DNA of 64,000 nucleotides from an uncultured bacterium (GCA_900547945.1 URIT01000004.1:147-64146), one strand, 5' to 3'. Positions 1 through 64,000 are shown, numbered from the stretch's first letter. Notes: generated by a model from the sequence alone, not told the origin. Numbers and translations: made by a program.

Positions 1-42
1 GGAAGGTGAAGATCGTTCCCGTCGAGGGCTGAGGGATGCGCG

Positions 43-543
43 ATGACGCTCGCGGCGGGTATCATCAAGGGGTGGAGCCATCTCAACGCGCTTGAGATCA
101 TCCGCCACCCCTGGTTCGTCTCGGCCTTCCTCGCGGGCGGTCTCGCGCAGACGGTCAAGGTTCTGACGGGGTGGGTGCGCACCCGCCGCCTCGACCTGCG
201 CGGGCTCGTCGAGCCGGGCGGCATGCCGAGCGCCCATTCCGCGCTCGTGACGGCGCTCGCGGTGGCGGTGGGGCTCACGGAGGGCTTCGACGCGCCGGAT
301 GCGATGATCGCCGTGGGACTCGGGACGATCACGATGGCGGACGCCGTTTCGATCCGGCGCGCGGCGGGCGAACACGCCCGGCTCCTGAACCGCATCGCCG
401 CCCGCCTCGACGCCTCCGAACGCTTCGAGGCCGCCCGTCTGCGCGAACGCCTCGGCCACACGCGGCGCGAGGTGATTGCGGGCGTCTTCTTCGGCATCGC
501 CGTGGCGCTCGGCGTCTGCGGATTCTGGGACTTCTGGAAGTAG
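43..543 (+). CDS. DUF212 / divergent PAP2-family membrane protein
   Basis: 166-aa ORF with hydrophobic helices and the GGMPSAHSA motif typical of the acid-phosphatase/vanadium-haloperoxidase-related DUF212 family. Confidence 0.65.
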   Translation: MTLAAGIIKGWSHLNALEIIRHPWFVSAFLAGGLAQTVKVLTGWVRTRRLDLRGLVEPGGMPSAHSALVTALAVAVGLTEGFDAPDAMIAVGLGTITMADAVSIRRAAGEHARLLNRIAARLDASERFEAARLRERLGHTRREVIAGVFFGIAVALGVCGFWDFWK

Positions 544-604
544 ACCGGCTTCATGTGGGTCAGAGCGCCCACCCAACAGAAAACAAAAAGAAAGAAGGTA
601 GGCA

Positions 605-1138
605 ATGGAACTCAAGGGATCCAAGACGGAACAGAACCTGATGGCGGCCTTTGCGGGTGAATCGCAGGCGCGCAACAAGTACGACTACTTCGCCTCGCAG
701 GCGAAGAAGGACGGCTACGAACAGATCGCGGCCATCTTCCAGGAGACGGCGCTGAACGAGAAGGAGCACGCGAAGATGTGGTTCAAGCTCTTCGCGGGCA
801 TCGGCTCCACGCCGGAGAACCTGCTCACCGCCGCCGCCGGCGAGCATGAGGAGTGGACCGAGATGTACCGGCGCATGGCCGAGGAGGCCGAAGCCGAGGG
901 CTTTGCCGACATCGCCCTCAAGTTCCGCAAGGTCGCCGAAGTCGAGGCGCACCACGAGGCGCGCTACCGCAAGCTCGCCAAGAACATCGAGACGGGCGAG
1001 GTGTGGGTGCGCGTGGGCGTGAACAAGTGGCAGTGCCGGAACTGCGGGGCGATCATCGAAAGCGCGCAGGCGCCCGAGAAGTGCCCCGTCTGCGACCATC
1101 CGAAGGCCTACTTCCAGCTGGAACAGGCCAACTACTAA
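605..1138 (+). CDS. rbr: Rubrerythrin
   Basis: Ferritin-like N-terminal region with ExxH motifs (EKEH, EAHH) and a C-terminal rubredoxin-type CxxC...CxxC (CRNCG...CPVCD). A purine-rich RBS precedes the ATG. Confidence 0.9.
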
Positions 1139-1147
1139 GCCCCCTGC

Positions 1148-1183
1148 GGTCGTCCTCCCTACCCGTCCGTCGGGAGGACGACC
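1148..1183. terminator. GC-rich hairpin between convergent gene ends (12-bp stem GGTCGTCCTCCC / GGGAGGACGACC, 12-nt loop)
   Basis: Perfect 12-bp inverted repeat starting 10 nt after the rbr stop codon. It overlaps the last codons of the minus-strand kinase remnant. There is no U-run. Confidence 0.45.
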
Positions 1184-1385
1184 GTGAAGGCGCTGCCTTG
1201 GCCGGGGACCGAGTCGCAGTGGAGGCGGCCGCCGTACGACGTGACGATGGCCTTGACGAGGGCGAGTCCGAGCCCGTTCCCGGGGAGAGAACGGCTCGCG
1301 TCCGCCCGCCTGAAGTGCGTGTAGATGTGGGGGAGGTCGGCGGCGGAAATGCCGCAGCCCGTGTCGGCGACGACGAGGCGCACGC
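1159..1385 (-). pseudogene. Sensor histidine kinase remnant (only the C-terminal ~75 aa of the HATPase_c domain)
   Basis: VRLVVADTGCGIS...GNGLGLALVKAIV...GQGSAFTVVLP carries the G1/G2 ATP-lid boxes. There is no H-box/DHp, no sensor domain, and only Pro/Arg-rich nonsense upstream in frame. Confidence 0.55.
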
Positions 1386-1459
1386 ACCTCGCGCGATTCC
1401 TTCTTCTCCTCCTCGACGCGGCGGCTCCAGTCGCCCGCCGCGATGGCGGTGGCCGTGGA

Positions 1460-1843
1460 GGCGACGGACGTGGCGCAGACGAGGACGGCCACGCGCGCGG
1501 CGGCGGCATCCCGCAACCGCCGCAGGACGAGGAAGAGGAGGCCCAGCAGCCCCAACGCGGCGAGGAAGGAGGGGAGGCGCACGGCGATCTCCCGTCGTCC
1601 GAGGACGGTACAGAAGGCGCCGCCCAGTTGGAAGAGGAGGGGCGGCTTGCCGTCGAAGCTCTGGAAGACGCGGTTGTGGATGAAGCGCGGAACGAGGAAG
1701 TCGCCCGATTCCGCCATGTTCGCGCAGATGGCCGCGTAGCGTCCCTCGGACGGGTCGAAGACGGGCGCGACGACCATCACGGCAAGCCGGACGACGGCCA
1801 GCGCGACGAGCAGCAAAACAAAACCTTTCAGGGCGTGTTTCAT
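1460..1843 (-). pseudogene. N-terminal ~130 aa remnant of an ArnT/PMT-like (GT39/GT83-type) membrane glycosyltransferase
   Basis: MKHALKGFVLLLV...EGRYAAICANMAESGDFLVPRF...DGKPPLLFQLGG...RLPSFLAALGLLGLLFLVLRRL matches the conserved start of dolichyl/undecaprenyl-phosphate-sugar transferases. The frame then degenerates into Arg/Pro-rich sequence and runs through rbr antisense. Confidence 0.5.
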
Positions 1844-1974
1844 GCCGCATAGTCTACGTCCCCAATCTTTCGCCAACCTTGTGCCAACATGACCAATTGG
1901 CCATGTTCAGGCCTTTGCCTTTCCCGCACCGTTCCATGCGGTGGCCCGGCACGCGAAGTACGCGCGCCGGGCCA

Positions 1975-2025
1975 CTAAAACGCTAAAACGCTAAAACCTA
2001 AAACCTGAAACCTGAAACCTAAAGC
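1975..2025. repeat. AT-rich tandem 8/7-mer array: (CTAAAACG)x2 (CTAAAAC)x2 (CTGAAAC)x2 CTAAAGC
   Basis: Read directly. It lies just upstream of the tkt promoter and follows a 10-bp-stem hairpin (1941-1950 / 1966-1975). Confidence 0.9.
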
Positions 2026-2044
2026 CTACACGCCCCCTGATTTG

Positions 2045-2053
2045 TGGTATAAT
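2045..2053 (+). promoter_or_regulatory. Extended -10 promoter element TGGTATAAT (tkt)
   Basis: Perfect TATAAT with TGn extension in a GC-rich background, 89 nt upstream of the tkt ATG. Confidence 0.6.
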
Positions 2054-2141
2054 GACAAATCCTGAACGCCGTTCTTCTGCCGTCCCTTTTTTTCCATTCG
2101 GCTGCGAAACGGCCCCACCACCCATCTCGGAAGGACAATCC

Positions 2142-4145
2142 ATGAAGCTTACGAACGATCAACTGAAACTCGCGGCCAACACGATCCGCTGCCTCGCGGC
2201 GGACATGGTGGAGCAGGCGAAGAGCGGGCACCCCGGCGTGGCGCTCGGCCTGGCGGACGTTGCGACGTCCCTCTGGCTCAAATTCCTCGACTTCGACCCC
2301 AAGGACGTCGCCTGGCCCGACCGCGACCGCCTCGTTTTTTCGGGCGGGCACGGCTCGTCGCTCGTCTACGCGCTCCTCCACCTCTCCGGCGCGGGCGACC
2401 TGAAGCTCGACGAACTCAAGACCTTCCGCCAGCTCGGCTCCCGCTGCGCGGGCCACCCCGAGCGCGGCCTGCTGCCGGGCGTGGAGGTGACGACGGGTCC
2501 GCTTGGCCAGGGCATCGCGATGGCCGTGGGCATGGCCATCGCCGAGCGCATGGACGCCGCCCGCTGGAACGTGGACGCCGAGGCGCCCGTCGTCGACCAC
2601 CGCACGTGGGTGTTCTGCGGCGACGGCGACTTGGAGGAGGGCATCTCCCACGAGGCCTGCTCGCTCGCGGGTGCGTTCAAGCTCGACCGCCTCTGCCTCG
2701 TCTACGATTCGAACAACATCACGATCGAGGGCACGGCCGACCTCGCGCTCGTGGACGACACGCGCACGCGCTTCGAGGCGTACGGCTGGAAGGTGCTTGA
2801 ATGCGACGGACACGACTTCGACGCCATCGACCGCGCGTTCCGCAAGGCGCTCAAGGTCGTCGGCCAGCCCACGCTCATCATCGCGAAGACGCACATCGGC
2901 ATGGGCTGCCCAACCAAGCAGGATACGAGCGCCGTCCACGGCGCGCCCCTTGGCGCGGAGGAGCTGGCCGGGCTCAAGCGGAACCTCGGGTTCGACCCGG
3001 AGAAGTTCTTCGACGTGCCTGGCGACGTCTACGACTGGTTCGAGGACCGCGGCGCGGCGTGCCACCGCATGAACCTGCGCTGGAAGAAGGCGCTGCGCGA
3101 CTGGACGGCCGCGCATGCCGACCTCGCCGCCGCGCGCGACGCGGCCCAGCACGGTTACCTGCCGCAGAAGCTGGAGGCGAAGCTGCCGGTCTTCGACCCT
3201 TCCAAGCCCCTTGCCACGCGCACTGCCTGCGGCGCGGTGATGTGCGCCCTCGCGGCCGAGGTGCCGTTCCTCGTGGGCGGCTCCGCCGATCTCGAACCCT
3301 CGAACAAGACGAACCTCAAGCCGTTCGGCTGGAACTCCGCCACGGACTTCTCCGGGCGCAACTTCCACTGGGGTATCCGCGAACTCGGCATGAGCGCGAT
3401 CGTGAACGGCCTCGTCGCCCACGGCGGCTACCGCGCATTCGGCGCGACCTTCGCCGTGTTCAGCGACTACTGCAAGCCGGCGATGCGCCTCGCGGCCCTC
3501 ATGGGGCTGCCGTCGATGTGGGTGTTCTCGCACGACTCCTTCTACGTGGGCGAGGACGGCCCGACGCACGAGCCCGTCGAACAGCTCGCGATGCTGCGCA
3601 CGACGCCGAACCTGTGTACGTTCCGCCCCGCCGACGCGAACGAGACGACCGCATGCTGGCTCGCGATGCTGCAGCGCAAGGACGGTCCGTCGTGCATCTT
3701 CACGAGCCGCCAGAACCTGCCCGTCCTGGAGGGCGTCGTGCCCGAGAAGGTCGCGAAGGGCGCCTATGTGATCTGGGAGGCGAGCCCGATGCCCGACGTG
3801 CTGTTCATCGCGACGGGCAGCGAGGTCTCGCTCTGCATCGAGGCCGCCAAGCGCCTCGCTGAGACGGGGCGCAGCGCGCGCGTCGTCTCGATGCCGTGCC
3901 GCGAGCTGTTCGAGCGCCAGCCGCTCGCCTACCGCGAGAGCATCGTGCCCGGAACCTGCGCGAAGCGCGTGATCGTGGAGGCCGGCGTGAAGTTCGGCTG
4001 GGAACGCTATGCGATCAATTCCGCGACGACGCGCTACGTCACGCTCGACACCTTCGGCGCATCGGCCCCCTACAAGGTCCTCGCCGAACAGTTCGGCTTC
4101 ACCGTCGACAACGTCTACGCGCAGGCGCGGGAGATGCTGAGTTAG
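2142..4145 (+). CDS. tkt: Transketolase
   Basis: 667 aa. Carries the N-terminal IRCLAADMVEQAKSGHPG motif, GDGDLEEGISHEA (ThDP/metal motif) and HDSFYVGEDGPTHEPVEQLA. GGAAGGA RBS 6 nt upstream of ATG 2142; the track ORF start at 2052 lies inside the promoter. Confidence 0.95.
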   Translation: MKLTNDQLKLAANTIRCLAADMVEQAKSGHPGVALGLADVATSLWLKFLDFDPKDVAWPDRDRLVFSGGHGSSLVYALLHLSGAGDLKLDELKTFRQLGSRCAGHPERGLLPGVEVTTGPLGQGIAMAVGMAIAERMDAARWNVDAEAPVVDHRTWVFCGDGDLEEGISHEACSLAGAFKLDRLCLVYDSNNITIEGTADLALVDDTRTRFEAYGWKVLECDGHDFDAIDRAFRKALKVVGQPTLIIAKTHIGMGCPTKQDTSAVHGAPLGAEELAGLKRNLGFDPEKFFDVPGDVYDWFEDRGAACHRMNLRWKKALRDWTAAHADLAAARDAAQHGYLPQKLEAKLPVFDPSKPLATRTACGAVMCALAAEVPFLVGGSADLEPSNKTNLKPFGWNSATDFSGRNFHWGIRELGMSAIVNGLVAHGGYRAFGATFAVFSDYCKPAMRLAALMGLPSMWVFSHDSFYVGEDGPTHEPVEQLAMLRTTPNLCTFRPADANETTACWLAMLQRKDGPSCIFTSRQNLPVLEGVVPEKVAKGAYVIWEASPMPDVLFIATGSEVSLCIEAAKRLAETGRSARVVSMPCRELFERQPLAYRESIVPGTCAKRVIVEAGVKFGWERYAINSATTRYVTLDTFGASAPYKVLAEQFGFTVDNVYAQAREMLS

Positions 4146-4146
4146 A

Positions 4147-4178
4147 TTAAGTAGTTAAGTGGTTAAGTAGTTAAGTGG
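4147..4178. repeat. Tandem octamer array (TTAAGTAG/TTAAGTGG)x4
   Basis: Starts 2 nt after the tkt stop codon. It is in inverted orientation relative to the array at 4368-4452. Confidence 0.9.
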
Positions 4179-4268
4179 TTACCACGATCATGGCGTTCTT
4201 GTCCGCATGACTGGACAATTGAACCACTTAACTTAACCACGATTCCTTCGTCAATCAAATATTGTAAG

Positions 4269-4321
4269 CCACAAAGAACACAACGTTCACAAAGCCTTTG
4301 CGGTGTTTGTGTTCTTTGCGG
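4269..4321. other. Long imperfect hairpin (15-nt arms CCACAAAGAACACAA / TTGTGTTCTTTGCGG, 14/15 paired)
   Basis: Read directly; sits in the AT-rich core between the two octamer arrays. Confidence 0.7.
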
Positions 4322-4367
4322 CAAAAATCACCATATTTCGTTGCCGGACCGATAACTCAATCACCAG

Positions 4368-4452
4368 CTTAACCACTTACTTAACTACTTAACCACTTAA
4401 CCACTCAACCACTTAACTACTTAACTACTTAACCACTTAATCACTTAATCAC
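4368..4452. repeat. Tandem octamer array (~10.5 units of CYACTTAA: CTTAACCA CTTACTTA ACTACTTA ACCACTTA ...), reverse complement of the 4147-4178 unit
   Basis: Read directly; the array ends on the base before ATG 4453. Confidence 0.9.
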
Positions 4453-5247
4453 ATGGCGGACGGCGACTACGAGCGCGGGAGGGGGCGCGAGATCGCGTTT
4501 CTGGCGTCGCGCCTGCGCGCGCTCGGGAAGGCGCGTGCGGCGGCGTCGCGCGTGTTCGTCTTCAATGGCTGGGCGGCCTCGCCGCATGCGTGGGATCTCT
4601 GCACCTTCGTGTCCCGGATTCCGGGATGCCGTCTTTTCTCCTACGTCGACCAGCTCGACGGCCTCCCCGAGCGCGCGTTCGGGGAGGCCCGGAAGACCAG
4701 GCATCTCCTCGTCGGCTGGTCGATGGGCGGAAGCACGGCACTACGGCTTGCGTGCCGTTACCCGGACCGCATCGCGGGGCTTGTCCTCCTCGCCGCGACG
4801 CCGCGCATGATGGAGGAACCTGAGACGGACTGGAAGGGGCTGAACGCGCGGCGCCTTGCGGCCTTGCGCAAGGGACTCGAACTGACCCACGGAGAGGGTT
4901 TCTTCGGGGTCCCCGAGGGGAAGCCGAATCCTTATCTCGTCGATGTCCCCGAGAACTTGGAACGCGGCCTCCAGTACCTTCTCGACACCGACCTCCGTGC
5001 CGCCCTGGAACGGACATTTCCACCAATCCCCACCTCCCAACCCCCATTCCCCGTCTTCCTCTTCCAGAGCGAGCGGGACGGAATCGTGCGGCCGGAGAAT
5101 GCCGCGTACCTGAAGACGGTCTTTCCGCAGGCGCATGTGACGGGAGTGCCGGGGGCGGAGCATGCACTGCCCATTCTGATTCCAAAGGAGATCGACGATG
5201 CCGTTGACGCTTGCCTCGCAGTCGCCGCGCCGGGCGCGCATCCTTGA
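4453..5247 (+). CDS. Alpha/beta-fold hydrolase (BioH-like carboxylesterase family)
   Basis: VFVFNGWAASPHAW plus the nucleophile elbow LVGWSMGG, a later SERDGIV acid and GAEHALP histidine, giving a Ser-Asp-His triad order. Confidence 0.75.
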   Translation: MADGDYERGRGREIAFLASRLRALGKARAAASRVFVFNGWAASPHAWDLCTFVSRIPGCRLFSYVDQLDGLPERAFGEARKTRHLLVGWSMGGSTALRLACRYPDRIAGLVLLAATPRMMEEPETDWKGLNARRLAALRKGLELTHGEGFFGVPEGKPNPYLVDVPENLERGLQYLLDTDLRAALERTFPPIPTSQPPFPVFLFQSERDGIVRPENAAYLKTVFPQAHVTGVPGAEHALPILIPKEIDDAVDACLAVAAPGAHP

Positions 5248-5734
5248 GGCGTTGGGCGTGCCGTTTGAGGTTCTCCCGACGCATGCGCCCGAAGTCTCGT
5301 TTCCGCACGATCCCGAGCGGACCGTCCGGGAGAACGCCCTTGGCAAGCTGCGGGCCTGTCCCCGCTCGCCCGCCCTCGCGGCGGACACGATCGTGTGGTT
5401 CAGGGGGAGGATCTACGGCAAGCCCGCAGACCTCGCCGAGGCGAAGGCCTTCCTGCGGGAACTCTCGGGGCAGACGCACGCGGTCTTCACGGGCGTCGCC
5501 TACCGGGATGCCGCCGGCGTCGTCCGCACGGCGTGCGAACGTTCCGACGTGACGTTCCGCGTCCTGTCGGAGGCGGACATTGAAGACTACGTCGCCCGCG
5601 TTCGACCGGTTGACCGCGCGGGCGCGTACGACATCGATGCATGCGGCGCGCTTGTGGTGGCGTCCTACACCGGCAGCTATGAGAACATCATGGGGCTGCC
5701 GGTCGAACCGCTCAGGATGTGGCGTGTCGGCTGA
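5198..5734 (+). CDS. maf: Maf-like nucleoside-triphosphate pyrophosphatase
   Basis: LTLASQSPRRARILEALGVPFEV start, GAYDIDACGALVV and YENIMGLPVEPL near the C-terminus. Overlaps the preceding gene by 50 nt. Confidence 0.85.
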   Translation: MPLTLASQSPRRARILEALGVPFEVLPTHAPEVSFPHDPERTVRENALGKLRACPRSPALAADTIVWFRGRIYGKPADLAEAKAFLRELSGQTHAVFTGVAYRDAAGVVRTACERSDVTFRVLSEADIEDYVARVRPVDRAGAYDIDACGALVVASYTGSYENIMGLPVEPLRMWRVG

Positions 5735-5775
5735 CATGCACCGCCATTCTCCCCCTTGCGGGGCGAAGGGTGATA

Positions 5776-5784
5776 TGGTACAAT
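5776..5784 (+). promoter_or_regulatory. Extended -10 element TGGTACAAT (polyamine operon)
   Basis: TGn + TACAAT about 100 nt upstream of ATG 5885. Confidence 0.5.
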
Positions 5785-5884
5785 CTGCGCCGTTCTAAAG
5801 CCGAAGCAGGCGGCGGAGCGGCGGTACCGGGAGCAGTCCCCCCGGGACCATCCGTCGGCCAAGGGTTCTCTCAATGGTGGAGGG

Positions 5885-7339
5885 ATGACGATGAAGTCTC
5901 TCAATCAGCTGGATACGCCTGTTGCCAAGGCTCTGGAAGAACAGCGGGTCAACCGCCTGGCGCATTTCGACGTGCCCGGCCACAAGGGCGGGCGCATGAA
6001 TCCGGCGCTGAACGAGTATTTCGGCGCCAAGCTGATGTCGCTTGACGTCAACTCCATGAAGCCGCTCGACAATCTCGCGCACCCCGTGTCGGTCATCAAG
6101 GACGCGCAGGCGCTGGCGGCGAAGGCGTTCGGCGCGGACAACGCATTCTTCATCGTGAACGGCACGACGGCCGCCGTGCAGACGATGATCTTCGCATCCA
6201 TCCAGGCCGGGCAGAAGATCATCCTGCCGCGCAACGTACACCGCTCGGCGATCAACGCGCTCGTCGTGAACGGGGCGGTTCCCGTGTACGTGAACCCGCA
6301 GGTGAATCCCGAGCTCGGCATTCCGCTGGGGATGCGGCTTGCGGACGTCGAGGCGGCGATTTCGGCCAATCCGGACGCGAAGGCCGTCTTCGTCAACAAT
6401 CCGACCTACTACGGGATCTGCTCGGACCTGCGCTCCATCGTCGCGCTCGCCCATGCGCACAACATGCTCGTGCTGGTGGACGAGGCGCACGGGACGCACT
6501 TCTATTTCTCGGACAAGCTCCCCGTCTCGGCGATGGCGGCGGGGGCGGACATGGCGGCGTGCTCGATCCACAAGACGGGCGGCTCGCTCACGCAGTCGTC
6601 GGTCCTCCTGACGCGCCGTCCCGTCGATCCCGACTACATCCGGCAGGTGATCAACCTGACGCAGACGACCTCGGCCTCCTACCTGCTGATCGCCTCGCTC
6701 GACCTGGCGCGGCGGAACCTCCACCAGAACGGACGGGCGATGTTCGAGAAGACGATCCAGATGGCGGACTACGCGCGGGGGGAGGTCAACGACCTCGGTG
6801 GCTACCATGCGTTCGGCCCCGAACTCGTCAACGGCGATTCCGTGTGCGCGTTCGACACGACGAAGCTTTCCGTCCACACGCGGGAGATCGGCCTTGCGGG
6901 CATTGAGGTCTACGACCTTCTGCGCGACGACTACGGCATCCAGATCGAGTTCGGGGACGTGGGCAACATCCTCTGCATCCTCTCGTCGGGAGACCGCCCG
7001 CTCGACATCGAACGCCTGATCTCGGCCCTTTCCGAGATCCGGCGGCTGCACGCGAAGTCCCCCGCCGGGCTCTTCGACCACGAATATGTCGAGCCGCAGG
7101 TCGAGATGTCGCCGCAGGCCGCGTTCTACGCGCAGAAGCGGCCCGTGCCGATCGCGAAGTCCGAGGGGTATGTCGCGGCGGAGTTCGTGATGTGCTATCC
7201 GCCGGGCATCCCGATTCTCGCGCCGGGCGAGCGGATTACGCGGGAGGTGCTGGACTACGTGCTCTACGCCAAGTCGAAGGGGTGTTTCATGACGGGCCCC
7301 GCCGACATGAAGATCAACCGCATCAACGTCGTGAGGTGA
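5885..7339 (+). CDS. speA: Arginine decarboxylase (Orn/Lys/Arg decarboxylase family, fold-type I PLP)
   Basis: 484 aa. FDVPGHKGGR start and the CSIHKTGGSLTQSS PLP-lysine motif. Its context with speE/speB supports arginine as the substrate. Confidence 0.8.
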   Translation: MTMKSLNQLDTPVAKALEEQRVNRLAHFDVPGHKGGRMNPALNEYFGAKLMSLDVNSMKPLDNLAHPVSVIKDAQALAAKAFGADNAFFIVNGTTAAVQTMIFASIQAGQKIILPRNVHRSAINALVVNGAVPVYVNPQVNPELGIPLGMRLADVEAAISANPDAKAVFVNNPTYYGICSDLRSIVALAHAHNMLVLVDEAHGTHFYFSDKLPVSAMAAGADMAACSIHKTGGSLTQSSVLLTRRPVDPDYIRQVINLTQTTSASYLLIASLDLARRNLHQNGRAMFEKTIQMADYARGEVNDLGGYHAFGPELVNGDSVCAFDTTKLSVHTREIGLAGIEVYDLLRDDYGIQIEFGDVGNILCILSSGDRPLDIERLISALSEIRRLHAKSPAGLFDHEYVEPQVEMSPQAAFYAQKRPVPIAKSEGYVAAEFVMCYPPGIPILAPGERITREVLDYVLYAKSKGCFMTGPADMKINRINVVR

Positions 7340-7344
7340 GCGAA

Positions 7345-8205
7345 ATGGAGCTTTGGTATACGGACCAGCACACGAAGGACGTGCGTTTCTCGATGAAGGC
7401 GATGGGGCAGATCGCCTCGCGGCAGAGTGAGAACGAGCGCATCGACATCCTCGACACCGCCGAATACGGGCGCGTGCTTGTCCTGGACGGCGAACTCTTC
7501 CTCACGGAGAAGGACGAGTTCATCTACCACGAGATGCTGGCGCACGTGCCGATGGCGGTGCATCCGAAGGTCCGGAACGTGCTTGTCATCGGGGCGGGCG
7601 ACGGCGGGACGGTGCGCGAGCTCGTGAAGTACCGCACCATCGGCCGCATCGACGTCGTCCAGCCCGACAAGGACCTCTACACGCTCGCGATGGCGCACCT
7701 CCCGTTCTGCGCGGCGGCGTTCCGCGACCGCCGCGTCCACATCCACGTCGAGGAGGGGCTTCGCTTCGTGCGCGGCAAGGCGAACGAGTACGACCTCGTC
7801 ATCGTGGACTGCGCCGATCCGTACGGGCCGGCGGAGGGCCTGTTCACCCGCGAGTTCTACGGGAACTGCTGGAAGGCCCTGCGGGAGGACGGCATCCTCA
7901 TCAACCAGCACGAGTCGCCGTTCTATTCCGCGCACTCCCAGTCGGTGAGGAACGCCCACAAGCACATCGCCACGATCTTCGGCCTGTCGATGATCTACCA
8001 GGCGCACATCCCGTCCTATCCGTCCGGACACTGGCTCTTTGGCTTCGCCTCGAAGAAGTACCATCCGCTCAAGGACCTCCACGCGCGGGCGTGGAATGCG
8101 CTCAAGATCCCGACGCGCTACTACAACACCGACCTGCATCGCGGCGGTTTCGCGCTCCCGAACTACGTGCGCGAACTGCTGGGGCAGAGGGCCGCGAACG
8201 CCTGA
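7345..8205 (+). CDS. speE: Spermidine synthase / aminopropyltransferase
   Basis: MELWYTD...LVLDG..FLTEKDEFIYHEML.H, VLVIGAGDGGTVRE and DCADPYGPAEGLFT motifs. GAGGTGAG RBS ahead of ATG 7345. Confidence 0.9.
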   Translation: MELWYTDQHTKDVRFSMKAMGQIASRQSENERIDILDTAEYGRVLVLDGELFLTEKDEFIYHEMLAHVPMAVHPKVRNVLVIGAGDGGTVRELVKYRTIGRIDVVQPDKDLYTLAMAHLPFCAAAFRDRRVHIHVEEGLRFVRGKANEYDLVIVDCADPYGPAEGLFTREFYGNCWKALREDGILINQHESPFYSAHSQSVRNAHKHIATIFGLSMIYQAHIPSYPSGHWLFGFASKKYHPLKDLHARAWNALKIPTRYYNTDLHRGGFALPNYVRELLGQRAANA

Positions 8206-8219
8206 AGGAGGGGCTGAAG

Positions 8220-9056
8220 GTGAACTTCATCGGATGCGACAGTGGCTTTGACGCGGCAAGGGCCGTCCTTTTCGGCGCGCCCTTCGATTCGACCACCTCC
8301 TACCGTCCGGGGGCGCGCTTCGGCTCGGCGGCGATTCGCCACGAGTCGTTCGGCATCGAGACCTATTCACCCTATCTCGACCGGGACCTGGGGGATTGCG
8401 CCATCCACGACGCGGGCGACCTGGAGCTGCCGTTCGGCGCGTCTGATCCCGCGCTCAAGATGATCGAAACCGAGGCGGCGCGGATTCTCGCTGCGGGGAA
8501 GGTCCCCGTCCTCCTCGGCGGCGAACACCTCGTCACGCTCGGCGCGGTGCGCGCGGCCCGTGCGCGCCATCCGGATCTCCACATCCTTCACTTCGACGCC
8601 CATGCCGACCTGCGCGCGGACTACCTCGGCAACCCGCTTTCCCACGCCTGCGTGATGCGGCGGTGCCATGACCTGCTGGGTGACGGGCGCATCTTCCAGT
8701 TCGGCATCCGGTCCGGCACGAAGGAGGAGTTCGCGTTCCAGGGGGCGGGGCACGTCAGGGCGGAGCGGTTCGCCGCGAAAACCCTGCCGTCCATTGTCCT
8801 GCCGCCGCAGACGCCCGTCTACCTGACGGTCGACCTCGACGTGCTCGACCCGGCGGAGTTTCCCGGCACGGGCACGCCGGAGGCGGGCGGCCTCGCGTTC
8901 GAGACGCTGCGCGGCGTGCTGATGGACGTGTTCGCTCGCTTCAACGTGGTGGCGTTCGACCTCGTTGAGCTCGCCCCCGCGCTGGACGCGAGCGGCAGGT
9001 CCACGGCCCTTGCCTGCAAGCTCCTCCGCGAATGCCTGCTGGCGCTGGAAACCTGA
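8220..9056 (+). CDS. speB: Agmatinase (ureohydrolase family)
   Basis: GTG start 6-8 nt after a GAAGGAGGGG RBS. Mn-binding motifs HFDAHADLR, DLDVLDP and GTGTPEAGG. Confidence 0.85.
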   Translation: MNFIGCDSGFDAARAVLFGAPFDSTTSYRPGARFGSAAIRHESFGIETYSPYLDRDLGDCAIHDAGDLELPFGASDPALKMIETEAARILAAGKVPVLLGGEHLVTLGAVRAARARHPDLHILHFDAHADLRADYLGNPLSHACVMRRCHDLLGDGRIFQFGIRSGTKEEFAFQGAGHVRAERFAAKTLPSIVLPPQTPVYLTVDLDVLDPAEFPGTGTPEAGGLAFETLRGVLMDVFARFNVVAFDLVELAPALDASGRSTALACKLLRECLLALET

Positions 9057-9086
9057 AACGAAGACAAGAAAGGAAAAAAGAAAGCC

Positions 9087-10292
9087 ATGTCGAAAGTCCT
9101 CCTGATCGGCGCGGGCGGCGTCGCGTCCGTCGCGGCCGCCAAGATGTGCAGGAATGCGGACGTGTTCACGGATCTGCTGATCGCGTCGCGGACGCAGAAG
9201 CGGTGCGAGGACGTGAAGGCCGCCTGTGAAAGCCGCGGCACGGCGACGCGCGTCGCGACGGCGCAGATCGACGCGATGGACGTGCCGCGCCTGACGGCCC
9301 TCGTGCGGGACTACAAACCCGACCTCGTGATGAACATCGCGCTTCCCTACCAGGATCTCGCGATCATGGACGCCTGCCTCGCGGCGGGGGCCTCCTATCT
9401 CGACACGGCGAACTACGAGCCGCCGGACACGGCGCACTTCGAGTATGCGTGGCAGTGGGCGTACCGCGAACGCTTCGCGAAGGCGGGTTTGACGGCGATC
9501 CTCGGATGCGGATTCGACCCCGGCGTGACGCAGGTCTTCTCGGCGTATGCCCAGAAGCACCATTTCGACACCATCGAGACGCTCGACATCCTCGACTGCA
9601 ACGGCGGCGACCACGGCTATCCGTTCGCGACGAACTTCAATCCCGAGATCAACATCCGCGAAGTCACCGCGAAGGGCCGCTATTGGGAGGATGGACATTG
9701 GGTCGAGACCGAGCCGATGGCAATCAAGCGCGTGTACAACTTCGACCAGGTCGGCGAGAAGGACATGTACCTTCTCCACCACGAGGAGATCGAGTCCCTT
9801 GCCCTGCATCTGAAGGGCATCCGGCGCATCCGCTTCTTCATGACGTTCGGGCAGAGCTATCTGACGCACCTGAAGTGCCTGGAGAACGTCGGCCTCACGC
9901 GCATCGACCCCATCGACTTCAAGGGCCAGAAGATCGTCCCGATCGAGTTCCTGAAGGCGCTTCTGCCCGACCCCGCGTCCCTCGGCCCGCGCACGAAGGG
10001 CAAGACGAACATCGGCTGCATCTTCCACGGCCTCAAGGACGGCAAGACGGTCGACTACTACGTCTACAACGTCTGCGACCACCAGGAATGCTACCGCGAG
10101 GTCGGCTCCCAGGCCATCAGCTACACGACGGGCGTGCCGGCGATGATCGGCGCGAAGATGTTCCTCCAGGGGAACTGGCGGAAGCCGGGCGTCTACACGT
10201 GCGAGGAGTTCGACCCCGATCCGTTCATGGCCGAACTGCCGAAGCAGGGGCTGCCGTGGCAGGAGAACTTCAACCCGGTGAAGGTCGATTGA
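9087..10292 (+). CDS. Carboxy(nor)spermidine dehydrogenase (saccharopine dehydrogenase family)
   Basis: KVLLIGAGGVASV Rossmann start, 401 aa, immediately followed by nspC (the usual gene pairing). Confidence 0.8.
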   Translation: MSKVLLIGAGGVASVAAAKMCRNADVFTDLLIASRTQKRCEDVKAACESRGTATRVATAQIDAMDVPRLTALVRDYKPDLVMNIALPYQDLAIMDACLAAGASYLDTANYEPPDTAHFEYAWQWAYRERFAKAGLTAILGCGFDPGVTQVFSAYAQKHHFDTIETLDILDCNGGDHGYPFATNFNPEINIREVTAKGRYWEDGHWVETEPMAIKRVYNFDQVGEKDMYLLHHEEIESLALHLKGIRRIRFFMTFGQSYLTHLKCLENVGLTRIDPIDFKGQKIVPIEFLKALLPDPASLGPRTKGKTNIGCIFHGLKDGKTVDYYVYNVCDHQECYREVGSQAISYTTGVPAMIGAKMFLQGNWRKPGVYTCEEFDPDPFMAELPKQGLPWQENFNPVKVD

Positions 10293-11404
10293 GGACGCCC
10301 TTCTATCTCCTCGACGAGGCGGCGCTCGTGCGCAACTGCCGCCTCCTCGCCCGCGTGCGCAAGGCCGCGGGGGTCAGGATCCTGCTCGCCCAGAAGGCGT
10401 TCGCGGCGTGGAAGACCTATCCGCTGATCGCGGAGCATCTGGACGGCACGACGGCGAGCGGTCTCTTCGAGGCACGCCTCGCGGCGGAGACGATGCCGAA
10501 CCGCGAGAACCACGTCTACAACCCCGCGTTCACCGAATCGGACTTCCGGCAGGTCGTCAGGATGTGCGACCACATCGTCTTCAACTCGCCGGCGCAGGTC
10601 GCGCGGTTCGCCGCGCGCGCGCGGCGGGCGGGCGCGTCGCCGGGCCTCCGCGTCAACCCGCTTTACAGCGAGGTCGAACATGAAATCTACAACCCGTGCG
10701 CGCCGGACTCGCGTCTCGGCACGCCGCGTGCGCAGGTGACGGCTGAGACGGTCGCGGCCGTCGAAGGCCTCCACTTCCACGCGCTCTGCGAGCAGGGGGC
10801 GGACGTCTTCGCGCGCGTGCTTGAACGGTTCGAGGCGGCGTTCGGCGAATTCCTGCCGCGTCTTCGCTGGGTCAACTTCGGCGGCGGGCACCATATCACG
10901 CGGAAAGGCTACGACGTGCCGCTTCTCGTCCGGACGCTGCGGGCGTTCCGCCGCCGTTGGCCGGATCTCGTCGTCTACCTCGAACCCGGGGAGGCCGTCG
11001 CGCTCGATGCCGGGACGCTTGTCGCCTCCGTCCTGGAGGTGAACGACTGGGGGCGTCCGTTCGCCATCCTCGACACGAGCGCCGAATGCCACATGCCGGA
11101 CGTGATCGAGATGCCGTATCGCCCGCGCGTCGCCGGGTCCGGCCAGCCGGGCGAAAGGCCGTTCACCTACCGCCTGGGCGGGCCGACCTGCCTGGCGGGC
11201 GACATCATTGGCGACTACTCCTTCGACGCGCCGCTGCGTGCGGGCGACCGGCTGGTCTTCGAGGACATGGCAATCTACTCGATGGTGAAGAACAACACCT
11301 TCAACGGCATGCCGCTTCCCGCGATTGTGCTGAAGACCCGGTCGGGCCGCCTCCGCACCCTCCGCAGGTTCGGGTACGACGACTTCAAGTCGCGCCTTTC
11401 CTGA
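10289..11404 (+). CDS. nspC: Carboxy(nor)spermidine decarboxylase
   Basis: TTG start overlapping the upstream stop (ATTGA). TPFYLLDEAAL N-terminus, FGGGHHIT and EPGEAV motifs of alanine-racemase-fold PLP decarboxylases. Confidence 0.8.
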   Translation: MRTPFYLLDEAALVRNCRLLARVRKAAGVRILLAQKAFAAWKTYPLIAEHLDGTTASGLFEARLAAETMPNRENHVYNPAFTESDFRQVVRMCDHIVFNSPAQVARFAARARRAGASPGLRVNPLYSEVEHEIYNPCAPDSRLGTPRAQVTAETVAAVEGLHFHALCEQGADVFARVLERFEAAFGEFLPRLRWVNFGGGHHITRKGYDVPLLVRTLRAFRRRWPDLVVYLEPGEAVALDAGTLVASVLEVNDWGRPFAILDTSAECHMPDVIEMPYRPRVAGSGQPGERPFTYRLGGPTCLAGDIIGDYSFDAPLRAGDRLVFEDMAIYSMVKNNTFNGMPLPAIVLKTRSGRLRTLRRFGYDDFKSRLS

Positions 11405-11445
11405 ACGCGGCGGAAGCGGGGGCGGCTCCACGTCGGCAAAGCCGG

Positions 11446-12249
11446 CTACGCCTGCTTGACCCAGGCGTGGGCGGGGTCCATCGAGGAGATGAGGCCGCGT
11501 CCCTGGCTGCCCGCCATCGTCCAGAGGTAGTACATCTGGTAGCCGGGGGCGCCGACGAGGGGATGGTAGCCCTCCGCGATCGCGACGGTGTCGTGGTCCT
11601 GCACGCGGTAGGCTTCGTTGAGGGCGCCGTCCGGCGTGTAGATGCTCTGGAAGCCGAAGCCCTGGACGGGATCGAAGAGGTAGAAGTAGGTCTCCTCCAT
11701 GTCCAGTTCGGCGGGCGGGTTGTTCACGTCGTGGCGGTGGCTCGGGTAGCCGCTCCAGTTGCCGCTCGGAATCATGCCCTCGCCGATGTAGAAGTGCTCG
11801 CTGTCGAACGTCTCGTCGAGGATGATCTCGCTCGTGCGCGTCCAGTTGTCCTTGCCGAGCTCGATGTGGCGCGTGTCGGCGGGCTTGATGAGGGTGGGCT
11901 TCGCGGTGTCGCGCGTGGCGGGCGAGCCGTTGTAGGCGAATTCGACGTCCGTCGTCGCCTCCAGCGTGTAGGCCGTGCGGCGGGGCAGGTAGAGGCAGTG
12001 GGGCTTGCCCGTGAAGGGGCTCGTGCGGCCGTCGGCGACCTCGAACGCCCAGCCGTCGCCGTGCGCCTTGAAGTTGCCGCCGATGAGGACGAGCGCCACC
12101 TCCATGTCGCCCGTGTTGTCCGAGTAGGCCGTGCCCGCCGCGAGCTTGACGACGCCGAACTTCGTCAGTTTCATCTTGCGCTCGCCCACGTCGAAGATCT
12201 TGTTGTAGCCCTGCTGCGGCTTGCAGCGGATGAGAAACCTGTCACTCAT
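11446..12249 (-). CDS. iolB: 5-deoxy-glucuronate isomerase (cupin)
   Basis: 267 aa from ATG 12249. IGEGMIPSGNWSGYPSHRHD... and YHPLVGAPGYQMYYLW are IolB signatures. One of only two minus-strand loci in the window. Confidence 0.8.
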   Translation of the reverse strand: MSDRFLIRCKPQQGYNKIFDVGERKMKLTKFGVVKLAAGTAYSDNTGDMEVALVLIGGNFKAHGDGWAFEVADGRTSPFTGKPHCLYLPRRTAYTLEATTDVEFAYNGSPATRDTAKPTLIKPADTRHIELGKDNWTRTSEIILDETFDSEHFYIGEGMIPSGNWSGYPSHRHDVNNPPAELDMEETYFYLFDPVQGFGFQSIYTPDGALNEAYRVQDHDTVAIAEGYHPLVGAPGYQMYYLWTMAGSQGRGLISSMDPAHAWVKQA

Positions 12250-12363
12250 GTCTGTTGTTCCTTTCACCCGTATTTTACTCCATTCGTTCCGCGCCCGCAA
12301 CAACGATTCGGATTCACCATCTCCTTCTGCCGCACCACCCGACCACCCGATTTCCGGGGACTG

Positions 12364-12372
12364 TGTTATAAT
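12364..12372 (+). promoter_or_regulatory. Extended -10 element TGTTATAAT
   Basis: Perfect TATAAT with TGn, 72 nt upstream of ATG 12444. Confidence 0.55.
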
Positions 12373-12443
12373 AAGGGTCCTCAAGGACTTTCGTGCTGCG
12401 CGCGGGGCGTGCGGACGTCGATCTACTGGAGGAGAGTGAGAAA

Positions 12444-13904
12444 ATGAAGAAACTGGTTTTGATGCTGGCCCTTGCCGTCGCGGCCGTCGCCGGGGCGGAC
12501 ATCCGTGCGGTCACGCCCGTGCCGCAGAACGCGGACACGAACAGCTGGTGGATGAAGCGCCACGCGCAGAAGCTGGAGCGCGTGAAGGCGGGCGGTTCGC
12601 GCGTCGTCTTCATCGGCGACTCGATCACGCACTTCTGGGAGGGCAACGGGCGCGCGCAGTGGGAGAAGTGCTTCGCCGGCGCGCCCTACCACGCGCTCAA
12701 CCTCGGCTACAGCGCGGACCGCACGGAACACGTCCTGTGGCGGCTCGACCACGGCGAACTCGACGGTTACGAGGCGAAGGCGGTCGTCCTGATGATCGGC
12801 ACGAACAACACGGGGCACTGGCCCTTCGAGAAGGAGCCGCCCGCCGACACGATCATCGGCGTGCGCGCGGTGCTCGACAAGATCCGCGCGAAGCAGCCCG
12901 GCGCGAAGATCGTCCTCTGCCCCATCTTCCCGCGCGGCGCGACGGCGCAGGATCCCTGCCGCGTGCGCAACGACGTGGTGAACCACGAGATCCGGAAGTT
13001 CGCGGACGGCAAGGCGGTTCTCTGGTGCGACTTCACGGCCCGCTTCCTCGCGTCGGACGGCACCCTGCCCGCCGAGACGTTCCCCGACCGCCTCCATCCC
13101 GCCGCCTCCGGCTACGAGACGTGGGCCGCCGGCATCCTGCCGTTCATCGAATACGCCTGCGCGGGCGACGCGGCGCGTCCCTGTCCGCCCTCTCCCGCCC
13201 CCGCCCCTGAACCGCCGCAGACGGATCTTCCCGCCCCCGCCCGCTCGACCTCCCTCATCGGCTTCCAGTGCGAACGCTGGTGGGGGGATCCCGAGATGTG
13301 GTTCCACGCCCTCCGGCGCCACCGCCGCGCGATTGCCGAGGGGCCGGCCGAGTACGACCTCGTCTTCCTCGGCGACTCGATCACCGCCGGCTGGGAGGGC
13401 AACGGGCGGAACGTCCTCGCGGAGCTGCGCAAGACCTACCGCATCCTCCCCCTCGGCATCGGCGGCGACCGCGTGCAGCACAACATCTGGCGCGTGCGGA
13501 ACGGCGAACTCACCGGCTACCGCACGAAGCTCGTCATGCTCATGATCGGCACGAACAACAACTACGGCGACAAGCCGGAGGACACCGCGCGCGGCATCCG
13601 GACGCTCCTTGCGGACATCCGCGCGAAGCAGCCCCAGGCGAAGATCCTCCTCCTCCCCGTCTTCCCGCGCGGCGAGCGGCCCGACGACGCGAAGCGCCGC
13701 AACAACGCCGCCGTCAACGCGCTCATCAAGCCCTACGCCGACGGCGAGAACATCCTGTGGCTCGACTTCACGGACAGGCTCGTCCAGGGCGACGGCACGA
13801 TCTCGAAGGACCTCATGCCCGACTTCCTCCATCCGCGCGAAGCCGGCTACCGCATCTGGGCGGACGCCGCCCTCCCCGTCTTCCGCGCCGTCTGCGGAAA
13901 GTAG
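12444..13904 (+). CDS. Exported tandem SGNH/GDSL esterase (two catalytic domains)
   Basis: Signal peptide MKKLVLMLALAVAAVAGA. Two copies of the block-I motif (VVFIGDSITHFWEG; LVFLGDSITAGWEG) and two DxxH-type ends (DRLHPAASGY; DFLHPREAGY). Confidence 0.8.
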   Translation: MKKLVLMLALAVAAVAGADIRAVTPVPQNADTNSWWMKRHAQKLERVKAGGSRVVFIGDSITHFWEGNGRAQWEKCFAGAPYHALNLGYSADRTEHVLWRLDHGELDGYEAKAVVLMIGTNNTGHWPFEKEPPADTIIGVRAVLDKIRAKQPGAKIVLCPIFPRGATAQDPCRVRNDVVNHEIRKFADGKAVLWCDFTARFLASDGTLPAETFPDRLHPAASGYETWAAGILPFIEYACAGDAARPCPPSPAPAPEPPQTDLPAPARSTSLIGFQCERWWGDPEMWFHALRRHRRAIAEGPAEYDLVFLGDSITAGWEGNGRNVLAELRKTYRILPLGIGGDRVQHNIWRVRNGELTGYRTKLVMLMIGTNNNYGDKPEDTARGIRTLLADIRAKQPQAKILLLPVFPRGERPDDAKRRNNAAVNALIKPYADGENILWLDFTDRLVQGDGTISKDLMPDFLHPREAGYRIWADAALPVFRAVCGK

Positions 13905-13935
13905 TCTCCGTCCCCCCGTCCCAGAGTATGCCAGA

Positions 13936-16095
13936 ATGACCACCATGAAAAAGACGCTGTTCCCGCTTGTCGCGTTTGCGACGTTCCTTGTCGGCGCGAC
14001 GGCGACGCCGGCGGCAACCGCCGGCGTGCCGCGCATCCACAACCGCCCCGTCGAACTCGCGAACCCCGGCTTCGAGGACGGGACGGTCAACTGGAATCTG
14101 CCCGCCAACGCCGCCCTCGATCCGACCGTCGCGCATGGCGGACGCGCCTCCGCCGTCCTCGCCGTCGCGGACCCGATGAAGGACGGCGTCTACATCACCC
14201 GCCGCATCCCCATCGTCGGCGGCGGCCTCTACCGCGCCGACTGCTTCGTGAAGACGGAGAACGTGACGGACCGCAAGGGCCGCATGTCCTCCGTTGGCGC
14301 CGGCCTCATCGTCGAATGGTCCGACAAAAACGGCAAGTGGATGGCCGCCGGCGAATACGCCTGCGGTTCGTTCGGCACGAAGGACTGGCACCGGGCCACC
14401 TGCGCCCATCTCAAGGCCCCGGACGACGCAGGCTACGCGCAGATCTACCTCGCGCTGCGCGGCGCGGGGAAGGCCTGGTTCGACGACTTCACCTTCACCG
14501 CCATCGAGCGGACGATTGACATGCACGAACCGGCGGTCGACGCCGCGTTCGCCTGCAACACGCCGCGTTTCACGTGGGGCGACCTGCCCGGCGCGCGTAC
14601 CTACACCGTGGAGCTCGCGCGCGACCCGTCCTTCCCCGCCAACGCGACGCGCACCTACACCATTCCCGGCGTCACGTTCTTCCAGCTGAAGGAACCGCTC
14701 GACCCCGGCACCTGGTACTGGCGCGCCGGCGCCCCCGGCGCCCAGCGTGCCGCCGCGCGCGCCTTCCGGCAGACCGCGCCGAAGGACCGCGACTGCCTGC
14801 CGCCCGATATCCGCACTGTCGCCTGCCGCGTCACGGCGGCGAACGCGCCCTTCACCGTCGTCGTGCAGGACGACGGCGCCACGCCCCCCGTCGTCACCTG
14901 CGGCGCCGCGCGCGGCACCTGCGGCGCCCCCGGCTCGAACGGCGTCTACGCCGTCACCTTCGCGGCCCCCGCCAGCGGCTGGCCGCGTGGCCTCACGGAG
15001 GGGACGCTCATCGCGACGGACGCCGCCGGCAACCGCACGGCACGCCCGTTCTGGCTCCTGAATGCGCCCCAGCCGACGAACGCCGTCGTCGTCGACGCGC
15101 ACGGCGACTACGTGCAGGCCGGGCGCCGCATCTTCCCGCTCGGCATCTACGAGGTCACGCCGCGCGACATGCCCGAGGTGCGCGCGAGCGGCTTCGACGT
15201 CGTCCACACCTACCGCTGGGAGGGCAGCACGAACGACGTCGCCTGCCGCGCCTACCTGGACGCCTGCTGGGCCGCAGACGGCCTCCGCGCCTTCATCGGC
15301 TTCGACCGTGGCACGCACACGGGCACGGGTATCGTCCAGGGCGACTTCTCGCACATCGCGCGCCGCGTTGGCATGCTGGCGGACCACCCCGCCCTCTTCT
15401 GCTGGTACCTCTTCGACGAGCCCGAGATCCTCTCCCAGTACGTTTCGCCCGAACGCCTCACCGCGTGTGCGGACCTCGTGCGGGCGCTCGACCCCTACCA
15501 TCCCGTGGTGATGACGACGTGGAACAAGACGATGATCAACTACCGCCGCACGTGGGACACGCACTGGACCCAGGCCTATGGCGACCCGGCGGGCGTCGTC
15601 CGACAGATCGACGAGCATCGTCGCTTCCTCAAGAACGCCTCGCCGATCACCCTGCTCGTCAACTGCAACGACGGCGTCCAGGGCGCGGCGCGGCGGCGCG
15701 GCGTGACGCCCGACCCCGCGAAGTTCGCGCGCGACTACGACTTCCTCCGCGCCTGCGCCTTCCTCGGCATCGTGAAGGAATGCAACGGCGTGTGGTGGTG
15801 GTGGTTCGCCCGCGACAGCAAGGACTTCTACTCCGCCGCGCAGTGCCCGGCCGCCTGGGCCAACCTCGTGAAGGTCGTGAAGGAACTCGGCGCCCTCCGT
15901 CCCCTCGTCACCGCGCCGGGGGCCGTCACGACCGGCACCGCCGTGGACGGCGCGTCGAAAGTCGAGTGGTGGCGCAAGACCGTGGACGGCAAGGACATCC
16001 TCATCGCCGTCAACACCGGCGACACGCCCGCCACCGTGGCGATCGGCGCACAGCGCCTCGCCTTCCGCCGCCACGAGGTGAAGGTCATCCGCTGA
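13936..16095 (+). CDS. Exported CBM4/9-like + clan GH-A-like TIM-barrel glycoside hydrolase (family unknown)
   Basis: Signal peptide. NPGFEDG...WN...GGRASAVL...AWFDDFTF carbohydrate-binding-type module. Later FPLGIYEV...GFDVVHTY...YLFDEPE (NEP-like acid/base motif). Confidence 0.55.
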   Translation: MTTMKKTLFPLVAFATFLVGATATPAATAGVPRIHNRPVELANPGFEDGTVNWNLPANAALDPTVAHGGRASAVLAVADPMKDGVYITRRIPIVGGGLYRADCFVKTENVTDRKGRMSSVGAGLIVEWSDKNGKWMAAGEYACGSFGTKDWHRATCAHLKAPDDAGYAQIYLALRGAGKAWFDDFTFTAIERTIDMHEPAVDAAFACNTPRFTWGDLPGARTYTVELARDPSFPANATRTYTIPGVTFFQLKEPLDPGTWYWRAGAPGAQRAAARAFRQTAPKDRDCLPPDIRTVACRVTAANAPFTVVVQDDGATPPVVTCGAARGTCGAPGSNGVYAVTFAAPASGWPRGLTEGTLIATDAAGNRTARPFWLLNAPQPTNAVVVDAHGDYVQAGRRIFPLGIYEVTPRDMPEVRASGFDVVHTYRWEGSTNDVACRAYLDACWAADGLRAFIGFDRGTHTGTGIVQGDFSHIARRVGMLADHPALFCWYLFDEPEILSQYVSPERLTACADLVRALDPYHPVVMTTWNKTMINYRRTWDTHWTQAYGDPAGVVRQIDEHRRFLKNASPITLLVNCNDGVQGAARRRGVTPDPAKFARDYDFLRACAFLGIVKECNGVWWWWFARDSKDFYSAAQCPAAWANLVKVVKELGALRPLVTAPGAVTTGTAVDGASKVEWWRKTVDGKDILIAVNTGDTPATVAIGAQRLAFRRHEVKVIR

Positions 16096-16114
16096 CGGAC
16101 CGATTGGCCGCCTC

Positions 16115-16140
16115 GGGAGGGTCGCGCTCCTGCGCGACCC
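16115..16140. repeat. REP-like element GGGAGGG + 9-bp-stem hairpin (GGGTCGCGC TCCT GCGCGACCC); probable terminator of the upstream gene
   Basis: Lies 20 nt after stop 16095. Same architecture as the elements at 27022, 27059, 27108, 27153, 42275 and 49917. Confidence 0.6.
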
Positions 16141-16162
16141 TTCAAAAAAATTCACAACCGGC

Positions 16163-16191
16163 TTGACGATTCGGGCGGGGGGTGTGATAAT
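16163..16191 (+). promoter_or_regulatory. Sigma70-type promoter TTGACG-N17-(TGt)GATAAT
   Basis: Near-consensus -35 with 17-nt spacer, extended -10, 42 nt upstream of ATG 16233. Confidence 0.7.
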
Positions 16192-16232
16192 AAGCGCCTG
16201 GTGCGGTGTCGACTTTACGGAAGAGAGGGCGT

Positions 16233-19200
16233 ATGAAGAACGTAAAAATGACTGTGGCGGCGGTGTGGGCGTGGGCCCTGGTGTCTGGGGCCCTTGCCGG
16301 CCGGGTGGCGACGTTTACAGGAGCGGTGTCGACGGATCTTTCCGTCGGCGGGAACTGGGACGGCGGGACGGTGCCGGGCGACGATGCGGTGGCGGTCGTC
16401 GACTTCGCGAAGCTGCGCGATGCGACGGCGGTCACGAACTCGGCGGACCTTGCCCTTGCGGGGCTCGTCCTCACGAACCTGCCGCCCAACGCGACGCTCT
16501 GGGGCACGAACGCGCAGACGGCGGCGAGGACGACGCTCACGCTCGGCGCGTCGGGTCTGCGCACGCACCGTCTGCCGGGTGCCGCTTCGAACCTTACCGT
16601 GAACGTGCATCTTGCGACCGCTGCCAACCAGGCATGGTTGTTCGCCGATGAGAAGTCCGTGACGTTCAACGGCACGATCTCCGGCACGGCCTACCTCGCG
16701 ATGACGAACGACTGCTATCTCACCCACAACGTGCCGCCGAACTACGGGGGCACGATCCGCTACGGCTCGCGCAACCGGAACACCTTCAACTGCGTGCAGC
16801 TCAGGCAGAAGGGGCCCTGGGCGCAGGACGTCGAGATGGGACACGGGCGTCTGGAGTTGTGCTTCGGCGGCCCGGCGGATTGGGCCGAGATCTTTCCAAA
16901 GCGGCTCGTCCGCCTGGAGGAGGACGCCATGCTGCTCGCGACGTTCCCCGGTCCGGCGCACGTCGCCTTCAACGACGGCGACACGTTTTCGGGCGCGAGC
17001 GCGAGACAGGGGTGGCTTGTCCTCGACACGGGTTCGTTCACGCAGAACGGCGGCGCCGTCACGTCGCAGGTGCAGGTCGGCTTCAGTTCGAATCCTTCGC
17101 TCTATGCGATGAAGAGGGGATTCATCAGGACAGGACAGCTCGCGCTTGGCCACGGTGCGAGTACGCACTGGGCGACGAACCAGGAGTTTCGCCTGACGGG
17201 TGGGACCGTCGAGGCGGACGAGGTCAGCATCGCCTACCGGGCAAACGGCGCGCCCGCGAGCCATGTGGATCTCGCGGTCGAGGGCGGTACCCTTACGGCG
17301 TCTGGAAACGGAATCGTCCTCGTGAGGAACCGGCGGGATGCGAACTGGGCGGTTGACATCCCGTCCGCATCGGCATCCTTCCGGCAGACGGGTGGGACGG
17401 TCAGGACGTCGCAGATCGCCTTCGGCCCCCTGGCGGGCGACAGCGCGGCCTCCTCGACATTCCTCACAAACGCCTGGGCGAGCGTGGCGCTGGACGGCGG
17501 TCTTCTCGACATTGGCGCGCGTGGCTTCAACCTCAACGCGGCGCGGTGGAACGTGGCGGCGGACGGTTCCGCCGCCGGCAACGCGCGCTACCGCGTCTCC
17601 CTCAAGTCGGGCACGCTTGCCGCTTCCGCTCCCTTCACGAGCGAACTCGACTTCGTGATCCCCTCGAATACGGTTCCGCTCACGGTCGATACGCGCGAAC
17701 ACGACGTCACGTTCGCCGCGCCGCTCTGGGGATCGGGCGCGATCGAGAAGTCCGGCTCCGGCACGCTCACCGTCCTGGACGGCACGCGCCACCGGGGGCG
17801 GATCGACGTGAAGGCGGGTGCGCTCAAGCTCATGGGCGCGGCTTCGGCGGACGACACGGTGGACGGCGAGACCTGTTGGCTCTGGCGCGCCGACGACGCC
17901 GTGCGGGACTTGGACGACGGCGCCGAGATCGAAACGTGGCCGGATACGACGGGCGCGCGGTCCGCCGTCTACGACGGGATCTCGAAGAACGGCGAGGCCG
18001 TCACGAAGCCGACGGTGGAGCGGAACGCCTTCAACGGCCACGCGGGCGTGGCGTTCAACCAGTCCGCCCTCAAGGTGGCGGCGGACTTGAACCCGCTCGC
18101 GGGGGCGACGAACTGGACGGTCTGCGTCGTTCTGAAGACGTCGGAGAAGGGCCTCGGCAGCGGACCCCCCTGGTATCTGGCGCGCGGCGTCCTCGGCCGC
18201 GAGGAGGCCGGCGTCGTGAACGACTGGGGCCTCGTCTTCGACCAGAACGGACACTTCGGCGCGGGGCTCGGCGTCAAGGGCGGCAGGGATTCGTGCCTCT
18301 TCGCGCAGCGGGCCAACGCGGCGGACGGCGTGCCGCACGTCGTCTTCTATTCCCTCGACGCGGACGGCACGCGCACGCTCGTCGTGGACGGCGAGGTGCG
18401 GCGCGACACGGTGGCCCTCGACGCGGGGACGAAGAGCCCGCGCAACAAGGCGGACATCTACTTCGGTGTGCAGAACATCGGCGACAACGGTCCGAAGCAC
18501 TTTGCGTTCATCGGCACGATCGCGGAGATCCGCTTCTATCCGGACAAGGCCCTCACGCCCGGCGAACGCGCGGGCCTCGGCGCAACGCTCGCCGCGAAGT
18601 ACGGCGCGTCCAGCGACGTGGGCGGGACGGGTGCGGACGACGCCCTGAAGGGCGAACTCGCGCAGACGGCGACCGAGGCGCCGATGCCCGACGACGGGGC
18701 GACCGCCTGGGACGCCGCCTCGCTCGCCACGCTCGACGACGGCGCGGCGGTGGAAAGCTGGTCTTCCCTCAACGGCGCGCGTGTCGCCGACCTCGCGACG
18801 GGACGGCTGCGGATGACGGGGACGGCGGATCTCGCGACGGCGGAGAACGGCGGCATCCAGGCGCCGCGCCTCGTGAAGGGCGCGCTGAACGGCCACCCCG
18901 TCGTCCGCTTCAACGGCAGCGCGGCGCTCGGCATCCCCGCCGCCGATTCGCCCGTCTCGGGCCGGACGGCCTGGACGGTCGCGATGGTGTTCCGCACGGG
19001 CGATACCGACCATCCCGGCACGGATCGGCAGTTCTTCCGGGGCCGCGCGCTTTTCGGCGCGGAATTGCCGGGCGTCGACCGCGCGGACTGGGGCGTGACG
19101 TTCTGGAACGAGCGGGGGCGCATCCTCGCCGGGTATGGCGGGCGGAACGCCGGAAAGAGAGACCACAACTTCGCGAACCGTGCGCGGGACCTCAATGACG

Positions 19201-19979
19201 GCGAGCCGCACATCCTCATCGCGACGTTCGACACGGACGCGGGCGTCGGACACGTCCAGGTGGACGGCGTGGGCGTGCCGGAAAGGCAGCAGGCGTGTTC
19301 GCCCGCCACGCCGCGCGAGGCGATGCGCGTCCTGATCGGTTCGATGAACGGCGATGCGTTCTTCCAGGGCGACATCGCGGCCTTCCGCCTCTACGGCCGG
19401 GTCCTCTCGGAGGCCGAGAAGCAGGCGCTGCTCGACGGCTGGACGGACCGCTTCGCCGTACCGCCGGCACCCCGTTCCGCCCACGCGGCCTTCGCGTCGG
19501 GCCGGCTCGGTCTCGGTGCGACGAACATCGCCGTCGCCGCCGGCGCGGCGCTCGTGCTGCCCGTCGCCGAGAGGGCGCCGTTTACCCTGAAGGACGGCCA
19601 GCGGCTCACGGTGGCGGGCACGGTGAAGGGGACGCTCGGCGTCGGTGCGGGCGGCGTCCTCGACTTCGCCGTCGCACGGCCGACGGCGTTCGACGATTTG
19701 TGGCTGCGGAGCGGCGGGACGGTGCGGGCGAGCCTCGGGCAAGCCGCGCCCGTCGCACTGGGGACGTTCCGCGCGGAGGGCCGTCCCGTCCTTGAACTCG
19801 TCGACGTTCCGGCGAGGATGCCGGCCACATTCACGCTCTTCACCTACGCGGGCGACGCGGCACTTGCCGAGGGGTTGGATTGGGCACTGAAGGGTGCATC
19901 GCCCGCCTCGCGCGTCGTCGTCGAGGACGGCCGCGTGATGGTGCGCACCGCCATTGGCACGACCGTGATTTTCAGATAG
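16233..19979 (+). CDS. Giant exported protein: autotransporter-associated beta-strand repeats + two LamG/ConA-like domains
   Basis: Signal peptide. Repeats of type GSGTLTVLDGTRHRGRIDVKAGALKL. LamG-type blocks (NWTVCVVLKT...VVFYSLDADGTRTLVVDGE; AWTVAMVFRT...ILIATFD...VQVDG). Ends in GTTVIFR. Confidence 0.75.
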   Translation: MKNVKMTVAAVWAWALVSGALAGRVATFTGAVSTDLSVGGNWDGGTVPGDDAVAVVDFAKLRDATAVTNSADLALAGLVLTNLPPNATLWGTNAQTAARTTLTLGASGLRTHRLPGAASNLTVNVHLATAANQAWLFADEKSVTFNGTISGTAYLAMTNDCYLTHNVPPNYGGTIRYGSRNRNTFNCVQLRQKGPWAQDVEMGHGRLELCFGGPADWAEIFPKRLVRLEEDAMLLATFPGPAHVAFNDGDTFSGASARQGWLVLDTGSFTQNGGAVTSQVQVGFSSNPSLYAMKRGFIRTGQLALGHGASTHWATNQEFRLTGGTVEADEVSIAYRANGAPASHVDLAVEGGTLTASGNGIVLVRNRRDANWAVDIPSASASFRQTGGTVRTSQIAFGPLAGDSAASSTFLTNAWASVALDGGLLDIGARGFNLNAARWNVAADGSAAGNARYRVSLKSGTLAASAPFTSELDFVIPSNTVPLTVDTREHDVTFAAPLWGSGAIEKSGSGTLTVLDGTRHRGRIDVKAGALKLMGAASADDTVDGETCWLWRADDAVRDLDDGAEIETWPDTTGARSAVYDGISKNGEAVTKPTVERNAFNGHAGVAFNQSALKVAADLNPLAGATNWTVCVVLKTSEKGLGSGPPWYLARGVLGREEAGVVNDWGLVFDQNGHFGAGLGVKGGRDSCLFAQRANAADGVPHVVFYSLDADGTRTLVVDGEVRRDTVALDAGTKSPRNKADIYFGVQNIGDNGPKHFAFIGTIAEIRFYPDKALTPGERAGLGATLAAKYGASSDVGGTGADDALKGELAQTATEAPMPDDGATAWDAASLATLDDGAAVESWSSLNGARVADLATGRLRMTGTADLATAENGGIQAPRLVKGALNGHPVVRFNGSAALGIPAADSPVSGRTAWTVAMVFRTGDTDHPGTDRQFFRGRALFGAELPGVDRADWGVTFWNERGRILAGYGGRNAGKRDHNFANRARDLNDGEPHILIATFDTDAGVGHVQVDGVGVPERQQACSPATPREAMRVLIGSMNGDAFFQGDIAAFRLYGRVLSEAEKQALLDGWTDRFAVPPAPRSAHAAFASGRLGLGATNIAVAAGAALVLPVAERAPFTLKDGQRLTVAGTVKGTLGVGAGGVLDFAVARPTAFDDLWLRSGGTVRASLGQAAPVALGTFRAEGRPVLELVDVPARMPATFTLFTYAGDAALAEGLDWALKGASPASRVVVEDGRVMVRTAIGTTVIFR

Positions 19980-20048
19980 GCCACGGGTACGGGCGATTCA
20001 ACCACTTAACGTCGCGCAGCGGCGACTTAATTCATCCGCATCCCTTCG

Positions 20049-20078
20049 TTGCGTCGGGCGGCGGGGATGTGGTAGAAT
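20049..20078 (+). promoter_or_regulatory. Promoter TTGCGT-N18-(TGg)TAGAAT
   Basis: The -10 ends 9 nt before ATG 20088 with no SD in between, so the leader is predicted to be very short or absent. Confidence 0.55.
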
Positions 20079-20087
20079 GCAGGCATC

Positions 20088-20855
20088 ATGAAACATCTCA
20101 CCATCCTTGCATGCAGTGCCCTCCTCGCCGGAATGGCGTGTGCGGCTTCCGCGAAGCGCGTCGTCTTCCTGGGGGACTCGATTACGGACAAATGCCACGT
20201 CGGCTGTAAGACGAACTACTGGGGGTTCCTCGGCGAACGCTACGGCTTCACGCCGCGCGTCTACGGCGTCAACGGCCAGCAGATGAGCCATATTGTCGCC
20301 CAGGCGAAGAAGGCCAAGGCCGATCTTCCCGAGGGGGCGGACGTCGTGTTCGTCTTCGCGGGCACGAACGACTTCAATGGCGGCGTTCCGCTCGGCGACT
20401 GGTACACCTTCGGCGAGGAGACGGTGAACAAGAACGGCGCCGAGGTCAGGCTGCGCAAGCGGACGTTCTGCTTCGACGCGGGCACGTTCCGGGGACGCAT
20501 CAACCTCGCGCTCTCCTATCTGCGGGAGAACTTCCCCCAGGCGTGGATCGTCCTCCTCACGCCCGTCCACCGGGGGTATGCGTCGTTCGGGCCGAAGAAC
20601 GTGCAGCCGGACGAGTCATATGCGAACGGGCGCGGTCTCTTCCTCGACGACTACGTGGCGGCGGTCAAGGAGGCGGGGAACGTCTGGGCGGTGAAGGTGG
20701 TGGACCTCCACGCGGTGTCGGGCCTCTTCCCGAACGTCCGCGCGCAGGATGCGTGGATCAGCAACCCGAAGACGGACCGCCTGCATCCGTCCACCGCCGG
20801 CCATGCGCGTATGGCCGAGGCGATCGCGCTCGAAGTCGGCGATCTGCTGAAGTAG
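20088..20855 (+). CDS. Exported SGNH/GDSL hydrolase
   Basis: Signal peptide, VVFLGDSITD block I, GTND block III, DRLHPSTAGH block V. Confidence 0.8.
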   Translation: MKHLTILACSALLAGMACAASAKRVVFLGDSITDKCHVGCKTNYWGFLGERYGFTPRVYGVNGQQMSHIVAQAKKAKADLPEGADVVFVFAGTNDFNGGVPLGDWYTFGEETVNKNGAEVRLRKRTFCFDAGTFRGRINLALSYLRENFPQAWIVLLTPVHRGYASFGPKNVQPDESYANGRGLFLDDYVAAVKEAGNVWAVKVVDLHAVSGLFPNVRAQDAWISNPKTDRLHPSTAGHARMAEAIALEVGDLLK

Positions 20856-20888
20856 GGCATTCCGTCCATGACGGTGGTTTTATGCGGA

Positions 20889-20906
20889 AACCGTTATATA
20901 ACGGTT
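20889..20906. promoter_or_regulatory. Perfect 18-bp palindrome AACCGTTATATAACGGTT (candidate operator, copy 1)
   Basis: Identical copy at 30592-30609. Both lie exactly 23 nt upstream of a TGnTAGAAT -10 element. Confidence 0.65.
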
Positions 20907-20926
20907 CCCGCAATTTCTTTTCGGTT

Positions 20927-20935
20927 TGCTAGAAT
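20927..20935 (+). promoter_or_regulatory. Extended -10 element TGCTAGAAT (regulator gene)
   Basis: Ends 8 nt before ATG 20944 with no SD, so a near-leaderless mRNA is predicted. Confidence 0.55.
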
Positions 20936-20943
20936 GCGGACGT

Positions 20944-22095
20944 ATGGCGAAGCCGGACACAAAGTACCTCAAGGCGATTGACGTCCTCCGGGCCGAGATC
21001 CTGGGCGGCAAGTATTCGTCGGCGCACCCGTTTCCGAGCATCATGGGGGTGAGCCGCCGGTTCGCGGTCTCGCGCCCGACGGCCGTCAAGGTCTTCGACC
21101 GCCTGAAGGCGGAGGGACTGGTCTGCACGCGCGCGGGCGCGGGCACGTTCCTCACGAGCGGCGCGCGGTCGCGGCTCGTGGGGCTGATGATCCCCGGCAT
21201 CTCCTACTCGTCCGAGTTCTTCCAGCCGATCGTCGCCTCCCTGCTCAGGGCCGCGCACGTGGCGGACTACACGGTCCTGATGGAGGGCGTCTGGTCGCCC
21301 GACTCGGCCGAGAACGGACGGGAGGCCGTCGAGGTCGCGGCGCGGTTCATCCGGCGCAAGGTGGCGGGCGTCATCTTCCAGCCGCTCGAATATTCGGAAA
21401 ACGCCTCGGCGATCAACGCCCGGACCCTCGCCGCCTTCACGCGGGCCGGGATCCCGGTCGTCCTCTTGGACGGCGACATCGTCACGGCGCCGGCGCGCAG
21501 CCGCTACGATCTCGTGTCGATCGACAACGTCGGGGCCGGGGAGCGGCTGGCCGCGCACCTCATGGACTGCGGGGCGAAGGCGATCCATTTCCTCCTGCGC
21601 GCGAACTGGGTGCATAACGTCCGGAACCGCGCGCTCGGCGTGCGGAACGCCGTCCTCGCGAACGGGCTCCGGTGGCGGCCCTCGAACGTGGTGCTGGCCG
21701 ATCCGCTCGACGTGGAGGCGGTCCGGCGCGTGATGGCGCGGCGTCCGCGCCCCGACGCCTTCGTCTGCGAGAACGACGTATTGGCGGCGCGCCTTTTGAA
21801 GACGCTGACGGCGCTGGGCCACCGCGTGCCGCAGGACGTCCGCCTCGCGGGCTTCGACGACGTCCAGATTGCCCGTCTCTCCTCGCCCGCGCTGACGACG
21901 ATCCGGCAGCCGTGCGACCTGATCGCGCGGACGGCGTTCGACCGGCTGCTCTCCCGGATCGCCCGCCCGCAGCAGGAACCGCTCCATCTCGTGCCCGCGG
22001 CGGAGCTGGTCGTCCGCGAATCGACGTCCGCAACGGCCGGGGCGCGCGGTCCGCAGAACGGGAACGCCAGGGCCCCCAAGGGGAAAAAGACATGA
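20944..22095 (+). CDS. Transcriptional regulator: GntR-type winged HTH fused to a LacI/PBP1-type sugar-binding domain
   Basis: The N-terminus FPSIMGVSRRFAVSRPTAVKVFDRLKAEGLVCTRAGAGTFL is a GntR HTH. The remainder (GLMIPGISYSSEFF...VVLLD...AFVCENDVLA...GFDD) is a periplasmic-binding-protein-like effector domain. Confidence 0.85.
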   Translation: MAKPDTKYLKAIDVLRAEILGGKYSSAHPFPSIMGVSRRFAVSRPTAVKVFDRLKAEGLVCTRAGAGTFLTSGARSRLVGLMIPGISYSSEFFQPIVASLLRAAHVADYTVLMEGVWSPDSAENGREAVEVAARFIRRKVAGVIFQPLEYSENASAINARTLAAFTRAGIPVVLLDGDIVTAPARSRYDLVSIDNVGAGERLAAHLMDCGAKAIHFLLRANWVHNVRNRALGVRNAVLANGLRWRPSNVVLADPLDVEAVRRVMARRPRPDAFVCENDVLAARLLKTLTALGHRVPQDVRLAGFDDVQIARLSSPALTTIRQPCDLIARTAFDRLLSRIARPQQEPLHLVPAAELVVRESTSATAGARGPQNGNARAPKGKKT

Positions 22096-24077
22096 ACGTC
22101 ACCATGCTTTCCGGGAACCTGTCACGCTTCTGCATCCTCGCGGCGGCCCTTGCGGCGAACGCCGGCGGCCCCCGTCTGCTCGTGGCGTACGACGAGGCGA
22201 ACGGCGGCGTGAAGTCGCTCGTCCTCGCCGGCGACACCAACGGCATGAACTGGGTGGAGGGAACCGGCACCTGGGGGACGATCCGGAGCTTTTCGCCGGA
22301 AATCACCTGGGCGACCAAGGACGATGCGTTCTTCAATCCGCCGCTCCTGCGGTTCCTCGGGCGCGTCGAGACCAACGGCACGTCGGTTTCCCGCTATGCG
22401 GACGGCAAGGGGCTGCTGGCGACGGTGACGCGGCGTGTGGCGGGCGGTGTGCTGGACGAGCGCTACGAGTTCGAGAACACCGCCTACGGTCCCCGGTATT
22501 TCCTGAAGGGGCACCTGGGCATCCTCGCGACCTTCAACGACTCCTACCATTCCGCCGACATCTGCAACCGGCTGCGCTGCCACGCACACGTCCACGCGCT
22601 CGGCACGAACGCCTACGTGCATGCGCTGCGCATGTCGCCCGATTCGCCGGAGCTTGTCCTGCGGATGACCGAGGGGGCGCTTGACGGCTATTCGGTGCGG
22701 CGCATCAAGGCCGAGTACTCGAACGACCGGGGCGACATCGTCCTCCATCCGGCGCCCTTCACGCTGAAGCGCGGCGAAAGGCGGGCGTTCGCATGGCGGA
22801 TTGCCGCCGTCGAGGAGGGGACGTTCGTGCCGCCGGTCCGGGTCCGCTACGAGACGTGCTACCCGGGGGAGACGTTCGAGATCACCGATGCGGCGGGTGT
22901 CCGGAAGATCGCGGCGGACAAGCCGGGCGAGAGGGTCGTCGACGGCGTGCGGCTGAATGTCGCCCCGTGCGGACGGGACGAGCTCATCGCGCGGTGCGTC
23001 CGGCACATCGTTCGGAAACAGCAGTGCCTCGACCGTGAGAGCCCGCTCTACGGGGCGTTTCTCATCTACGACGGCGCGTCCGGGCGGCAGTACTTCGACG
23101 ACCGCTTCGGCGACCACAACGCCTGCCGCGAACGGCTCGGCATGGGCCTGCTCATCGCGCGGTGGCTCCAGACGCACGAGGACCGCGAGGTGCGGGAGGC
23201 CTTCGACCGGTACGAGGCGTTCGTCTTCCGCGAGTTCATCGACCGCGACACGGGGATGTCCTACAACACGATCGGGAAGGACCCGTCGGTACGCCGCCTC
23301 TACAACGCGCCGAACTGCGCCATGCTCATGCTGGAACTCTACCGGCTGCACGGGGACCCGTCGTATCTCCGCACGGCGGTCAAGGTGCTGCTGGCGTACT
23401 ACGAGGCCGGCGGCTGGAAGTTCTACGCCAACGGGGCGGGCGCCGTGGCGGCGTCGATCGTCGCGGCGCGGAAGGAGGGGATCGACGTGGCTGAACTGTC
23501 CCGCCAGTACCGGCGCCACGTCGACCGCATCCTGGAGAACGGCATCGACTACCCGCCGCACGAGGTGAAGTTCGAGCAGACGATCGTGACGCCGGCGGTG
23601 GCGCTGCTCGCGCAGTACTGGTTGTTCGTGGAACGGGATCCGAAGGTGCTGGACGGGCTTCGCCGGCAGCTGCGGATGCTCGTGCGGTTCGACGGCGACC
23701 AGCCGGACTGGCGGAGCGGCGGCGTGCCGATCCGGCACTGGGACGGATACTGGTTCGGCGGGAAACGCCTGTACGGCGACACGCTGCACTACCATGCGGG
23801 ACTGTCGGCGAACGGCTATGCGCTCGCCTACCGCGTCTTCGGCGACGACCGGTGGCTGGAGCGTGCCCGCCGGAGCTTCCGCAACTGCCTGGGGCTTTTC
23901 CGTGCGGACGGCTTCGGCACGGCGGCATGGTACCTGCCGGTGACGGTGACGCTGATCGACAGGGGCAACCGCGATCTGTCGTACGCGATGCCCGCCGAGG
24001 GACCGGACCCGTGGGACAACGACCAGTACACGGTGCTGTACTTCATGCTCTGCAACTCCGATCTGCTCGATAAATGA
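22092..24077 (+). CDS. Exported hypothetical protein (possibly a helical-barrel glycoside-hydrolase-like protein)
   Basis: 661 aa. ATGA start/stop overlap with the regulator gene. Signal-like N-terminus. I cannot place the family by motif. Confidence 0.55.
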   Translation: MNVTMLSGNLSRFCILAAALAANAGGPRLLVAYDEANGGVKSLVLAGDTNGMNWVEGTGTWGTIRSFSPEITWATKDDAFFNPPLLRFLGRVETNGTSVSRYADGKGLLATVTRRVAGGVLDERYEFENTAYGPRYFLKGHLGILATFNDSYHSADICNRLRCHAHVHALGTNAYVHALRMSPDSPELVLRMTEGALDGYSVRRIKAEYSNDRGDIVLHPAPFTLKRGERRAFAWRIAAVEEGTFVPPVRVRYETCYPGETFEITDAAGVRKIAADKPGERVVDGVRLNVAPCGRDELIARCVRHIVRKQQCLDRESPLYGAFLIYDGASGRQYFDDRFGDHNACRERLGMGLLIARWLQTHEDREVREAFDRYEAFVFREFIDRDTGMSYNTIGKDPSVRRLYNAPNCAMLMLELYRLHGDPSYLRTAVKVLLAYYEAGGWKFYANGAGAVAASIVAARKEGIDVAELSRQYRRHVDRILENGIDYPPHEVKFEQTIVTPAVALLAQYWLFVERDPKVLDGLRRQLRMLVRFDGDQPDWRSGGVPIRHWDGYWFGGKRLYGDTLHYHAGLSANGYALAYRVFGDDRWLERARRSFRNCLGLFRADGFGTAAWYLPVTVTLIDRGNRDLSYAMPAEGPDPWDNDQYTVLYFMLCNSDLLDK

Positions 24078-24088
24078 GAGGGAAAGCG

Positions 24089-26965
24089 ATGAAAGAAAAA
24101 AAATAGAAAAGTCGTTGTTCTGACGAAGAACGGGGCCAGGGTACTGGGGCTGCTCTTCTGGATGGGAGTCGCCGTCTGTTCGGGCGGGACGGTGAAGTGG
24201 TCGGGCGCGGGGGACGGTTCCCGCTGGTCCGATCTGGCCAATTGGGTGGACGGCGGAACAGTTGATTTCGCCAAGGCGCACGTCTACGACCTCTCGGCTG
24301 CGGAGGACGGCGCGAACCTGGTCAACGACAAGGTGTCGTCCATCGGGGGCTTTGTGCTGGGGGCCGGACAGGGGACGGTGACGTTGTCGTCGACGGTGGC
24401 GGCATCGGCTTTGCACGGAACCTGGACGATTCCCGCTTCGACGACGTTCGTGCTCAAACAGGTCTATCGGGGCATGTGGTCGGATTATGGCACGACGACC
24501 GTTTCCGGCGGCGGGACGCTGCGGCTTGACGCGGCGGATTTCCAGTCGGCGAACCGTGCGTGGAACATCGAGGGCGGCACGGTTGTCGAACTGGCGCGCG
24601 GTTATCCCGATCTGCTTCTGGCGCAGTTCGTGCTCCGAGGCGGTTCGGTCCTGAGACCTCTGGCCAACGGCACGAAACTGGGCACGCTTGTTGTCGATGC
24701 CACGTCATGTGTCGCGCTCGGCGACAGGACGCTGACCGTCTGCGGCGGGGAGTCCGGTGGCTACACGATGGCCGGTGCCGTCACGGGAACGGGCACGATC
24801 GCGTTCAGCGGCGGAAAGGACATTTCCGCGACCGCCTCCTTCCCGGACTTCACAGGAACCCTGGAGCTGGGGAACGCTTCGCTGGCGTTCGGGGATGGGT
24901 GTTCGCTTGGTCGGGACGCGGCGTTTGTGGCGAAGGACAACGGCATCCTGGCCCTTGGCGGCGACCAGGTCTTCGGTTCGATTTCGGGTCTCGGGACGAG
25001 CGGCGGCCTGTCGATTCCAGCGGGTGCCGTCGCGACGGTGTCGGGCGCGAAGGCTGCGTCGAACGGAACGATGCTCTTCAGGGCGGCCATTCGGGGCGAA
25101 GGCGGTCTGACGCTTGACGCACCGGGCAGGACGCTGGTTCTGAACGGCGTCAACGGCTACCGTGGACCGACCCATGTCGCCGCCGGCACGCTAACGCTGC
25201 GCAACGACCGGCGCACGTGTTTTCCGGACGGTCTCGTCGCCCGCTATTCGTTCGATGGCGCATTCCTGGGGGATTCGAGCCCGACCCGTGTCTTCGGTCG
25301 TCGCGGGATCTCCCGCTTTCGGGGCGTGTCCCGTTTACGGTTTCCCTGTGGATCCGTCCGACCCAGGCGGCATCGGACGCGGGGGTGATTGTGGTTGGTG
25401 CGCCGAAGCAGTCCGATGCACGGTTCGGCATGGCGATGGTGGAGGGCCGTTCGGAAATCATGAACGTCAGCGGTTTTGGCTATGTCGGCCTCGGAGGGAG
25501 CCAGACCGGGACGTGGTGTCATCTCGCTCTTGTGCAGGCGGCCGATGGGTCGCGGAAATTCTACGTGAACAAGGCGCTGAAGGACACGAAGGCGGCGGGG
25601 ACGGAATCCGATCTCGTTTCGCAGCCGCTCGTCCTCGGCGATTTCGTGGAAGGATCGTGGGGGGCCTCCTTCGACGGGGACATGGACGAGGTTCTGGTCT
25701 TTGACCGCGAACTGTCCGCAGACGAGATCGAAGGCCTGTACGACAATCCCCTCCAGGCGACGGCGGATGTCCGCGTCCCGGAGCCCGTTGTGCATTGGGC
25801 GTTCGACGAGGCGGCGACACCCGGCCGTGACGCCAAGGCGGTTCTCGATCTGGAGGCCCGGGGCCCCGTGGACATTGCGTCGACCGACCATACGTGGGGG
25901 AGCGCGTACAGGAGCCTGTCGGACGCGGCGGGTTTTCTTTCCTACGCAGGTGCGTTCCCGGCGGCATTCCCGGTGGGGCGGCATTCCTTCTCCGTGTCGA
26001 TCCGGATGGCGGTCGGCGGGGGTACGGAGGGTGTTGCGCCATTTGCGTTCGGCGACCTTTCAAGGGCGAATGCCTTTTTCAGGATCGGCGTCAACGCGCA
26101 TCCCTCCCGCGTGGGCGTTACGGTGACGCAGGCCGGTGTCGCCAATAAGTTCGATACCTACGCGAGTGGGCCAGACCACGCGCATGCGCTTGAAGAGGCG
26201 AGTTCGCTTTCGCATTACGTCTTCACCTATGATGCCGACCATCGGTTGCTCGTCGGCTACCGTGACGGCGTCAAGACCGTCTCCAAGACCGATGTCGACG
26301 TGGAGCTTCCGGCCAGCGGGAGCGTCTTCGTGGGGTATCGGCCCGATGCGCTGGACACGCGCCGGTTCCAGGGGCTTGTGGACGACGTTCAGGTCTTTGA
26401 CGGCGCGCTGTCGGAGGAGGAGGTTCTGTTGCTTACCCGCAAGCTGCACTTTGGCGACGGGGTGCGTGCGGGTCGGGCGACGGCGCCGGATTCACCGGTA
26501 TGCGTCGAGGAGGGGGCGACACTTCGGTTCGAGGGGCCCGGGCACACAGTCGGCTCGTTGTCGGGCGCGGGCCGTGTCGAACTCGCCAACGGGGCGTCCG
26601 TTGTCCTCTCGGCGGTCGATGCGTTCACCGGTACGTTCTCCGGGGAAGGGGCGCTTGCACTTGCCGACGGGTGCGTCCTCTCCGTCGATGCGAAGCGTCC
26701 CGACCTTCCGGTGGCGGACATCTCGCGCGTTACCGCCTTGCCGTCCCACGCCGTTGTCCGTATTGCCGATGACAAGGAGGGGTTGCTGAAGACGTTGGCG
26801 CGTGCGCGGGTGTTCACGGTCCTACGGGCAAACGGGTTTGAAGACGTGGAGGCCCTGTCAACATGGACGGTTCCGTTTGCGGCGCCGGGAAGCTATCGGT
26901 TTGAGGTTGAGGATGGTTGCGTTCTGCTGAAGTTCCGTCTTGGGTTCTGCATCATCGTGAAGTGA
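24089..26965 (+). pseudogene. Beta-strand-repeat + LamG exported protein interrupted by two frame breaks (A8 tract at 24096-24103; a second shift between ~25270 and ~25320)
   Basis: ORF 24162-25388 ends in ...LVARYSFDGAFLGDSS, then nonsense. The motif continues in ORF 25217-26965 as ...LPLSGRVPFTVSLWIRPTQ (the canonical start of a LamG_3 domain). Ends in GFCIIVK. Confidence 0.65.
24096..24103 (+). repeat. A8 homopolymer inside the first codons of a putative exported-protein gene
   Basis: ATG 24089 (GAGAGGGA RBS upstream) reads MKEKK-stop. With A7 it would read MKEKNRKVVVLTKNGARVLGLLFWMGVAVCSGG... into the 24162 ORF. Confidence 0.8.
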
Positions 26966-27021
26966 GGCGTCCGTCCTTGGCCTCCGAGGCGGCAGGCTCC
27001 ACAGCGCCACGCGCCGGGGGC

Positions 27022-27176
27022 GGGAGGGGCGCGCTCCTGCGCGACCGGGGGTGGGCGCGGACGCGACGGAGCGCGTCCCTCTTGGGGTGGACCGGCGGTG
27101 TGGGGGCGGACGCGACAAGCGCGTCCCTCCCGTGCGGCGTCGTCGTGGTCGCGGACGCGACAAGCGCGTCCCTCCC
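27022..27176. repeat. Cluster of four REP-like hairpin elements (27022-27046 forward; 27059-27081, 27108-27131, 27153-27176 reverse), the last two within a 45-bp tandem repeat
   Basis: GGGAGGGGCGCGCTCCTGCGCGACC, then 3x GGACGCGAC(A/G)(A/G)(G/A)GCGCGTCCCTC(CC). Read directly. Confidence 0.8.
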
Positions 27177-27305
27177 GTGTGGCGGCGTCGTGGTCGCGGA
27201 TCCCTCGCCCATTTGGCTATGGCCGTCAATTTTCCTGGTTGAGTCGATTTTGTCTGCCATAGCCGACAGAATCGGCTTTTTGAGATTGTTCGTCGGCTAT
27301 GGAAA

Positions 27306-27314
27306 TGGTAGAAT
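27306..27314 (+). promoter_or_regulatory. Extended -10 element TGGTAGAAT (AAA ATPase gene)
   Basis: Lies 29 nt upstream of ATG 27343. Preceded by 11-bp inverted repeats CCATAGCCGAC / GTCGGCTATGG (27256-27266 / 27291-27301). Confidence 0.5.
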
Positions 27315-27342
27315 GACGTTCGCCCGTTGGAGAACCCTTGAC

Positions 27343-28587
27343 ATGATACCCCGCACACATTATTTGGATCTGATTCGTCCCTTTATTGGAACGGATGTCA
27401 TTAAAGTCATCACCGGTATGCGCCGTAGCGGCAAGTCGGTCATTCTGGAACAGGTGCGGGACGAAATCCAAACCCAGGATCCTTCGGCGGAAATCTTCTA
27501 TCTGGATCTCGAAGACCGCCGCAATGCGCGCTATCTCGCCAAGGACGTGTTGTTCAATGAACTTGATGCGCGGCTGGAGGCGGCGAAGGGGCGGCGGGTT
27601 GTCATTCTTCTGGACGAGGTTCACGATGTCGAGGAATGGGAGCTGCAGGTCAACTCCCTCCGCAAGCGGAAGAACGCCGACATCTTCATCACGGGGTCCA
27701 ATTCCAAGCTGCTTTCCGGCGAGCTTGCGACCTATCTGACGGGACGCTACGTCGAGTTCAAGGTCGCGCCCTTTTCGTTCAGTGAGTTCAAGCTTGCGAC
27801 GGCGGATCTTTGGGGTGGACGCGCAATCGCCGACCTCTTCGACAGGTATCTCGACTGCGGGGGGCTTCCGTTCCTTCCCCAGGTGAGATACGATGCGTCG
27901 GCTTCGCGCTCCTATCTGGAAGACCTCTATTGGGCGATTCTTTCGAAAGACGTCATGCGGCGGCTGCAGATACGGGACGTCGATCTCCTCGACCGCATCG
28001 TACGCTATGCCATGGCCGAAATCGGGCACGTCTTCTCCGCCCGCAGCATCGTGCGGTTCCTGAAGAGCGAGCGGCGCACGACGACCGTCGAGACGATTCT
28101 CACCTATCTGCGTGCCTGCGAAGACGCCTTTCTCGTGACGCGCGTTCCGCGAGAGGATCTCATCGGCAAACGCATCCTGTCCGTCGACGAGAAATACTAC
28201 GTCTGCGACCTTGGATTGCGCCGGGCCGTCATCGGCGGTTCGCGCGGCGAGGACATCGACCGTTTGTTGGAGAACGTCGTCTACCGCGAGCTGGTGCGGC
28301 GCGGTTGGCATGTCACGGTTGGGCGCGTCCGCGAACGGGAAGTGGACTTCGTCTGCCAGAACGGCGACGACCGCCTTTACGTCCAGGTGTGCTACCTGAT
28401 GGCGGACTCCGCGACGCGCGAACGCGAGTTTTCGGCCCTGGAGGCGATTCCCGACCAGTACGACAAGCTCGTCCTCTCGTTGGATCGCGTCAACTTCTCG
28501 CGCAACGGCGTCAAGCATCGATATTTGCCTGAATTCCTGCTTGAGGACGACAAGGCGGCAGGGAGTGGAACATGTTCTGTGGCGTGA
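27343..28587 (+). CDS. Stand-alone AAA ATPase with DUF4143-type C-terminal domain
   Basis: YLDLIRPFIGTDVIKVITGMRRSGKSV (Walker A), VVILLDEVH (Walker B) and an REVDFV restriction-endonuclease-like C-terminus typical of the AAA_14/DUF4143 family. The 5' part has lower GC than its neighbours. Confidence 0.85.
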   Translation: MIPRTHYLDLIRPFIGTDVIKVITGMRRSGKSVILEQVRDEIQTQDPSAEIFYLDLEDRRNARYLAKDVLFNELDARLEAAKGRRVVILLDEVHDVEEWELQVNSLRKRKNADIFITGSNSKLLSGELATYLTGRYVEFKVAPFSFSEFKLATADLWGGRAIADLFDRYLDCGGLPFLPQVRYDASASRSYLEDLYWAILSKDVMRRLQIRDVDLLDRIVRYAMAEIGHVFSARSIVRFLKSERRTTTVETILTYLRACEDAFLVTRVPREDLIGKRILSVDEKYYVCDLGLRRAVIGGSRGEDIDRLLENVVYRELVRRGWHVTVGRVREREVDFVCQNGDDRLYVQVCYLMADSATREREFSALEAIPDQYDKLVLSLDRVNFSRNGVKHRYLPEFLLEDDKAAGSGTCSVA

Positions 28588-30269
28588 TCAACGTGCTGTT
28601 TGCCGGCGCGGCGCTGCTGGCGCCGTTCCGTCCCGGCGAGGTGACGGTGGGCGGCGAGGTCGGCCACCGGATGTCCGTGACGCTTGGCAAGATGCTGCAT
28701 CACACGGACATCGAGGGCACGTTCACGCGGCACTTCCGCCACCGCAAGGCGAAGCCGGACGAACCGGGCGGCTTCGCCGGCTACGGCATGTTCCTCGACG
28801 CGCTCGTCACGGCGGCGGCGCACGGCATCGGCGGCGCGGAGACGGTGCGCGCCAAGACGCGCCTCCTGGCGGAACTGGACGAACTCCAGTCGCCGGACGG
28901 CCGCATCACGATGTTCAGCGGCGCGCCCGGCTTCTGGGACAACCACGAAGGGGCGTACCTGATCCAGGCCCTCTGCCGCGACCACCGCTGGTTCGGCACG
29001 GCCGCGTCGCTGGAGACGGCGCGGCGGCTGGGCGATGCGTTGATCGCCGACGGGGCGTTCCCGACGCTTGGCAGCGAGACCGCCTATCTGCTCCTGTACG
29101 AGGAGACGAAGGACCGCCGCTACCGCGACTGGCTGGAGAAGAGCGCGGCCATCGGCGATGGCATCGACGCCTACGACCGGAAGGTGAAGGTGAACGGCGT
29201 CCAGCACGTCTACACCTGGCTCGCGCGGGCGCTTGCGCAGCTGCAGTACGCCGATGCCGTGGAGGCCGACCTGCCGACGCGCGCCGCTCTGTCCGCCGCC
29301 GCCGAAGAGGCGCTGCGCCGTGCGCGCGGACCCTACTTGTCCGTGACGGGCTCGATCACCGGGACGCCGCGCTGGGGCGAACTGTGGGACGCCACGCAGG
29401 CCGGCCTCGGCAAGTGGGGCGAGACGTGCGCCTCGGCCTACCTCATGCGGCTTGCGGCGAAGGCGCTCGAACGCGCGCCGGATGCGGCGTGTGGCGACCT
29501 CTTCGAGCGCGTGATGTTCAACGCCTTCTTCTCCGCGCAGTCGGCGGACGGACTCAGGTACCGCTACTGGACGCCGTTCAACGAGCGCGCGCCGTGGTAT
29601 GACCGCGACACCTACTGCTGCCCCAACAACTACAAGCGTGAAGTCTTCGAGATCCCGGATGCCGTGTTCTTCAGGATGCAGGACGGCCTGGCGGTCAACC
29701 TCTATGCGGACGCGGCGCTGAAGGCCGAGGACGTTGCCGTGACGATGCGGACGGCCTATCCGGACGACGGACGGGTCGTGCTCGACGTCGCGATGAAGGG
29801 GCGCGTCCTCCGTCTGCGCATCCCCGCCTGGTGTACGAACGCGATGGTGTCCGCCGCAGGCGAACCGGCGCGGGCCGCCGCACCGGGGTGGTTCGACGTC
29901 GAGCGGTCGTTCGCCAAGCCCGTGCGCGTCGTCCTCGACCTGCCGATGCCGATCCGGCTCGTGCCGGGGTGCCGGGCGCAGGAGGGGCGCGTCGCCGTGA
30001 TGCGCGGGCCGTGTGTGTACGCGCTCGCGATGGGCGACGGCGCGGAGGGCGACCACGAGGTCGATCTCTGGGATCTCGACGCGGCCGAGCCGCCCGTCTG
30101 GAACGCCGCGCGCCGGACGGTGGAGGCGACGTTCCGGAACCGCAACCGGGGGCGGGAACGCCGCCGCCTGTCGCTCGTCCGCTATTCCTCCGACGTCCAC
30201 GACCGGACGTACTTCGACCTCGCCGCCTTCCCTTCGTCCCCACCCGCTCTGGATGCGGCAACGGAATAA
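28572..30269 (+). CDS. Glycoside hydrolase family 127-like (beta-L-arabinofuranosidase / DUF1680)
   Basis: 565 aa. FRPGEVTVGG start and ETCASAYLMRL...DTYCCPNNYKR (the Cys-rich motif of GH127). Overlaps the ATPase gene by 16 nt. Confidence 0.6.
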   Translation: MFCGVINVLFAGAALLAPFRPGEVTVGGEVGHRMSVTLGKMLHHTDIEGTFTRHFRHRKAKPDEPGGFAGYGMFLDALVTAAAHGIGGAETVRAKTRLLAELDELQSPDGRITMFSGAPGFWDNHEGAYLIQALCRDHRWFGTAASLETARRLGDALIADGAFPTLGSETAYLLLYEETKDRRYRDWLEKSAAIGDGIDAYDRKVKVNGVQHVYTWLARALAQLQYADAVEADLPTRAALSAAAEEALRRARGPYLSVTGSITGTPRWGELWDATQAGLGKWGETCASAYLMRLAAKALERAPDAACGDLFERVMFNAFFSAQSADGLRYRYWTPFNERAPWYDRDTYCCPNNYKREVFEIPDAVFFRMQDGLAVNLYADAALKAEDVAVTMRTAYPDDGRVVLDVAMKGRVLRLRIPAWCTNAMVSAAGEPARAAAPGWFDVERSFAKPVRVVLDLPMPIRLVPGCRAQEGRVAVMRGPCVYALAMGDGAEGDHEVDLWDLDAAEPPVWNAARRTVEATFRNRNRGRERRRLSLVRYSSDVHDRTYFDLAAFPSSPPALDAATE

Positions 30270-30341
30270 GGGCGATCCTTTGCGGCTCACAAACCCAAAA
30301 TCCCCGATATGCTACTTAAACCTAGATTCGTCAGTTGAATG

Positions 30342-30539
30342 TCTCACGCAGAGACGCAGAGAGGCCGAGAGCGCAGAGAATGCTCGGAATCTTGCGAATA
30401 CAATGAACTATGCATCAAATTTACTTGAAGCAAAACATCACCTAAAGGGTGAAACAACAAATTGTTCGGGTCACTGCGATAAAACTACAAATTTGCAATT
30501 TTCTCAGCATTCTCTGCCTCTCTGCGCCTCTGCGTGAGA
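30342..30539. mobile_element. MITE-like element: ~34-nt terminal inverted repeats (TCTCACGCAGAGRCGCAGAGAGGC...CAGAGAATGCT) flanking a ~120-nt AT-rich core
   Basis: The left arm 30342-30384 equals the reverse complement of the right arm 30506-30539, with 1 mismatch and an 8-nt insertion. There is no ORF inside. Confidence 0.5.
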
Positions 30540-30591
30540 AAAAATTCGCCCCTACTGCCGTTTTTAGGTTAAACCGAACAGGTTTTTCACA

Positions 30592-30609
30592 AACCGTTAT
30601 ATAACGGTT
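30592..30609. promoter_or_regulatory. Perfect 18-bp palindrome AACCGTTATATAACGGTT (candidate operator, copy 2)
   Basis: Identical to 20889-20906 with the same 23-nt distance to the -10 element. Confidence 0.65.
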
Positions 30610-30629
30610 GGTGCGGCTCATCCACGATT

Positions 30630-30638
30630 TGGTAGAAT
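30630..30638 (+). promoter_or_regulatory. Extended -10 element TGGTAGAAT
   Basis: Lies 151 nt upstream of ATG 30790. Confidence 0.5.
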
Positions 30639-30768
30639 ACGCACGCAGGGCGCGACCATGTGCGGAGCGAACCCCATCACGACAAAGGACTGATGAACGG
30701 AAAGGAAGAGGAACCATGCAAACATCGTGTGTTGAGCATCTGCCGTCCACCCGACAAAAACAACAAAG

Positions 30769-30786
30769 AAAAAAAAGGGGGGGGGG
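30769..30786 (+). repeat. A8-G10 double homopolymer ending 3 nt before the ATG at 30790
   Basis: GAAAAAAAAGGGGGGGGGGTGTATG read directly; the G-run occupies the Shine-Dalgarno position. Confidence 0.85.
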
Positions 30787-30789
30787 TGT

Positions 30790-32760
30790 ATGAAATGGGC
30801 CTCCCTCACGGCCTTGGCCGTCCTTTCGTCTGCCATGTTGGCTGAAGACAACATGCCCCAGTGGACGGCGGCGGCGACGGGCGCAGTGGCGGCCTTCGCG
30901 GCGGACGACGCCCACGCCAATCCCCGCGCGGATGCGAGCGGGAAGGGGACGTGGGCGTTCTACGTCGAGCAGGCCGACGGCACGCAGCGGATGATGGAGT
31001 ACGGCGTGAAGGCAGGGGCGAACGCCGCCCTCCAGGGAAGCTGGATGGAGAAGTATTATTATTTGCTCGCCCATACGGGGACGGAGCCCGTGTTCGGCCC
31101 CGAGCAGGGATGGGTCAGGCCCGGTGAACTCTACTTCCATCCGGGCGACACGCAACCGCATGTCCTTGCCTTCACGCCGAACGAGACGGGCTTCTACACG
31201 GTCGAGGCGAACGTGCGGCACGTTTTTCCGAACAACGATGGAAACGAGAAATGGTGCGACGGCATCCGGGCGGCGCTGGCCCACGGGGGCCCCTCCTGGC
31301 TCGTCACGTTCACGAACGCGGTTGTCTGCTTCTCGACGACGCAGACAGTGGACTGGGCGGCGACGACTCTTGCCGTCTCGAACGTGTTCTGCGTGGCGGG
31401 CGAGACGCTCCAGCTGCGGCTTGACGCGAATGGGAACAAATCCGGCGACGCGAGCGCACTCACGTTCACGGTCGCCCAGACGCGGGCGGTCCAGGTGACG
31501 GACTGGAAGCGGTACGAGCTGGACGCGAATGCGGCCCTCGTCGCCGCGAAGCGTTCGGGGACGCCGGATGCGGCGACGTTCACGGACGCACAGGGCGCGA
31601 CGTGGAAACTCGGCACGTCCACAGGGCCGTTGGGGACGCTTACGCCGTTCGCCCATGAGTATGACGAAGATGGTCAGGATGGAAAATGGAAGGACTGGCG
31701 GGGCTGGGTCACCATTGACGGATGGACGGGGTCCGTGAAGAATCCTCAGACCTGGCCCTACCTGTTCGCGAACATGGACGCACAGGCCAAGTGGTTTCCC
31801 ATCGACGGAGCCACAGTTTCAACCGGCACGGACGAGTTCATGTTCCATCCGGGCAACAACAAGACGTATGTGCGTCTCGACTGGACGGCCCCGGCAGACG
31901 GCGTCTACCGCGTGTCGGGTCTGTTGCGGCATGTCGCCGACACGCCGTCCTACGCGGACGGCGTGGACGGCGTCGTCACGGTCTCCTCGAACCGCTATGC
32001 CGTGTCGGCCGTCGCCGTCGAAAAGGGGGCCGTCGGCTCGCTGGACGCGGGCGACGTGTGGCTGCGCGCGGGCGAACGCCTTTCGCTTGCGCTCGGGCCG
32101 GGCCCCGTCGGGAACCATTCCTGCGACCTCTCCTCGTGCCGCTTCGCCCTGGAGCGCGTCGACTACGAGCCGCTCGACGTCGTGTCCGTCGACTTCGACG
32201 CGGACGAAACGCCCTACGCGGGCGACGGGCGCGTCGGCTGGCTCACGAACACGTTCTGGAACGCCTGGACGCCCCGCGCGGGCGCGGCGGAGGCGCGGGC
32301 ACGCGGGCTTCGCCGCTCGGACGGGACGACCCGCACGGCGGTCTGCCTCACGCTCGCGCGGACGGAGGGGCTTGCCGTTTCGGCGGCGGGCGAGCCGTCG
32401 CATGCGCTCTTCGCGGACGGCGTCGCCTCGTCCGCCGCGGCGGACGCCGTCGCCTTCACGCTCACGGGCCTGACGCCCGGCGCGTCGTATGGCCTCACGC
32501 TCTACAGCCGCGGCGCGGACGGCACGGCGCCCGGCGTCTTCACCGTCGGCGGCGAGGCGAAGGCGGCCACGGGGACGTGGTTCTTCCGCACGGGCGGCGA
32601 GTATGCGCAGTTTGCGGTGACGGCGGACGCGGAGGGCACCCTGGCGGGCACGTTCACGGGCGCGGCGGAGGGAGAAGCCGCCCTCTGGTGCGGCCTTCAG
32701 GTGACGGGCGCGGACTTCCCCGCCTATGTGCCAAATGGTACAATGTTGTTTGTTCGGTAA
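30790..32760 (+). CDS. Exported protein with an internal duplication, unknown function
   Basis: Signal peptide MKWASLTALAVLSSAMLA. Duplicated block (ELYFHPGDTQPHVLAFTPNETGFYTVEANVRHV / EFMFHPGNNKTYVRLDWTAPADGVYRVSGLLRHV). Ends in GTMLFVR. Confidence 0.7.
   Translation: MKWASLTALAVLSSAMLAEDNMPQWTAAATGAVAAFAADDAHANPRADASGKGTWAFYVEQADGTQRMMEYGVKAGANAALQGSWMEKYYYLLAHTGTEPVFGPEQGWVRPGELYFHPGDTQPHVLAFTPNETGFYTVEANVRHVFPNNDGNEKWCDGIRAALAHGGPSWLVTFTNAVVCFSTTQTVDWAATTLAVSNVFCVAGETLQLRLDANGNKSGDASALTFTVAQTRAVQVTDWKRYELDANAALVAAKRSGTPDAATFTDAQGATWKLGTSTGPLGTLTPFAHEYDEDGQDGKWKDWRGWVTIDGWTGSVKNPQTWPYLFANMDAQAKWFPIDGATVSTGTDEFMFHPGNNKTYVRLDWTAPADGVYRVSGLLRHVADTPSYADGVDGVVTVSSNRYAVSAVAVEKGAVGSLDAGDVWLRAGERLSLALGPGPVGNHSCDLSSCRFALERVDYEPLDVVSVDFDADETPYAGDGRVGWLTNTFWNAWTPRAGAAEARARGLRRSDGTTRTAVCLTLARTEGLAVSAAGEPSHALFADGVASSAAADAVAFTLTGLTPGASYGLTLYSRGADGTAPGVFTVGGEAKAATGTWFFRTGGEYAQFAVTADAEGTLAGTFTGAAEGEAALWCGLQVTGADFPAYVPNGTMLFVR
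32736..32744 (+). promoter_or_regulatory. Possible internal extended -10 element TGGTACAAT
   Basis: Lies inside the last codons of the 30790 gene, 24-36 nt upstream of the candidate starts of the next gene. It could be a coincidence of the NGTM codons. Confidence 0.3.
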
Positions 32761-32767
32761 GCCAAGG

Positions 32768-35700
32768 ATGATGATGGATATGAGCAAGCTGAGTTGGATG
32801 CTGGTCGGCCTGATGCCCCTGGTGGCGGTCGCCGCCGACGGAACCTGGGAGACGCTGTCGTTCGCGAAGGGGACGTATGCGCCGCTGGACGCCTACACGC
32901 GCGCGGGCGGGAAGCTCGTGGGCGCGGCCCTGAAGGGCGAGACCTACCCGATGGCGCTGCGCAACGTCACGAAGGCGGAGGTTTCCGAACAGGGGAAGCT
33001 GGACGTGGTGGTGCCCGCCGGCGCGTGGGTGCTGCATCCCGCGCCGCAGGCCGCGGCCGTCCTGCGCCATGCCCCGGCCAAGGCGGGCCCCTACGACGTC
33101 ACGGTGACCTGTGCCGCCCTCAAGGCGGGTGACGGGAACCCGAAGACGGCCGGCGTCGACGTGACGCTTCTCGTGGCCGGCGCGGAACGGGCGCGGTTCA
33201 CGCTCCGAGCCGGGACGGACCAGGTCCGCCGGACGGTCCGCCTCGCCGCCGTGAAGCTTGGCGCAGACGCGGCGGTGGAGGTGCGCGTCGACGCGCGCGG
33301 CTCGCACATCTGCGACGCGACGGCGGTGTCGCTCGCGCTCGCGCGGCCCGAGACGGTGCCCGTGGACGTGCCGGGCGCGTGGCGGCGCCTGCCGCCCAGG
33401 GACGTCGATCCGAAGCTCTCGCACGTCTCCGACCCGATCCCGCGCCCGTGGAGCGGACAGAAGGCCGCGCTCGCCTTCGCGCGCCTCGGCGTGTCGCCCC
33501 AGGCGGCGTCCCGCCCGCTCGGTGCGGACGGCCTTGCGTTCACGGGCGCGGCGCGGCTGCGCCTCGACTGGGCGGCCGCCGAGCCCGAACGGGCGAAGCC
33601 CCCCCTCGGCCGCGATCCGCGCAGCCTGTGGCAGGGCCGCACGCTTCCCAAGGCCCCGGTCACCGAGCCGCGCCTCTACACGTTCGGGCGCTCGCTGCGC
33701 TTCTTCCGGGACGCCGTGCCGGACACCGAGGTGCTGCTGCCGTTCGCGGTCGTCGTGGACGGCAACCCCGAGGACGGCTTCGGCGGCTACGTGCTTGGCT
33801 ACGACACGGCGGCGCCGTGGACGTGCGTGCCCGGCACGAACGGTGTGACGGTCGCCTGTTCCGCGCCGGACGCGCGTGCGTTCGCGTTCCGCTTCGACGG
33901 CACGTGGCTCGCGGGCCTGCAGAAGATGGCGCGCGCGCTCGATGCGTTCCCCGCGCTGAAGGGGCTCGTGGAGACGCGGTGCGCCGCGCTCGCCCAGGGC
34001 CTCGACCCGATGCCCGACGCCGAACTCTTCCTCACGGTCCTTTCCGAATGGGTGCAGGACGACGCGAAGTGGGGCTGTCCCCTCGATGGCTGGGATACCT
34101 ACGTGCGCGGGCGCGTCGCGCGGCGTGCGAAGCTCCTCGCCGACCCGCGCCTGAAGGAGACGCTCGCGAAGGGGATCCTCTTCAACACGCGCCGCAGCCC
34201 GACGTGGAACCACTGCGTGGCGCAGTACTTCGGCTGGCGGCAGCGCCCGGGCGGAAGCCTGTTCGCGCTGGAGGCGCCGGGACGGTCGATGAAGACGCGC
34301 GACCTGATCGCGGGGCGGATGCCCTCCGGCAGCTACCTGGAGCCGCGCCTCTCGTATGACGCGCGCCGGATCCTCTTCGCGTTCGTGGAGACGGAGGGTC
34401 CGCTCAACCCCTACGCGATGTGCGTGAACGAGGAGGGCGGCGACGACCACTACTACCACCTGTGGGAGATCGCGCCGGACGGTTCGGGTCTGAAGCAGCT
34501 CACGCGGGGGGTCTACGAGGACTTCATGCCGGAGTTCCTGCCGGACGGCGACATCGCCTTCATGTCCACGCGCCGCCGCTCGCAGAGCCGCTGCTTCTGG
34601 TTCGGCTACTCGAACCGCTGGCAGGCGTACACGATGTTCCGCATGCGCCCGGACGGCTCGGAGATCCGCCAGCTCTCGTGGAACGACGTCGCCGAGTGGT
34701 TCCCCGCGATGGCCAACAACGGCGAGCTCATGTTCGCGCGCTGGGACTACATCGACCGCGACGCCGTGCGCCACCAGAACCTCTGGGCCATGCGCCCGGA
34801 CGGCACGAACCCGAAGGCGCTCTGGGGCAACGAGACGCCCGACCCGCACTGCACGTTCCAGATCCGCGCCGTCCCCGGCTCGCGCAAGGTCGCCTGCATC
34901 GCCTCCGCCCACCACGCCGTGACGGGCGGCCCGCTCATCCTCATCGACCCCTCCATCGACGAGAACAGCGAGGACGCCGTGACGCACGTCACGCCCGGCC
35001 ACTACCCCGAGATCCGCATGGGCACGCCGGACGACGACGACCCCGCCGCGCACAACGACTGGTACAACTCGCCGTGGCCCTACGGGGAGGACCTCTTCCT
35101 TGTGAGCTGGAGCCGCGACCACCTGCACTACGAGCCGAGCCGCCCCGCGCCCGACGCCTCGCTCGGCCTCTACGTGCTCGCCGCCGACGGGACGCGCGAA
35201 GTGCTCTGGCGCGACGGCCGGATGAACGCGATGTGCCCGACGCCGCTCGTCGCGCGCCCCGTGCCGCCCAAGCTGGAGTCGCAGTTCGACCCGGCCCTCC
35301 GCGCGGCGAAGAAGGGCGAGGTGTTCATCGCGGACGTGCGGCGCGGCCTCAAGGACGTCAAGCCGGGCGCCCTCGCCCAGGTGCGCGTCGTCCAGATCTT
35401 CCCGCGCACGGCCCCCGACCAGTACCTCCCGAACACGGGGCGCGGCGGCCACGAGAACGCCCGTGCCGTCCTCGGCACCGCGCAGGTGGAGGCGGACGGC
35501 TCGTGCCGCTTCCTCGTCCCCGCCGAGAAGGCGATTCTCTTCCAGGTGCTTGACGGGGAGGGCCGCGCGTGGCGCACGATGCGCTCGACGACCTCGCTCA
35601 TGCCGGGCGAGCGCGTCTCGTGCGTCGGCTGCCACGAGCCGAAGCGCGAGGCCGGCGCCGCCGCCGCGCCGCGCGCGGCGGCGATGAAGAAGCCCGCGCA

Positions 35701-36271
35701 GGAACTCGCCGTGCCGCCGGAGGGCGGGCGTCCGTGGGGCTTCGTCGAGAACGTGCAGCCCATCCTCGACGCGAAGTGCATCCGCTGCCACGGCGACCGG
35801 AACCCGCCGAAGGGCATCGCGCTCACGCGCACGCCCGATCCGCGCTTCTCGAACGCGACGAACGTCGTCACGGTGGGCGCGCGGCAGTATTCGGCGCCGT
35901 TCACACGGTCCTACGCGACGCTGTGCTTCACGGACGAGCCGACGGGGCGCAAACCGGGCGGCAAGCAGTTCCAGTGGTACAAGCCCCGCCGGGGCGTTGC
36001 GCTGGACGGCACGCCCGCCGAGATGGTGCCGTGCTGGCCCGAGTACAACCATGTGCAGACGACGCCCGAGGGGCCGGGGCGCAACGCGCTCGGCTCCGGC
36101 CTCTTCGGACACCTCTCGCGCGGGAAGCACGCGAACCTGCTTACGCCCGAGGAGCTGCGCATGCTCGCCACGTGGATCGACCTCAACGCCACGTTCTACG
36201 GCTGCTACGAGGAACCGTTCCTCTCGCGGCAGCTGAAGGGCGAGGCGATCCCGATGCCGGAACACCAGTAA
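32768..36271 (+). CDS. Large exported protein: TolB/PD40-like beta-propeller region plus C-terminal di-CxxCH (PSCyt-like) region
   Basis: Signal peptide. Propeller-like YLEPRLSYDARRILFAF...WEIAPDGSGLKQLT...DGDIAFMS...MRPDGSEIRQLS...MRPDGTNPKAL. Two heme-c motifs, CVGCH and CIRCH, in a context typical of the Planctomycete cytochrome C domain. Start ambiguous (ATG at 32768/32771/32774/32780). Confidence 0.7.
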   Translation: MMMDMSKLSWMLVGLMPLVAVAADGTWETLSFAKGTYAPLDAYTRAGGKLVGAALKGETYPMALRNVTKAEVSEQGKLDVVVPAGAWVLHPAPQAAAVLRHAPAKAGPYDVTVTCAALKAGDGNPKTAGVDVTLLVAGAERARFTLRAGTDQVRRTVRLAAVKLGADAAVEVRVDARGSHICDATAVSLALARPETVPVDVPGAWRRLPPRDVDPKLSHVSDPIPRPWSGQKAALAFARLGVSPQAASRPLGADGLAFTGAARLRLDWAAAEPERAKPPLGRDPRSLWQGRTLPKAPVTEPRLYTFGRSLRFFRDAVPDTEVLLPFAVVVDGNPEDGFGGYVLGYDTAAPWTCVPGTNGVTVACSAPDARAFAFRFDGTWLAGLQKMARALDAFPALKGLVETRCAALAQGLDPMPDAELFLTVLSEWVQDDAKWGCPLDGWDTYVRGRVARRAKLLADPRLKETLAKGILFNTRRSPTWNHCVAQYFGWRQRPGGSLFALEAPGRSMKTRDLIAGRMPSGSYLEPRLSYDARRILFAFVETEGPLNPYAMCVNEEGGDDHYYHLWEIAPDGSGLKQLTRGVYEDFMPEFLPDGDIAFMSTRRRSQSRCFWFGYSNRWQAYTMFRMRPDGSEIRQLSWNDVAEWFPAMANNGELMFARWDYIDRDAVRHQNLWAMRPDGTNPKALWGNETPDPHCTFQIRAVPGSRKVACIASAHHAVTGGPLILIDPSIDENSEDAVTHVTPGHYPEIRMGTPDDDDPAAHNDWYNSPWPYGEDLFLVSWSRDHLHYEPSRPAPDASLGLYVLAADGTREVLWRDGRMNAMCPTPLVARPVPPKLESQFDPALRAAKKGEVFIADVRRGLKDVKPGALAQVRVVQIFPRTAPDQYLPNTGRGGHENARAVLGTAQVEADGSCRFLVPAEKAILFQVLDGEGRAWRTMRSTTSLMPGERVSCVGCHEPKREAGAAAAPRAAAMKKPAQELAVPPEGGRPWGFVENVQPILDAKCIRCHGDRNPPKGIALTRTPDPRFSNATNVVTVGARQYSAPFTRSYATLCFTDEPTGRKPGGKQFQWYKPRRGVALDGTPAEMVPCWPEYNHVQTTPEGPGRNALGSGLFGHLSRGKHANLLTPEELRMLATWIDLNATFYGCYEEPFLSRQLKGEAIPMPEHQ

Positions 36272-36288
36272 ACCAAGAGGACGCCATC

Positions 36289-37089
36289 ATGGGCACGCTC
36301 TTCCAGGTCAACGATCTCCACGTCACCTACCGCCGTCCGGGCGAGAAACCCCTGGAGGCGGTGAGGGGGGTGAGCTTCACGCTCGCCGAGGGCGAAACGC
36401 TCGGCATCGTGGGCGAGAGCGGCAGCGGCAAGTCGACGATCGCGAAGGCGCTCATGCTCCTCCAGCCGGTTTCCGGGGGCGAAATCCTCTTCTGCGGGAA
36501 GAACGTCGCGGCGTTCGACCGCGCGGCGTGCCGCGCCTACCGGCGGGACGTGCAGATGGTGTTCCAGGACGCGGTGGGCTCGCTCAACCCGCGCATGACG
36601 ATCCGCCAGGCGCTCGACGAGGCGCTGCGGCTCGTACGGGACGACGCGGCGCGGCGGAAGGGGGAGGGGAACCGCACGCCCGAATCCCTGTTGGAGGTCG
36701 TAGGGCTCTCCCGGGCCGTCCTCGACCAGTATCCGCGCGAACTTTCGGGCGGACAGTGCCAGCGCGCGTCGTTCGCGCGGGCGCTTGCGGTGGGCCCGCG
36801 CGTCCTCGTAGCGGACGAACCCGTCTCGGCGCTTGACGTGTCGGTGCAGGCCCGCATCCTCAACCTGCTTCGGGACCTGCGGCGGAACCTGAACCTCTCG
36901 GTGATCCTCATCGCGCACGACCTCGCCGTCGTGCGCAACGTCTGCGACCGCGTGTGCGTCATGCACAAGGGCCTTTTTGCGGACGCGGGCCCGGCGGAGG
37001 AGGTGTTCGCACACCCCACGAGCGCCTATACGCGCGACCTGCTCGCGGCCGTCCCCGACGTCGCGCGCGAACTCGCAAAGCGCCGTTGA
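36289..37089 (+). CDS. ABC transporter ATP-binding protein (Dpp/Opp F-type), no cognate permease in the window
   Basis: GESGSGKST Walker A, LSGGQCQR signature, LVADEPVSALD Walker B. AAGAGGA RBS. Confidence 0.85.
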   Translation: MGTLFQVNDLHVTYRRPGEKPLEAVRGVSFTLAEGETLGIVGESGSGKSTIAKALMLLQPVSGGEILFCGKNVAAFDRAACRAYRRDVQMVFQDAVGSLNPRMTIRQALDEALRLVRDDAARRKGEGNRTPESLLEVVGLSRAVLDQYPRELSGGQCQRASFARALAVGPRVLVADEPVSALDVSVQARILNLLRDLRRNLNLSVILIAHDLAVVRNVCDRVCVMHKGLFADAGPAEEVFAHPTSAYTRDLLAAVPDVARELAKRR

Positions 37090-37140
37090 CGTCGCACCCT
37101 GCCATGCCGTTGACGTCCCGCGCCGACCGGCGCGGGGCTG

Positions 37141-37169
37141 TTGCCCGCGTCCGGTGGATGTGGTAGAAT
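37141..37169 (+). promoter_or_regulatory. Promoter TTGCCC-N17-(TGg)TAGAAT
   Basis: The -10 ends 6 nt before ATG 37176, so the predicted TSS coincides with the A of the start codon (leaderless). Confidence 0.6.
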
Positions 37170-37175
37170 ATCCCC

Positions 37176-38393
37176 ATGAAACTCAACGCACTCATCCTGT
37201 TGGCGGCGGGCGCGGCGCTCGCCGGGAACCTCTTCACCGCCTCGGCGGATACCACGTTCGCGCGCGATGCGCTCAAACCCTACGTCGAGAACGGGCAGCT
37301 GCCGGGCGCGATCAGCGTCTTCGCGAAGCCCGGCGCCGAGGAGATCGCGTGCGTGGGGTACGCGGACGTGGCGGCGAAGCGCCCGATCAAGATGGACGAC
37401 GTCTACATGCAGTGTTCCCAGACGAAGGGCTTCTGCGGCGTGACGATCGCCATCCTCGTGGAGGAGGGCAAGCTCAAGCTCGACGACCCCGTTTCGAAAT
37501 ACCTCCCCGAATTCGCGAATCTGTGGGTCAAGACGTCCGAATCGAACGGCGTGCGCACGCTCACGCGGGCGAAGAACACGCTCACCGTGCGCATGGTGAT
37601 GAACCACACGGGCGGCTTCCCGTTCGAGATTCCCGCCAAGCAGGGCAACATCAAGGGCGGCGGCTGGTCGGGCGGTGCGCCCCTCCGCCAGACGGCGGCG
37701 ATCGCGGCGGCGTGCCCGCTCCTCTTTGAGCCCGGCACGAAGACGCAGTACTCGAACACGGGCATCGACATCGGCGCGGCGGTGACGGAGATCGTCACGG
37801 GCAAGCCGTGGGAGGAGTTCCTGAAGGAGCGCGTGCTGCTGCCGCTCGGAATGAAGGATTCGGGCTTCTGGCCGACCGACGCGCAGCTCGCGCACCAGGT
37901 GGAGATGTACAGCTGCCGGAAGGACCAGCCGGCCGTCTACCAGCGCGAGGCGTCGATGCAGCAGCGCCCGTACAACGACCGCCACGTGTTCGCCTCGGCG
38001 GGTGCGGGCCTCTGGACGACGGCGGCGGACCAGCTCAAGTTCTATAAGATGCTGATGAACCTCGGCAAGGGGGAGAACGGCGTGCGCATCCTCAAGGAAG
38101 AGACGGTGAAGACCCTCCTTGCGGTCTCGTCGCGTCCGAAGGGCATGGGCGGCTACTCGCTCGGCCTCGTGGCGCCGGAGGTGGACAGCGAGGGAAGCTG
38201 GTTCGGCCACGGCGGCGCGTGGGGCACGAACTGCATGGTCAACTGGCACCGCAAGCAGCTCAAGCTCTGGGCGGTGCAGCTCACGGGCGGCCCGCGCCCC
38301 TGGGACGGTGCGCGCGAGAAGGCGGCGAACGCCTTCTTCAACGCGGTGATCGACAATTCCGGGGTGAACGCCTACACCGGCCGCGTGAAGTGA
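37176..38393 (+). CDS. Exported serine hydrolase of the beta-lactamase/PBP (class C-like) family
   Basis: Signal peptide, SQTK (SxxK) motif, YSNTG (YxN), HGGAWG near the C-terminus. Confidence 0.85.
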   Translation: MKLNALILLAAGAALAGNLFTASADTTFARDALKPYVENGQLPGAISVFAKPGAEEIACVGYADVAAKRPIKMDDVYMQCSQTKGFCGVTIAILVEEGKLKLDDPVSKYLPEFANLWVKTSESNGVRTLTRAKNTLTVRMVMNHTGGFPFEIPAKQGNIKGGGWSGGAPLRQTAAIAAACPLLFEPGTKTQYSNTGIDIGAAVTEIVTGKPWEEFLKERVLLPLGMKDSGFWPTDAQLAHQVEMYSCRKDQPAVYQREASMQQRPYNDRHVFASAGAGLWTTAADQLKFYKMLMNLGKGENGVRILKEETVKTLLAVSSRPKGMGGYSLGLVAPEVDSEGSWFGHGGAWGTNCMVNWHRKQLKLWAVQLTGGPRPWDGAREKAANAFFNAVIDNSGVNAYTGRVK

Positions 38394-38426
38394 CGAGACG
38401 GCAGATTTGAGGCTTGGCGCCTCGTT

Positions 38427-38460
38427 CGGCCCCGCGTTGCATCTTGCGACGGCGGGGCCG
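38427..38460 (+). terminator. GC-rich hairpin (9-bp stem CGGCCCCGC / GCGGGGCCG) followed by ATTT
   Basis: Lies 34 nt after stop 38393; only a weak U-tract. Confidence 0.45.
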
Positions 38461-38463
38461 ATT

Positions 38464-38472
38464 TGATAGAAT
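38464..38472 (+). promoter_or_regulatory. Extended -10 element TGATAGAAT
   Basis: Lies 28 nt upstream of ATG 38500, which has an AAAGGAG RBS. Confidence 0.55.
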
Positions 38473-38499
38473 GGGCGGCGTCAGGACAAAGGAGCAGAC

Positions 38500-38892
38500 A
38501 TGACAACGTATGACTACACGGGCGTCGTCGAACTGGTCGGCGAGACGAAGGAGTTTGGGACGAACGGCTTCACGAAGCGGGATCTCGTCGTCGGCAATGA
38601 CGTGGATTCCATGAACAAGTATCCGAATCCCGTTCTCTTCACCTTCAAGAAGGACCGCTGCGCGCTGTGCGACGCGGTGAAGAAGGGCGACCGGGTCAAG
38701 GTCAACTTCACGATCGACGGGCGCCGCTGGGACGGCCCGAACGGAACGCGCTACTTCACGGACCTCACGGGCTGGAAGATCGAGGTGCTGAACGGCGACG
38801 GTTCGTCCACCGAGCCGGTTCCCGCCCCCGCCGAGGCCCCGGCGATGGAGACTTCCGCTGCGGCGAGCGACCCCGACGACCTTCCGTTCTGA
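38500..38892 (+). CDS. DUF3127-family small OB-fold-like protein
   Basis: GVVELVGETKEFGTNGFTKRDLVV....YPNPVLFTFKKDRC...VKKGDRVKVNF.IDGRRW is the typical DUF3127 pattern. Confidence 0.65.
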   Translation: MTTYDYTGVVELVGETKEFGTNGFTKRDLVVGNDVDSMNKYPNPVLFTFKKDRCALCDAVKKGDRVKVNFTIDGRRWDGPNGTRYFTDLTGWKIEVLNGDGSSTEPVPAPAEAPAMETSAAASDPDDLPF

Positions 38893-38894
38893 CG

Positions 38895-39782
38895 GTGAAG
38901 ACCTGGGGTGACATCCTCCGGCTCGGCGGGGCGTATCTCGCGGGCCGGGGCGTGCCGGACGCGCAGGTTGCGGCGGAACTTCTGGTGGCGCGGCTGCTGA
39001 AATGCGGCCGCGGCTTTCTTTCTCCCCACCTCGCGGAAACGCCGTCCGAAGCCTACGTGGAGGCGATGCGGCGCGGCATGGCGCGTCTCGCGAAGGGCGA
39101 ACCGATCCAGTACGTGCTCGGCGAGTGGGACTTCCGTTCGCTCACGCTGACGTGCGACCGGCGGGCGCTCATCCCCCGCCCCGAGACGGAGGAGCTTGTC
39201 ACGCGCGTCCTGAAGTTCCTCCGGGCGCGTTTCCCGTCGCCCTCCCAACCGCCCCCCTCGTCCACGCCCCCCCTCGTCGTGGACGTCGGCACGGGATCGG
39301 GGTGCATCCTCCTCTCCCTCGCGAAGGAATTCCCGGGCGAGGCCGCGTTCCTGGGCATCGACATCTCCGCGAACGCGGTGGCGCTTGCACGCGAGAACGC
39401 GGCCCGGTGCGGGCTGGCCGACCGGGTGGCGTTCACGGTGGCGGACGGTCTGGACGACTTCGACGAGCCGGAGACGGTCGACGTGCTCGTCTCCAACCCG
39501 CCCTACATCCGCACGGCGGACTGCGCGGCGCTCGACCCGCGCATCCGCGACCACGAGCCGATGAACGCGCTCGACGGCGGTCCCGAGGGCCTGGATTTCT
39601 ACGAACGCCTCGTGGGCGACGCGCTCAACGTCCTCCGGCCCGGCGGCGGCGTCTTCTTCGAGATCGGCGACGGACAGGGCGCCGCGCTCCGGAAACTTTT
39701 CTTCGACGCGGGCTTCGACGACATCCGCATTGAGCCGGACGATGCCGGCCACGACCGCTATGCGAGCGCCGTCCTTTCCTGA
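38895..39782 (+). CDS. prmC: Release-factor glutamine N5-methyltransferase
   Basis: GTG start 3 nt after the upstream stop. [23 protein letters not shown] (SAM motif I) and the VSNPPYI catalytic motif. Confidence 0.85.
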
Positions 39783-39887
39783 CCCCCTCCGTCTTTTTCA
39801 ACTTCTTCATATTTCCGCTTGCTTTCCGCCCAATAAAAGCGATAAACTATTCGCTCACTTTTTTGAACACACCAGGAGTAGACAGAA

Positions 39888-41990
39888 ATGGCAGCTAAAA
39901 CCTTCCCGATTGACCATGTGCGCAACTTCGGCATCATGGCCCACATCGACGGCGGCAAGACGACGACGTCCGAGCGCATCCTTTACTATTCGGGCAAGAA
40001 CTACAAGATCGGCGAGGTGCACGAGGGCGCCGCGACGATGGACTTCATGGTGCAGGAGCAGGAGCGCGGCATTACGATCCAGTCCGCCGCCACGTGCGTG
40101 ATGTGGGGCGCCTACCGCCTCTCCCTGATTGACACTCCCGGACACGTGGACTTCACGGCCGAGGTGGAGCGTTCGCTCCGCGTCCTCGATGGCGCGGTCG
40201 CCCTCTACTGCGCGGTCGGCGGCGTGCAGCCGCAGTCCGAGCAGGTGTGGCGCCAGAGCGAGAAGTACAAGGTGCCGAAGATCGCGTTCGTCAACAAGAT
40301 GGACCGCGTGGGCGCGAACTTCTACGCCGTCATGGACCAGATGAAGAGCCAGCTCGGCGCAAACCCCGTGCCGATGGTGCTGCCGATCGGCGCCGGCGAG
40401 TCGTTCAGCGGCATTGTCGACCTCATCTCGATGAAGGCCCTCCGCTACGACATGAAGACCCTCGGCAAGACGGTCACGGCGGAGGAGATTCCCGCCGACA
40501 TGGTCGAGAAGGCGAAGGAGTACCGCCAGAAAATGGTCGAGAGCGCGGCCGAGCAGGACGACGCCCTCATGGAGAAGTTCTTCGCGGGCGAGGAGCTGAC
40601 GGTCGATGAGATCAAGAAGGCCATCCGCAAGGGCTGCATCGCGCGCACGATCACGCCGGCGTTCTGCGGCAGCGCGTTCAAGGACAAGGGCGTGCAGCAG
40701 CTGCTGGACGGCGTGTGCGACTACCTCCCGTCCCCGCTCGACGCGGGTCCGGCGGTCTCCGCCGACGACCCGTCGCAGAAGCGCGAGCCGAGCGACGCCG
40801 AGCCGTTCTGCGGCCTCGCGTTCAAGATCATGAACGATCCGAAGTCCGGCGGCAAGATCACCTTCGTGCGCGTCTACTCGGGCACGCTCAAGCTCGGCGC
40901 CGAACTGCTCGACTCCACGATCAACCGCGAGCAGCGCATTTCCCGCCTCTTCCGCATGCACGCCGCCAAGCAGGAGCCCCTGGACGAGGCGCACGCCGGC
41001 GACATCGTGGCGTGTGTGGGCCTCACCGAGACGCGCACGGGCGACACGCTCTGCGACCCCGAGCACCCGATCACGCTGGAGTCGATCGACTTCCCGGCGC
41101 CGGTGATCTCCGTCGCGGTGAAGCCGCAGTCCCGCCAGGACAACGAAAAGCTCGGCGTCGCGCTCCACGCGCTCGCGATGGAAGACCCGACCTTCGTCGT
41201 CACGTTCGATCAGGAGACCTCCGAGACGATCATCGCCGGCATGGGCGAGCTCTACCTCGAAGTCATCGTGGACCGCCTCAAGCGCGAGTTCAACGTGGCG
41301 TGCGACGTGGGCGCCCCGCAGGTCGCCTACCGCGAAACGCTCACCCAGAAGGTCGAGAGCGAGTACAAGCACGTCAAGCAGTCCGGCGGCCGCGGCCAGT
41401 ACGCGCACGTCTGCCTGCGCCTTGAGCCGCAGGAGCCCGGCAAGGACTTCGAGTTCGTCAACGAGGTCAAGGGCGGCGTCATCCCGACGGAGTACATCCC
41501 GGCGGTCGAGAAGGGTGTGCGCAAGGCGCTTGAGGCGGGCCCGCTCGCGGGCTTCCCGGTCGTGAACGTCAAGGCGACGGTCTACTTCGGCTCGTACCAC
41601 GAGGTCGACTCGAACGAATTCGCGTTCATCACCTGCGCGATGCAGTGCTTCAAGCAGGGCTTCCTCAAGGCGAAGCCGCAGCTGCTGGAACCGATGATGG
41701 ACGTCGAGGTCGTGGTGCCCGAGCAGTACATGGGCGCGGCGAACGGTTCCATCAACCAGCGCCGTGGCCGCGTGGAGGGCATGGACGACCGTGGCGGCAT
41801 GAAGAGCATCAAGGCGACCGTCCCGCTGGGCGAGATGTTCGGCTACTCGAACGCGATCCGCACGGTCACGCAGGGCCGTGGCACGTTCACGATGATCTTC
41901 AAGCAGTACGAGCCGGTTCCGGCCTCGATCGCGAAGACGGTCATCGAGAAGCGCATCAAGGAAGGCAAGGTCCGCCCGAGCGCCGAATAG
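39888..41990 (+). CDS. fusA: Translation elongation factor G
   Basis: [23 protein letters not shown]1 motif, [13 protein letters not shown]; 700 aa; AGGAG RBS. Confidence 0.97.
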
Positions 41991-42036
41991 CGTCCGCGCA
42001 GCCGCGCCTTTCGAGGCGTGACGAAAACCGTCCTCC

Positions 42037-42062
42037 CCGCCCTGCGGGCGAGGGCGGTTTTT
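42037..42062 (+). terminator. Intrinsic terminator of fusA (CCGCCCT GCGGGCG AGGGCGG + TTTTT)
   Basis: 7-bp GC stem, 7-nt loop and a T5 run, 47 nt after the stop codon. Confidence 0.8.
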
Positions 42063-42274
42063 CTGTTCTGCTTTGGCGATGATTGAACGCTGACGACAAT
42101 TTTTCCGCGTGAGGCGTCGCAGACATCCCTTGGCTGATTACGGTTCTGGACATGAATGAGATTTTATTACGCACTGAAATCTCACGCCTTGCGCCCCCTG
42201 TGGCCGGAGTCCCGCAGCTCGCTCTACACGCCCGCGCTCGCCGAGCTGTGGCGGAGGATGCGTCAAGGCCGCCC

Positions 42275-42300
42275 GGACGCGCGGGAGTGCGTCCCTCCCC
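42275..42300. repeat. REP-like element (reverse orientation): GGACGCGCGGGAGTGCGTCC + CTCCCC
   Basis: The reverse complement reads GGGGAGGGACGCACTCCCGCGCGTCC, the same architecture as 16115. Confidence 0.6.
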
Positions 42301-42316
42301 AACCCAATCCCACCCT

Positions 42317-42351
42317 CTAAACCCTAAAACCTGAAACCTAAAACCTGAAAC
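42317..42351. repeat. Tandem heptamer array CTAAACC CTAAAAC CTGAAAC CTAAAAC CTGAAAC
   Basis: Same unit family as 1975-2025; lies 36 nt upstream of the -10 of the AI-2E transporter gene. Confidence 0.9.
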
Positions 42352-42383
42352 CTCCCTTCTTCCCCCCGAACGGGGCGGTTTTC

Positions 42384-42392
42384 TGCTATACT
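42384..42392 (+). promoter_or_regulatory. Extended -10 element TGCTATACT
   Basis: Ends 6 nt before ATG 42399 with no SD, so a leaderless mRNA is predicted. Confidence 0.55.
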
Positions 42393-42398
42393 ATCTCC

Positions 42399-43541
42399 AT
42401 GATTCATTTTACGCCAACCCAGAAGAGGACTATTGCCGCCGGCGTGACGGTGCTGTCCTTCGCCATCGTGCTGGCTTTCGTGCTGCTCGTCGGTTGGGGC
42501 GTCCTGAAGTGCCTTTCCTTCGTGGCGCCGGCGCTTGTGCCCGTGATCATGGGCATTTTCCTCGCGCTCTTCTTCAAGCCATACTACGAATGGTTCCATC
42601 GGCTCGTCCACAATCCGACGCTTGCGCTTCTCCTGATGCTCGCGAGCGTCCTCCTGCCGCTGGGCCTCGTCTCGTGGTTCTGCGGGGCGTTCGTCGTGGA
42701 TCAGGCCACGCACCTTGTCCATGCGGCGCCGACGGTTGCGGCGCGCCTGAGCGCGTGGTTGAACGTCCACTACCCGAACGCGCAGGCGTTCCTGGAGCAG
42801 CTCGGCGTCAAGCCCGATGACCTGCCGCTCATGTTCCTCACGGACCCCGCGAAGTTCTCGCAGACGTTCGTCGCGACGGTCGGCAGCGAGTACGGGGCGA
42901 ACGCGATGCGCGCGGGCGTGGGCGTCCTCAAGTCCCTCTCGGGCGTCGGCACCGCTCTCCTGACGCTCATCTTCTTCGTCTTCTTCCTCACGCGCCCGGC
43001 GATGACGGGGCGCGACTATGTGCGCGAGCTGCCGTTCCTCCGGGAGGGGACGCGCGCCTTCGTCGCCAAGCAGATCGATGCGTTCCTCGACATCCTCGTG
43101 AACTTCTTCCAGCGCCAGGTCGTCATCTGCCTCGTCGAGGGTGTCTACTACGGGCTCGGGTTCATGTTCGTGGGCCTTCCCTACGGCTTCGTGATCGGCT
43201 TCCTCCTGGGCGCGCTCAACCTTGTGCCGCTTCTCGGCACGGTGCTCTGCATGCCCCTCGCCCTGCCGATTGCCTACTTCGGCGACGGGGGGAGCGTGTT
43301 GCGGCTCGTCCTCGTGGCGGTCGTCTGGCTCGCGGGACAGGTCCTCGACGGCTACCTCATCACGCCGAAGATCCAGGGCGACAAGACGGGCCTCGGCTAC
43401 GCGGGCGTCATTTTCAGCTTCATCTTCTGGGGCGTCGTCTTCCATTCGTTCCTCGGGCTCCTCCTCGCCATTCCGCTCTCCGCGTTCTGCGTGGTCCTGT
43501 GGCGCGCGCTGAAGGAGACGTACATCCGGGAAGTCATTTAA
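42399..43541 (+). CDS. AI-2E family transporter (PerM/UPF0118 permease)
   Basis: 380 aa, ~8 hydrophobic helices, with the C-terminal LDGYLITPKIQGDKTGL motif typical of the family. Confidence 0.8.
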   Translation: MIHFTPTQKRTIAAGVTVLSFAIVLAFVLLVGWGVLKCLSFVAPALVPVIMGIFLALFFKPYYEWFHRLVHNPTLALLLMLASVLLPLGLVSWFCGAFVVDQATHLVHAAPTVAARLSAWLNVHYPNAQAFLEQLGVKPDDLPLMFLTDPAKFSQTFVATVGSEYGANAMRAGVGVLKSLSGVGTALLTLIFFVFFLTRPAMTGRDYVRELPFLREGTRAFVAKQIDAFLDILVNFFQRQVVICLVEGVYYGLGFMFVGLPYGFVIGFLLGALNLVPLLGTVLCMPLALPIAYFGDGGSVLRLVLVAVVWLAGQVLDGYLITPKIQGDKTGLGYAGVIFSFIFWGVVFHSFLGLLLAIPLSAFCVVLWRALKETYIREVI

Positions 43542-43612
43542 AGGTGGAACGCAGATGCTTCGCGTCTGCGATCTGCGTTCAACGAGAAATACAGAAAGTC
43601 AAAGGTAGTAAG

Positions 43613-45232
43613 ATGGGCGATTTCCATTATCCGATCGGCGGCAAGGGCAAAGACTTCAGGAGCGGCAAGCCGGCGTTCTTCAACAGGCACAAGAAGCGGC
43701 GGCATGGCGGCGGCGGACGCGGCCCGCGCCATCCCGGACTCGCGGAGCATGACGACGCCGTGAAGGTGCCGCCGCTGCCGGAGACGCCCCCGCCCGCCGT
43801 CTACGAGGCGAATGTCTTCGGGAAGCTCGACCTCCGCCTCCAGCACGCGATCGGCGAGGTCGGCTACTCCGTCCCCACGCCCATCCAGGAGAAGGCGATT
43901 CCCTTCCTTCTCGAAGGACGCGACCTCATCGGCTGCGCGCAGACGGGGACGGGTAAGACGGCGGCGTTCATGCTGCCGATCCTGCACCGCCTCCTGCAGG
44001 CGGGCGGCGCGCCGGAGGGCGCGGCGCCGCGCGGCGAGGCCGGCCACCCCCGCGCGCTCGTCCTCTCCCCGACGCGCGAGCTTGCCGCCCAGACGGCGGA
44101 GAACGTCGCGAAGTATTCGAAGTACGCGGGTCTGCCGTTCGCCGTCGTCTTCGGCGGCGTGTCGCAGTTCCCGCAGGTGAAGGCGCTCCAGAAGGGCGCC
44201 GAGACCGTGATCGCCACGCCGGGCCGCCTCATCGACCTGATGACGCAGGGCGTCGTGTTCCTCGACAAGGTGGAGATGTTCGTCCTCGACGAGGCGGACC
44301 GCATGCTCGACATGGGCTTCCTGCCGGACATCAAGCGCATCATCTCGAAGTTGCCGCCGAACAAGGTCGCCCCCGGCGCCACCGCGAACGGCGTCGCCGG
44401 CAAGCTGCGCCAGTCGCTCTTCTTCTCGGCGACGCTCTCGCCCGAGATCCTCAAGCTTGCGGGCGAACTCGTCCATGATCCCGTCCAGATCATGATCTCG
44501 CCCGAGACGCCCACCGTGGACCGCATCAACCAGAAGTGCATGTTCGTGGAGAAGGGCAGCAAGGACAGCCTCCTCATCCACCTCCTGCAGAACCATCCCG
44601 AGTGGAACCGCGTGATCGTCTTCGCGCGCACGCGCCACGGCGCGGACCGTGTGGAGAAGAAGCTCAAGCGCGAGGAGATCGCCGTCGCGGCGATCCACTC
44701 CGACAAGACGCAGGGCCAGCGCACGCGCGCGCTGAAGGCCTTCAAGGACGGGACGCTGCGCGTCCTCGTCGCGACGGACATCGCAAGCCGGGGCATTGAC
44801 GTGCCCGACGTCGACCTCGTCGTCAACATGGAGCTGCCCGTCGAGACGGAGAGCTACGTCCACCGCATCGGCCGCACGGCGCGCGCCGGCGAGAGCGGCG
44901 CGGCGATCTCCTTCGTCGCCCCCGAGGAGCGCGGCCTCCTCAAGGCCGTCGAGCGCTTCATCCGCAAGTCGATCCCCGTCGACCGCGACCAGCCGTTCCA
45001 CTCCGAGGAGGCCGAGCGCAAGGCCGGCAAGCAGGACCAGGGCATGCCCCAGGCTCCCTGGATCCGGGGCGGTGCGCGCAACAAGAAGGGCCAGGCCCGC
45101 CATCCGGGCGCGCGGTTCTGGGACCAGCCGAAGAAGGAGAAGAAATTCATTCATCCGGCAAATGCCAAAAAGGCGAAGCACAACCGCACGAACTACCAGG
45201 GCCGCCGCGAACCCGACTTCGGGCGGAAGTGA
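43613..45232 (+). CDS. DEAD-box ATP-dependent RNA helicase (RhlE-like) with basic N- and C-terminal tails
   Basis: Q motif (GYSVPTPIQ), AQTGTGKT, PTRELA, DEAD (VLDEADRM), SAT, HRIGRTARAG. Confidence 0.9.
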   Translation: MGDFHYPIGGKGKDFRSGKPAFFNRHKKRRHGGGGRGPRHPGLAEHDDAVKVPPLPETPPPAVYEANVFGKLDLRLQHAIGEVGYSVPTPIQEKAIPFLLEGRDLIGCAQTGTGKTAAFMLPILHRLLQAGGAPEGAAPRGEAGHPRALVLSPTRELAAQTAENVAKYSKYAGLPFAVVFGGVSQFPQVKALQKGAETVIATPGRLIDLMTQGVVFLDKVEMFVLDEADRMLDMGFLPDIKRIISKLPPNKVAPGATANGVAGKLRQSLFFSATLSPEILKLAGELVHDPVQIMISPETPTVDRINQKCMFVEKGSKDSLLIHLLQNHPEWNRVIVFARTRHGADRVEKKLKREEIAVAAIHSDKTQGQRTRALKAFKDGTLRVLVATDIASRGIDVPDVDLVVNMELPVETESYVHRIGRTARAGESGAAISFVAPEERGLLKAVERFIRKSIPVDRDQPFHSEEAERKAGKQDQGMPQAPWIRGGARNKKGQARHPGARFWDQPKKEKKFIHPANAKKAKHNRTNYQGRREPDFGRK

Positions 45233-45238
45233 GGGATA

Positions 45239-46954
45239 ATGACGAAGAGACTTCTTGCTCTTGCTCTTGCTCTTGCGTGTTGCTGTGCGGTGGCGCAGGG
45301 GGTCGTCTCGGACAGATCGGGACAGCCGCGCAGGGAAGGCGAGCGCCTCTATAACGGCATTGTCCTCCCGAAGGCGTGGCCGCCGCGCGACGTGCCGCCT
45401 GCGGGGCGGAGCGAGCTGCCCGTGCCGTATCTCGGCGCGGGGCGCCCCGCCGTCGCGTTCATCGACGTCGGCCGCCAGCTGTTCGTCGACGATTTCCTCG
45501 TCGAGCGGACCGACCTCGCGCGCGTCTACAACCACCCCGTCAAGTACGCGGGCAACCCCGTCCTCAAGCCCGAGAACGACTTCGAGCGGCACCGTCCCCA
45601 GAACGCCATCGCCCTCCCGAAGGGCGGCGGTCTCTGGTGGGACGCCGCGCGCGCGGTCTTCCGCCTCTGGTACGAGGCGGGCTGGTGCCACCGCATCTGC
45701 TACGCCGAATCGAAGGACGGCCTCCGGTGGGAGCGTCCCGCGCTCGACGTCGTCCCCGGAACGAACCGCCTCCTGCCGGACCAGGGCGTCGATTCCTGGA
45801 GCGTCGTCCCCGACCCCGACGCCGCCGACCCGCTGGAGCGCTGGAAGCTCTTCGTCATGCCGGGCGGCAACAACTGCCCGGGCTTCTGCTACACGAGCGC
45901 GGACGGCATCCACTGGACGAACAGGACGAAGACGGGCGACATCGGCGACCGCACGACGATGTTCTACAATCCGTTTCGGCGCAAGTGGGTGTTCTCCCTG
46001 CGCGGCGGCTGGAAGGACAGCGGCCGCGCGCGGCGCTACTGGGAGGGCGACGACTTCCTCGCGGACTGCACGTGGGACTGGTACGACGAGAAATCGCCCC
46101 GCTGGGCCGTCCGCTGGCTGCGCGCCGACCTCCACGACGTGCAGACGGACCGTCCGGTCGAGAACCGCGCCGCGCAGCTCTACAGCTTCGACGCCGTGGC
46201 CTACGAGTCCATCATGCTCGGCGGCTTCGAGATCCACTGGGGGCCCGAGAACGACGTCTGCGAACGGCACGGCATGCCGAAGATCACCGAGATCCAGTTC
46301 GCCTACTCCCGCGACGGCTTCCACTGGTCGCGTCCCGACCGCCGTGCGGCGATCCGCGCGGAGCGGTGGGCGTCCGACAAGTGGGACCGCGGCTACGTGC
46401 AGCCGCTCTCGAACCTCTGCGTCATCCGCGACGAGAAGCTGTGGTTCTACTACGGCGCGTTCGGCGGCGATCCCACGCGCCTGCGCCGGAGCGGGACGGG
46501 CCCGGGAACGGGCAACGGGAGCATGAACGGCATGTACGACAACGGTGCGATGGGCTGCGCCGTCCTGCGGCGCGACGGGTTCGTCGGCCTGAAGGCGGAG
46601 GCGGCGGGCGAGGTGCTGACGCGCCCCGTGCGCTTCAGCGGCCGCCATCTCTTCGTGAACGTCGACGCGCCGCAGGGCGCGCTCCGCGCGGAGGCGCTGG
46701 ACGCGGCGGGCGCCGTCGTGCCGGGTTTCTCGGCGGAAGACTGCGTCGCGGTCTCGGGCGACACGACGAAAGCGCGCATTTCCTGGAAGGGGAAGGCTGA
46801 CCTTGCCGAGCTGTGCGGGAAGGACATGCGTTTCCGCTTCGTGTTGGAGAAAGGCACGCTCTATTCGTTCTGGGTGAGCCGCTCCCCAGAGGGCGCGTCG
46901 AACGGTTACCTCGCCGGCGGCGGTCCCGGCTACGCCGGCCTCGTCGATCGCTGA
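45239..46954 (+). CDS. Exported five-bladed-propeller-type glycosidase-like protein (GH32/43/130-like, family unresolved)
   Basis: Signal peptide. Recurring S/T-x-DG-x-x-W blade motifs (ESKDGLRWERP, TSADGIHWTN, YSRDGFHWSRP). Confidence 0.5.
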   Translation: MTKRLLALALALACCCAVAQGVVSDRSGQPRREGERLYNGIVLPKAWPPRDVPPAGRSELPVPYLGAGRPAVAFIDVGRQLFVDDFLVERTDLARVYNHPVKYAGNPVLKPENDFERHRPQNAIALPKGGGLWWDAARAVFRLWYEAGWCHRICYAESKDGLRWERPALDVVPGTNRLLPDQGVDSWSVVPDPDAADPLERWKLFVMPGGNNCPGFCYTSADGIHWTNRTKTGDIGDRTTMFYNPFRRKWVFSLRGGWKDSGRARRYWEGDDFLADCTWDWYDEKSPRWAVRWLRADLHDVQTDRPVENRAAQLYSFDAVAYESIMLGGFEIHWGPENDVCERHGMPKITEIQFAYSRDGFHWSRPDRRAAIRAERWASDKWDRGYVQPLSNLCVIRDEKLWFYYGAFGGDPTRLRRSGTGPGTGNGSMNGMYDNGAMGCAVLRRDGFVGLKAEAAGEVLTRPVRFSGRHLFVNVDAPQGALRAEALDAAGAVVPGFSAEDCVAVSGDTTKARISWKGKADLAELCGKDMRFRFVLEKGTLYSFWVSRSPEGASNGYLAGGGPGYAGLVDR

Positions 46955-47970
46955 TGGCCTTCGCCGCACAGGACGTGATTGGGTCGTACCGCATTGTCCG
47001 TCCGCTCGGACAGGGCGGCATGGGGACCGTGTACGAGGCCGAGCACCGAACGCTCGGCACGCATTGTGCGCTGAAGGTCTTCGCGCTCGACCACGGGCGC
47101 GTCGAGCTCTTCCGGCAGCGCTTTCTTGCCGAGGGGAAGGCCCTTGCCCGCCTTCGCCATCCGAACCTCGCGCGCGTCTTCGACCTCGATCTCCTCGAAG
47201 ACGGGCGGCGCGCGTATTTCGTCATGGACCTCGTGCTGGACAAGGACGGGCGGGCGCGCACGCTGGCGGACCTCGAACCGGGGGAGGCGGACGAGAAGCG
47301 CCTGGCCTCCTGGTTCGCCCAGCTTGCGTCGGCGCTCGACTACGTCCACGACGTCGGCATCGTCCACCGTGACATCAAGCTCAACAACATCTTCCTCAAC
47401 GAAACGGGCGGCGTCACGCTGGGCGACTTCGGCATTGCGAAGTTCGAGGGCGAACGGATCCTGCGCGAGGTGGGGGCCGTCCGTACGCAGATCGTACGCG
47501 GCGACGCGGCGGGAACGTGCCGCGTCGTCATGGGGACTGGGGGCTACATGGCACCGGAGATGCTGCGGGGCGGTGCGGCGACCGTCGCCTCCGATACGTA
47601 TGCGCTTGGCGTGACGTTCTTCCGTCTGCTGACGGGCCTCTGGTATGAGCCCGGAACGGACGCATTCCGTCTGTTGGAACCGTTCGGCGCGGTTTGGATG
47701 GAGGCGCTCACGCGGATGCTGGCGGCGGATCCCGCCCGCCGTCCGGTGCGCCTGATGCCGCTTGCCGCACGGCTGAAGGCGGCGGAGGGCCTTGAGACGC
47801 CCGCATCCGGCCGGGCGAAGTTGTGTTCCCCTCGGTGGCTGCCCGTTGTCGTGGCGGGCCTCCTCCTGGTCGGCCTGTCCGCCTGGGGGGCGTTTCGGTG
47901 GCTGCGCGGCGCGTTGTCGGACGCCGCCCTCTACGACCATCTCTACGACATTCCCACGAGGCTTTCATGA
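46954..47970 (+). CDS. Ser/Thr protein kinase (Hanks type) with a C-terminal TM helix
   Basis: GQGGMGTVYEA P-loop, ALKV lysine, HRDIKLNNIF catalytic loop, DFGIA, GYMAPE. The start overlaps the upstream stop (TGATG). Confidence 0.85.
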   Translation: MAFAAQDVIGSYRIVRPLGQGGMGTVYEAEHRTLGTHCALKVFALDHGRVELFRQRFLAEGKALARLRHPNLARVFDLDLLEDGRRAYFVMDLVLDKDGRARTLADLEPGEADEKRLASWFAQLASALDYVHDVGIVHRDIKLNNIFLNETGGVTLGDFGIAKFEGERILREVGAVRTQIVRGDAAGTCRVVMGTGGYMAPEMLRGGAATVASDTYALGVTFFRLLTGLWYEPGTDAFRLLEPFGAVWMEALTRMLAADPARRPVRLMPLAARLKAAEGLETPASGRAKLCSPRWLPVVVAGLLLVGLSAWGAFRWLRGALSDAALYDHLYDIPTRLS

Positions 47971-48581
47971 ATGTGTTCCCCGAGACCCCTGCCACGCTTC
48001 TCGCCCGCCTCGCCGCGCATGTCACGGGGCAGGCAGACGAATCGTCCTGGATGCGGCTCTTCGAACTCTACGAACCGGCCATCCGCCTTTTCTCCGAGTC
48101 GCATGGCGCCGGGGCGGATGCCGAAGACGTTGCGCAGGAGATCTTCCTGAAGCTCGTCGGCGTCCTGCGCGGCGGCGACTTCAGGGTCGGGGACGGGGCC
48201 GGAAAGTTCCGCTCGTATCTGGCGACGCTCATCCGCCATGAACTCGTGAGCCGCTGGCGGCGGACGCGGGCGCGTGGCGGTGACGGACTCGTCTCGCTCG
48301 ACGGCCCGGGCGTCTGCCTTGACCTGCCGGTCGATTCCGAGACGGCGGCGGTCATCGATGCGAAGTGGCGCCTTGCCCGCCATGCCGCCGCCGTCGAACA
48401 TGCCCTCACGAAGACTGCGCTTTCGGCGCAGTCGAAGGCCGTCTACCGCGCGTATGTGCTGGAGGAACGCCCGATTGGCGACGTCGCGGCGGCGTTTGGG
48501 CTCTCCCGCAACGCCGTCTCGCAGATCAAGACGCGCGTCGAGCGGATGATCGCCGCCATCGAAGCCGAATACGGAGAATGA
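47967..48581 (+). CDS. ECF-type sigma-70 factor
   Basis: ATGA overlap with the kinase stop. Region 2 (EDVAQEIFLKL...FRSYLATLIRHE) and region 4 HTH (IGDVAAAFGLSRNAVSQIKTRVERMI). Confidence 0.8.
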   Translation: MNVFPETPATLLARLAAHVTGQADESSWMRLFELYEPAIRLFSESHGAGADAEDVAQEIFLKLVGVLRGGDFRVGDGAGKFRSYLATLIRHELVSRWRRTRARGGDGLVSLDGPGVCLDLPVDSETAAVIDAKWRLARHAAAVEHALTKTALSAQSKAVYRAYVLEERPIGDVAAAFGLSRNAVSQIKTRVERMIAAIEAEYGE

Positions 48582-49876
48582 GAACCGTGAAGAAAGGGGT
48601 GCTGGCCGTGAGCCTGATGGGCGCGGTTGCGGCGGTTGCGATGCCGACGCGGCAGGAGCTTGTCGCGGCGCAGAAGGCGGTTCTGGACGCAACGGCGGCG
48701 GATGTCCGCGCGCTCAAGGAAGGGAGGACGGGGCCCGCCGCCGTCGCCGCCGCGCACCGCCTGCGCGCCGCCGGGGCGACGGCGGAGGCCGAACGGTTCC
48801 TCCTCCTCCAGGGTGCATTCAAGCTTTTCGTGAAGGCGGGTGATGCGGACGCGGCGCGGGCGACGCTGGAGGCCCTTTCGGAGGCGTTCCCCGACCTCCC
48901 TGCCGACGTGGTCGACGAGATCTGCGCGACGGTCGGCTTCCGCCTCGGGCCGGGGACGCCGTCGGCGTGGAAGGGCGGGGAGTGGGTGCCCGTTGCCCTG
49001 AAGGGGGAGGCGGAGGCCACCTTCCACTTGTCCGCCTGTCCGCCCGGCACGTTCGTTCTGGTGAAGGACACGCCGCCGATGATGAAGGATCTCAAGCCCC
49101 GGGCGTGGTGGCACACGGCGCACACGGTCCGGCTGACCTATCCGTTCTTCATCATGCGGGGGCCGCTTCCGTATGCGTTGGCGCGGGCGCTTGATCCGGC
49201 TGTGGCGAAAAAAGGGCAGGCCCGGTTTACGCCGGGAACGGAACACATCATGCCCGATCTGCCCGTCATGGAGCTTTCATGGGACGACATCCAGACGCTG
49301 GCCGCGCGGCTGAACGAGAAGGCGCGGTTGCCGTTCAGGCTGCGGGGGTTCGACGACTACGAGTTTCGCCTGCCGACGGAAGCCGAATGGCGGTACGCGA
49401 TGCGCGGGGGCACGGACGAGAAGGACTGGGGCGCGTACACCGACTGGACGAAGGAATGGGGCGGGTACTGGTGGGGGAAGCTGCCGGACGGGGCCTACTG
49501 CCCGTTTGCGCCGCTTGCGGCGATGAAGGCGGTGCGCAATCCCTGGGGGCTCTACTACCTTGGCCCGAAGACGATCTACGCCGACACGTTCCCGGCGGAG
49601 GGACTTGACGGCAGAATGGATCTCTGTTTCGCGCGCGAGGACGTGTTCCGCCATGCGGAGACGGAGGTCAACCCCGTCCGCATTCACCGCGACAAGGCCT
49701 TTGCCTATCATGTGTTCTATGCGGGCGGCGCCCCCAAGCTTTCGTCTCGGGGCATGGCATCCCAACCCTGCCCGTTCCGTTTCGTCTTCGCGCCGAAACT
49801 CTCGTCCCTCAACGTCTACCCGCGCACGGAGGAGGACGGTCCGCTCAGGACGGTCGGTCGCGCGCCCGCACGGTGA
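48578..49876 (+). CDS. Exported protein with C-terminal FGE-sulfatase (SUMF1/C-type-lectin-fold) domain
   Basis: ATGA overlap with the sigma stop. Signal peptide. RLPTEAEWRYAMRGG...NPWGLYYL motifs of the formylglycine-generating-enzyme fold. Confidence 0.7.
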   Translation: MRTVKKGVLAVSLMGAVAAVAMPTRQELVAAQKAVLDATAADVRALKEGRTGPAAVAAAHRLRAAGATAEAERFLLLQGAFKLFVKAGDADAARATLEALSEAFPDLPADVVDEICATVGFRLGPGTPSAWKGGEWVPVALKGEAEATFHLSACPPGTFVLVKDTPPMMKDLKPRAWWHTAHTVRLTYPFFIMRGPLPYALARALDPAVAKKGQARFTPGTEHIMPDLPVMELSWDDIQTLAARLNEKARLPFRLRGFDDYEFRLPTEAEWRYAMRGGTDEKDWGAYTDWTKEWGGYWWGKLPDGAYCPFAPLAAMKAVRNPWGLYYLGPKTIYADTFPAEGLDGRMDLCFAREDVFRHAETEVNPVRIHRDKAFAYHVFYAGGAPKLSSRGMASQPCPFRFVFAPKLSSLNVYPRTEEDGPLRTVGRAPAR

Positions 49877-49916
49877 GAACGGACCCCGGACGCATATGCC
49901 GAGGGGTGTGCGAAAC

Positions 49917-49940
49917 GGAAGGGACGCGCGTGTCGCGTCC
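49917..49940. repeat. REP-like element GGAAGGG + hairpin ACGCGC GTGT CGCGTCC
   Basis: Lies 41 nt after stop 49876. It marks the transition from high-GC sequence to the lower-GC island. Confidence 0.6.
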
Positions 49941-49961
49941 GATGGCCGCTGATTCAATAGA

Positions 49962-50019
49962 ATGAATATTTCTGCGATGTTGAGTACTTCGTTCCGCAGA
50001 AAGATGGTATGATATTCAT
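49962..50019 (+). promoter_or_regulatory. hipB promoter/operator region: nested dyads ATGAATAT / ATATTCAT and TTCTGCG / CGCAGAA around two -10-like elements (TAGAAT 49958-49963; TGGTATGAT 50005-50013)
   Basis: Inverted repeats read directly. The second -10 lies 10 nt before ATG 50024. Confidence 0.5.
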
Positions 50020-50023
50020 CGCA

Positions 50024-50221
50024 ATGAACAAGAAGGAGATTGGTACGGCAATCGTCGAACGTCGCGATGAACTTCGCATTACGCAGGCGCGGTTGGCGCG
50101 TGTGAGCGGTGTTTCCGTGCATACGCTCTCAAATCTTGAGACAGGTGACGGTAATGTCACGCTTGATACCCTCATCAAGGTCGCGACGACGATTGGCTAC
50201 AAGATCAAGGTGGGCGTATGA
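50024..50221 (+). CDS. hipB: XRE-family HTH protein (HipB-like)
   Basis: RRDELRITQARLARVSGVSVHTLSNLETG is a Cro/C1-type HTH. 65 aa from ATG 50024 (the track ORF starts at 50009). Stop overlaps the next start (ATGA). Confidence 0.75.
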   Translation: MNKKEIGTAIVERRDELRITQARLARVSGVSVHTLSNLETGDGNVTLDTLIKVATTIGYKIKVGV

Positions 50222-50532
50222 AGCGTGGTATGGTCTACTATCGTGACATTCAGGCTGGAACGCTGGAGAAGGACGCATCGGGTTATGTGTTCCGCTATGA
50301 TGCCGCCTATTTACGCGATGCAACGCTCCCGGACATTTCGGCGACATTGCCGAAATCGGCTTGCGAGTATCGTTCAACGTACCTGTTCCCGTTCTTCGCA
50401 GGGCTTTTGGCGGAAGGTGCGCAGAAGGAGCGACAGTGTCGCGAGCTTCACATTGACGAGCGCGACCTCTTCACGCGCTTGCTGGAAACCAGTGCCTATG
50501 GGGCCATAGGAGCCGTCTATGTTACGCCTTGA
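50218..50532 (+). CDS. hipS: HipA N-terminal-subdomain protein (HipS-like)
   Basis: 104 aa. MVYYRDIQAGTLEKDASGYVFRYDAAYL...LPFFAGLLAEG matches the HipA 'couple_hipA' N-terminal domain, encoded here as a separate ORF. Confidence 0.7.
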   Translation: MKRGMVYYRDIQAGTLEKDASGYVFRYDAAYLRDATLPDISATLPKSACEYRSTYLFPFFAGLLAEGAQKERQCRELHIDERDLFTRLLETSAYGAIGAVYVTP

Positions 50533-51409
50533 CTTCACACTTGCGGATCTCAGCCTCCCGCAACAGCGGGAGACGACGCGCCGGGTCTCAATTTCCGGCG
50601 TCCAAGACAAGGTGCAACTGCATCGCCAGGGAATGCGATTTGTCCCCGTTGCGTCGGGTGGCGACTATATCCTCAAACCTGTCCCAAGTCACTCGTCCGC
50701 ACGATTCGTCTACGACATTCCCGCCAACGAGACGTTGACGATGGATATTGCCTCTGAAATCTTCGGCATTCACACGGCAGAACACGCGCTTGTCGAATTC
50801 AAGGACGGCATGCCCGCTTATTTGACGAAACGGTTCGACTTTCGCGACGGAATGAAGATTCGGCAGGAGGATTTCTGTCAGCTCTCGAACCGTAGCGAAG
50901 AGACACACGGGGACAATTACAAATACGATGCCAGCTATGAGGAGTTGGCGGGGTTGGTTCGCCGCTTCTGCCCGTCCCACGCAATTGAGAACCCGAAGGT
51001 TTTCTTTCAGATTCTCTTCAACTATGTTTTTGCAAATGGAGACGCGCACCTCAAGAACTTCTCCCTCTACGAATCGCGACAAGGCGATTACATCTTGACG
51101 CCCGCCTATGATCTTTTGAATACGTCGCTTCATTTCCCGAACGAGCCGACGGCGACAGGGCTTGATTTCTTCATGGATGGACATTATACGGCACGTTATG
51201 AGGTTTTGGGCTTCTATTCATCGGCCGATTTTCACGAACTTGCTGGTTTCTATGGCGTCTCGTCCTTGGAAGTAGACGAGATGCTGTCTGTCTTCGCACG
51301 GAAGCGTGTACAGGTCGAAGAGTCTGTGAAGACTTCGCGTCTTTCACTGGAAGCGAAAAGTCTCTACCTTGCCAAGTTCCATGACCGTCTTAAGGCCCTT
51401 GCGCAGTAA
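50519..51409 (+). CDS. hipT: HipA-family Ser/Thr kinase core lacking N-subdomain 1 (HipT-like toxin)
   Basis: 296 aa. Gly-rich loop VSISGVQDKVQL, catalytic loop NGDAHLKNFSL, followed by LTPAYDLLNT. Overlaps hipS by 14 nt. Confidence 0.8.
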   Translation: MLRLDFTLADLSLPQQRETTRRVSISGVQDKVQLHRQGMRFVPVASGGDYILKPVPSHSSARFVYDIPANETLTMDIASEIFGIHTAEHALVEFKDGMPAYLTKRFDFRDGMKIRQEDFCQLSNRSEETHGDNYKYDASYEELAGLVRRFCPSHAIENPKVFFQILFNYVFANGDAHLKNFSLYESRQGDYILTPAYDLLNTSLHFPNEPTATGLDFFMDGHYTARYEVLGFYSSADFHELAGFYGVSSLEVDEMLSVFARKRVQVEESVKTSRLSLEAKSLYLAKFHDRLKALAQ

Positions 51410-51462
51410 GGGTCGGCGATGCACGCCGCCGTTCCATTGTGTTGAACGAGGTTGATGCGGAA

Positions 51463-51473
51463 GGGGGGGGGGG
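51463..51473. repeat. G11 homopolymer
   Basis: Read directly, 54 nt downstream of the hipT stop. Confidence 0.85.
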
Positions 51474-51838
51474 CGTCCTCCGGCCGGTCAACACGGAGCG
51501 CGCGGAGTCGTGGAGATTGTCTTTCAAAGTTGGCGCGTGGCGTCCAAACGGGCCCGGTGCGCGGCGTCCGAGCTGGATTGGCGCGCGAAGTACCCGCGCC
51601 GCCCTCGGTGCGCGGCGTCGACGGCCCGGAAGAACGCCGCGCACGTGTTCCCGCACCCCGTCGCGAGGTGCCGTGCCGCCGCGAGATGAGATTCCATTGC
51701 GTAATAATCTTGAAAGGCGTCGCGGCGTATGGCGTGATGCGTTCGGCAATTGCGGCCCTCCCCGGATTCTCCTCAGGCCTATCTCGGCAACCTCAGGCAC
51801 GGCGATGAAGCAGAAGCGGACACATTCCCGGTTCTTGC

Positions 51839-51877
51839 CCATGACTTGCCTGTCAAACTCCATGACTTGCCCGTCAA
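51839..51877. repeat. Two 18-nt direct repeats CCATGACTTGCC(T/C)GTCAA with 21-bp periodicity
   Basis: Read directly (17/18 identical) in an apparently non-coding stretch. Confidence 0.7.
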
Positions 51878-52103
51878 GATCTGCATTCCCGTGCGAAGCG
51901 CGGGCGGCGGGCGATACGGCCCACGCACATTGAAAAGCATCGAGGCGTCCTTGTCCCGGTTTTGACGAGCCTTGATTCCCCTGAAGAAATCGGGACAGGG
52001 GTGAATAGAGGGGCAGGGGGCTGGGGTTCTGTGTCTTCTGTGTGTGTCCGGTTTCAGTGTGTTCAGTGGTAGAAACGGTGGAGGAGGGGCTTCCCCACGG
52101 ATA

Positions 52104-52139
52104 ACGCAGATCCGTGCTTCGCCCGACACGGATCTGCGT
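52104..52139. other. Perfect 13-bp-stem hairpin ACGCAGATCCGTG (10-nt loop) CACGGATCTGCGT
   Basis: Read directly. Confidence 0.75.
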
Positions 52140-52201
52140 GGATCCGCCTTGGTCTGCAACGGGATCAGAACAATTTTCAAAACGGACTGTCATTTGAGGG
52201 T

Positions 52202-52240
52202 GGCGCGTGCGTGTCTCTCTATGTGGCTGGTATCCCGAAG
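52202..52240 (+). repeat. Leader repeat copy A, 5' segment (82% identical to 54052-54090)
   Basis: GGCGCGTGCGTGTC.....ATGTG..TGG.ATCCCGAAG shared with copy B; separated from the rest of copy A by a 130-nt insert. Confidence 0.7.
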
Positions 52241-52370
52241 GGAGAAACGAAGGCGGATTGGAAGGTTGACCGGCGTGGGAGTTACCTCCCGGTCGATATT
52301 CTGATACACTTTCGCGCAGTTGAAAACGTTTGTCGCTGATCCGCCGGAAGACTGGTAATCATCTGATTGG

Positions 52371-52495
52371 AGTTGGCACAAGTCGTGGAGACGTGAGCCG
52401 GGGGCGCATTGTGCCCTCGTGTCCTTTCGTCCCCGCACTGTGTTCTCCCTTCGGGCATACCAGTCGCCTCGGCGGAAACGCGGTGCGGGGATGTT
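52371..52495 (+). repeat. Leader repeat copy A, 3' segment (125 nt; 3 substitutions and 1 indel versus 54091-54214)
   Basis: Base-by-base alignment by eye. Confidence 0.85.
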
Positions 52496-52582
52496 CAGAT
52501 GAAATATGCAGAATGCCATTCGGTGGCGGGACGAAGACGGGCCTCGTCTATCGGTTGAAGGAGTGCGAGACGCTGGAGGCGT

Positions 52583-52612
52583 TTGACGGGCAAGGATGAG
52601 TTCTGCTATAAT
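52583..52612 (+). promoter_or_regulatory. Sigma70-type promoter TTGACG-N18-(TGc)TATAAT for the DUF234 ATPase gene
   Basis: Consensus -35 and perfect extended -10, 45 nt upstream of GTG 52657 (GGAGG RBS). Confidence 0.7.
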
Positions 52613-52656
52613 ACCGCCATGAATTTAACGGACGTATAATTTATGGAGGTTTAGTT

Positions 52657-53976
52657 GTGAAGTTCTACAACCGGGAGAAAGAAGTCGCGTATTTGCGGGA
52701 TGTTCGTGAAAAATCGCACGTTCATGCGCGGTTTACGGTGATTACGGGACGTCGCCGTGTCGGCAAGACGCAATTGGTTCAGCAGGCCATGGGCGACGCC
52801 CCCTATCTCTATTTCTATGTCGGACGGAAGAGCGAGAAGGACTTGTGCGAGGGCTTTCAGTCTTTGATGAAGGCGGTTCTTGACGTTCCGATTGTGGGTG
52901 TCGCAACGCGATTCGAGGACTTGGCGGAGGTGATCTTTTCAGAAGCGGAGAAGCGGCCCATTACGCTGGTCATCGACGAGTTCCAGGATTTCTACCGCGT
53001 CAATCCATCCGTTTTCAGTGCGCTTGCCAATCTGTGGGATCGGCATGAAAAGACGGCCAAATTGAACTTGATCGTCTGCGGAAGCATCAACCGCCTGATG
53101 AACAGGATCTTCCGGGATGAACAGGAGCCGCTGTACGGGAGGAACACGGGCAGCCTCAGGGTCTTGCCGTTCAGGGCATCCGTTCTGAAGCGGATTCTGT
53201 CCGATCACGCACCCGGCGCTGTCAACGATGATCTTCTGGCGCTGTGGACGTTCACGGGCGGTGTTGCCCGCTATGTGCAACGGCTGATGGACGAGGGCGC
53301 GTTTACGCGGGAGGCGATGATTCGGACGATTTTCTCCGAAGGCTCTTCGTTTCTGGACGAGGGAATGTCGCTGCTGGTTCAGGAGTTCGGCCGCGACTAC
53401 GAGACGTATTTCTCGATCCTGTCGGCCGTCGCATCCGGGAATACGGAATACTCGCAAATCAAGAACATGGTCGGCACGGAGATCGGTGCGCATCTGAGCA
53501 AGCTGGAGAACGAGTATGCGCTTGTCCGGCGGAAGGTGCCGGCTTTTGCGAAGGTCAGCACCAAGAATTCGCATTATGAGATTGACGACTGCTTCTTCCG
53601 CTTCTGGTTTCGTTTCGTCTTCAAGCACCAGTACCTTGTTGAGCTGGGACGCTTTGAGCAGCTCCAGCAGCTGGTTGCACGGGATTTCGACGCCTTTTCC
53701 GGCTTCGCGCTTGAGCGGTACTTCTACTGGAAGTTCGTGGACGAATCGACGTACACGAAGATGGATTCGTGGTGGGATCGCAGGGGTGAGAACGAGATTG
53801 ACCTTGTCTGCGAAGACGAGCTCGAAAACCGTCTCGACTTCTGCGAAGTCAAGCGCGATGTACGGCGATTCGATGAAGCCGTCCTGCGTCGGAAAGCCGA
53901 GGTGTTTTTTGCGGCAAATCCCCAGAAGCGTACACGGCAGGTCGGCTATCGCGGCCTCTCGCTGCGAGACATGTAG
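52657..53976 (+). CDS. Stand-alone ATPase of the archaeal-ATPase/DUF234 family
   Basis: FYNREKEVAYL...FTVITGRRRVGKTQL (Walker A), LVIDEFQD (Walker B) and the C-terminal DUF234-like ...IDLVCEDE...CEVK nuclease-like motif. GTG start. Confidence 0.85.
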   Translation: MKFYNREKEVAYLRDVREKSHVHARFTVITGRRRVGKTQLVQQAMGDAPYLYFYVGRKSEKDLCEGFQSLMKAVLDVPIVGVATRFEDLAEVIFSEAEKRPITLVIDEFQDFYRVNPSVFSALANLWDRHEKTAKLNLIVCGSINRLMNRIFRDEQEPLYGRNTGSLRVLPFRASVLKRILSDHAPGAVNDDLLALWTFTGGVARYVQRLMDEGAFTREAMIRTIFSEGSSFLDEGMSLLVQEFGRDYETYFSILSAVASGNTEYSQIKNMVGTEIGAHLSKLENEYALVRRKVPAFAKVSTKNSHYEIDDCFFRFWFRFVFKHQYLVELGRFEQLQQLVARDFDAFSGFALERYFYWKFVDESTYTKMDSWWDRRGENEIDLVCEDELENRLDFCEVKRDVRRFDEAVLRRKAEVFFAANPQKRTRQVGYRGLSLRDM

Positions 53977-54051
53977 CATCGTGTGTGTACGGCAGCTGCC
54001 GTCGGAGGCGCGACTGAAAAAATAATCGAGATTCCGCTGTCATTCTGCGTC

Positions 54052-54214
54052 GGCGCGTGCGTGTCATGATATGTGATTGGCATCCCGAAGAGTCGGCGCA
54101 AGTCGTGGAGACGTGAGCCGGGGGCGCATGTGCCCTCGTGTCCTTTCGTCCCCGCACTGTGTTCTCCTTTCGGGCATACCAGTCGCCTCGGCGGAAACGC
54201 GGTGCGGGGATGTT
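54052..54214 (+). repeat. Leader repeat copy B (contiguous 163 nt), ending 3 nt before ATG 54218 and 18 nt before ATG 54233
   Basis: See copy A. Contains helix CCCCGCAC (54150-54157) / GTGCGGGG (54202-54209) enclosing smaller hairpins. Confidence 0.85.
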
Positions 54215-54232
54215 GTAATGAAAGGAAACAAG

Positions 54233-55759
54233 ATGGCTCAATTGGAAAAGGTGACTGGCAGGGCGCTGATCGTGGCGACCCTTTCAGTTGGTATGGTGTT
54301 TTCGGCGGCGTTGGCAGAGGACTCGTTCTTGTTCTCCGGGCCTCCGGCGGAGGCGACGGTCAATGCGCCGGAGAAACCGGCGAATGTCAAGGTCGTCTAC
54401 GGACGCGGCACGGGCGAAACGAAGGAAGAGGCCGAGAAGGACGCCTGCCGGAATGCGGTTGAATTCGCGGTCGGAACATTCATCGACAGCGAAACCCAGC
54501 TCAAGAACGAGCAGCTGATCAAGGACGAGATCCTGTCGCATAGCAACGGCTACATCGAGAAGTACGAGGTGACGGGCGCTTCGCGCAGCAAGCGCGGGCT
54601 CGGCATTGAAGTGGACGTCAAGGCCTGGGTCAAGATTCAGGAGGCGCGGAAGAAGGTGCGTGACCTTGTGCCGGGCGATGCCCAGAAAGTTGACGGCATC
54701 GGCGGCATCACGTTCGCGAACGAATCGAAGGAGCGGCGCGACAAGTCGGCCGCCGCGCTCCTCAAGAAGGAGCTGGACGGCCTCGATCCTGTCCGCCAGC
54801 TCGTCAACGTCAAGCTTGCCTCGTCCAAGCCGACCGTTCTTGAGGGCAAAGAGGCGGAAGGCTGCGCGGCAAACGAGGTCATTCTTCGTTATTACTGCCA
54901 GTTCTACTTGATGCAGGATGTCTATTTCAAGCGGTTCATGCCGAGGTTTACGCAGATCCTGGAGCAGATTTCCGTTCACAAGCCCGTCACATTCCGCCCC
55001 GTTGCCAAGCGCCTTGGTGATTATTGGAGAAGAGACAACAGCGACTGGGTCAAGGGGTTGGGGAACGTTCCTGAGAGTTTCAACCACATAGATGTCGGTC
55101 TCTCCTGTTCACAGATGGATACGCTGTTGGGGCGTGATGGTCGTGTCGTTCCGTATTTGGGCAGCTGTTTTGCCTTGATGGATTATCGTCCGTCCTTGGT
55201 CGATTTGACGAAGAAGCTGAATGGTGGCACAAAGAATAGGCCGTCGTTTTCAAATCAAAATGAACCCTCACTGGGGCGTGTCGAGGTGATTACGAAATGC
55301 AATGCGTCTCTGACGGCAGCTCGCGGCAAGGCGTACTTCTTGGCACCACAGGTCTATGCCGTGTATTTGGCCTGGTTCAAGGAGCATTTCGTTGAAAGGT
55401 GGTATTTGGACGGGAAGAGGGTACGTGCTTCGGTCGATTACCTGCTTCGTCTCATGGATAAGGAAGGCGAGGAAGTCGCGTCCCGGAAGGTGCGCCTTTC
55501 GGAAGGTGGCGTCCTGTTTTGCGAAGATCGTCAGAATGAATATGAGTGGAAACAGCGTGGAGGAATCAATAGATTTCCGCCGTGCCTTGTCTGGGGACCG
55601 TGGTTGAACAGCGGTTCCGGTTCGTCGCGTGGGCCTTCGTCGAATAATGCGCCCGTGATTCACATGACAACGGTTATCCCGATTGACATCCGCATTTCAA
55701 AGGAAGACGCGTGGTTGGTCAAGTCGGTGTCCGTCTCGTTGGCGGAGGCCGTTGATTAA
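54233..55759 (+). CDS. Exported protein A: N-terminal LPP20-like module + ~330-aa unknown domain
   Basis: Signal peptide MAQLEKVTGRALIVATLSVGMVFSAALA. VVYGRGTGETKEEAEKDACRNAVEFAVGTFIDSETQLKNEQLIKDEILSHSNGYIEKYEV resembles the LPP20/FlgP family. AAGGAAA RBS before ATG 54233 (alternative ATG at 54218). Confidence 0.7.
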   Translation: MAQLEKVTGRALIVATLSVGMVFSAALAEDSFLFSGPPAEATVNAPEKPANVKVVYGRGTGETKEEAEKDACRNAVEFAVGTFIDSETQLKNEQLIKDEILSHSNGYIEKYEVTGASRSKRGLGIEVDVKAWVKIQEARKKVRDLVPGDAQKVDGIGGITFANESKERRDKSAAALLKKELDGLDPVRQLVNVKLASSKPTVLEGKEAEGCAANEVILRYYCQFYLMQDVYFKRFMPRFTQILEQISVHKPVTFRPVAKRLGDYWRRDNSDWVKGLGNVPESFNHIDVGLSCSQMDTLLGRDGRVVPYLGSCFALMDYRPSLVDLTKKLNGGTKNRPSFSNQNEPSLGRVEVITKCNASLTAARGKAYFLAPQVYAVYLAWFKEHFVERWYLDGKRVRASVDYLLRLMDKEGEEVASRKVRLSEGGVLFCEDRQNEYEWKQRGGINRFPPCLVWGPWLNSGSGSSRGPSSNNAPVIHMTTVIPIDIRISKEDAWLVKSVSVSLAEAVD

Positions 55760-55803
55760 ACGGAATCTTGGATTTGTTCTTTCGTGACTAAGGAGAAGTA
55801 AAA

Positions 55804-57543
55804 ATGAGAAGTACAGTGATTAGGGTTGTCTTTGCGGTATCGACTGCCATTGGTGTTCGTACCGTGATGGCACAAGAGTTTGGCGAAGAAGGAACATCTG
55901 TTCCCGCCGCAGAAACCGCCGAGACGGCTGAAGTCGCAGCTACCGCAACGCCGGAATCCTTTGAACAGGTTTCGGACGGTGGTATTGCCGCCGATCAGAA
56001 GGTCGTCGAAGAAGATGTGAAGGAGGTGCCCAAGTCGGCTACTGAGCAGCTTTCCCTCTATGTCGAGGAAAAAGGCTATATGCTCGGTACGTGGGACGAA
56101 ACGAAGGATCGTATTGTTGTCCAGGGGACCGTCAAATTTGACATCGCCAATCCGGAGGTGTCGTCCGAATACATCAAGCTCCGTGCAGAGAAGATGTCTG
56201 AGCTCCTCCTAAACGCGAAGGCGCAGATCATCAGCACGATCTTCTCGTCCATGTCGGCGGAGAGATCCCTCGACATTCCTGGCAATCCGATAGCCAAGCA
56301 GGTCGCCGTTGAAAACGAGAAGGTGGTAAGGCAACTCAAGGCTTCCCGTAGGCAACTGGAGCGGCTCGGCGCACACCTTGACGAGGCAACCGCCGCTAAG
56401 AACGGTATGACCACATCCGAGTGGATGGCTTCGATTTCGGCCTGGTTCACGTCTGCCGACAAGGAGAACCTTGCCGCAAAGTACGATGCCGACAAGAAGG
56501 AGTTGTATGCCAATGCCAAGGCTGACTTTGAGCGGGCCAAGGACGAGTATGACTCGATGCTGGAGAAGGCAGACAAGATCAAGGGGCGCATCGCGAAGAC
56601 CTTGAAGAGCAGGATCGGGCTTCTGTCCTCGATGCAGATTCACGGCTGCACCGTCCTTCAGCAGGCGGACTCCGTCACGGAAAAGAACGGCAGATATCAG
56701 TACGAGATCTGCATCCTTTACTCCTGGAGCGGTGAACGTATGGCCGCCTCTCAGGCCATTCTTGCCGCCAAGCCCGTGAAGTTCAAGGCCGGCAAGAATA
56801 CGGTACAGAAGTGGCTAGGGAACAAGAAGCGTTCAGGTGCGCTCGGAGACTGGATTGGCCCACGTTCCTACATTGACAAAGACGGCAATATCTGGTTCAT
56901 CGGTATCGCCGTAGCTCCGTGCAGTGACAACGCCGACCAGGAGGAGGAAAACCTCAAAATTGCGCGGCTTGAGGCCCGTGCCGAGATCGGTTATGCCATT
57001 TATGCGGATGCGAGTACCAAGCAGGATGTAGAAAAGCTGATGCAGGGCAAGGACACGAAGGGACTTGGCGTTGCCGACGAGTACAAGGTGTTCAAGGCGT
57101 ATAGTGAACAGACGATGGAACGTTTCGAAAACCTTCAGCTCTTTGGATGCGGCAAGTTGGGCGAGTACAAGGTCAAGGATGCCACCGGACAGGATATCTA
57201 CGCGGTGGTCTTTGGCATGAATGCCACGAACGCGAAGGCGATGAAGGACATCCATCGGAAGATGCACCAGGCCGGTCTGGAAATCAACGCCCAACAGGAA
57301 TTCGAGCGTGGTCGCCAGCAACGCATGCAGCAGCAGATGAGACAGTCCCGTAATGATGCGACCGCCCGTGCCGCCGGTGCACGCCAGGCTGACAAGGAGA
57401 CCCATGAGGCCGTAGCGAAGAAACGTGCCGCCACGAAGAGGGCTGCCGGTACCAACGTGGCGCCCACCCCTTCGGAAGCGACCCAGACGAAGGGGCGGCT
57501 CCAGTCTGGAACCCGCTTCATTGCGGATGAGGACGATGAATAG
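55804..57543 (+). CDS. Exported protein B: two LPP20-like modules separated by a coiled-coil region, with a Gln/Arg/Ala-rich basic tail
   Basis: Signal peptide (..RTVMA/QE). AAGGAGAAG RBS. Modules around IVVQGTVKF...LRAEKMSELLLNAKAQIISTIF and FIGIAVAPCSD...IARLEARAEIGYAIYADAS. Confidence 0.7.
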   Translation: MRSTVIRVVFAVSTAIGVRTVMAQEFGEEGTSVPAAETAETAEVAATATPESFEQVSDGGIAADQKVVEEDVKEVPKSATEQLSLYVEEKGYMLGTWDETKDRIVVQGTVKFDIANPEVSSEYIKLRAEKMSELLLNAKAQIISTIFSSMSAERSLDIPGNPIAKQVAVENEKVVRQLKASRRQLERLGAHLDEATAAKNGMTTSEWMASISAWFTSADKENLAAKYDADKKELYANAKADFERAKDEYDSMLEKADKIKGRIAKTLKSRIGLLSSMQIHGCTVLQQADSVTEKNGRYQYEICILYSWSGERMAASQAILAAKPVKFKAGKNTVQKWLGNKKRSGALGDWIGPRSYIDKDGNIWFIGIAVAPCSDNADQEEENLKIARLEARAEIGYAIYADASTKQDVEKLMQGKDTKGLGVADEYKVFKAYSEQTMERFENLQLFGCGKLGEYKVKDATGQDIYAVVFGMNATNAKAMKDIHRKMHQAGLEINAQQEFERGRQQRMQQQMRQSRNDATARAAGARQADKETHEAVAKKRAATKRAAGTNVAPTPSEATQTKGRLQSGTRFIADEDDE

Positions 57544-58897
57544 GGCTCTCCGCTTACTGGTTCTTGCTGTCGGTGCCACGGCTTTTCCGTGTGCATCGAC
57601 AGCGGGTTCGCTCACTGAGGCTTCCAGCATTTATCGTAGGAGCTTCAGGAGTTCGCCGCCCGCAGTCTATGAGGGAGGGGCATATCTGTTTGTCATCGTT
57701 GAGGATGATGAAGAGAAGTCAAGGGATGGCAGTATCAACGACATTGTACTGGCCGGCCAGCTTGAATTGTTGGAAAGATACATTGGTGGAACAAACGGGA
57801 ATGAAATATCCCCCTTTAGCGCCAAGGTCACGGAACAATTGATGCCACTTGCAGAGTTCCAGCTCCCGGACGTGCGGCGTTATCCGGTTGAGCGCAGGCG
57901 TACGGGTGGAAAGTTTCGTGATGTTACGGCCTTTGATTTAGCGCCAATAAAGGTCGAGAGGGAGAGGGTGTCGTCTGGGAAACCGATTAAACGAACGTTC
58001 TCCGACTGGCGAGATTTGCTGTGTTCCAAGATGGAGACGCTGTCGTCATCGGAAGAGAGGGAGCGTTTCTGTTCCCTGCTAGGGGCCACGACCATGTTGA
58101 CCGCCGGTAAGGGTGGTGTAGACTGTATGGGAGACCGTGTCGATTATGCGGCAATCGCAACAGTCTCTGCGACCTGGAGTACGACGAAGGCGGATGAAAC
58201 CATGTGTACGGTAATCCTGTCCGTGTACCCAACGTTCTCTCCTGCCCTGAGATGGCTGGCCGACCGGGACGCGGCCGACGGTGATTTTGTCCGAGCACTG
58301 GTAAAGGCGTTCAAGGCCAATGCCGAAAAAGGGGATCAGGGCGCTTATATTGCATCAAGATTCAATGTAATCGTGTCAAGGACTGGTTGTTTGGCGTGGA
58401 GCGAACTCGCCCGTTTGTTTGCGGACACGCAGGAGAAATCAGAGATCTTCAAGAATGGAGATTCGATTCACAAATATGCTCTTCGGACATTTGGTCGGAT
58501 GACGGCGAGGCTGTCGCCGCAGGATGACGGAGGTGCATTCAGAGAGGCGCAGACCTTGTTTGGGCAGGGGAAGGATTTGCCGAAGATCATTCAGCTTCTC
58601 GGAAGGGCCGTGTCAGCGAATCCTGCCGACGCCGTCGCATGGCGATACTATGGCGCGGCGCTCCGCGTCGCGGGTAAGTACTTTGATGCCGTCATTGCCT
58701 ACAATGAGGCGTTGACGTTCAATCCGAAGGATTCGGTTGCGGCGATGGATGTCTGTACCGTCTATCAGAAGCTCGGATTGACAGAACTTGCCAGTGGGAA
58801 TGCATGGTATGAAATCGTCACTTCGCAAGATGGAAAATGCGTTGACAAGGCCCTGGGAATTGTTAATGAGAATTGCAAAGATGTGTTCGGGAAGTAG
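57536..58897 (+). CDS. Exported protein C with C-terminal TPR repeats
   Basis: The start overlaps the stop of gene B (ATGAATAG). Signal peptide MNRALRLLVLAVGATAFPCASTA. TPR consensus in AVAWRYYGAALRVAGKYFDAVIAYNEALTFNPKD. Confidence 0.7.
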   Translation: MNRALRLLVLAVGATAFPCASTAGSLTEASSIYRRSFRSSPPAVYEGGAYLFVIVEDDEEKSRDGSINDIVLAGQLELLERYIGGTNGNEISPFSAKVTEQLMPLAEFQLPDVRRYPVERRRTGGKFRDVTAFDLAPIKVERERVSSGKPIKRTFSDWRDLLCSKMETLSSSEERERFCSLLGATTMLTAGKGGVDCMGDRVDYAAIATVSATWSTTKADETMCTVILSVYPTFSPALRWLADRDAADGDFVRALVKAFKANAEKGDQGAYIASRFNVIVSRTGCLAWSELARLFADTQEKSEIFKNGDSIHKYALRTFGRMTARLSPQDDGGAFREAQTLFGQGKDLPKIIQLLGRAVSANPADAVAWRYYGAALRVAGKYFDAVIAYNEALTFNPKDSVAAMDVCTVYQKLGLTELASGNAWYEIVTSQDGKCVDKALGIVNENCKDVFGK

Positions 58898-58908
58898 GGG
58901 AAGTAAGC

Positions 58909-59880
58909 ATGAAGTTTGTTCTCTCGCTGTTATTGGGGGTATTGTCCGTCAAGGGGGGGCTCGCTGGGGATGGGGAGTCTGCCGTTCAGGAAGTTCGCAG
59001 GGAACTTGATGAGCGTGGCCATGTGGAAGGGTTTAACGCAGCGACCGGTGAAGTCATTGGTGTCGGGTACGCTTCAGCGGACGAGAGTCAAATCCGGTCG
59101 GTCAATGGTGATTTCGACAAGTACATTGAGCTAACGACGATTGCTCGTTCAAAGGCATTGATGGAGGTGTCAAAGGCCATCAATCCAATCGTAAGCGCTG
59201 GGCGATCACTTGAGTCTGCCAGCCGTCCTGATTCGCGCTACAGGGCGTTGTCGCGGGTTGTCAGAATGAGGACGGAGGGGTGTCCTCTTGGATGCGTTGA
59301 AGTGGCGCGAGTTCGGAAGGTTTTCCAAGGCCGGAACCAAATTGCGATTGCGCTCAAATGGAGTCTGGCACTCGAAGAGGCGATGGTGAAGTCGTTTCTT
59401 GAGCCATTGGAGATTGATGATGAAGTTTTGGCGTTGTGGGCGAGGAAGCAAGATCTTGTTTCCATGCTCGGCCCCTGGCTCTGGACGGATGGCAAGGGCG
59501 GTACATGTTTCCTTGGCATCGGTGTGTCCGAGGTCTGGGGCGAAAACGCCGTGGCGAAACGAACGGCCTTGCGGCGTGCTGCGGTACACGCAAAGAAGCA
59601 TCTCGCGTATTGCTTCCTGGAAAATCTGACGGGTGAAGAGGTCGTGACCAAGGGGGTATGCAATAAGACTTCGGAGGGTGGGACGGTCCTTGCGCCTCGG
59701 CAGTCGTTCACGTATGAAATCAATCGTAACGCACATGGCATTCTCCCTTCTGGGGCACGCCAAATCTACTCAAGCTTCGATTTCAAATCCCCGATAACAG
59801 GAAAGCCTGTCTGCGTTTGTGTCTTTGCCCTCAAGGCTGTGGACGCAAGAAGCGAGATTCGCGACAAGTTTGTAGACTGA
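58909..59880 (+). CDS. Exported protein D: two LPP20-like modules
   Basis: Signal peptide MKFVLSLLLGVLSVKGGLA. VIGVGYASADES...ELTTIARSKALMEVSKAINPIVSAG and FLGIGVSEVWGENAVAKRTALRRAAVHAKKHLAYCF. Confidence 0.7.
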   Translation: MKFVLSLLLGVLSVKGGLAGDGESAVQEVRRELDERGHVEGFNAATGEVIGVGYASADESQIRSVNGDFDKYIELTTIARSKALMEVSKAINPIVSAGRSLESASRPDSRYRALSRVVRMRTEGCPLGCVEVARVRKVFQGRNQIAIALKWSLALEEAMVKSFLEPLEIDDEVLALWARKQDLVSMLGPWLWTDGKGGTCFLGIGVSEVWGENAVAKRTALRRAAVHAKKHLAYCFLENLTGEEVVTKGVCNKTSEGGTVLAPRQSFTYEINRNAHGILPSGARQIYSSFDFKSPITGKPVCVCVFALKAVDARSEIRDKFVD

Positions 59881-60012
59881 CATGTTACCGATTCTCGATA
59901 CTGTCATTGTGTATATTGCCCATCAAGTGATTGCTTGATGCGGCCACTCTTTCCGCCTTGCGGCTCAATGAGGTATTCCCAAACAAACCAGTAATCTTCA
60001 AGGAGGCATGAA

Positions 60013-62421
60013 ATGGCGAATAGAAATAATGCGAAGACTTCGGGGGGCGTTGTTGTTGGTCAAAGAAGGGCAGGTGAATCCTGCTCGGTTGAACTATCTG
60101 TTTTTGGAGGCGTGCTCAAAGTCTCAGCAGGACGTGCCGAGTACAGTCGCTTGCGCAAGCGGTTTGAGGAACTTGCCGATGTTGAAGTCGGGAAGGCCTC
60201 GTCGAGTATCGATAAGGCCGCCGAGGATGTGGATGTATTTTGTTCCAAAGGCAACTCATGGGCTCATCGTTACATTGGCAAGGCGGTTGACCTTGCGGTT
60301 GAGATCTTGATGGAAAATCGGTGTGTTGACATTGATCATGACACGTATGCCGAGAAGTACCTAGATGCGTCACCATGGGAACATGCGTTTGAAGTTCTGC
60401 GCGACGGTGTTGCCCAGATTGACGCCGAAGAAGAGGAACGAGAACAGGGTCGGCGGGAGCGTTCGGAATATGCCTACTATGACGATGAGCAGATTGCCCA
60501 GGGGGCTAAGAACGTTGTAGGCCGCTTGTTCTATGCCGCCGTTAACTCAAGTGCGAAAACCGATCTCTACAAAAAGAATAGAAAAGCGATGTTGCATGGC
60601 ATCCATTTCACAATCAAGACGGCGGTTGATGAATTGGTGGATTGTCTTGCGGACAATGGTCATGTGTTACCTGGCGCAAAGGTTGATAGGGCTTCCGGCG
60701 AAAAGGCAGAACGCCTGTTCAATAATCTGAAGACGGGTAAACTGCCGGGAGATGCGGATCATACAGCCCGTATGGAGATTCTTTCCCTTGATCCATACCG
60801 CCGTGATTTCTATGAACATATTTACGTGAATGAAGGCGACCCGTCGGGCGAATTGTGCGCGACGGCGGAATTCTTTGGGATTTCCCTTGACGACCTCAAG
60901 AAAAAAGCGTTCAAGAAACGGTTGGGCGACTGTCCCTACGAGACGGAGGAAGAAACCATTGAGTTCCGGAACAAAGCCGTGGCGTTGGGTGAAGAACTTC
61001 ATTTTGACCCTAAGGCTAAGCTGGACGAAATTGACGGAAAGCTGCGTGCCTTTGATGAGAAGGCCAGGACAGTCGACGACCGTATGTTTGATACACGTGA
61101 GGAGGCGGCCAAGCAGCGTGAATTGTCGGAGTTCGAATCAAAGATCAATCTTGACACTGAGGAAGCGGCGATCGCCTCCAAGAAGGATCTGCAGCGGTTC
61201 ATTCTAGAACTCGGTATTGACGGAGCGTGGAAGCTGGAGCGTGTCGATGCCGCGCTTAAAAAGTTCGACGAGATTGCCCGCACTGTTGACGACAGGCTTT
61301 TCGACACACGTGAGGAAGCGGCCAAACAGCGTGAACTGTCCGAGTTCGAAAAGAGGGTCAATCTGGATACGGAAGAAAATGCCATTGCCTCGAAGAAGGC
61401 TATCGAGGATAAGATTGCCAGGCTCGGGATTGGCGACGGAGATTGGAAACTGAAACGCGTCAATGCGGCACTGAAACGGTTTGACAAAATCGCCCGTACG
61501 ACATTCGGCATTATGTTCGATACGCGGGAAGAGGCGAAGTCGGCACTTGGGGAGCGCGAACTGTTTTACAAAGGCGTCGAAAAGGCGATTGCAGATGTGC
61601 GGCAGTCGTCTTTCTATACGGGGATGGCGATTCCGGACAAGAAACTCGGAAATGCGCGTGCGGCATTCCCGATTCCCGTTGACGAGTATGTTCTTGGTCT
61701 TACAGATACGACATTGTTCGGTTCAGGCAAGACGGGACTTGCAATTACGAAGTGGGGATTTCGTTGGAAGAACGACGGATCGACGCCGACTAATGTATCG
61801 TCTCTAGCATGGGGGGATTTTGCCAACATGCCAGTGGCTCCAACGGTTGTGAAGGGCGTGATCACCTTCTCGGGCGGGATGCGGTATGCCAATGGTGGTT
61901 CGAACGTCGATGATGAAAAGATGCTCAGCGTCATTGTAACGATTCATGGGTATTGCCGGGCCGCTACATTCTTCGTGAAGAAAACGGTAGAGGAACTTGC
62001 CTCAGAAGAGGCTGGCATGTCGTTCCGCCAGAAGATGGAACGTTTGATGCAACCAATCACCGACAGGGATTTCCTGTTTGGCGGGCGGATTCCGGAGAAG
62101 AAGTTGAACAAGGCGCGGGGAACCTGTCAGGTCGATGCGGACGATACCGTTCTTGCGCTTATCGATTCCACGCTCTTCGGGAGTGCAGCAACTGCGTTAC
62201 TTCTTTGCGAAAAGGGGGTCTACTGGCATAATAAGGATAGTATTGGTAAGTGTCATATCCCTTGGGGCAAGATTGATTCCCTCAAAGACATGATCTGTAT
62301 CCCAGAACGTGGGCGGCTTGTCTTTTCGCAGGGGAGCAGTTTTGTCGCTGGATCCGCGAATGTTGATCTTGAAAAGATAAAGAACCTTATTCTTGAAATT
62401 GGAAAGTTGGCGGTGTCGTGA
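60013..62421 (+). CDS. Cytoplasmic 802-aa protein E: helical N-domain, 3 tandem ~71-aa repeats, two bacterial PH-like domains
   Basis: AAGGAGG RBS 7 nt upstream; no signal peptide. Repeats contain FDTREEAAKQRELSEFE. Two copies of (V/T)(L/V)(G/A)L(T/I)D(T/S)TLFGS..(T/A)(G/A)L.(I/L)..(W/K)G(F/V).W.N... Confidence 0.75.
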   Translation: MANRNNAKTSGGVVVGQRRAGESCSVELSVFGGVLKVSAGRAEYSRLRKRFEELADVEVGKASSSIDKAAEDVDVFCSKGNSWAHRYIGKAVDLAVEILMENRCVDIDHDTYAEKYLDASPWEHAFEVLRDGVAQIDAEEEEREQGRRERSEYAYYDDEQIAQGAKNVVGRLFYAAVNSSAKTDLYKKNRKAMLHGIHFTIKTAVDELVDCLADNGHVLPGAKVDRASGEKAERLFNNLKTGKLPGDADHTARMEILSLDPYRRDFYEHIYVNEGDPSGELCATAEFFGISLDDLKKKAFKKRLGDCPYETEEETIEFRNKAVALGEELHFDPKAKLDEIDGKLRAFDEKARTVDDRMFDTREEAAKQRELSEFESKINLDTEEAAIASKKDLQRFILELGIDGAWKLERVDAALKKFDEIARTVDDRLFDTREEAAKQRELSEFEKRVNLDTEENAIASKKAIEDKIARLGIGDGDWKLKRVNAALKRFDKIARTTFGIMFDTREEAKSALGERELFYKGVEKAIADVRQSSFYTGMAIPDKKLGNARAAFPIPVDEYVLGLTDTTLFGSGKTGLAITKWGFRWKNDGSTPTNVSSLAWGDFANMPVAPTVVKGVITFSGGMRYANGGSNVDDEKMLSVIVTIHGYCRAATFFVKKTVEELASEEAGMSFRQKMERLMQPITDRDFLFGGRIPEKKLNKARGTCQVDADDTVLALIDSTLFGSAATALLLCEKGVYWHNKDSIGKCHIPWGKIDSLKDMICIPERGRLVFSQGSSFVAGSANVDLEKIKNLILEIGKLAVS
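61021..61590 (+). repeat. In-frame tandem coding repeats (units start at 61021, 61234, 61450; periods 213 and 216 nt)
   Basis: LDEIDGKLRAFDEKARTVDDRMFDTREEAAKQRELSEFESKINLDTEEAAIASKK... / LERVDAALKKFDEIARTVDDRLFDTREEAAKQRELSEFEKRVNLDTEENAIASKK... / LKRVNAALKRFDKIARTTFGIMFDTREEAKSALGE... Confidence 0.9.
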
Positions 62422-62633
62422 CTCGTGCTTTCAGGAGATTTCGGTCGGTGCGCTGTATGATGACGGGCACGCGTGTCGAGCAAGGATCCTTCTGATGCCA
62501 ATCGGAAAGCCGTGACCCTTGGCGCTGATGGGAAAGGTGCTGCGATGAGGGCTTCAAGACAATGGGAGACGGTTGGTTTCGCCTGGTAGAGAATCTTATG
62601 GAGTCTGACTTAAGTTAAACAAAGAGATTTGGC

Positions 62634-63266
62634 ATGTACATGAAAAAGAGATTGGCACTGTTCGCCGTGATTGGCCTCTGCGCGGGGATGTGCGCGGCGG
62701 AGGTCGTCACGTACCGAGATGCGCAGGGGCGCATTGTCCGCACGGTGACGACGGACCGGGACGGACGGACCTCGTTTCGCGACGGGCAGGGGCGGTTGCA
62801 GGGCACGGTCGTGTACGACGGGAAGGGCAAGACGACGTACCGCGACGGTTTGGGACGAACCCAGGGAACCGTTCAGGTCGAGCCGGGCGGCCGCACCGTC
62901 TATCGCGACGCCACTGGAGGACTGCAGGGCAGCGTGACCGTTGACCGCTCCGGCAAGGTCTCGTACCGGGACGGTTCGGGACGCCTGACGGGAACGGGGC
63001 AGACGGATGCCCACGGACGGACGACGTACCGCGATTCGCTCGGACGTCTTCAGGGGTCTGCGCAGCGGTACCCGGACGGACGAATCGTCTTTCGCGACGG
63101 GGGCGGGCGGATACAGGGGACGCAATCGACGGATCGTTCCGGCAAGACGACGTACCGCGATGCCTCCGGGCGCGTCCAGCGGACATCGACGACGGACCGA
63201 AACGGCCGGACGACCTATCGCGACGGGCAAGGCCGCCTGATCGGGACCGAGACGATCCGTAGGTGA
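62634..63266 (+). CDS. Small exported protein made of nine 21-aa YD/RHS-like repeats
   Basis: Signal peptide MKKRLALFAVIGLCAGMCAA, then 9x T-x-Y-R-D-x-x-G-R-L-Q-G-T-x-x-x-D-x-x-G-(R/K). High GC again. Confidence 0.7.
   Translation: MYMKKRLALFAVIGLCAGMCAAEVVTYRDAQGRIVRTVTTDRDGRTSFRDGQGRLQGTVVYDGKGKTTYRDGLGRTQGTVQVEPGGRTVYRDATGGLQGSVTVDRSGKVSYRDGSGRLTGTGQTDAHGRTTYRDSLGRLQGSAQRYPDGRIVFRDGGGRIQGTQSTDRSGKTTYRDASGRVQRTSTTDRNGRTTYRDGQGRLIGTETIRR
62703..63263 (+). repeat. Nine in-frame 63-nt tandem coding repeats
   Basis: Read from the translation: VVTYRDAQGRIVRTVTTDRDGR / TSFRDGQGRLQGTVVYDGKGK / TTYRDGLGRTQGTVQVEPGGR ... Confidence 0.85.
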
Positions 63267-63440
63267 AACGCCGCGTTGCCGCCTCTTTCCTGGAGGGATC
63301 GTCGTTCCGGAAAGGTACTGGATGGCTTGTCGGATTGGCGGAACTTCGGCCAATCTGAAGAAGATTTCGCTGTGTCTGCGGCCTTCGCGCGCGAAGTTCC
63401 CATGCCCCTATGGCAAGGGAGTCGGTGAAGTCGATAAATG

Positions 63441-63449
63441 TGATATAAT
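63441..63449 (+). promoter_or_regulatory. Extended -10 element TGATATAAT
   Basis: Perfect TATAAT with TGn, 232 nt upstream of ATG 63681, implying a long leader. Confidence 0.4.
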
Positions 63450-63680
63450 CCTCGGTGTTCAGTGAGAGGAAGTGGAGAACGTGTGAAGGCTGCCCCCATG
63501 GCACATATCGAGAAAAGGGCGTTCCCTCGTGAAGAGCCCCGTGTGAAGGCCCCTTTGGGGGAGCTTGACCTAACCTGCGCGCTCCCGCGCGCGATGGCCG
63601 AGCGTCCCGGCGGGGGCCGCCTTCTACGGGATCGACACTGATTTCACCGACACGAGACGGCAAAAGGAAAGGGACGCGAC

Positions 63681-64000
63681 ATGACCGAATCGATCGAGAC
63701 GACAAGATGCCGGACGCTGCGCCGGATGCGCAGCCTGTGCTGGGCGCTGCTTGCCCTGCCGCTCGCGGCGGGGGCTTCGCTGGCGGACGCGAACCTGGCG
63801 GACTTCCCTCGCCGTGCGGGCGAGACGGACGACGCGCCGCGCTTCCGCCGTGCGATCGACGCGGCCGCGAACGGCATTCTGGAGGTGCCGAGGGGCGAGT
63901 ACGCAATTGCCTCGCCGCTCGTCGTCACGAACCGCTGCTCGCTTGAGATGCATCCCGCCGCGCATCTTGTCGCGACGCGGGAGATGGACTTCCTCCTCAC
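63681..64000 (+). CDS. Partial CDS (5' end only): exported right-handed beta-helix / pectate-lyase-superfamily-like protein
   Basis: Not in the ORF track because it runs off the window. My translation is MTESIETTRCRTLRRMRSLCWALLALPLAAGASLA..AGETDDAPRFRRAIDAAANGILEVPRGEYAIASPLVV. The D-D-x-x-x-(F/I)-(Q/R)-x-A-(I/L)-D...G.(L/V).(V/I)P.G.Y motif is typical of Pectate_lyase_3-type N-termini. Confidence 0.5.
   Translation, partial: MTESIETTRCRTLRRMRSLCWALLALPLAAGASLADANLADFPRRAGETDDAPRFRRAIDAAANGILEVPRGEYAIASPLVVTNRCSLEMHPAAHLVATREMDFLL

Follow-up and report, generated by a model that had tools for sequence, protein, structure and literature searches.

We analysed a stretch of 64,000 nt (the window) from an uncultured member of the Kiritimatiellota of the human gut. 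The subject of this study is a cluster of five genes at positions 54,233 to 62,421, which we name g1 to g5 in order. The genes and features of the region, all on the plus strand, are:

46813..47970, +, Ser/Thr protein kinase, membrane-anchored (ORF start uncertain)
47967..48581, +, sigma-70 family (ECF-like) sigma factor (Pfam Sigma70_r2 and r4)
48578..49876, +, predicted exported protein with an FGE-sulfatase-like domain (Pfam FGE-sulfatase, E=1.6e-11)
50010..51409, +, HipB-like HTH, HipS-like (50218-50532) and HipT-like (50519-51409) genes (start approximate)
52370..52504, +, direct repeat copy 1, 135 nt, with a conserved 75-nt hairpin (52424-52498)
52657..53976, +, ATPase_2/DUF234 ATPase (Pfam; PADLOC candidate PDC-S27, E=1.5e-49)
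54090..54223, +, direct repeat copy 2, the g1 leader (hairpin 54143-54217)
54233..55759, +, g1, predicted exported protein of 508 aa
55804..57543, +, g2, predicted exported protein of 579 aa
57536..58897, +, g3, predicted exported protein of 453 aa
58909..59880, +, g4, predicted exported protein of 323 aa, paralogue of g2
60013..62421, +, g5, 802-aa protein, predicted cytoplasmic
62634..63266, +, YD-like repeat gene, predicted exported protein of 210 aa with nine 21-residue repeats

Layout and composition of the cluster

An initial annotation of this DNA had described the five genes and the distances between them (44, -8, 11 and 132 nt). We recovered the same ORFs, and independent gene calls on metagenome contigs gave the same genes. 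The overlap between g2 and g3 is GACGATGAATAG, where the g2 stop overlaps the g3 start and couples the two genes translationally. This overlap and the tight spacing of the genes indicate co-translation.

The drop in GC content that had been noted for the cluster is equally clear: from about 0.67, it drops to 0.51-0.56 over 50-62.5 kb of the window. The cluster is lower in GC than its flanks in all 12 loci examined. Low GC is thus a trait of the cluster, and alone is no proof of recent transfer.

A hydrophobicity scan finds a single hydrophobic stretch in each of g1 to g4, always at the N-terminus, in line with the signal-like starts seen earlier. In g5 an N-terminal hydrophobic stretch is absent, as expected from its reported lack of a signal peptide. 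Pfam, NCBIfam, PADLOC, PHROGs, PDB profile searches and Foldseek found no enzyme, NTPase or transporter domain in g1 to g5, in agreement with the first inspection. We infer that g1 to g4 are Sec-exported proteins without catalytic domains. In the window, a canonical lipobox or transmembrane segment that would explain their anchoring was found in none of the four.

The YD-like repeat protein downstream (63-nt repeat family D1; TIGR01643, E=0.006) is encoded at the native GC of 0.67. A homologue, 53% identical, directly follows the cluster in locus L013, and another lies 4 kb downstream of the cluster in L017. The protein is possibly associated with the cluster.

The predicted exported proteins and their cytoplasmic partner

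The exported proteins had been taken for paralogues with a common module. For g2 and g4 this holds: residues 78-478 of g2 align with residues 24-314 of g4 (hhalign, probability 99.9%, E=1.5e-36), which by profile comparison makes them clear, true paralogues over both modules. For g1 it finds no support, as profile comparison detected no similarity to g2, g3 or g4. The most conserved component of the core is g2 (136 close matches, 383 cluster representatives in its family). It is built from two alpha/beta modules, a helical/coiled segment of about 100 residues and a conserved acidic C-terminal tail. The paralogue g4 keeps both modules, the helical insert and the tail are missing, and orthologues of it occur in L017, L018, L034 and L035.

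The AF2 model of g2 (pLDDT 71.8) has a sole significant structural match in Foldseek, FTT1539c of Francisella tularensis (4QVR; E=2e-7, probability 1.0). The alignment covers 407 columns with a TM-score of 0.57 on the target and 14% sequence identity; profile searches of PDB sequences with g2 did not find this protein. In Francisella, FTT1539c occurs in outer-membrane vesicles and is immunodominant (PMC10963506, PMC4207810). Like g2, for which export is a prediction, it is an exported envelope protein with no known domain. However, g2 is much longer (579 versus 318 residues) and has the helical insert and the conserved acidic tail. As FTT1539c is listed as a hypothetical protein, the match gives a location at best and no mechanism.

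The similarity to LPP20 proposed for these proteins applies to g1, and there only by transitive evidence. The g1 protein appears to combine an N-terminal LPP20-like (SHS2-type) module at about 52-134 with a beta-rich C-terminal part of no recognised fold. Pfam LPP20 matches g1 at E=0.13 only. Yet residues 54-130 of g1 align with residues 171-247 of a Kiritimatiellia g1-like protein (hhalign, probability 92%, E=6.7e-7), a region that itself matches LPP20 at E=1.7e-5. None of the g1-family members exceeds the Pfam threshold for LPP20, the best score being 25.6 bits against a threshold of 25.9. For g2 and g4 the best hint is an hhalign probability of 18-46%, and they cannot be placed in this family; Foldseek found no PDB fold match of the g2 model to FlgT, FlgP or Lpp20. 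The g1 model is of low confidence (AF2, pLDDT 61.7), and its best PDB neighbours, Tip-alpha and dodecin, are not significant. Both are structural relatives of the LPP20-like family, and dodecin has been grouped together with Lpp20 (PMC12222027).

Compared with the LPP20-like family (PF02169/IPR024952: H. pylori Lpp20, FlgP, the FlgT N-domain), g1 would have one module, in the order beta-alpha-(insert)-beta-beta. Like Lpp20 it is a predicted exported envelope protein with no enzyme domain. Unlike members of the family, it is 508 aa long with a big additional C-terminal part, has no lipobox and lies in a cluster without flagellar context. In FlgP and FlgT the SHS2 domains of this family are oligomerising envelope modules (PMC12222027).

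At its C-terminus g3 had been reported to end in TPR repeats. The signal is weak but consistent: TPR matches cover residues 352-402, Pfam TPR_17 falls just short of threshold (E=7e-5), and the Kiritimatiellia orthologue of g3 clears the TPR_14 threshold. Docking of the acidic g2 tail in the g3 TPR was considered as well; it is weakened by L010 and L039, which have no g3 and keep an acidic or aromatic tail.

The cytoplasmic protein g5 consists of an N-terminal domain of unrecognised type, three repeats of about 71 aa (the internal DNA repeat D2) and two C-terminal domains that resemble the N-terminus of BnzA. The latter had been read as a double PH domain. Two stretches of g5 do match PADLOC BnzA (profile positions 14-90 of 544, E=1.4e-16), which is described with a predicted lipid-interacting domain (bioRxiv 10.1101/2022.05.11.491447); g5 itself has no Pfam bPH match. 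Only this N-terminal, putatively lipid-binding part of the Bunzi protein is common to both C-terminal domains of g5. The rest of g5, roughly 540 residues, bears no relation to BnzA; the TerB domain and the transmembrane helices that typify BnzA are missing from g5, and there is no BnzB partner. The domain comparison thus indicates a common domain and no membership of the Bunzi system. Through its PH-like domains g5 may bind the membrane.

Recurrence of the operon and its candidate regulatory neighbours

At least 15 loci in three phyla have genes like g1, g2 and g3 in the order seen here (Kiritimatiellota, Lentisphaerota and Planctomycetota, the last represented by a Pirellula-like planctomycete). 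Hence the arrangement is no chance juxtaposition. Full-length g3 homologues come after g2 in Kiritimatiellia, Lentisphaeria and the planctomycete locus. A genome scan gave one locus per MAG and placed all close relatives in gut or rumen bacteria. The Kiritimatiellia operons include two further lipoproteins, and they are surrounded by housekeeping genes such as those for GlmS, an amidase, a Mur ligase, LspA and an ABC-F protein.

The five-gene synteny had been suggested as a unit; across loci, the conserved core is g1-g2-g3, with or without g4, and most core operons have no g5. Of the g5 homologues (n=55), some adjoin or are fused with small membrane proteins (DUF805, YccF, TM2, DjlA), and those of L007 and L008 are without any g1-g4 relative. 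Still, g5 lies beside g1-, g2- or g4-type genes in five different arrangements (window/L016, L010/11, L034, L035, L039). These five independent co-localisations support the proposed link between the exported-gene cluster and a cytoplasmic partner, and g5 is best placed as an accessory partner outside the conserved core.

Upstream of the cluster we find a candidate regulatory pair. The kinase shares 58.5% identity with its counterpart in L010 and 36% with the Pfam-verified Pkinase of L039. A hydrophobic segment lies towards its C-terminus, and its stop overlaps the start of the sigma gene. For the sigma factor, identity is 66% with the L010 protein, whose gene lies directly 5' of the g1-like gene, and 42% with the L008 protein. 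The pair in the window is orthologous to the pairs of related loci: such a pair lies directly upstream of the cluster in L010/11 and L039, near g5 in L008, and adjacent in divergent orientation in the planctomycete L036. We placed the start of the FGE-like protein at Met72 of its ORF, read from the translation, which gives a 4-nt overlap with the sigma stop. In L010 and L008 the FGE-like domain and the kinase form one fused protein, whereas in the window the domain has a gene of its own.

It is established that Ser/Thr kinases control ECF sigma factors and that the targets of these factors lie in conserved neighbourhoods (PMC7826278). Here, likewise, a small sigma-70 family protein and a membrane kinase are translationally coupled 5' of the cluster, with an FGE-like extracytoplasmic domain fused to the kinase or encoded separately. 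No promoter motif was identified; in this candidate regulation the kinase is the probable sensor. The second repeat copy, the leader of g1, probably takes part: its hairpin (MFE -69.5 kcal/mol, z=-3.8) ends shortly 5' of the g1 start region, and the clusters of L010 and L008 are preceded by the same hairpin, its apical sequence identical. Comparison of the three shows a compensatory change at one pair; Rfam gives no match for the hairpin.

Two neighbours look like later insertions outside the unit. The toxin-antitoxin module (Pfam Couple_hipA 1.2e-18, HipA_C 2.6e-39, HTH_3) interrupts an otherwise conserved kinase-sigma-cluster arrangement; we judge it an insertion because it is absent between the sigma and g1-like genes of L010 and L039. 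The DUF234 ATPase is placed outside the unit since sister strain L016 lacks it, together with one repeat copy.

Role of the cluster and alternative explanations

The self-assembling scaffold proposed at the outset remains the best reading. The genes form a conserved unit of predicted exported, enzyme-free proteins. We give a probability of roughly 0.45 to a lineage-specific, sigma-controlled structural complex of the periplasm or outer membrane. The products of g1 to g4 would be exported via Sec and join one another to form a complex in the periplasm or associated with the outer membrane. This complex would serve as an envelope scaffold or surface layer component, and would be neither an enzyme nor a transporter. 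The upstream membrane kinase and ECF-like sigma factor probably drive expression via the conserved-hairpin leader. At the inner face of the membrane, g5 is probably held by its two PH-like domains, an optional partner that possibly couples the state of the envelope complex to the cytoplasm. HipBST and the ATPase would have been inserted later. Weighing against this reading are the sub-threshold LPP20 matches and low-confidence model of g1, the lack of a firm tie between g2 or g4 and LPP20, the missing lipobox and transmembrane segments in g1 to g4, and the g5 homologues and core operons that occur without each other.

Alternatively, the proteins may be displayed on the surface or carried by vesicles and be directed outward, at the gut host or other microbes, or serve as phage decoys. 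They would then be akin to H. pylori Lpp20/Tip-alpha or Francisella FTT1539c and form no internal scaffold. We consider this unlikely, but the most serious of the alternatives. Their structural neighbours are outer-membrane-vesicle antigens (PMC10963506; PMC12029599), and the gut or rumen origin of all close relatives fits as well. The exported components also diverge far faster than the flanking cytoplasmic genes between syntenic loci: L010 is 31% identical to the window in g1 and 22% in g2, compared to 66% in sigma and 53% in g5. Between strains g1 differs by 3.5-5.9%, versus 0.5-1% for g2, g3 and g5. However, between strains g1 has a dN/dS of about 0.55 together with a raised dS, which points to recombination rather than positive selection. 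Furthermore, the Pirellula-like planctomycete has a homologous cluster, and the analysis turned up no domain of an adhesin, toxin or secretion signal.

An envelope-based defence or exclusion function had been raised because ATPase and toxin-antitoxin genes share the island. As an anti-phage system, it would have g5 as cytoplasmic sensor or effector, and these neighbours would belong to the same defence island. The BnzA-like domains of g5, the PADLOC candidate status of the ATPase, the HipBST module upstream, type III R-M and AbiEii genes near the L014 cluster, and AAA_14/DUF4143 or DUF234 ATPases that adjoin the cluster in five or six loci would all suit such a role. Yet HipBST and the ATPase, on which the proposal was based, are not part of the unit, and hence it is unsupported. 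Beyond a weak DpdK match for g4 (E=0.0056), g1 to g4 have no PADLOC match; g5 lacks the TerB domain and transmembrane helices of BnzA, BnzB is absent, and a search did not find the g2 family in viral contigs. The operon is also single-copy, has the same gene order in three phyla and is mostly surrounded by housekeeping genes, unlike patchy defence systems. We regard a defence role as improbable. Similarly improbable are accessory parts of a CsgG/LpoB/TolB-N type outer-membrane export or peptidoglycan-associated machine, such as a channel for some unrecognised polymer, or the channel's periplasmic adaptor. LPP20, CsgG and LpoB have a related alpha/beta fold class in common, TPR proteins are often periplasmic adaptors in such machines, and in L017 the genes after g1-g4 encode a lipoprotein of the LpoB family (E=2.9e-24) and a protein resembling CsgG (E=1.2e-7). 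But these neighbours were seen at a single locus, the cluster has no conserved association with a beta-barrel, secretin, polymerase or substrate gene, and in Foldseek the g1 and g2 models do not match CsgG, LpoB or TolB. The relation to flagellar-motor discs or rings of the FlgP/FlgT/PflA/PflB type is close to refuted. It would draw on the LPP20-like signals in g1, the TPR repeats in g3 and a sub-threshold FlgT_N match of one fused g2-family homologue (E=9e-4). Against this, none of the loci examined has flagellar genes beside the cluster, profile matches stay below threshold, and the g2 model has no fold match to the flagellar proteins. Among cultured Kiritimatiellota and Lentisphaerota, no motile member is known so far.

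Whichever role applies, the cluster is a real, recurrent operon of gut Kiritimatiellota and their relatives in the PVC superphylum, often accompanied by a g5-like, probably membrane-binding protein and by a kinase and sigma-factor pair. It is an operon of predicted exported, enzyme-free envelope proteins that no database describes, and a structural complex of the cell envelope is the reading we prefer for it.

Structure and recurrence of the gene cluster

The initial annotation described a five-gene cluster, in which four exported LPP20-like/TPR proteins stand next to a cytoplasmic double-PH protein. The five open reading frames are borne out, and 23 public metagenome contigs with an identical g5 carry the same gene calls.

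Genes of the cluster
54233-55759, + strand: g1, signal-like N-terminus, probably LPP20-like
55804-57543, + strand: g2, signal-like N-terminus, paralogue of g4
57536-58897, + strand: g3, signal-like N-terminus, TPR-like C-terminus
58909-59880, + strand: g4, signal-like N-terminus, paralogue of g2
60013-62421, + strand: g5, two BnzA-N-like domains

The junctions are as first described: a gap of 44 nt between g1 and g2 (with a ribosome-binding site, AAGGAG, for g2), an 8-nt overlap between g2 and g3 (GACGATGAATAG), and gaps of 11 nt between g3 and g4 and of 132 nt between g4 and g5. The start of g5 is preceded by AGGAGG, 8 nt upstream. The lower GC content also holds, falling from ~0.67 to 0.51-0.56 across ~50-62.5 kb. 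The cluster lies below its flanks in 12 of the 12 loci examined, by 2-15 points. Hence the low GC in the window is partly a family trait.

Each of g1-g4 appears to begin with a signal peptide, as the initial annotation had it: there is a single hydrophobic stretch per protein, at the N-terminus only. In g5 an N-terminal hydrophobic stretch is absent. From these N-termini, their conservation in homologues and the disordered acidic linker behind the N-terminus of g2, we infer that g1-g4 are exported. Read from the translations, g1, g2 and g4 lack an N-terminal cysteine where a lipobox would place it; the N-terminus of g3 has AFPC, which is not a canonical lipobox.

Homologues of g2 are numerous: there are 136 close matches, mostly ~45% identical and ~565 aa long, and a search at E<=0.001 gives 383 cluster representatives (clustered at 50% identity). 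Its named members come from Kiritimatiellae and Pirellula sp. In the sister strain L016, a human-gut uncultured Kiritimatiellota MAG, g2 is 99% identical and the DNA ~98% identical to the window over aligned blocks. A scan of 185,579 species genomes yields 13 loci. Each MAG has a single one, and most belong to Kiritimatiellota and Lentisphaerota of the gut or rumen. Three bins carry other labels (Gemmiger sp., Anaerovoracaceae, unclassified bacterium), probably through mis-binning. We compared the neighbourhoods of the loci by tblastn, HMMs and hhalign.

Gene arrangements in the window and in the loci compared with it (L numbers)
Type A (window/L016, L017, L018): g1-g2-g3-g4
Type B (at least 10 loci: L013/14, L019-L026, L029-L032): two lipoproteins, 400-aa g1-like, g2-like, g3-like, sometimes a 260-aa protein
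Type C (L010/L011, L039): g1-like, g2-like, small lipoproteins and a g5-like gene
L034: g1-like, g2-like, g3-like, g4-like, YccF, DUF805/Sel1 protein, g5-like (54% identical), DjlA
L036 (Pirellula-like planctomycete): g1-like (32% identical), g2-like (30%, E=5e-58), g3-like (full length), 346-aa exported protein, in which two g4-type modules are discernible by eye

The same-strand order g1-g2-g3 holds in the window, L016, L017, L018, the type B loci, L034 and L036. Since this order is kept across three phyla, a chance juxtaposition of the genes is excluded.

Several features of the surroundings recur as well. Type B operons have a highly conserved ~260-nt non-coding region upstream of the first lipoprotein gene (L013 6660-6924, L029 6380-6643, L031 6390-6654, L032 6255-6518), for which Rfam offers nothing at gathering thresholds; it may form a further structured leader. 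Another set of genes that recurs, downstream of either the cluster or g5-like genes, codes for YccF, DUF805(/Sel1), DjlA (TerB+DnaJ), ion-transport, M48 peptidase and TPR proteins (L034 5183-10062, L035 6229-10905, L029 14563-18560, L031 13673-14044). Their recurrence suggests that the conserved envelope-related neighbourhood is wider. One locus only, L017, has an LpoB-family lipoprotein (E=2.9e-24) and a CsgG-like protein (E=1.2e-7) downstream of g1-g4 (7912-9587).

In the window, 62634-63266 encodes an exported 210-aa protein with nine 21-residue (63-nt) YD-like repeats and native high GC. Homologues stand directly after the cluster in L013 and near it in L017. The gene may belong to the unit, which would then extend to 63266. 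In one strain, L006, Mu-like genes (DUF3164, TniB/AAA_22; 7133-10034) replace the sequence downstream of the repeat gene, which indicates a transposable-phage or transposon insertion.

Domains and folds of the five proteins

The proposal that the cluster encodes no recognisable enzyme stands for g1-g4, for which no match in Pfam, NCBIfam, PHROGs or PADLOC exceeds its threshold. The same is true of all members of the g1 and g2 family alignments. Across these four databases the sole above-threshold result for g1-g5 and their family members is the BnzA-N match of g5. None of the five families is represented in Pfam, NCBIfam or PHROGs, and the PADLOC match of g5, the only one, is at the domain level. 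PDB sequence profile searches with the g1, g2 and g5 families and with the C-terminal domain of g5 are empty, and g4 has a weak match to DpdK (PADLOC, E=0.0056). Beyond 'hypothetical protein', the searches met no name for the members of these families. A phage origin was rejected, the g2 family being absent from viral contigs; the g2 model has no Foldseek match in a viral structure library.

The proposed likeness to LPP20 is probable for g1 though sub-threshold, but g2, g3 and g4 have no PF02169 match. Against a gathering score of 25.9 bits, g1 itself reaches 13.1 bits (E=0.13), and the best member of its family has E=0.008. Residues 54-130 of g1 align with residues 171-247 of a Kiritimatiellia g1-like protein (hhalign probability 92%, E=6.7e-7), and this segment scores 25.6 bits against LPP20 (E=1.7e-5), just under the threshold. 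The AlphaFold2 model of g1 (pLDDT 61.7) has the order strand-helix-insert-strand-strand, with strands at 52-61, 108-118 and 125-134, a helix at 64-80 and an insert at 83-104 (pLDDT <50). An SHS2-type fold is defined here as a three-stranded sheet with a helix across one face. The top Foldseek matches of the model in the PDB are H. pylori Tip-alpha (E=0.1, probability up to 0.84) and dodecin (TM 0.63 on target), none of them significant. Dodecin, Lpp20 and FlgT have been grouped around the SHS2-like fold of LPP20-family proteins (PMC12222027). Because of the transitive hhalign and LPP20 scores, the strand order of the model and its best fold neighbours, we accept g1 as probably LPP20-like.

Three of the exported proteins were also taken to be paralogues of one another. 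This is true of g2 and g4, but g1 was rejected as a paralogue of g2, g3 or g4, to which hhalign detects no similarity. Residues 78-478 of g2 and 24-314 of g4 are paralogous over both modules (hhalign probability 99.9%, E=1.5e-36); g4 is without the helical insert and the tail of g2. Both proteins link weakly to the first module of the Kiritimatiellia g1-like protein (hhalign 18-46%).

In the model of g2 (pLDDT 71.8, core >80) two alpha/beta modules are separated by ~100 residues of long helices, and the N-terminal linker and C-terminal tail are disordered. Its sole significant PDB match is 4QVR, the Francisella tularensis protein FTT1539c (Foldseek E=2e-7, probability 1.00, TM 0.57 on target); no FlgT, FlgP, Lpp20 or CsgG structure is matched. 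The g1 model does not match 4QVR (Foldseek E=1.4). FTT1539c is described as an immunodominant hypothetical protein in outer-membrane vesicles, with no function given (PMC10963506, PMC4207810).

The C-terminal tail of g2 (window 57460-57540) is conserved. Close members end in ...KGxLxxGTxxIxDDDDE, and distant ones in ...GGTFSGDxxIDTDF or ...FGW. The tail may be a docking or sorting peptide. As such a tail adjoins a TPR gene, it might dock in the TPR of g3, but the idea is weak, as the tail of g2 is also found in clusters that lack g3. The TPR repeats proposed for the C-terminus of g3 would lie at 352-402, where several models match, all narrowly below threshold; the best is TPR_17 (E=7e-5, 23.2 vs 24.4). 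The g3 orthologue in L013 passes TPR_14 (24.6 vs a threshold of 23.5).

Between strains (window vs L002, L003 and L016) the g1 protein differs by 3.5-5.9%, compared with 0.5-1% for g2, g3 and g5. It is 4-10 times more divergent. Its dS is 0.03-0.05 vs 0.005, and the substitutions fall mainly in the signal peptide and the loops 341-346 and 461-473, next to the repeat. Positive selection on g1 was rejected, since dN/dS is ~0.55 and dS is raised too. This pattern would fit recombination at the cluster's 5' end. Across syntenic loci the exported proteins are much less conserved than their cytoplasmic neighbours: at the greater distance of L010, identity to the window is 31% for the exported g1 and 22% for g2, against 66% for the flanking cytoplasmic sigma factor and 53% for g5.

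Of the 55 homologues of g5 none is annotated, and its N-terminal ~330 residues have no match. The protein contains three ~71-residue repeats (DNA repeat D2) and two C-terminal domains of ~120 residues, both matching positions 14-90 of the 544 positions of BnzA, a Bunzi defence protein (PADLOC, E=1.4e-16). Of the 'double PH' of the initial annotation only these two BnzA-N-like domains are seen; g5 has no Pfam match at E<=1, and the domains have no PDB sequence match. In the g5 family, 1 of 19 domain segments matches bPH_10 (E=0.0078). BnzA of Bunzi has a predicted lipid-binding domain, transmembrane helices, a TerB domain and the partner BnzB. In contrast, g5 shares only BnzA 14-90; TerB, a membrane span and a neighbouring BnzB were not found. 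The only hydrophobic window of g5 lies inside its last domain, and there is no membrane-spanning segment.

Genes like g5 adjoin g1/g2/g4-type genes in five loci, each with its own arrangement (window/L016, L010/11, L034, L035, L039), and occur without them in L007 and L008. A metagenome scan for g5 gives two loci only. Repeatedly, g5-like genes are fused to, or neighbours of, genes for small proteins of the inner membrane (DUF805, YccF, a TM2 protein, a membrane protein of 73 aa, and DjlA with TerB). No small membrane-protein gene stands beside g5 in the window. Because such fusions and adjacencies recur, a site of action at the cytoplasmic face of the membrane fits g5. The protein appears to be functionally linked to the exported proteins as an optional partner, not as an obligatory part of the operon.

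Upstream genes, leader hairpin and strain-variable ATPase

Upstream of g1 lie a kinase/sigma pair, an FGE-domain gene and two modules that separate them from the cluster.

Genes upstream of g1
46813-47970: Ser/Thr kinase (58.5% identity to that of L010), C-terminal hydrophobic segment
47967-48581: sigma-70 family gene (Pfam Sigma70_r2 and r4), start overlaps kinase stop
ends at 49876: exported FGE-domain protein, start overlaps sigma stop
~50010-51409: HipBST
52657-53976: DUF234 ATPase

The kinase, sigma and FGE genes (46813-49876) are translationally coupled and orthologous to the kinase(-FGE)/sigma pairs found immediately before related clusters in L010, L039 and L008. The FGE domain is fused to the kinase in L010 and L008. 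The window sigma factor is 66% identical to the one directly preceding the L010 g1-like gene. In L039 kinase, sigma, g1-like, DUF805, g5-like, g1-like and g2-like genes follow each other on one strand, and the planctomycete L036 has an ECF sigma/kinase pair next to the cluster, in divergent orientation. Control of ECF sigma factors by Ser/Thr kinases, with conserved neighbouring target genes, is established (PMC7826278). Because the pair recurs beside the clusters and such target neighbourhoods are known, we infer that the cluster is the target of the upstream kinase/sigma pair.

In the window, HipBST and the DUF234 ATPase stand between this pair and g1. A 135-nt direct repeat stands on either side of the ATPase (52370-52504 and 54090-54223; 95-96% identical), with weaker similarity in the surroundings (52187-52240 and 54037-54090). 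The sister strain L016 has one repeat copy and no ATPase. Hence the ATPase is a strain-variable insertion or deletion between the repeats and no component of the unit. A third repeat copy after hipT was not found. The assemblies L002, L003 and L005 break at the repeat. Between hipT and the ATPase, ~1.2 kb (51410-52650) contains no convincing gene, a long minus-strand ORF having an implausible translation. The window and L016 differ more here than anywhere else (87-89% identity). ATPases of the AAA_14/DUF4143 or ATPase_2/DUF234 kind adjoin the cluster in five or six otherwise different loci (L013 13797-15101, L014 344-3601, L029 18942-19661, L039 15566-16777, L016 17605-17738, window 52657-53976); either a common hot spot for insertions or a functional link might account for this.

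The repeat copy before g1 contains a predicted 75-nt hairpin (MFE -69.5 kcal/mol, z=-3.8).

Copies of the predicted hairpin
window: 54143-54217 and 52424-52498
L010: 5750-5820
L008: 9187-9259

In L010 and L008, too, the hairpin lies upstream of the cluster. Its 21-nt apical sequence, TTCGGGCATACCAGTCGCCTC, is identical in L010, where the g1-like protein is only 31% identical, and has one mismatch in L008. Comparison of the 25 predicted pairs shows one compensatory change, from A-U to G-C, and several pairs that turn into wobble pairs. The leader has no Rfam match, and its covariance model finds no copies among the other loci beyond the window/L010/L008 lineage. The hairpin is a candidate cis-regulatory RNA element or protein-binding site of this lineage, present in three lineages with covariation that is not firm.

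Proposed function and significance of the cluster

The best-supported reading, which we hold with no more than moderate confidence, is that g1-g4 form a lineage-specific envelope complex of exported non-enzymatic proteins. The complex would probably be under kinase/sigma control, and g5 would act as an optional partner on the cytoplasmic side. Its main rival is that the exported proteins act outwards, as antigens or vesicle factors; if they were only variable surface antigens, the cluster would be of modest interest. The idea of anti-phage defence draws mostly on neighbours outside the unit and on one shared domain, that of BnzA. The proposed link to the flagellar discs and rings of FlgP/FlgT and PflA/PflB is close to refuted. 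No flagellar Pfam family occurs among the neighbours in any fetched locus, FlgT and FlgP structures are absent from the Foldseek matches of the g1 and g2 models, and no profile is above threshold: the sole match is a sub-threshold FlgT_N (20.1 vs 28.8 bits) in one fused homologue, P0309.

A bolder extension of the envelope complex, which we regard as unlikely, is an undescribed PVC-specific envelope system with three coupled parts. A periplasmic or outer-membrane lattice would be built from LPP20-like and FTT1539c-like modules and the TPR protein. The membrane Ser/Thr kinase and the ECF-like sigma factor would sense the envelope and set the output of the lattice via the leader hairpin. Inside the cell, membrane-bound cytoplasmic g5, with DUF805, YccF or DjlA-type partners, would read the lattice.

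Parts of the unit resemble known kinds, namely LPP20-like modules, TPR adaptors and kinase-controlled ECF sigma units. There is a real chance that the g1-g5 unit is more distinctive than these. Among the papers found on Bunzi, FTT1539c, LPP20-family proteins and ECF sigma/kinase pairs, none describes g1-g5.

In Kiritimatiellota, Lentisphaerota and Planctomycetota the cell envelope is poorly characterised, and its standard components are, to our knowledge, not well documented. The operon is single-copy with its gene order kept across three phyla, and the g2 family alone comprises ~380 sequence clusters. If g1-g4 do form a structural complex, they would name components of the PVC envelope and provide the first functional context for the Francisella antigen FTT1539c. 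Linked to a kinase/sigma pair as well as to a conserved leader hairpin, the operon would provide a testable regulatory circuit. Should the three-part system be real, it would be a new kind of envelope architecture and surveillance module in bacteria whose envelopes are poorly understood.
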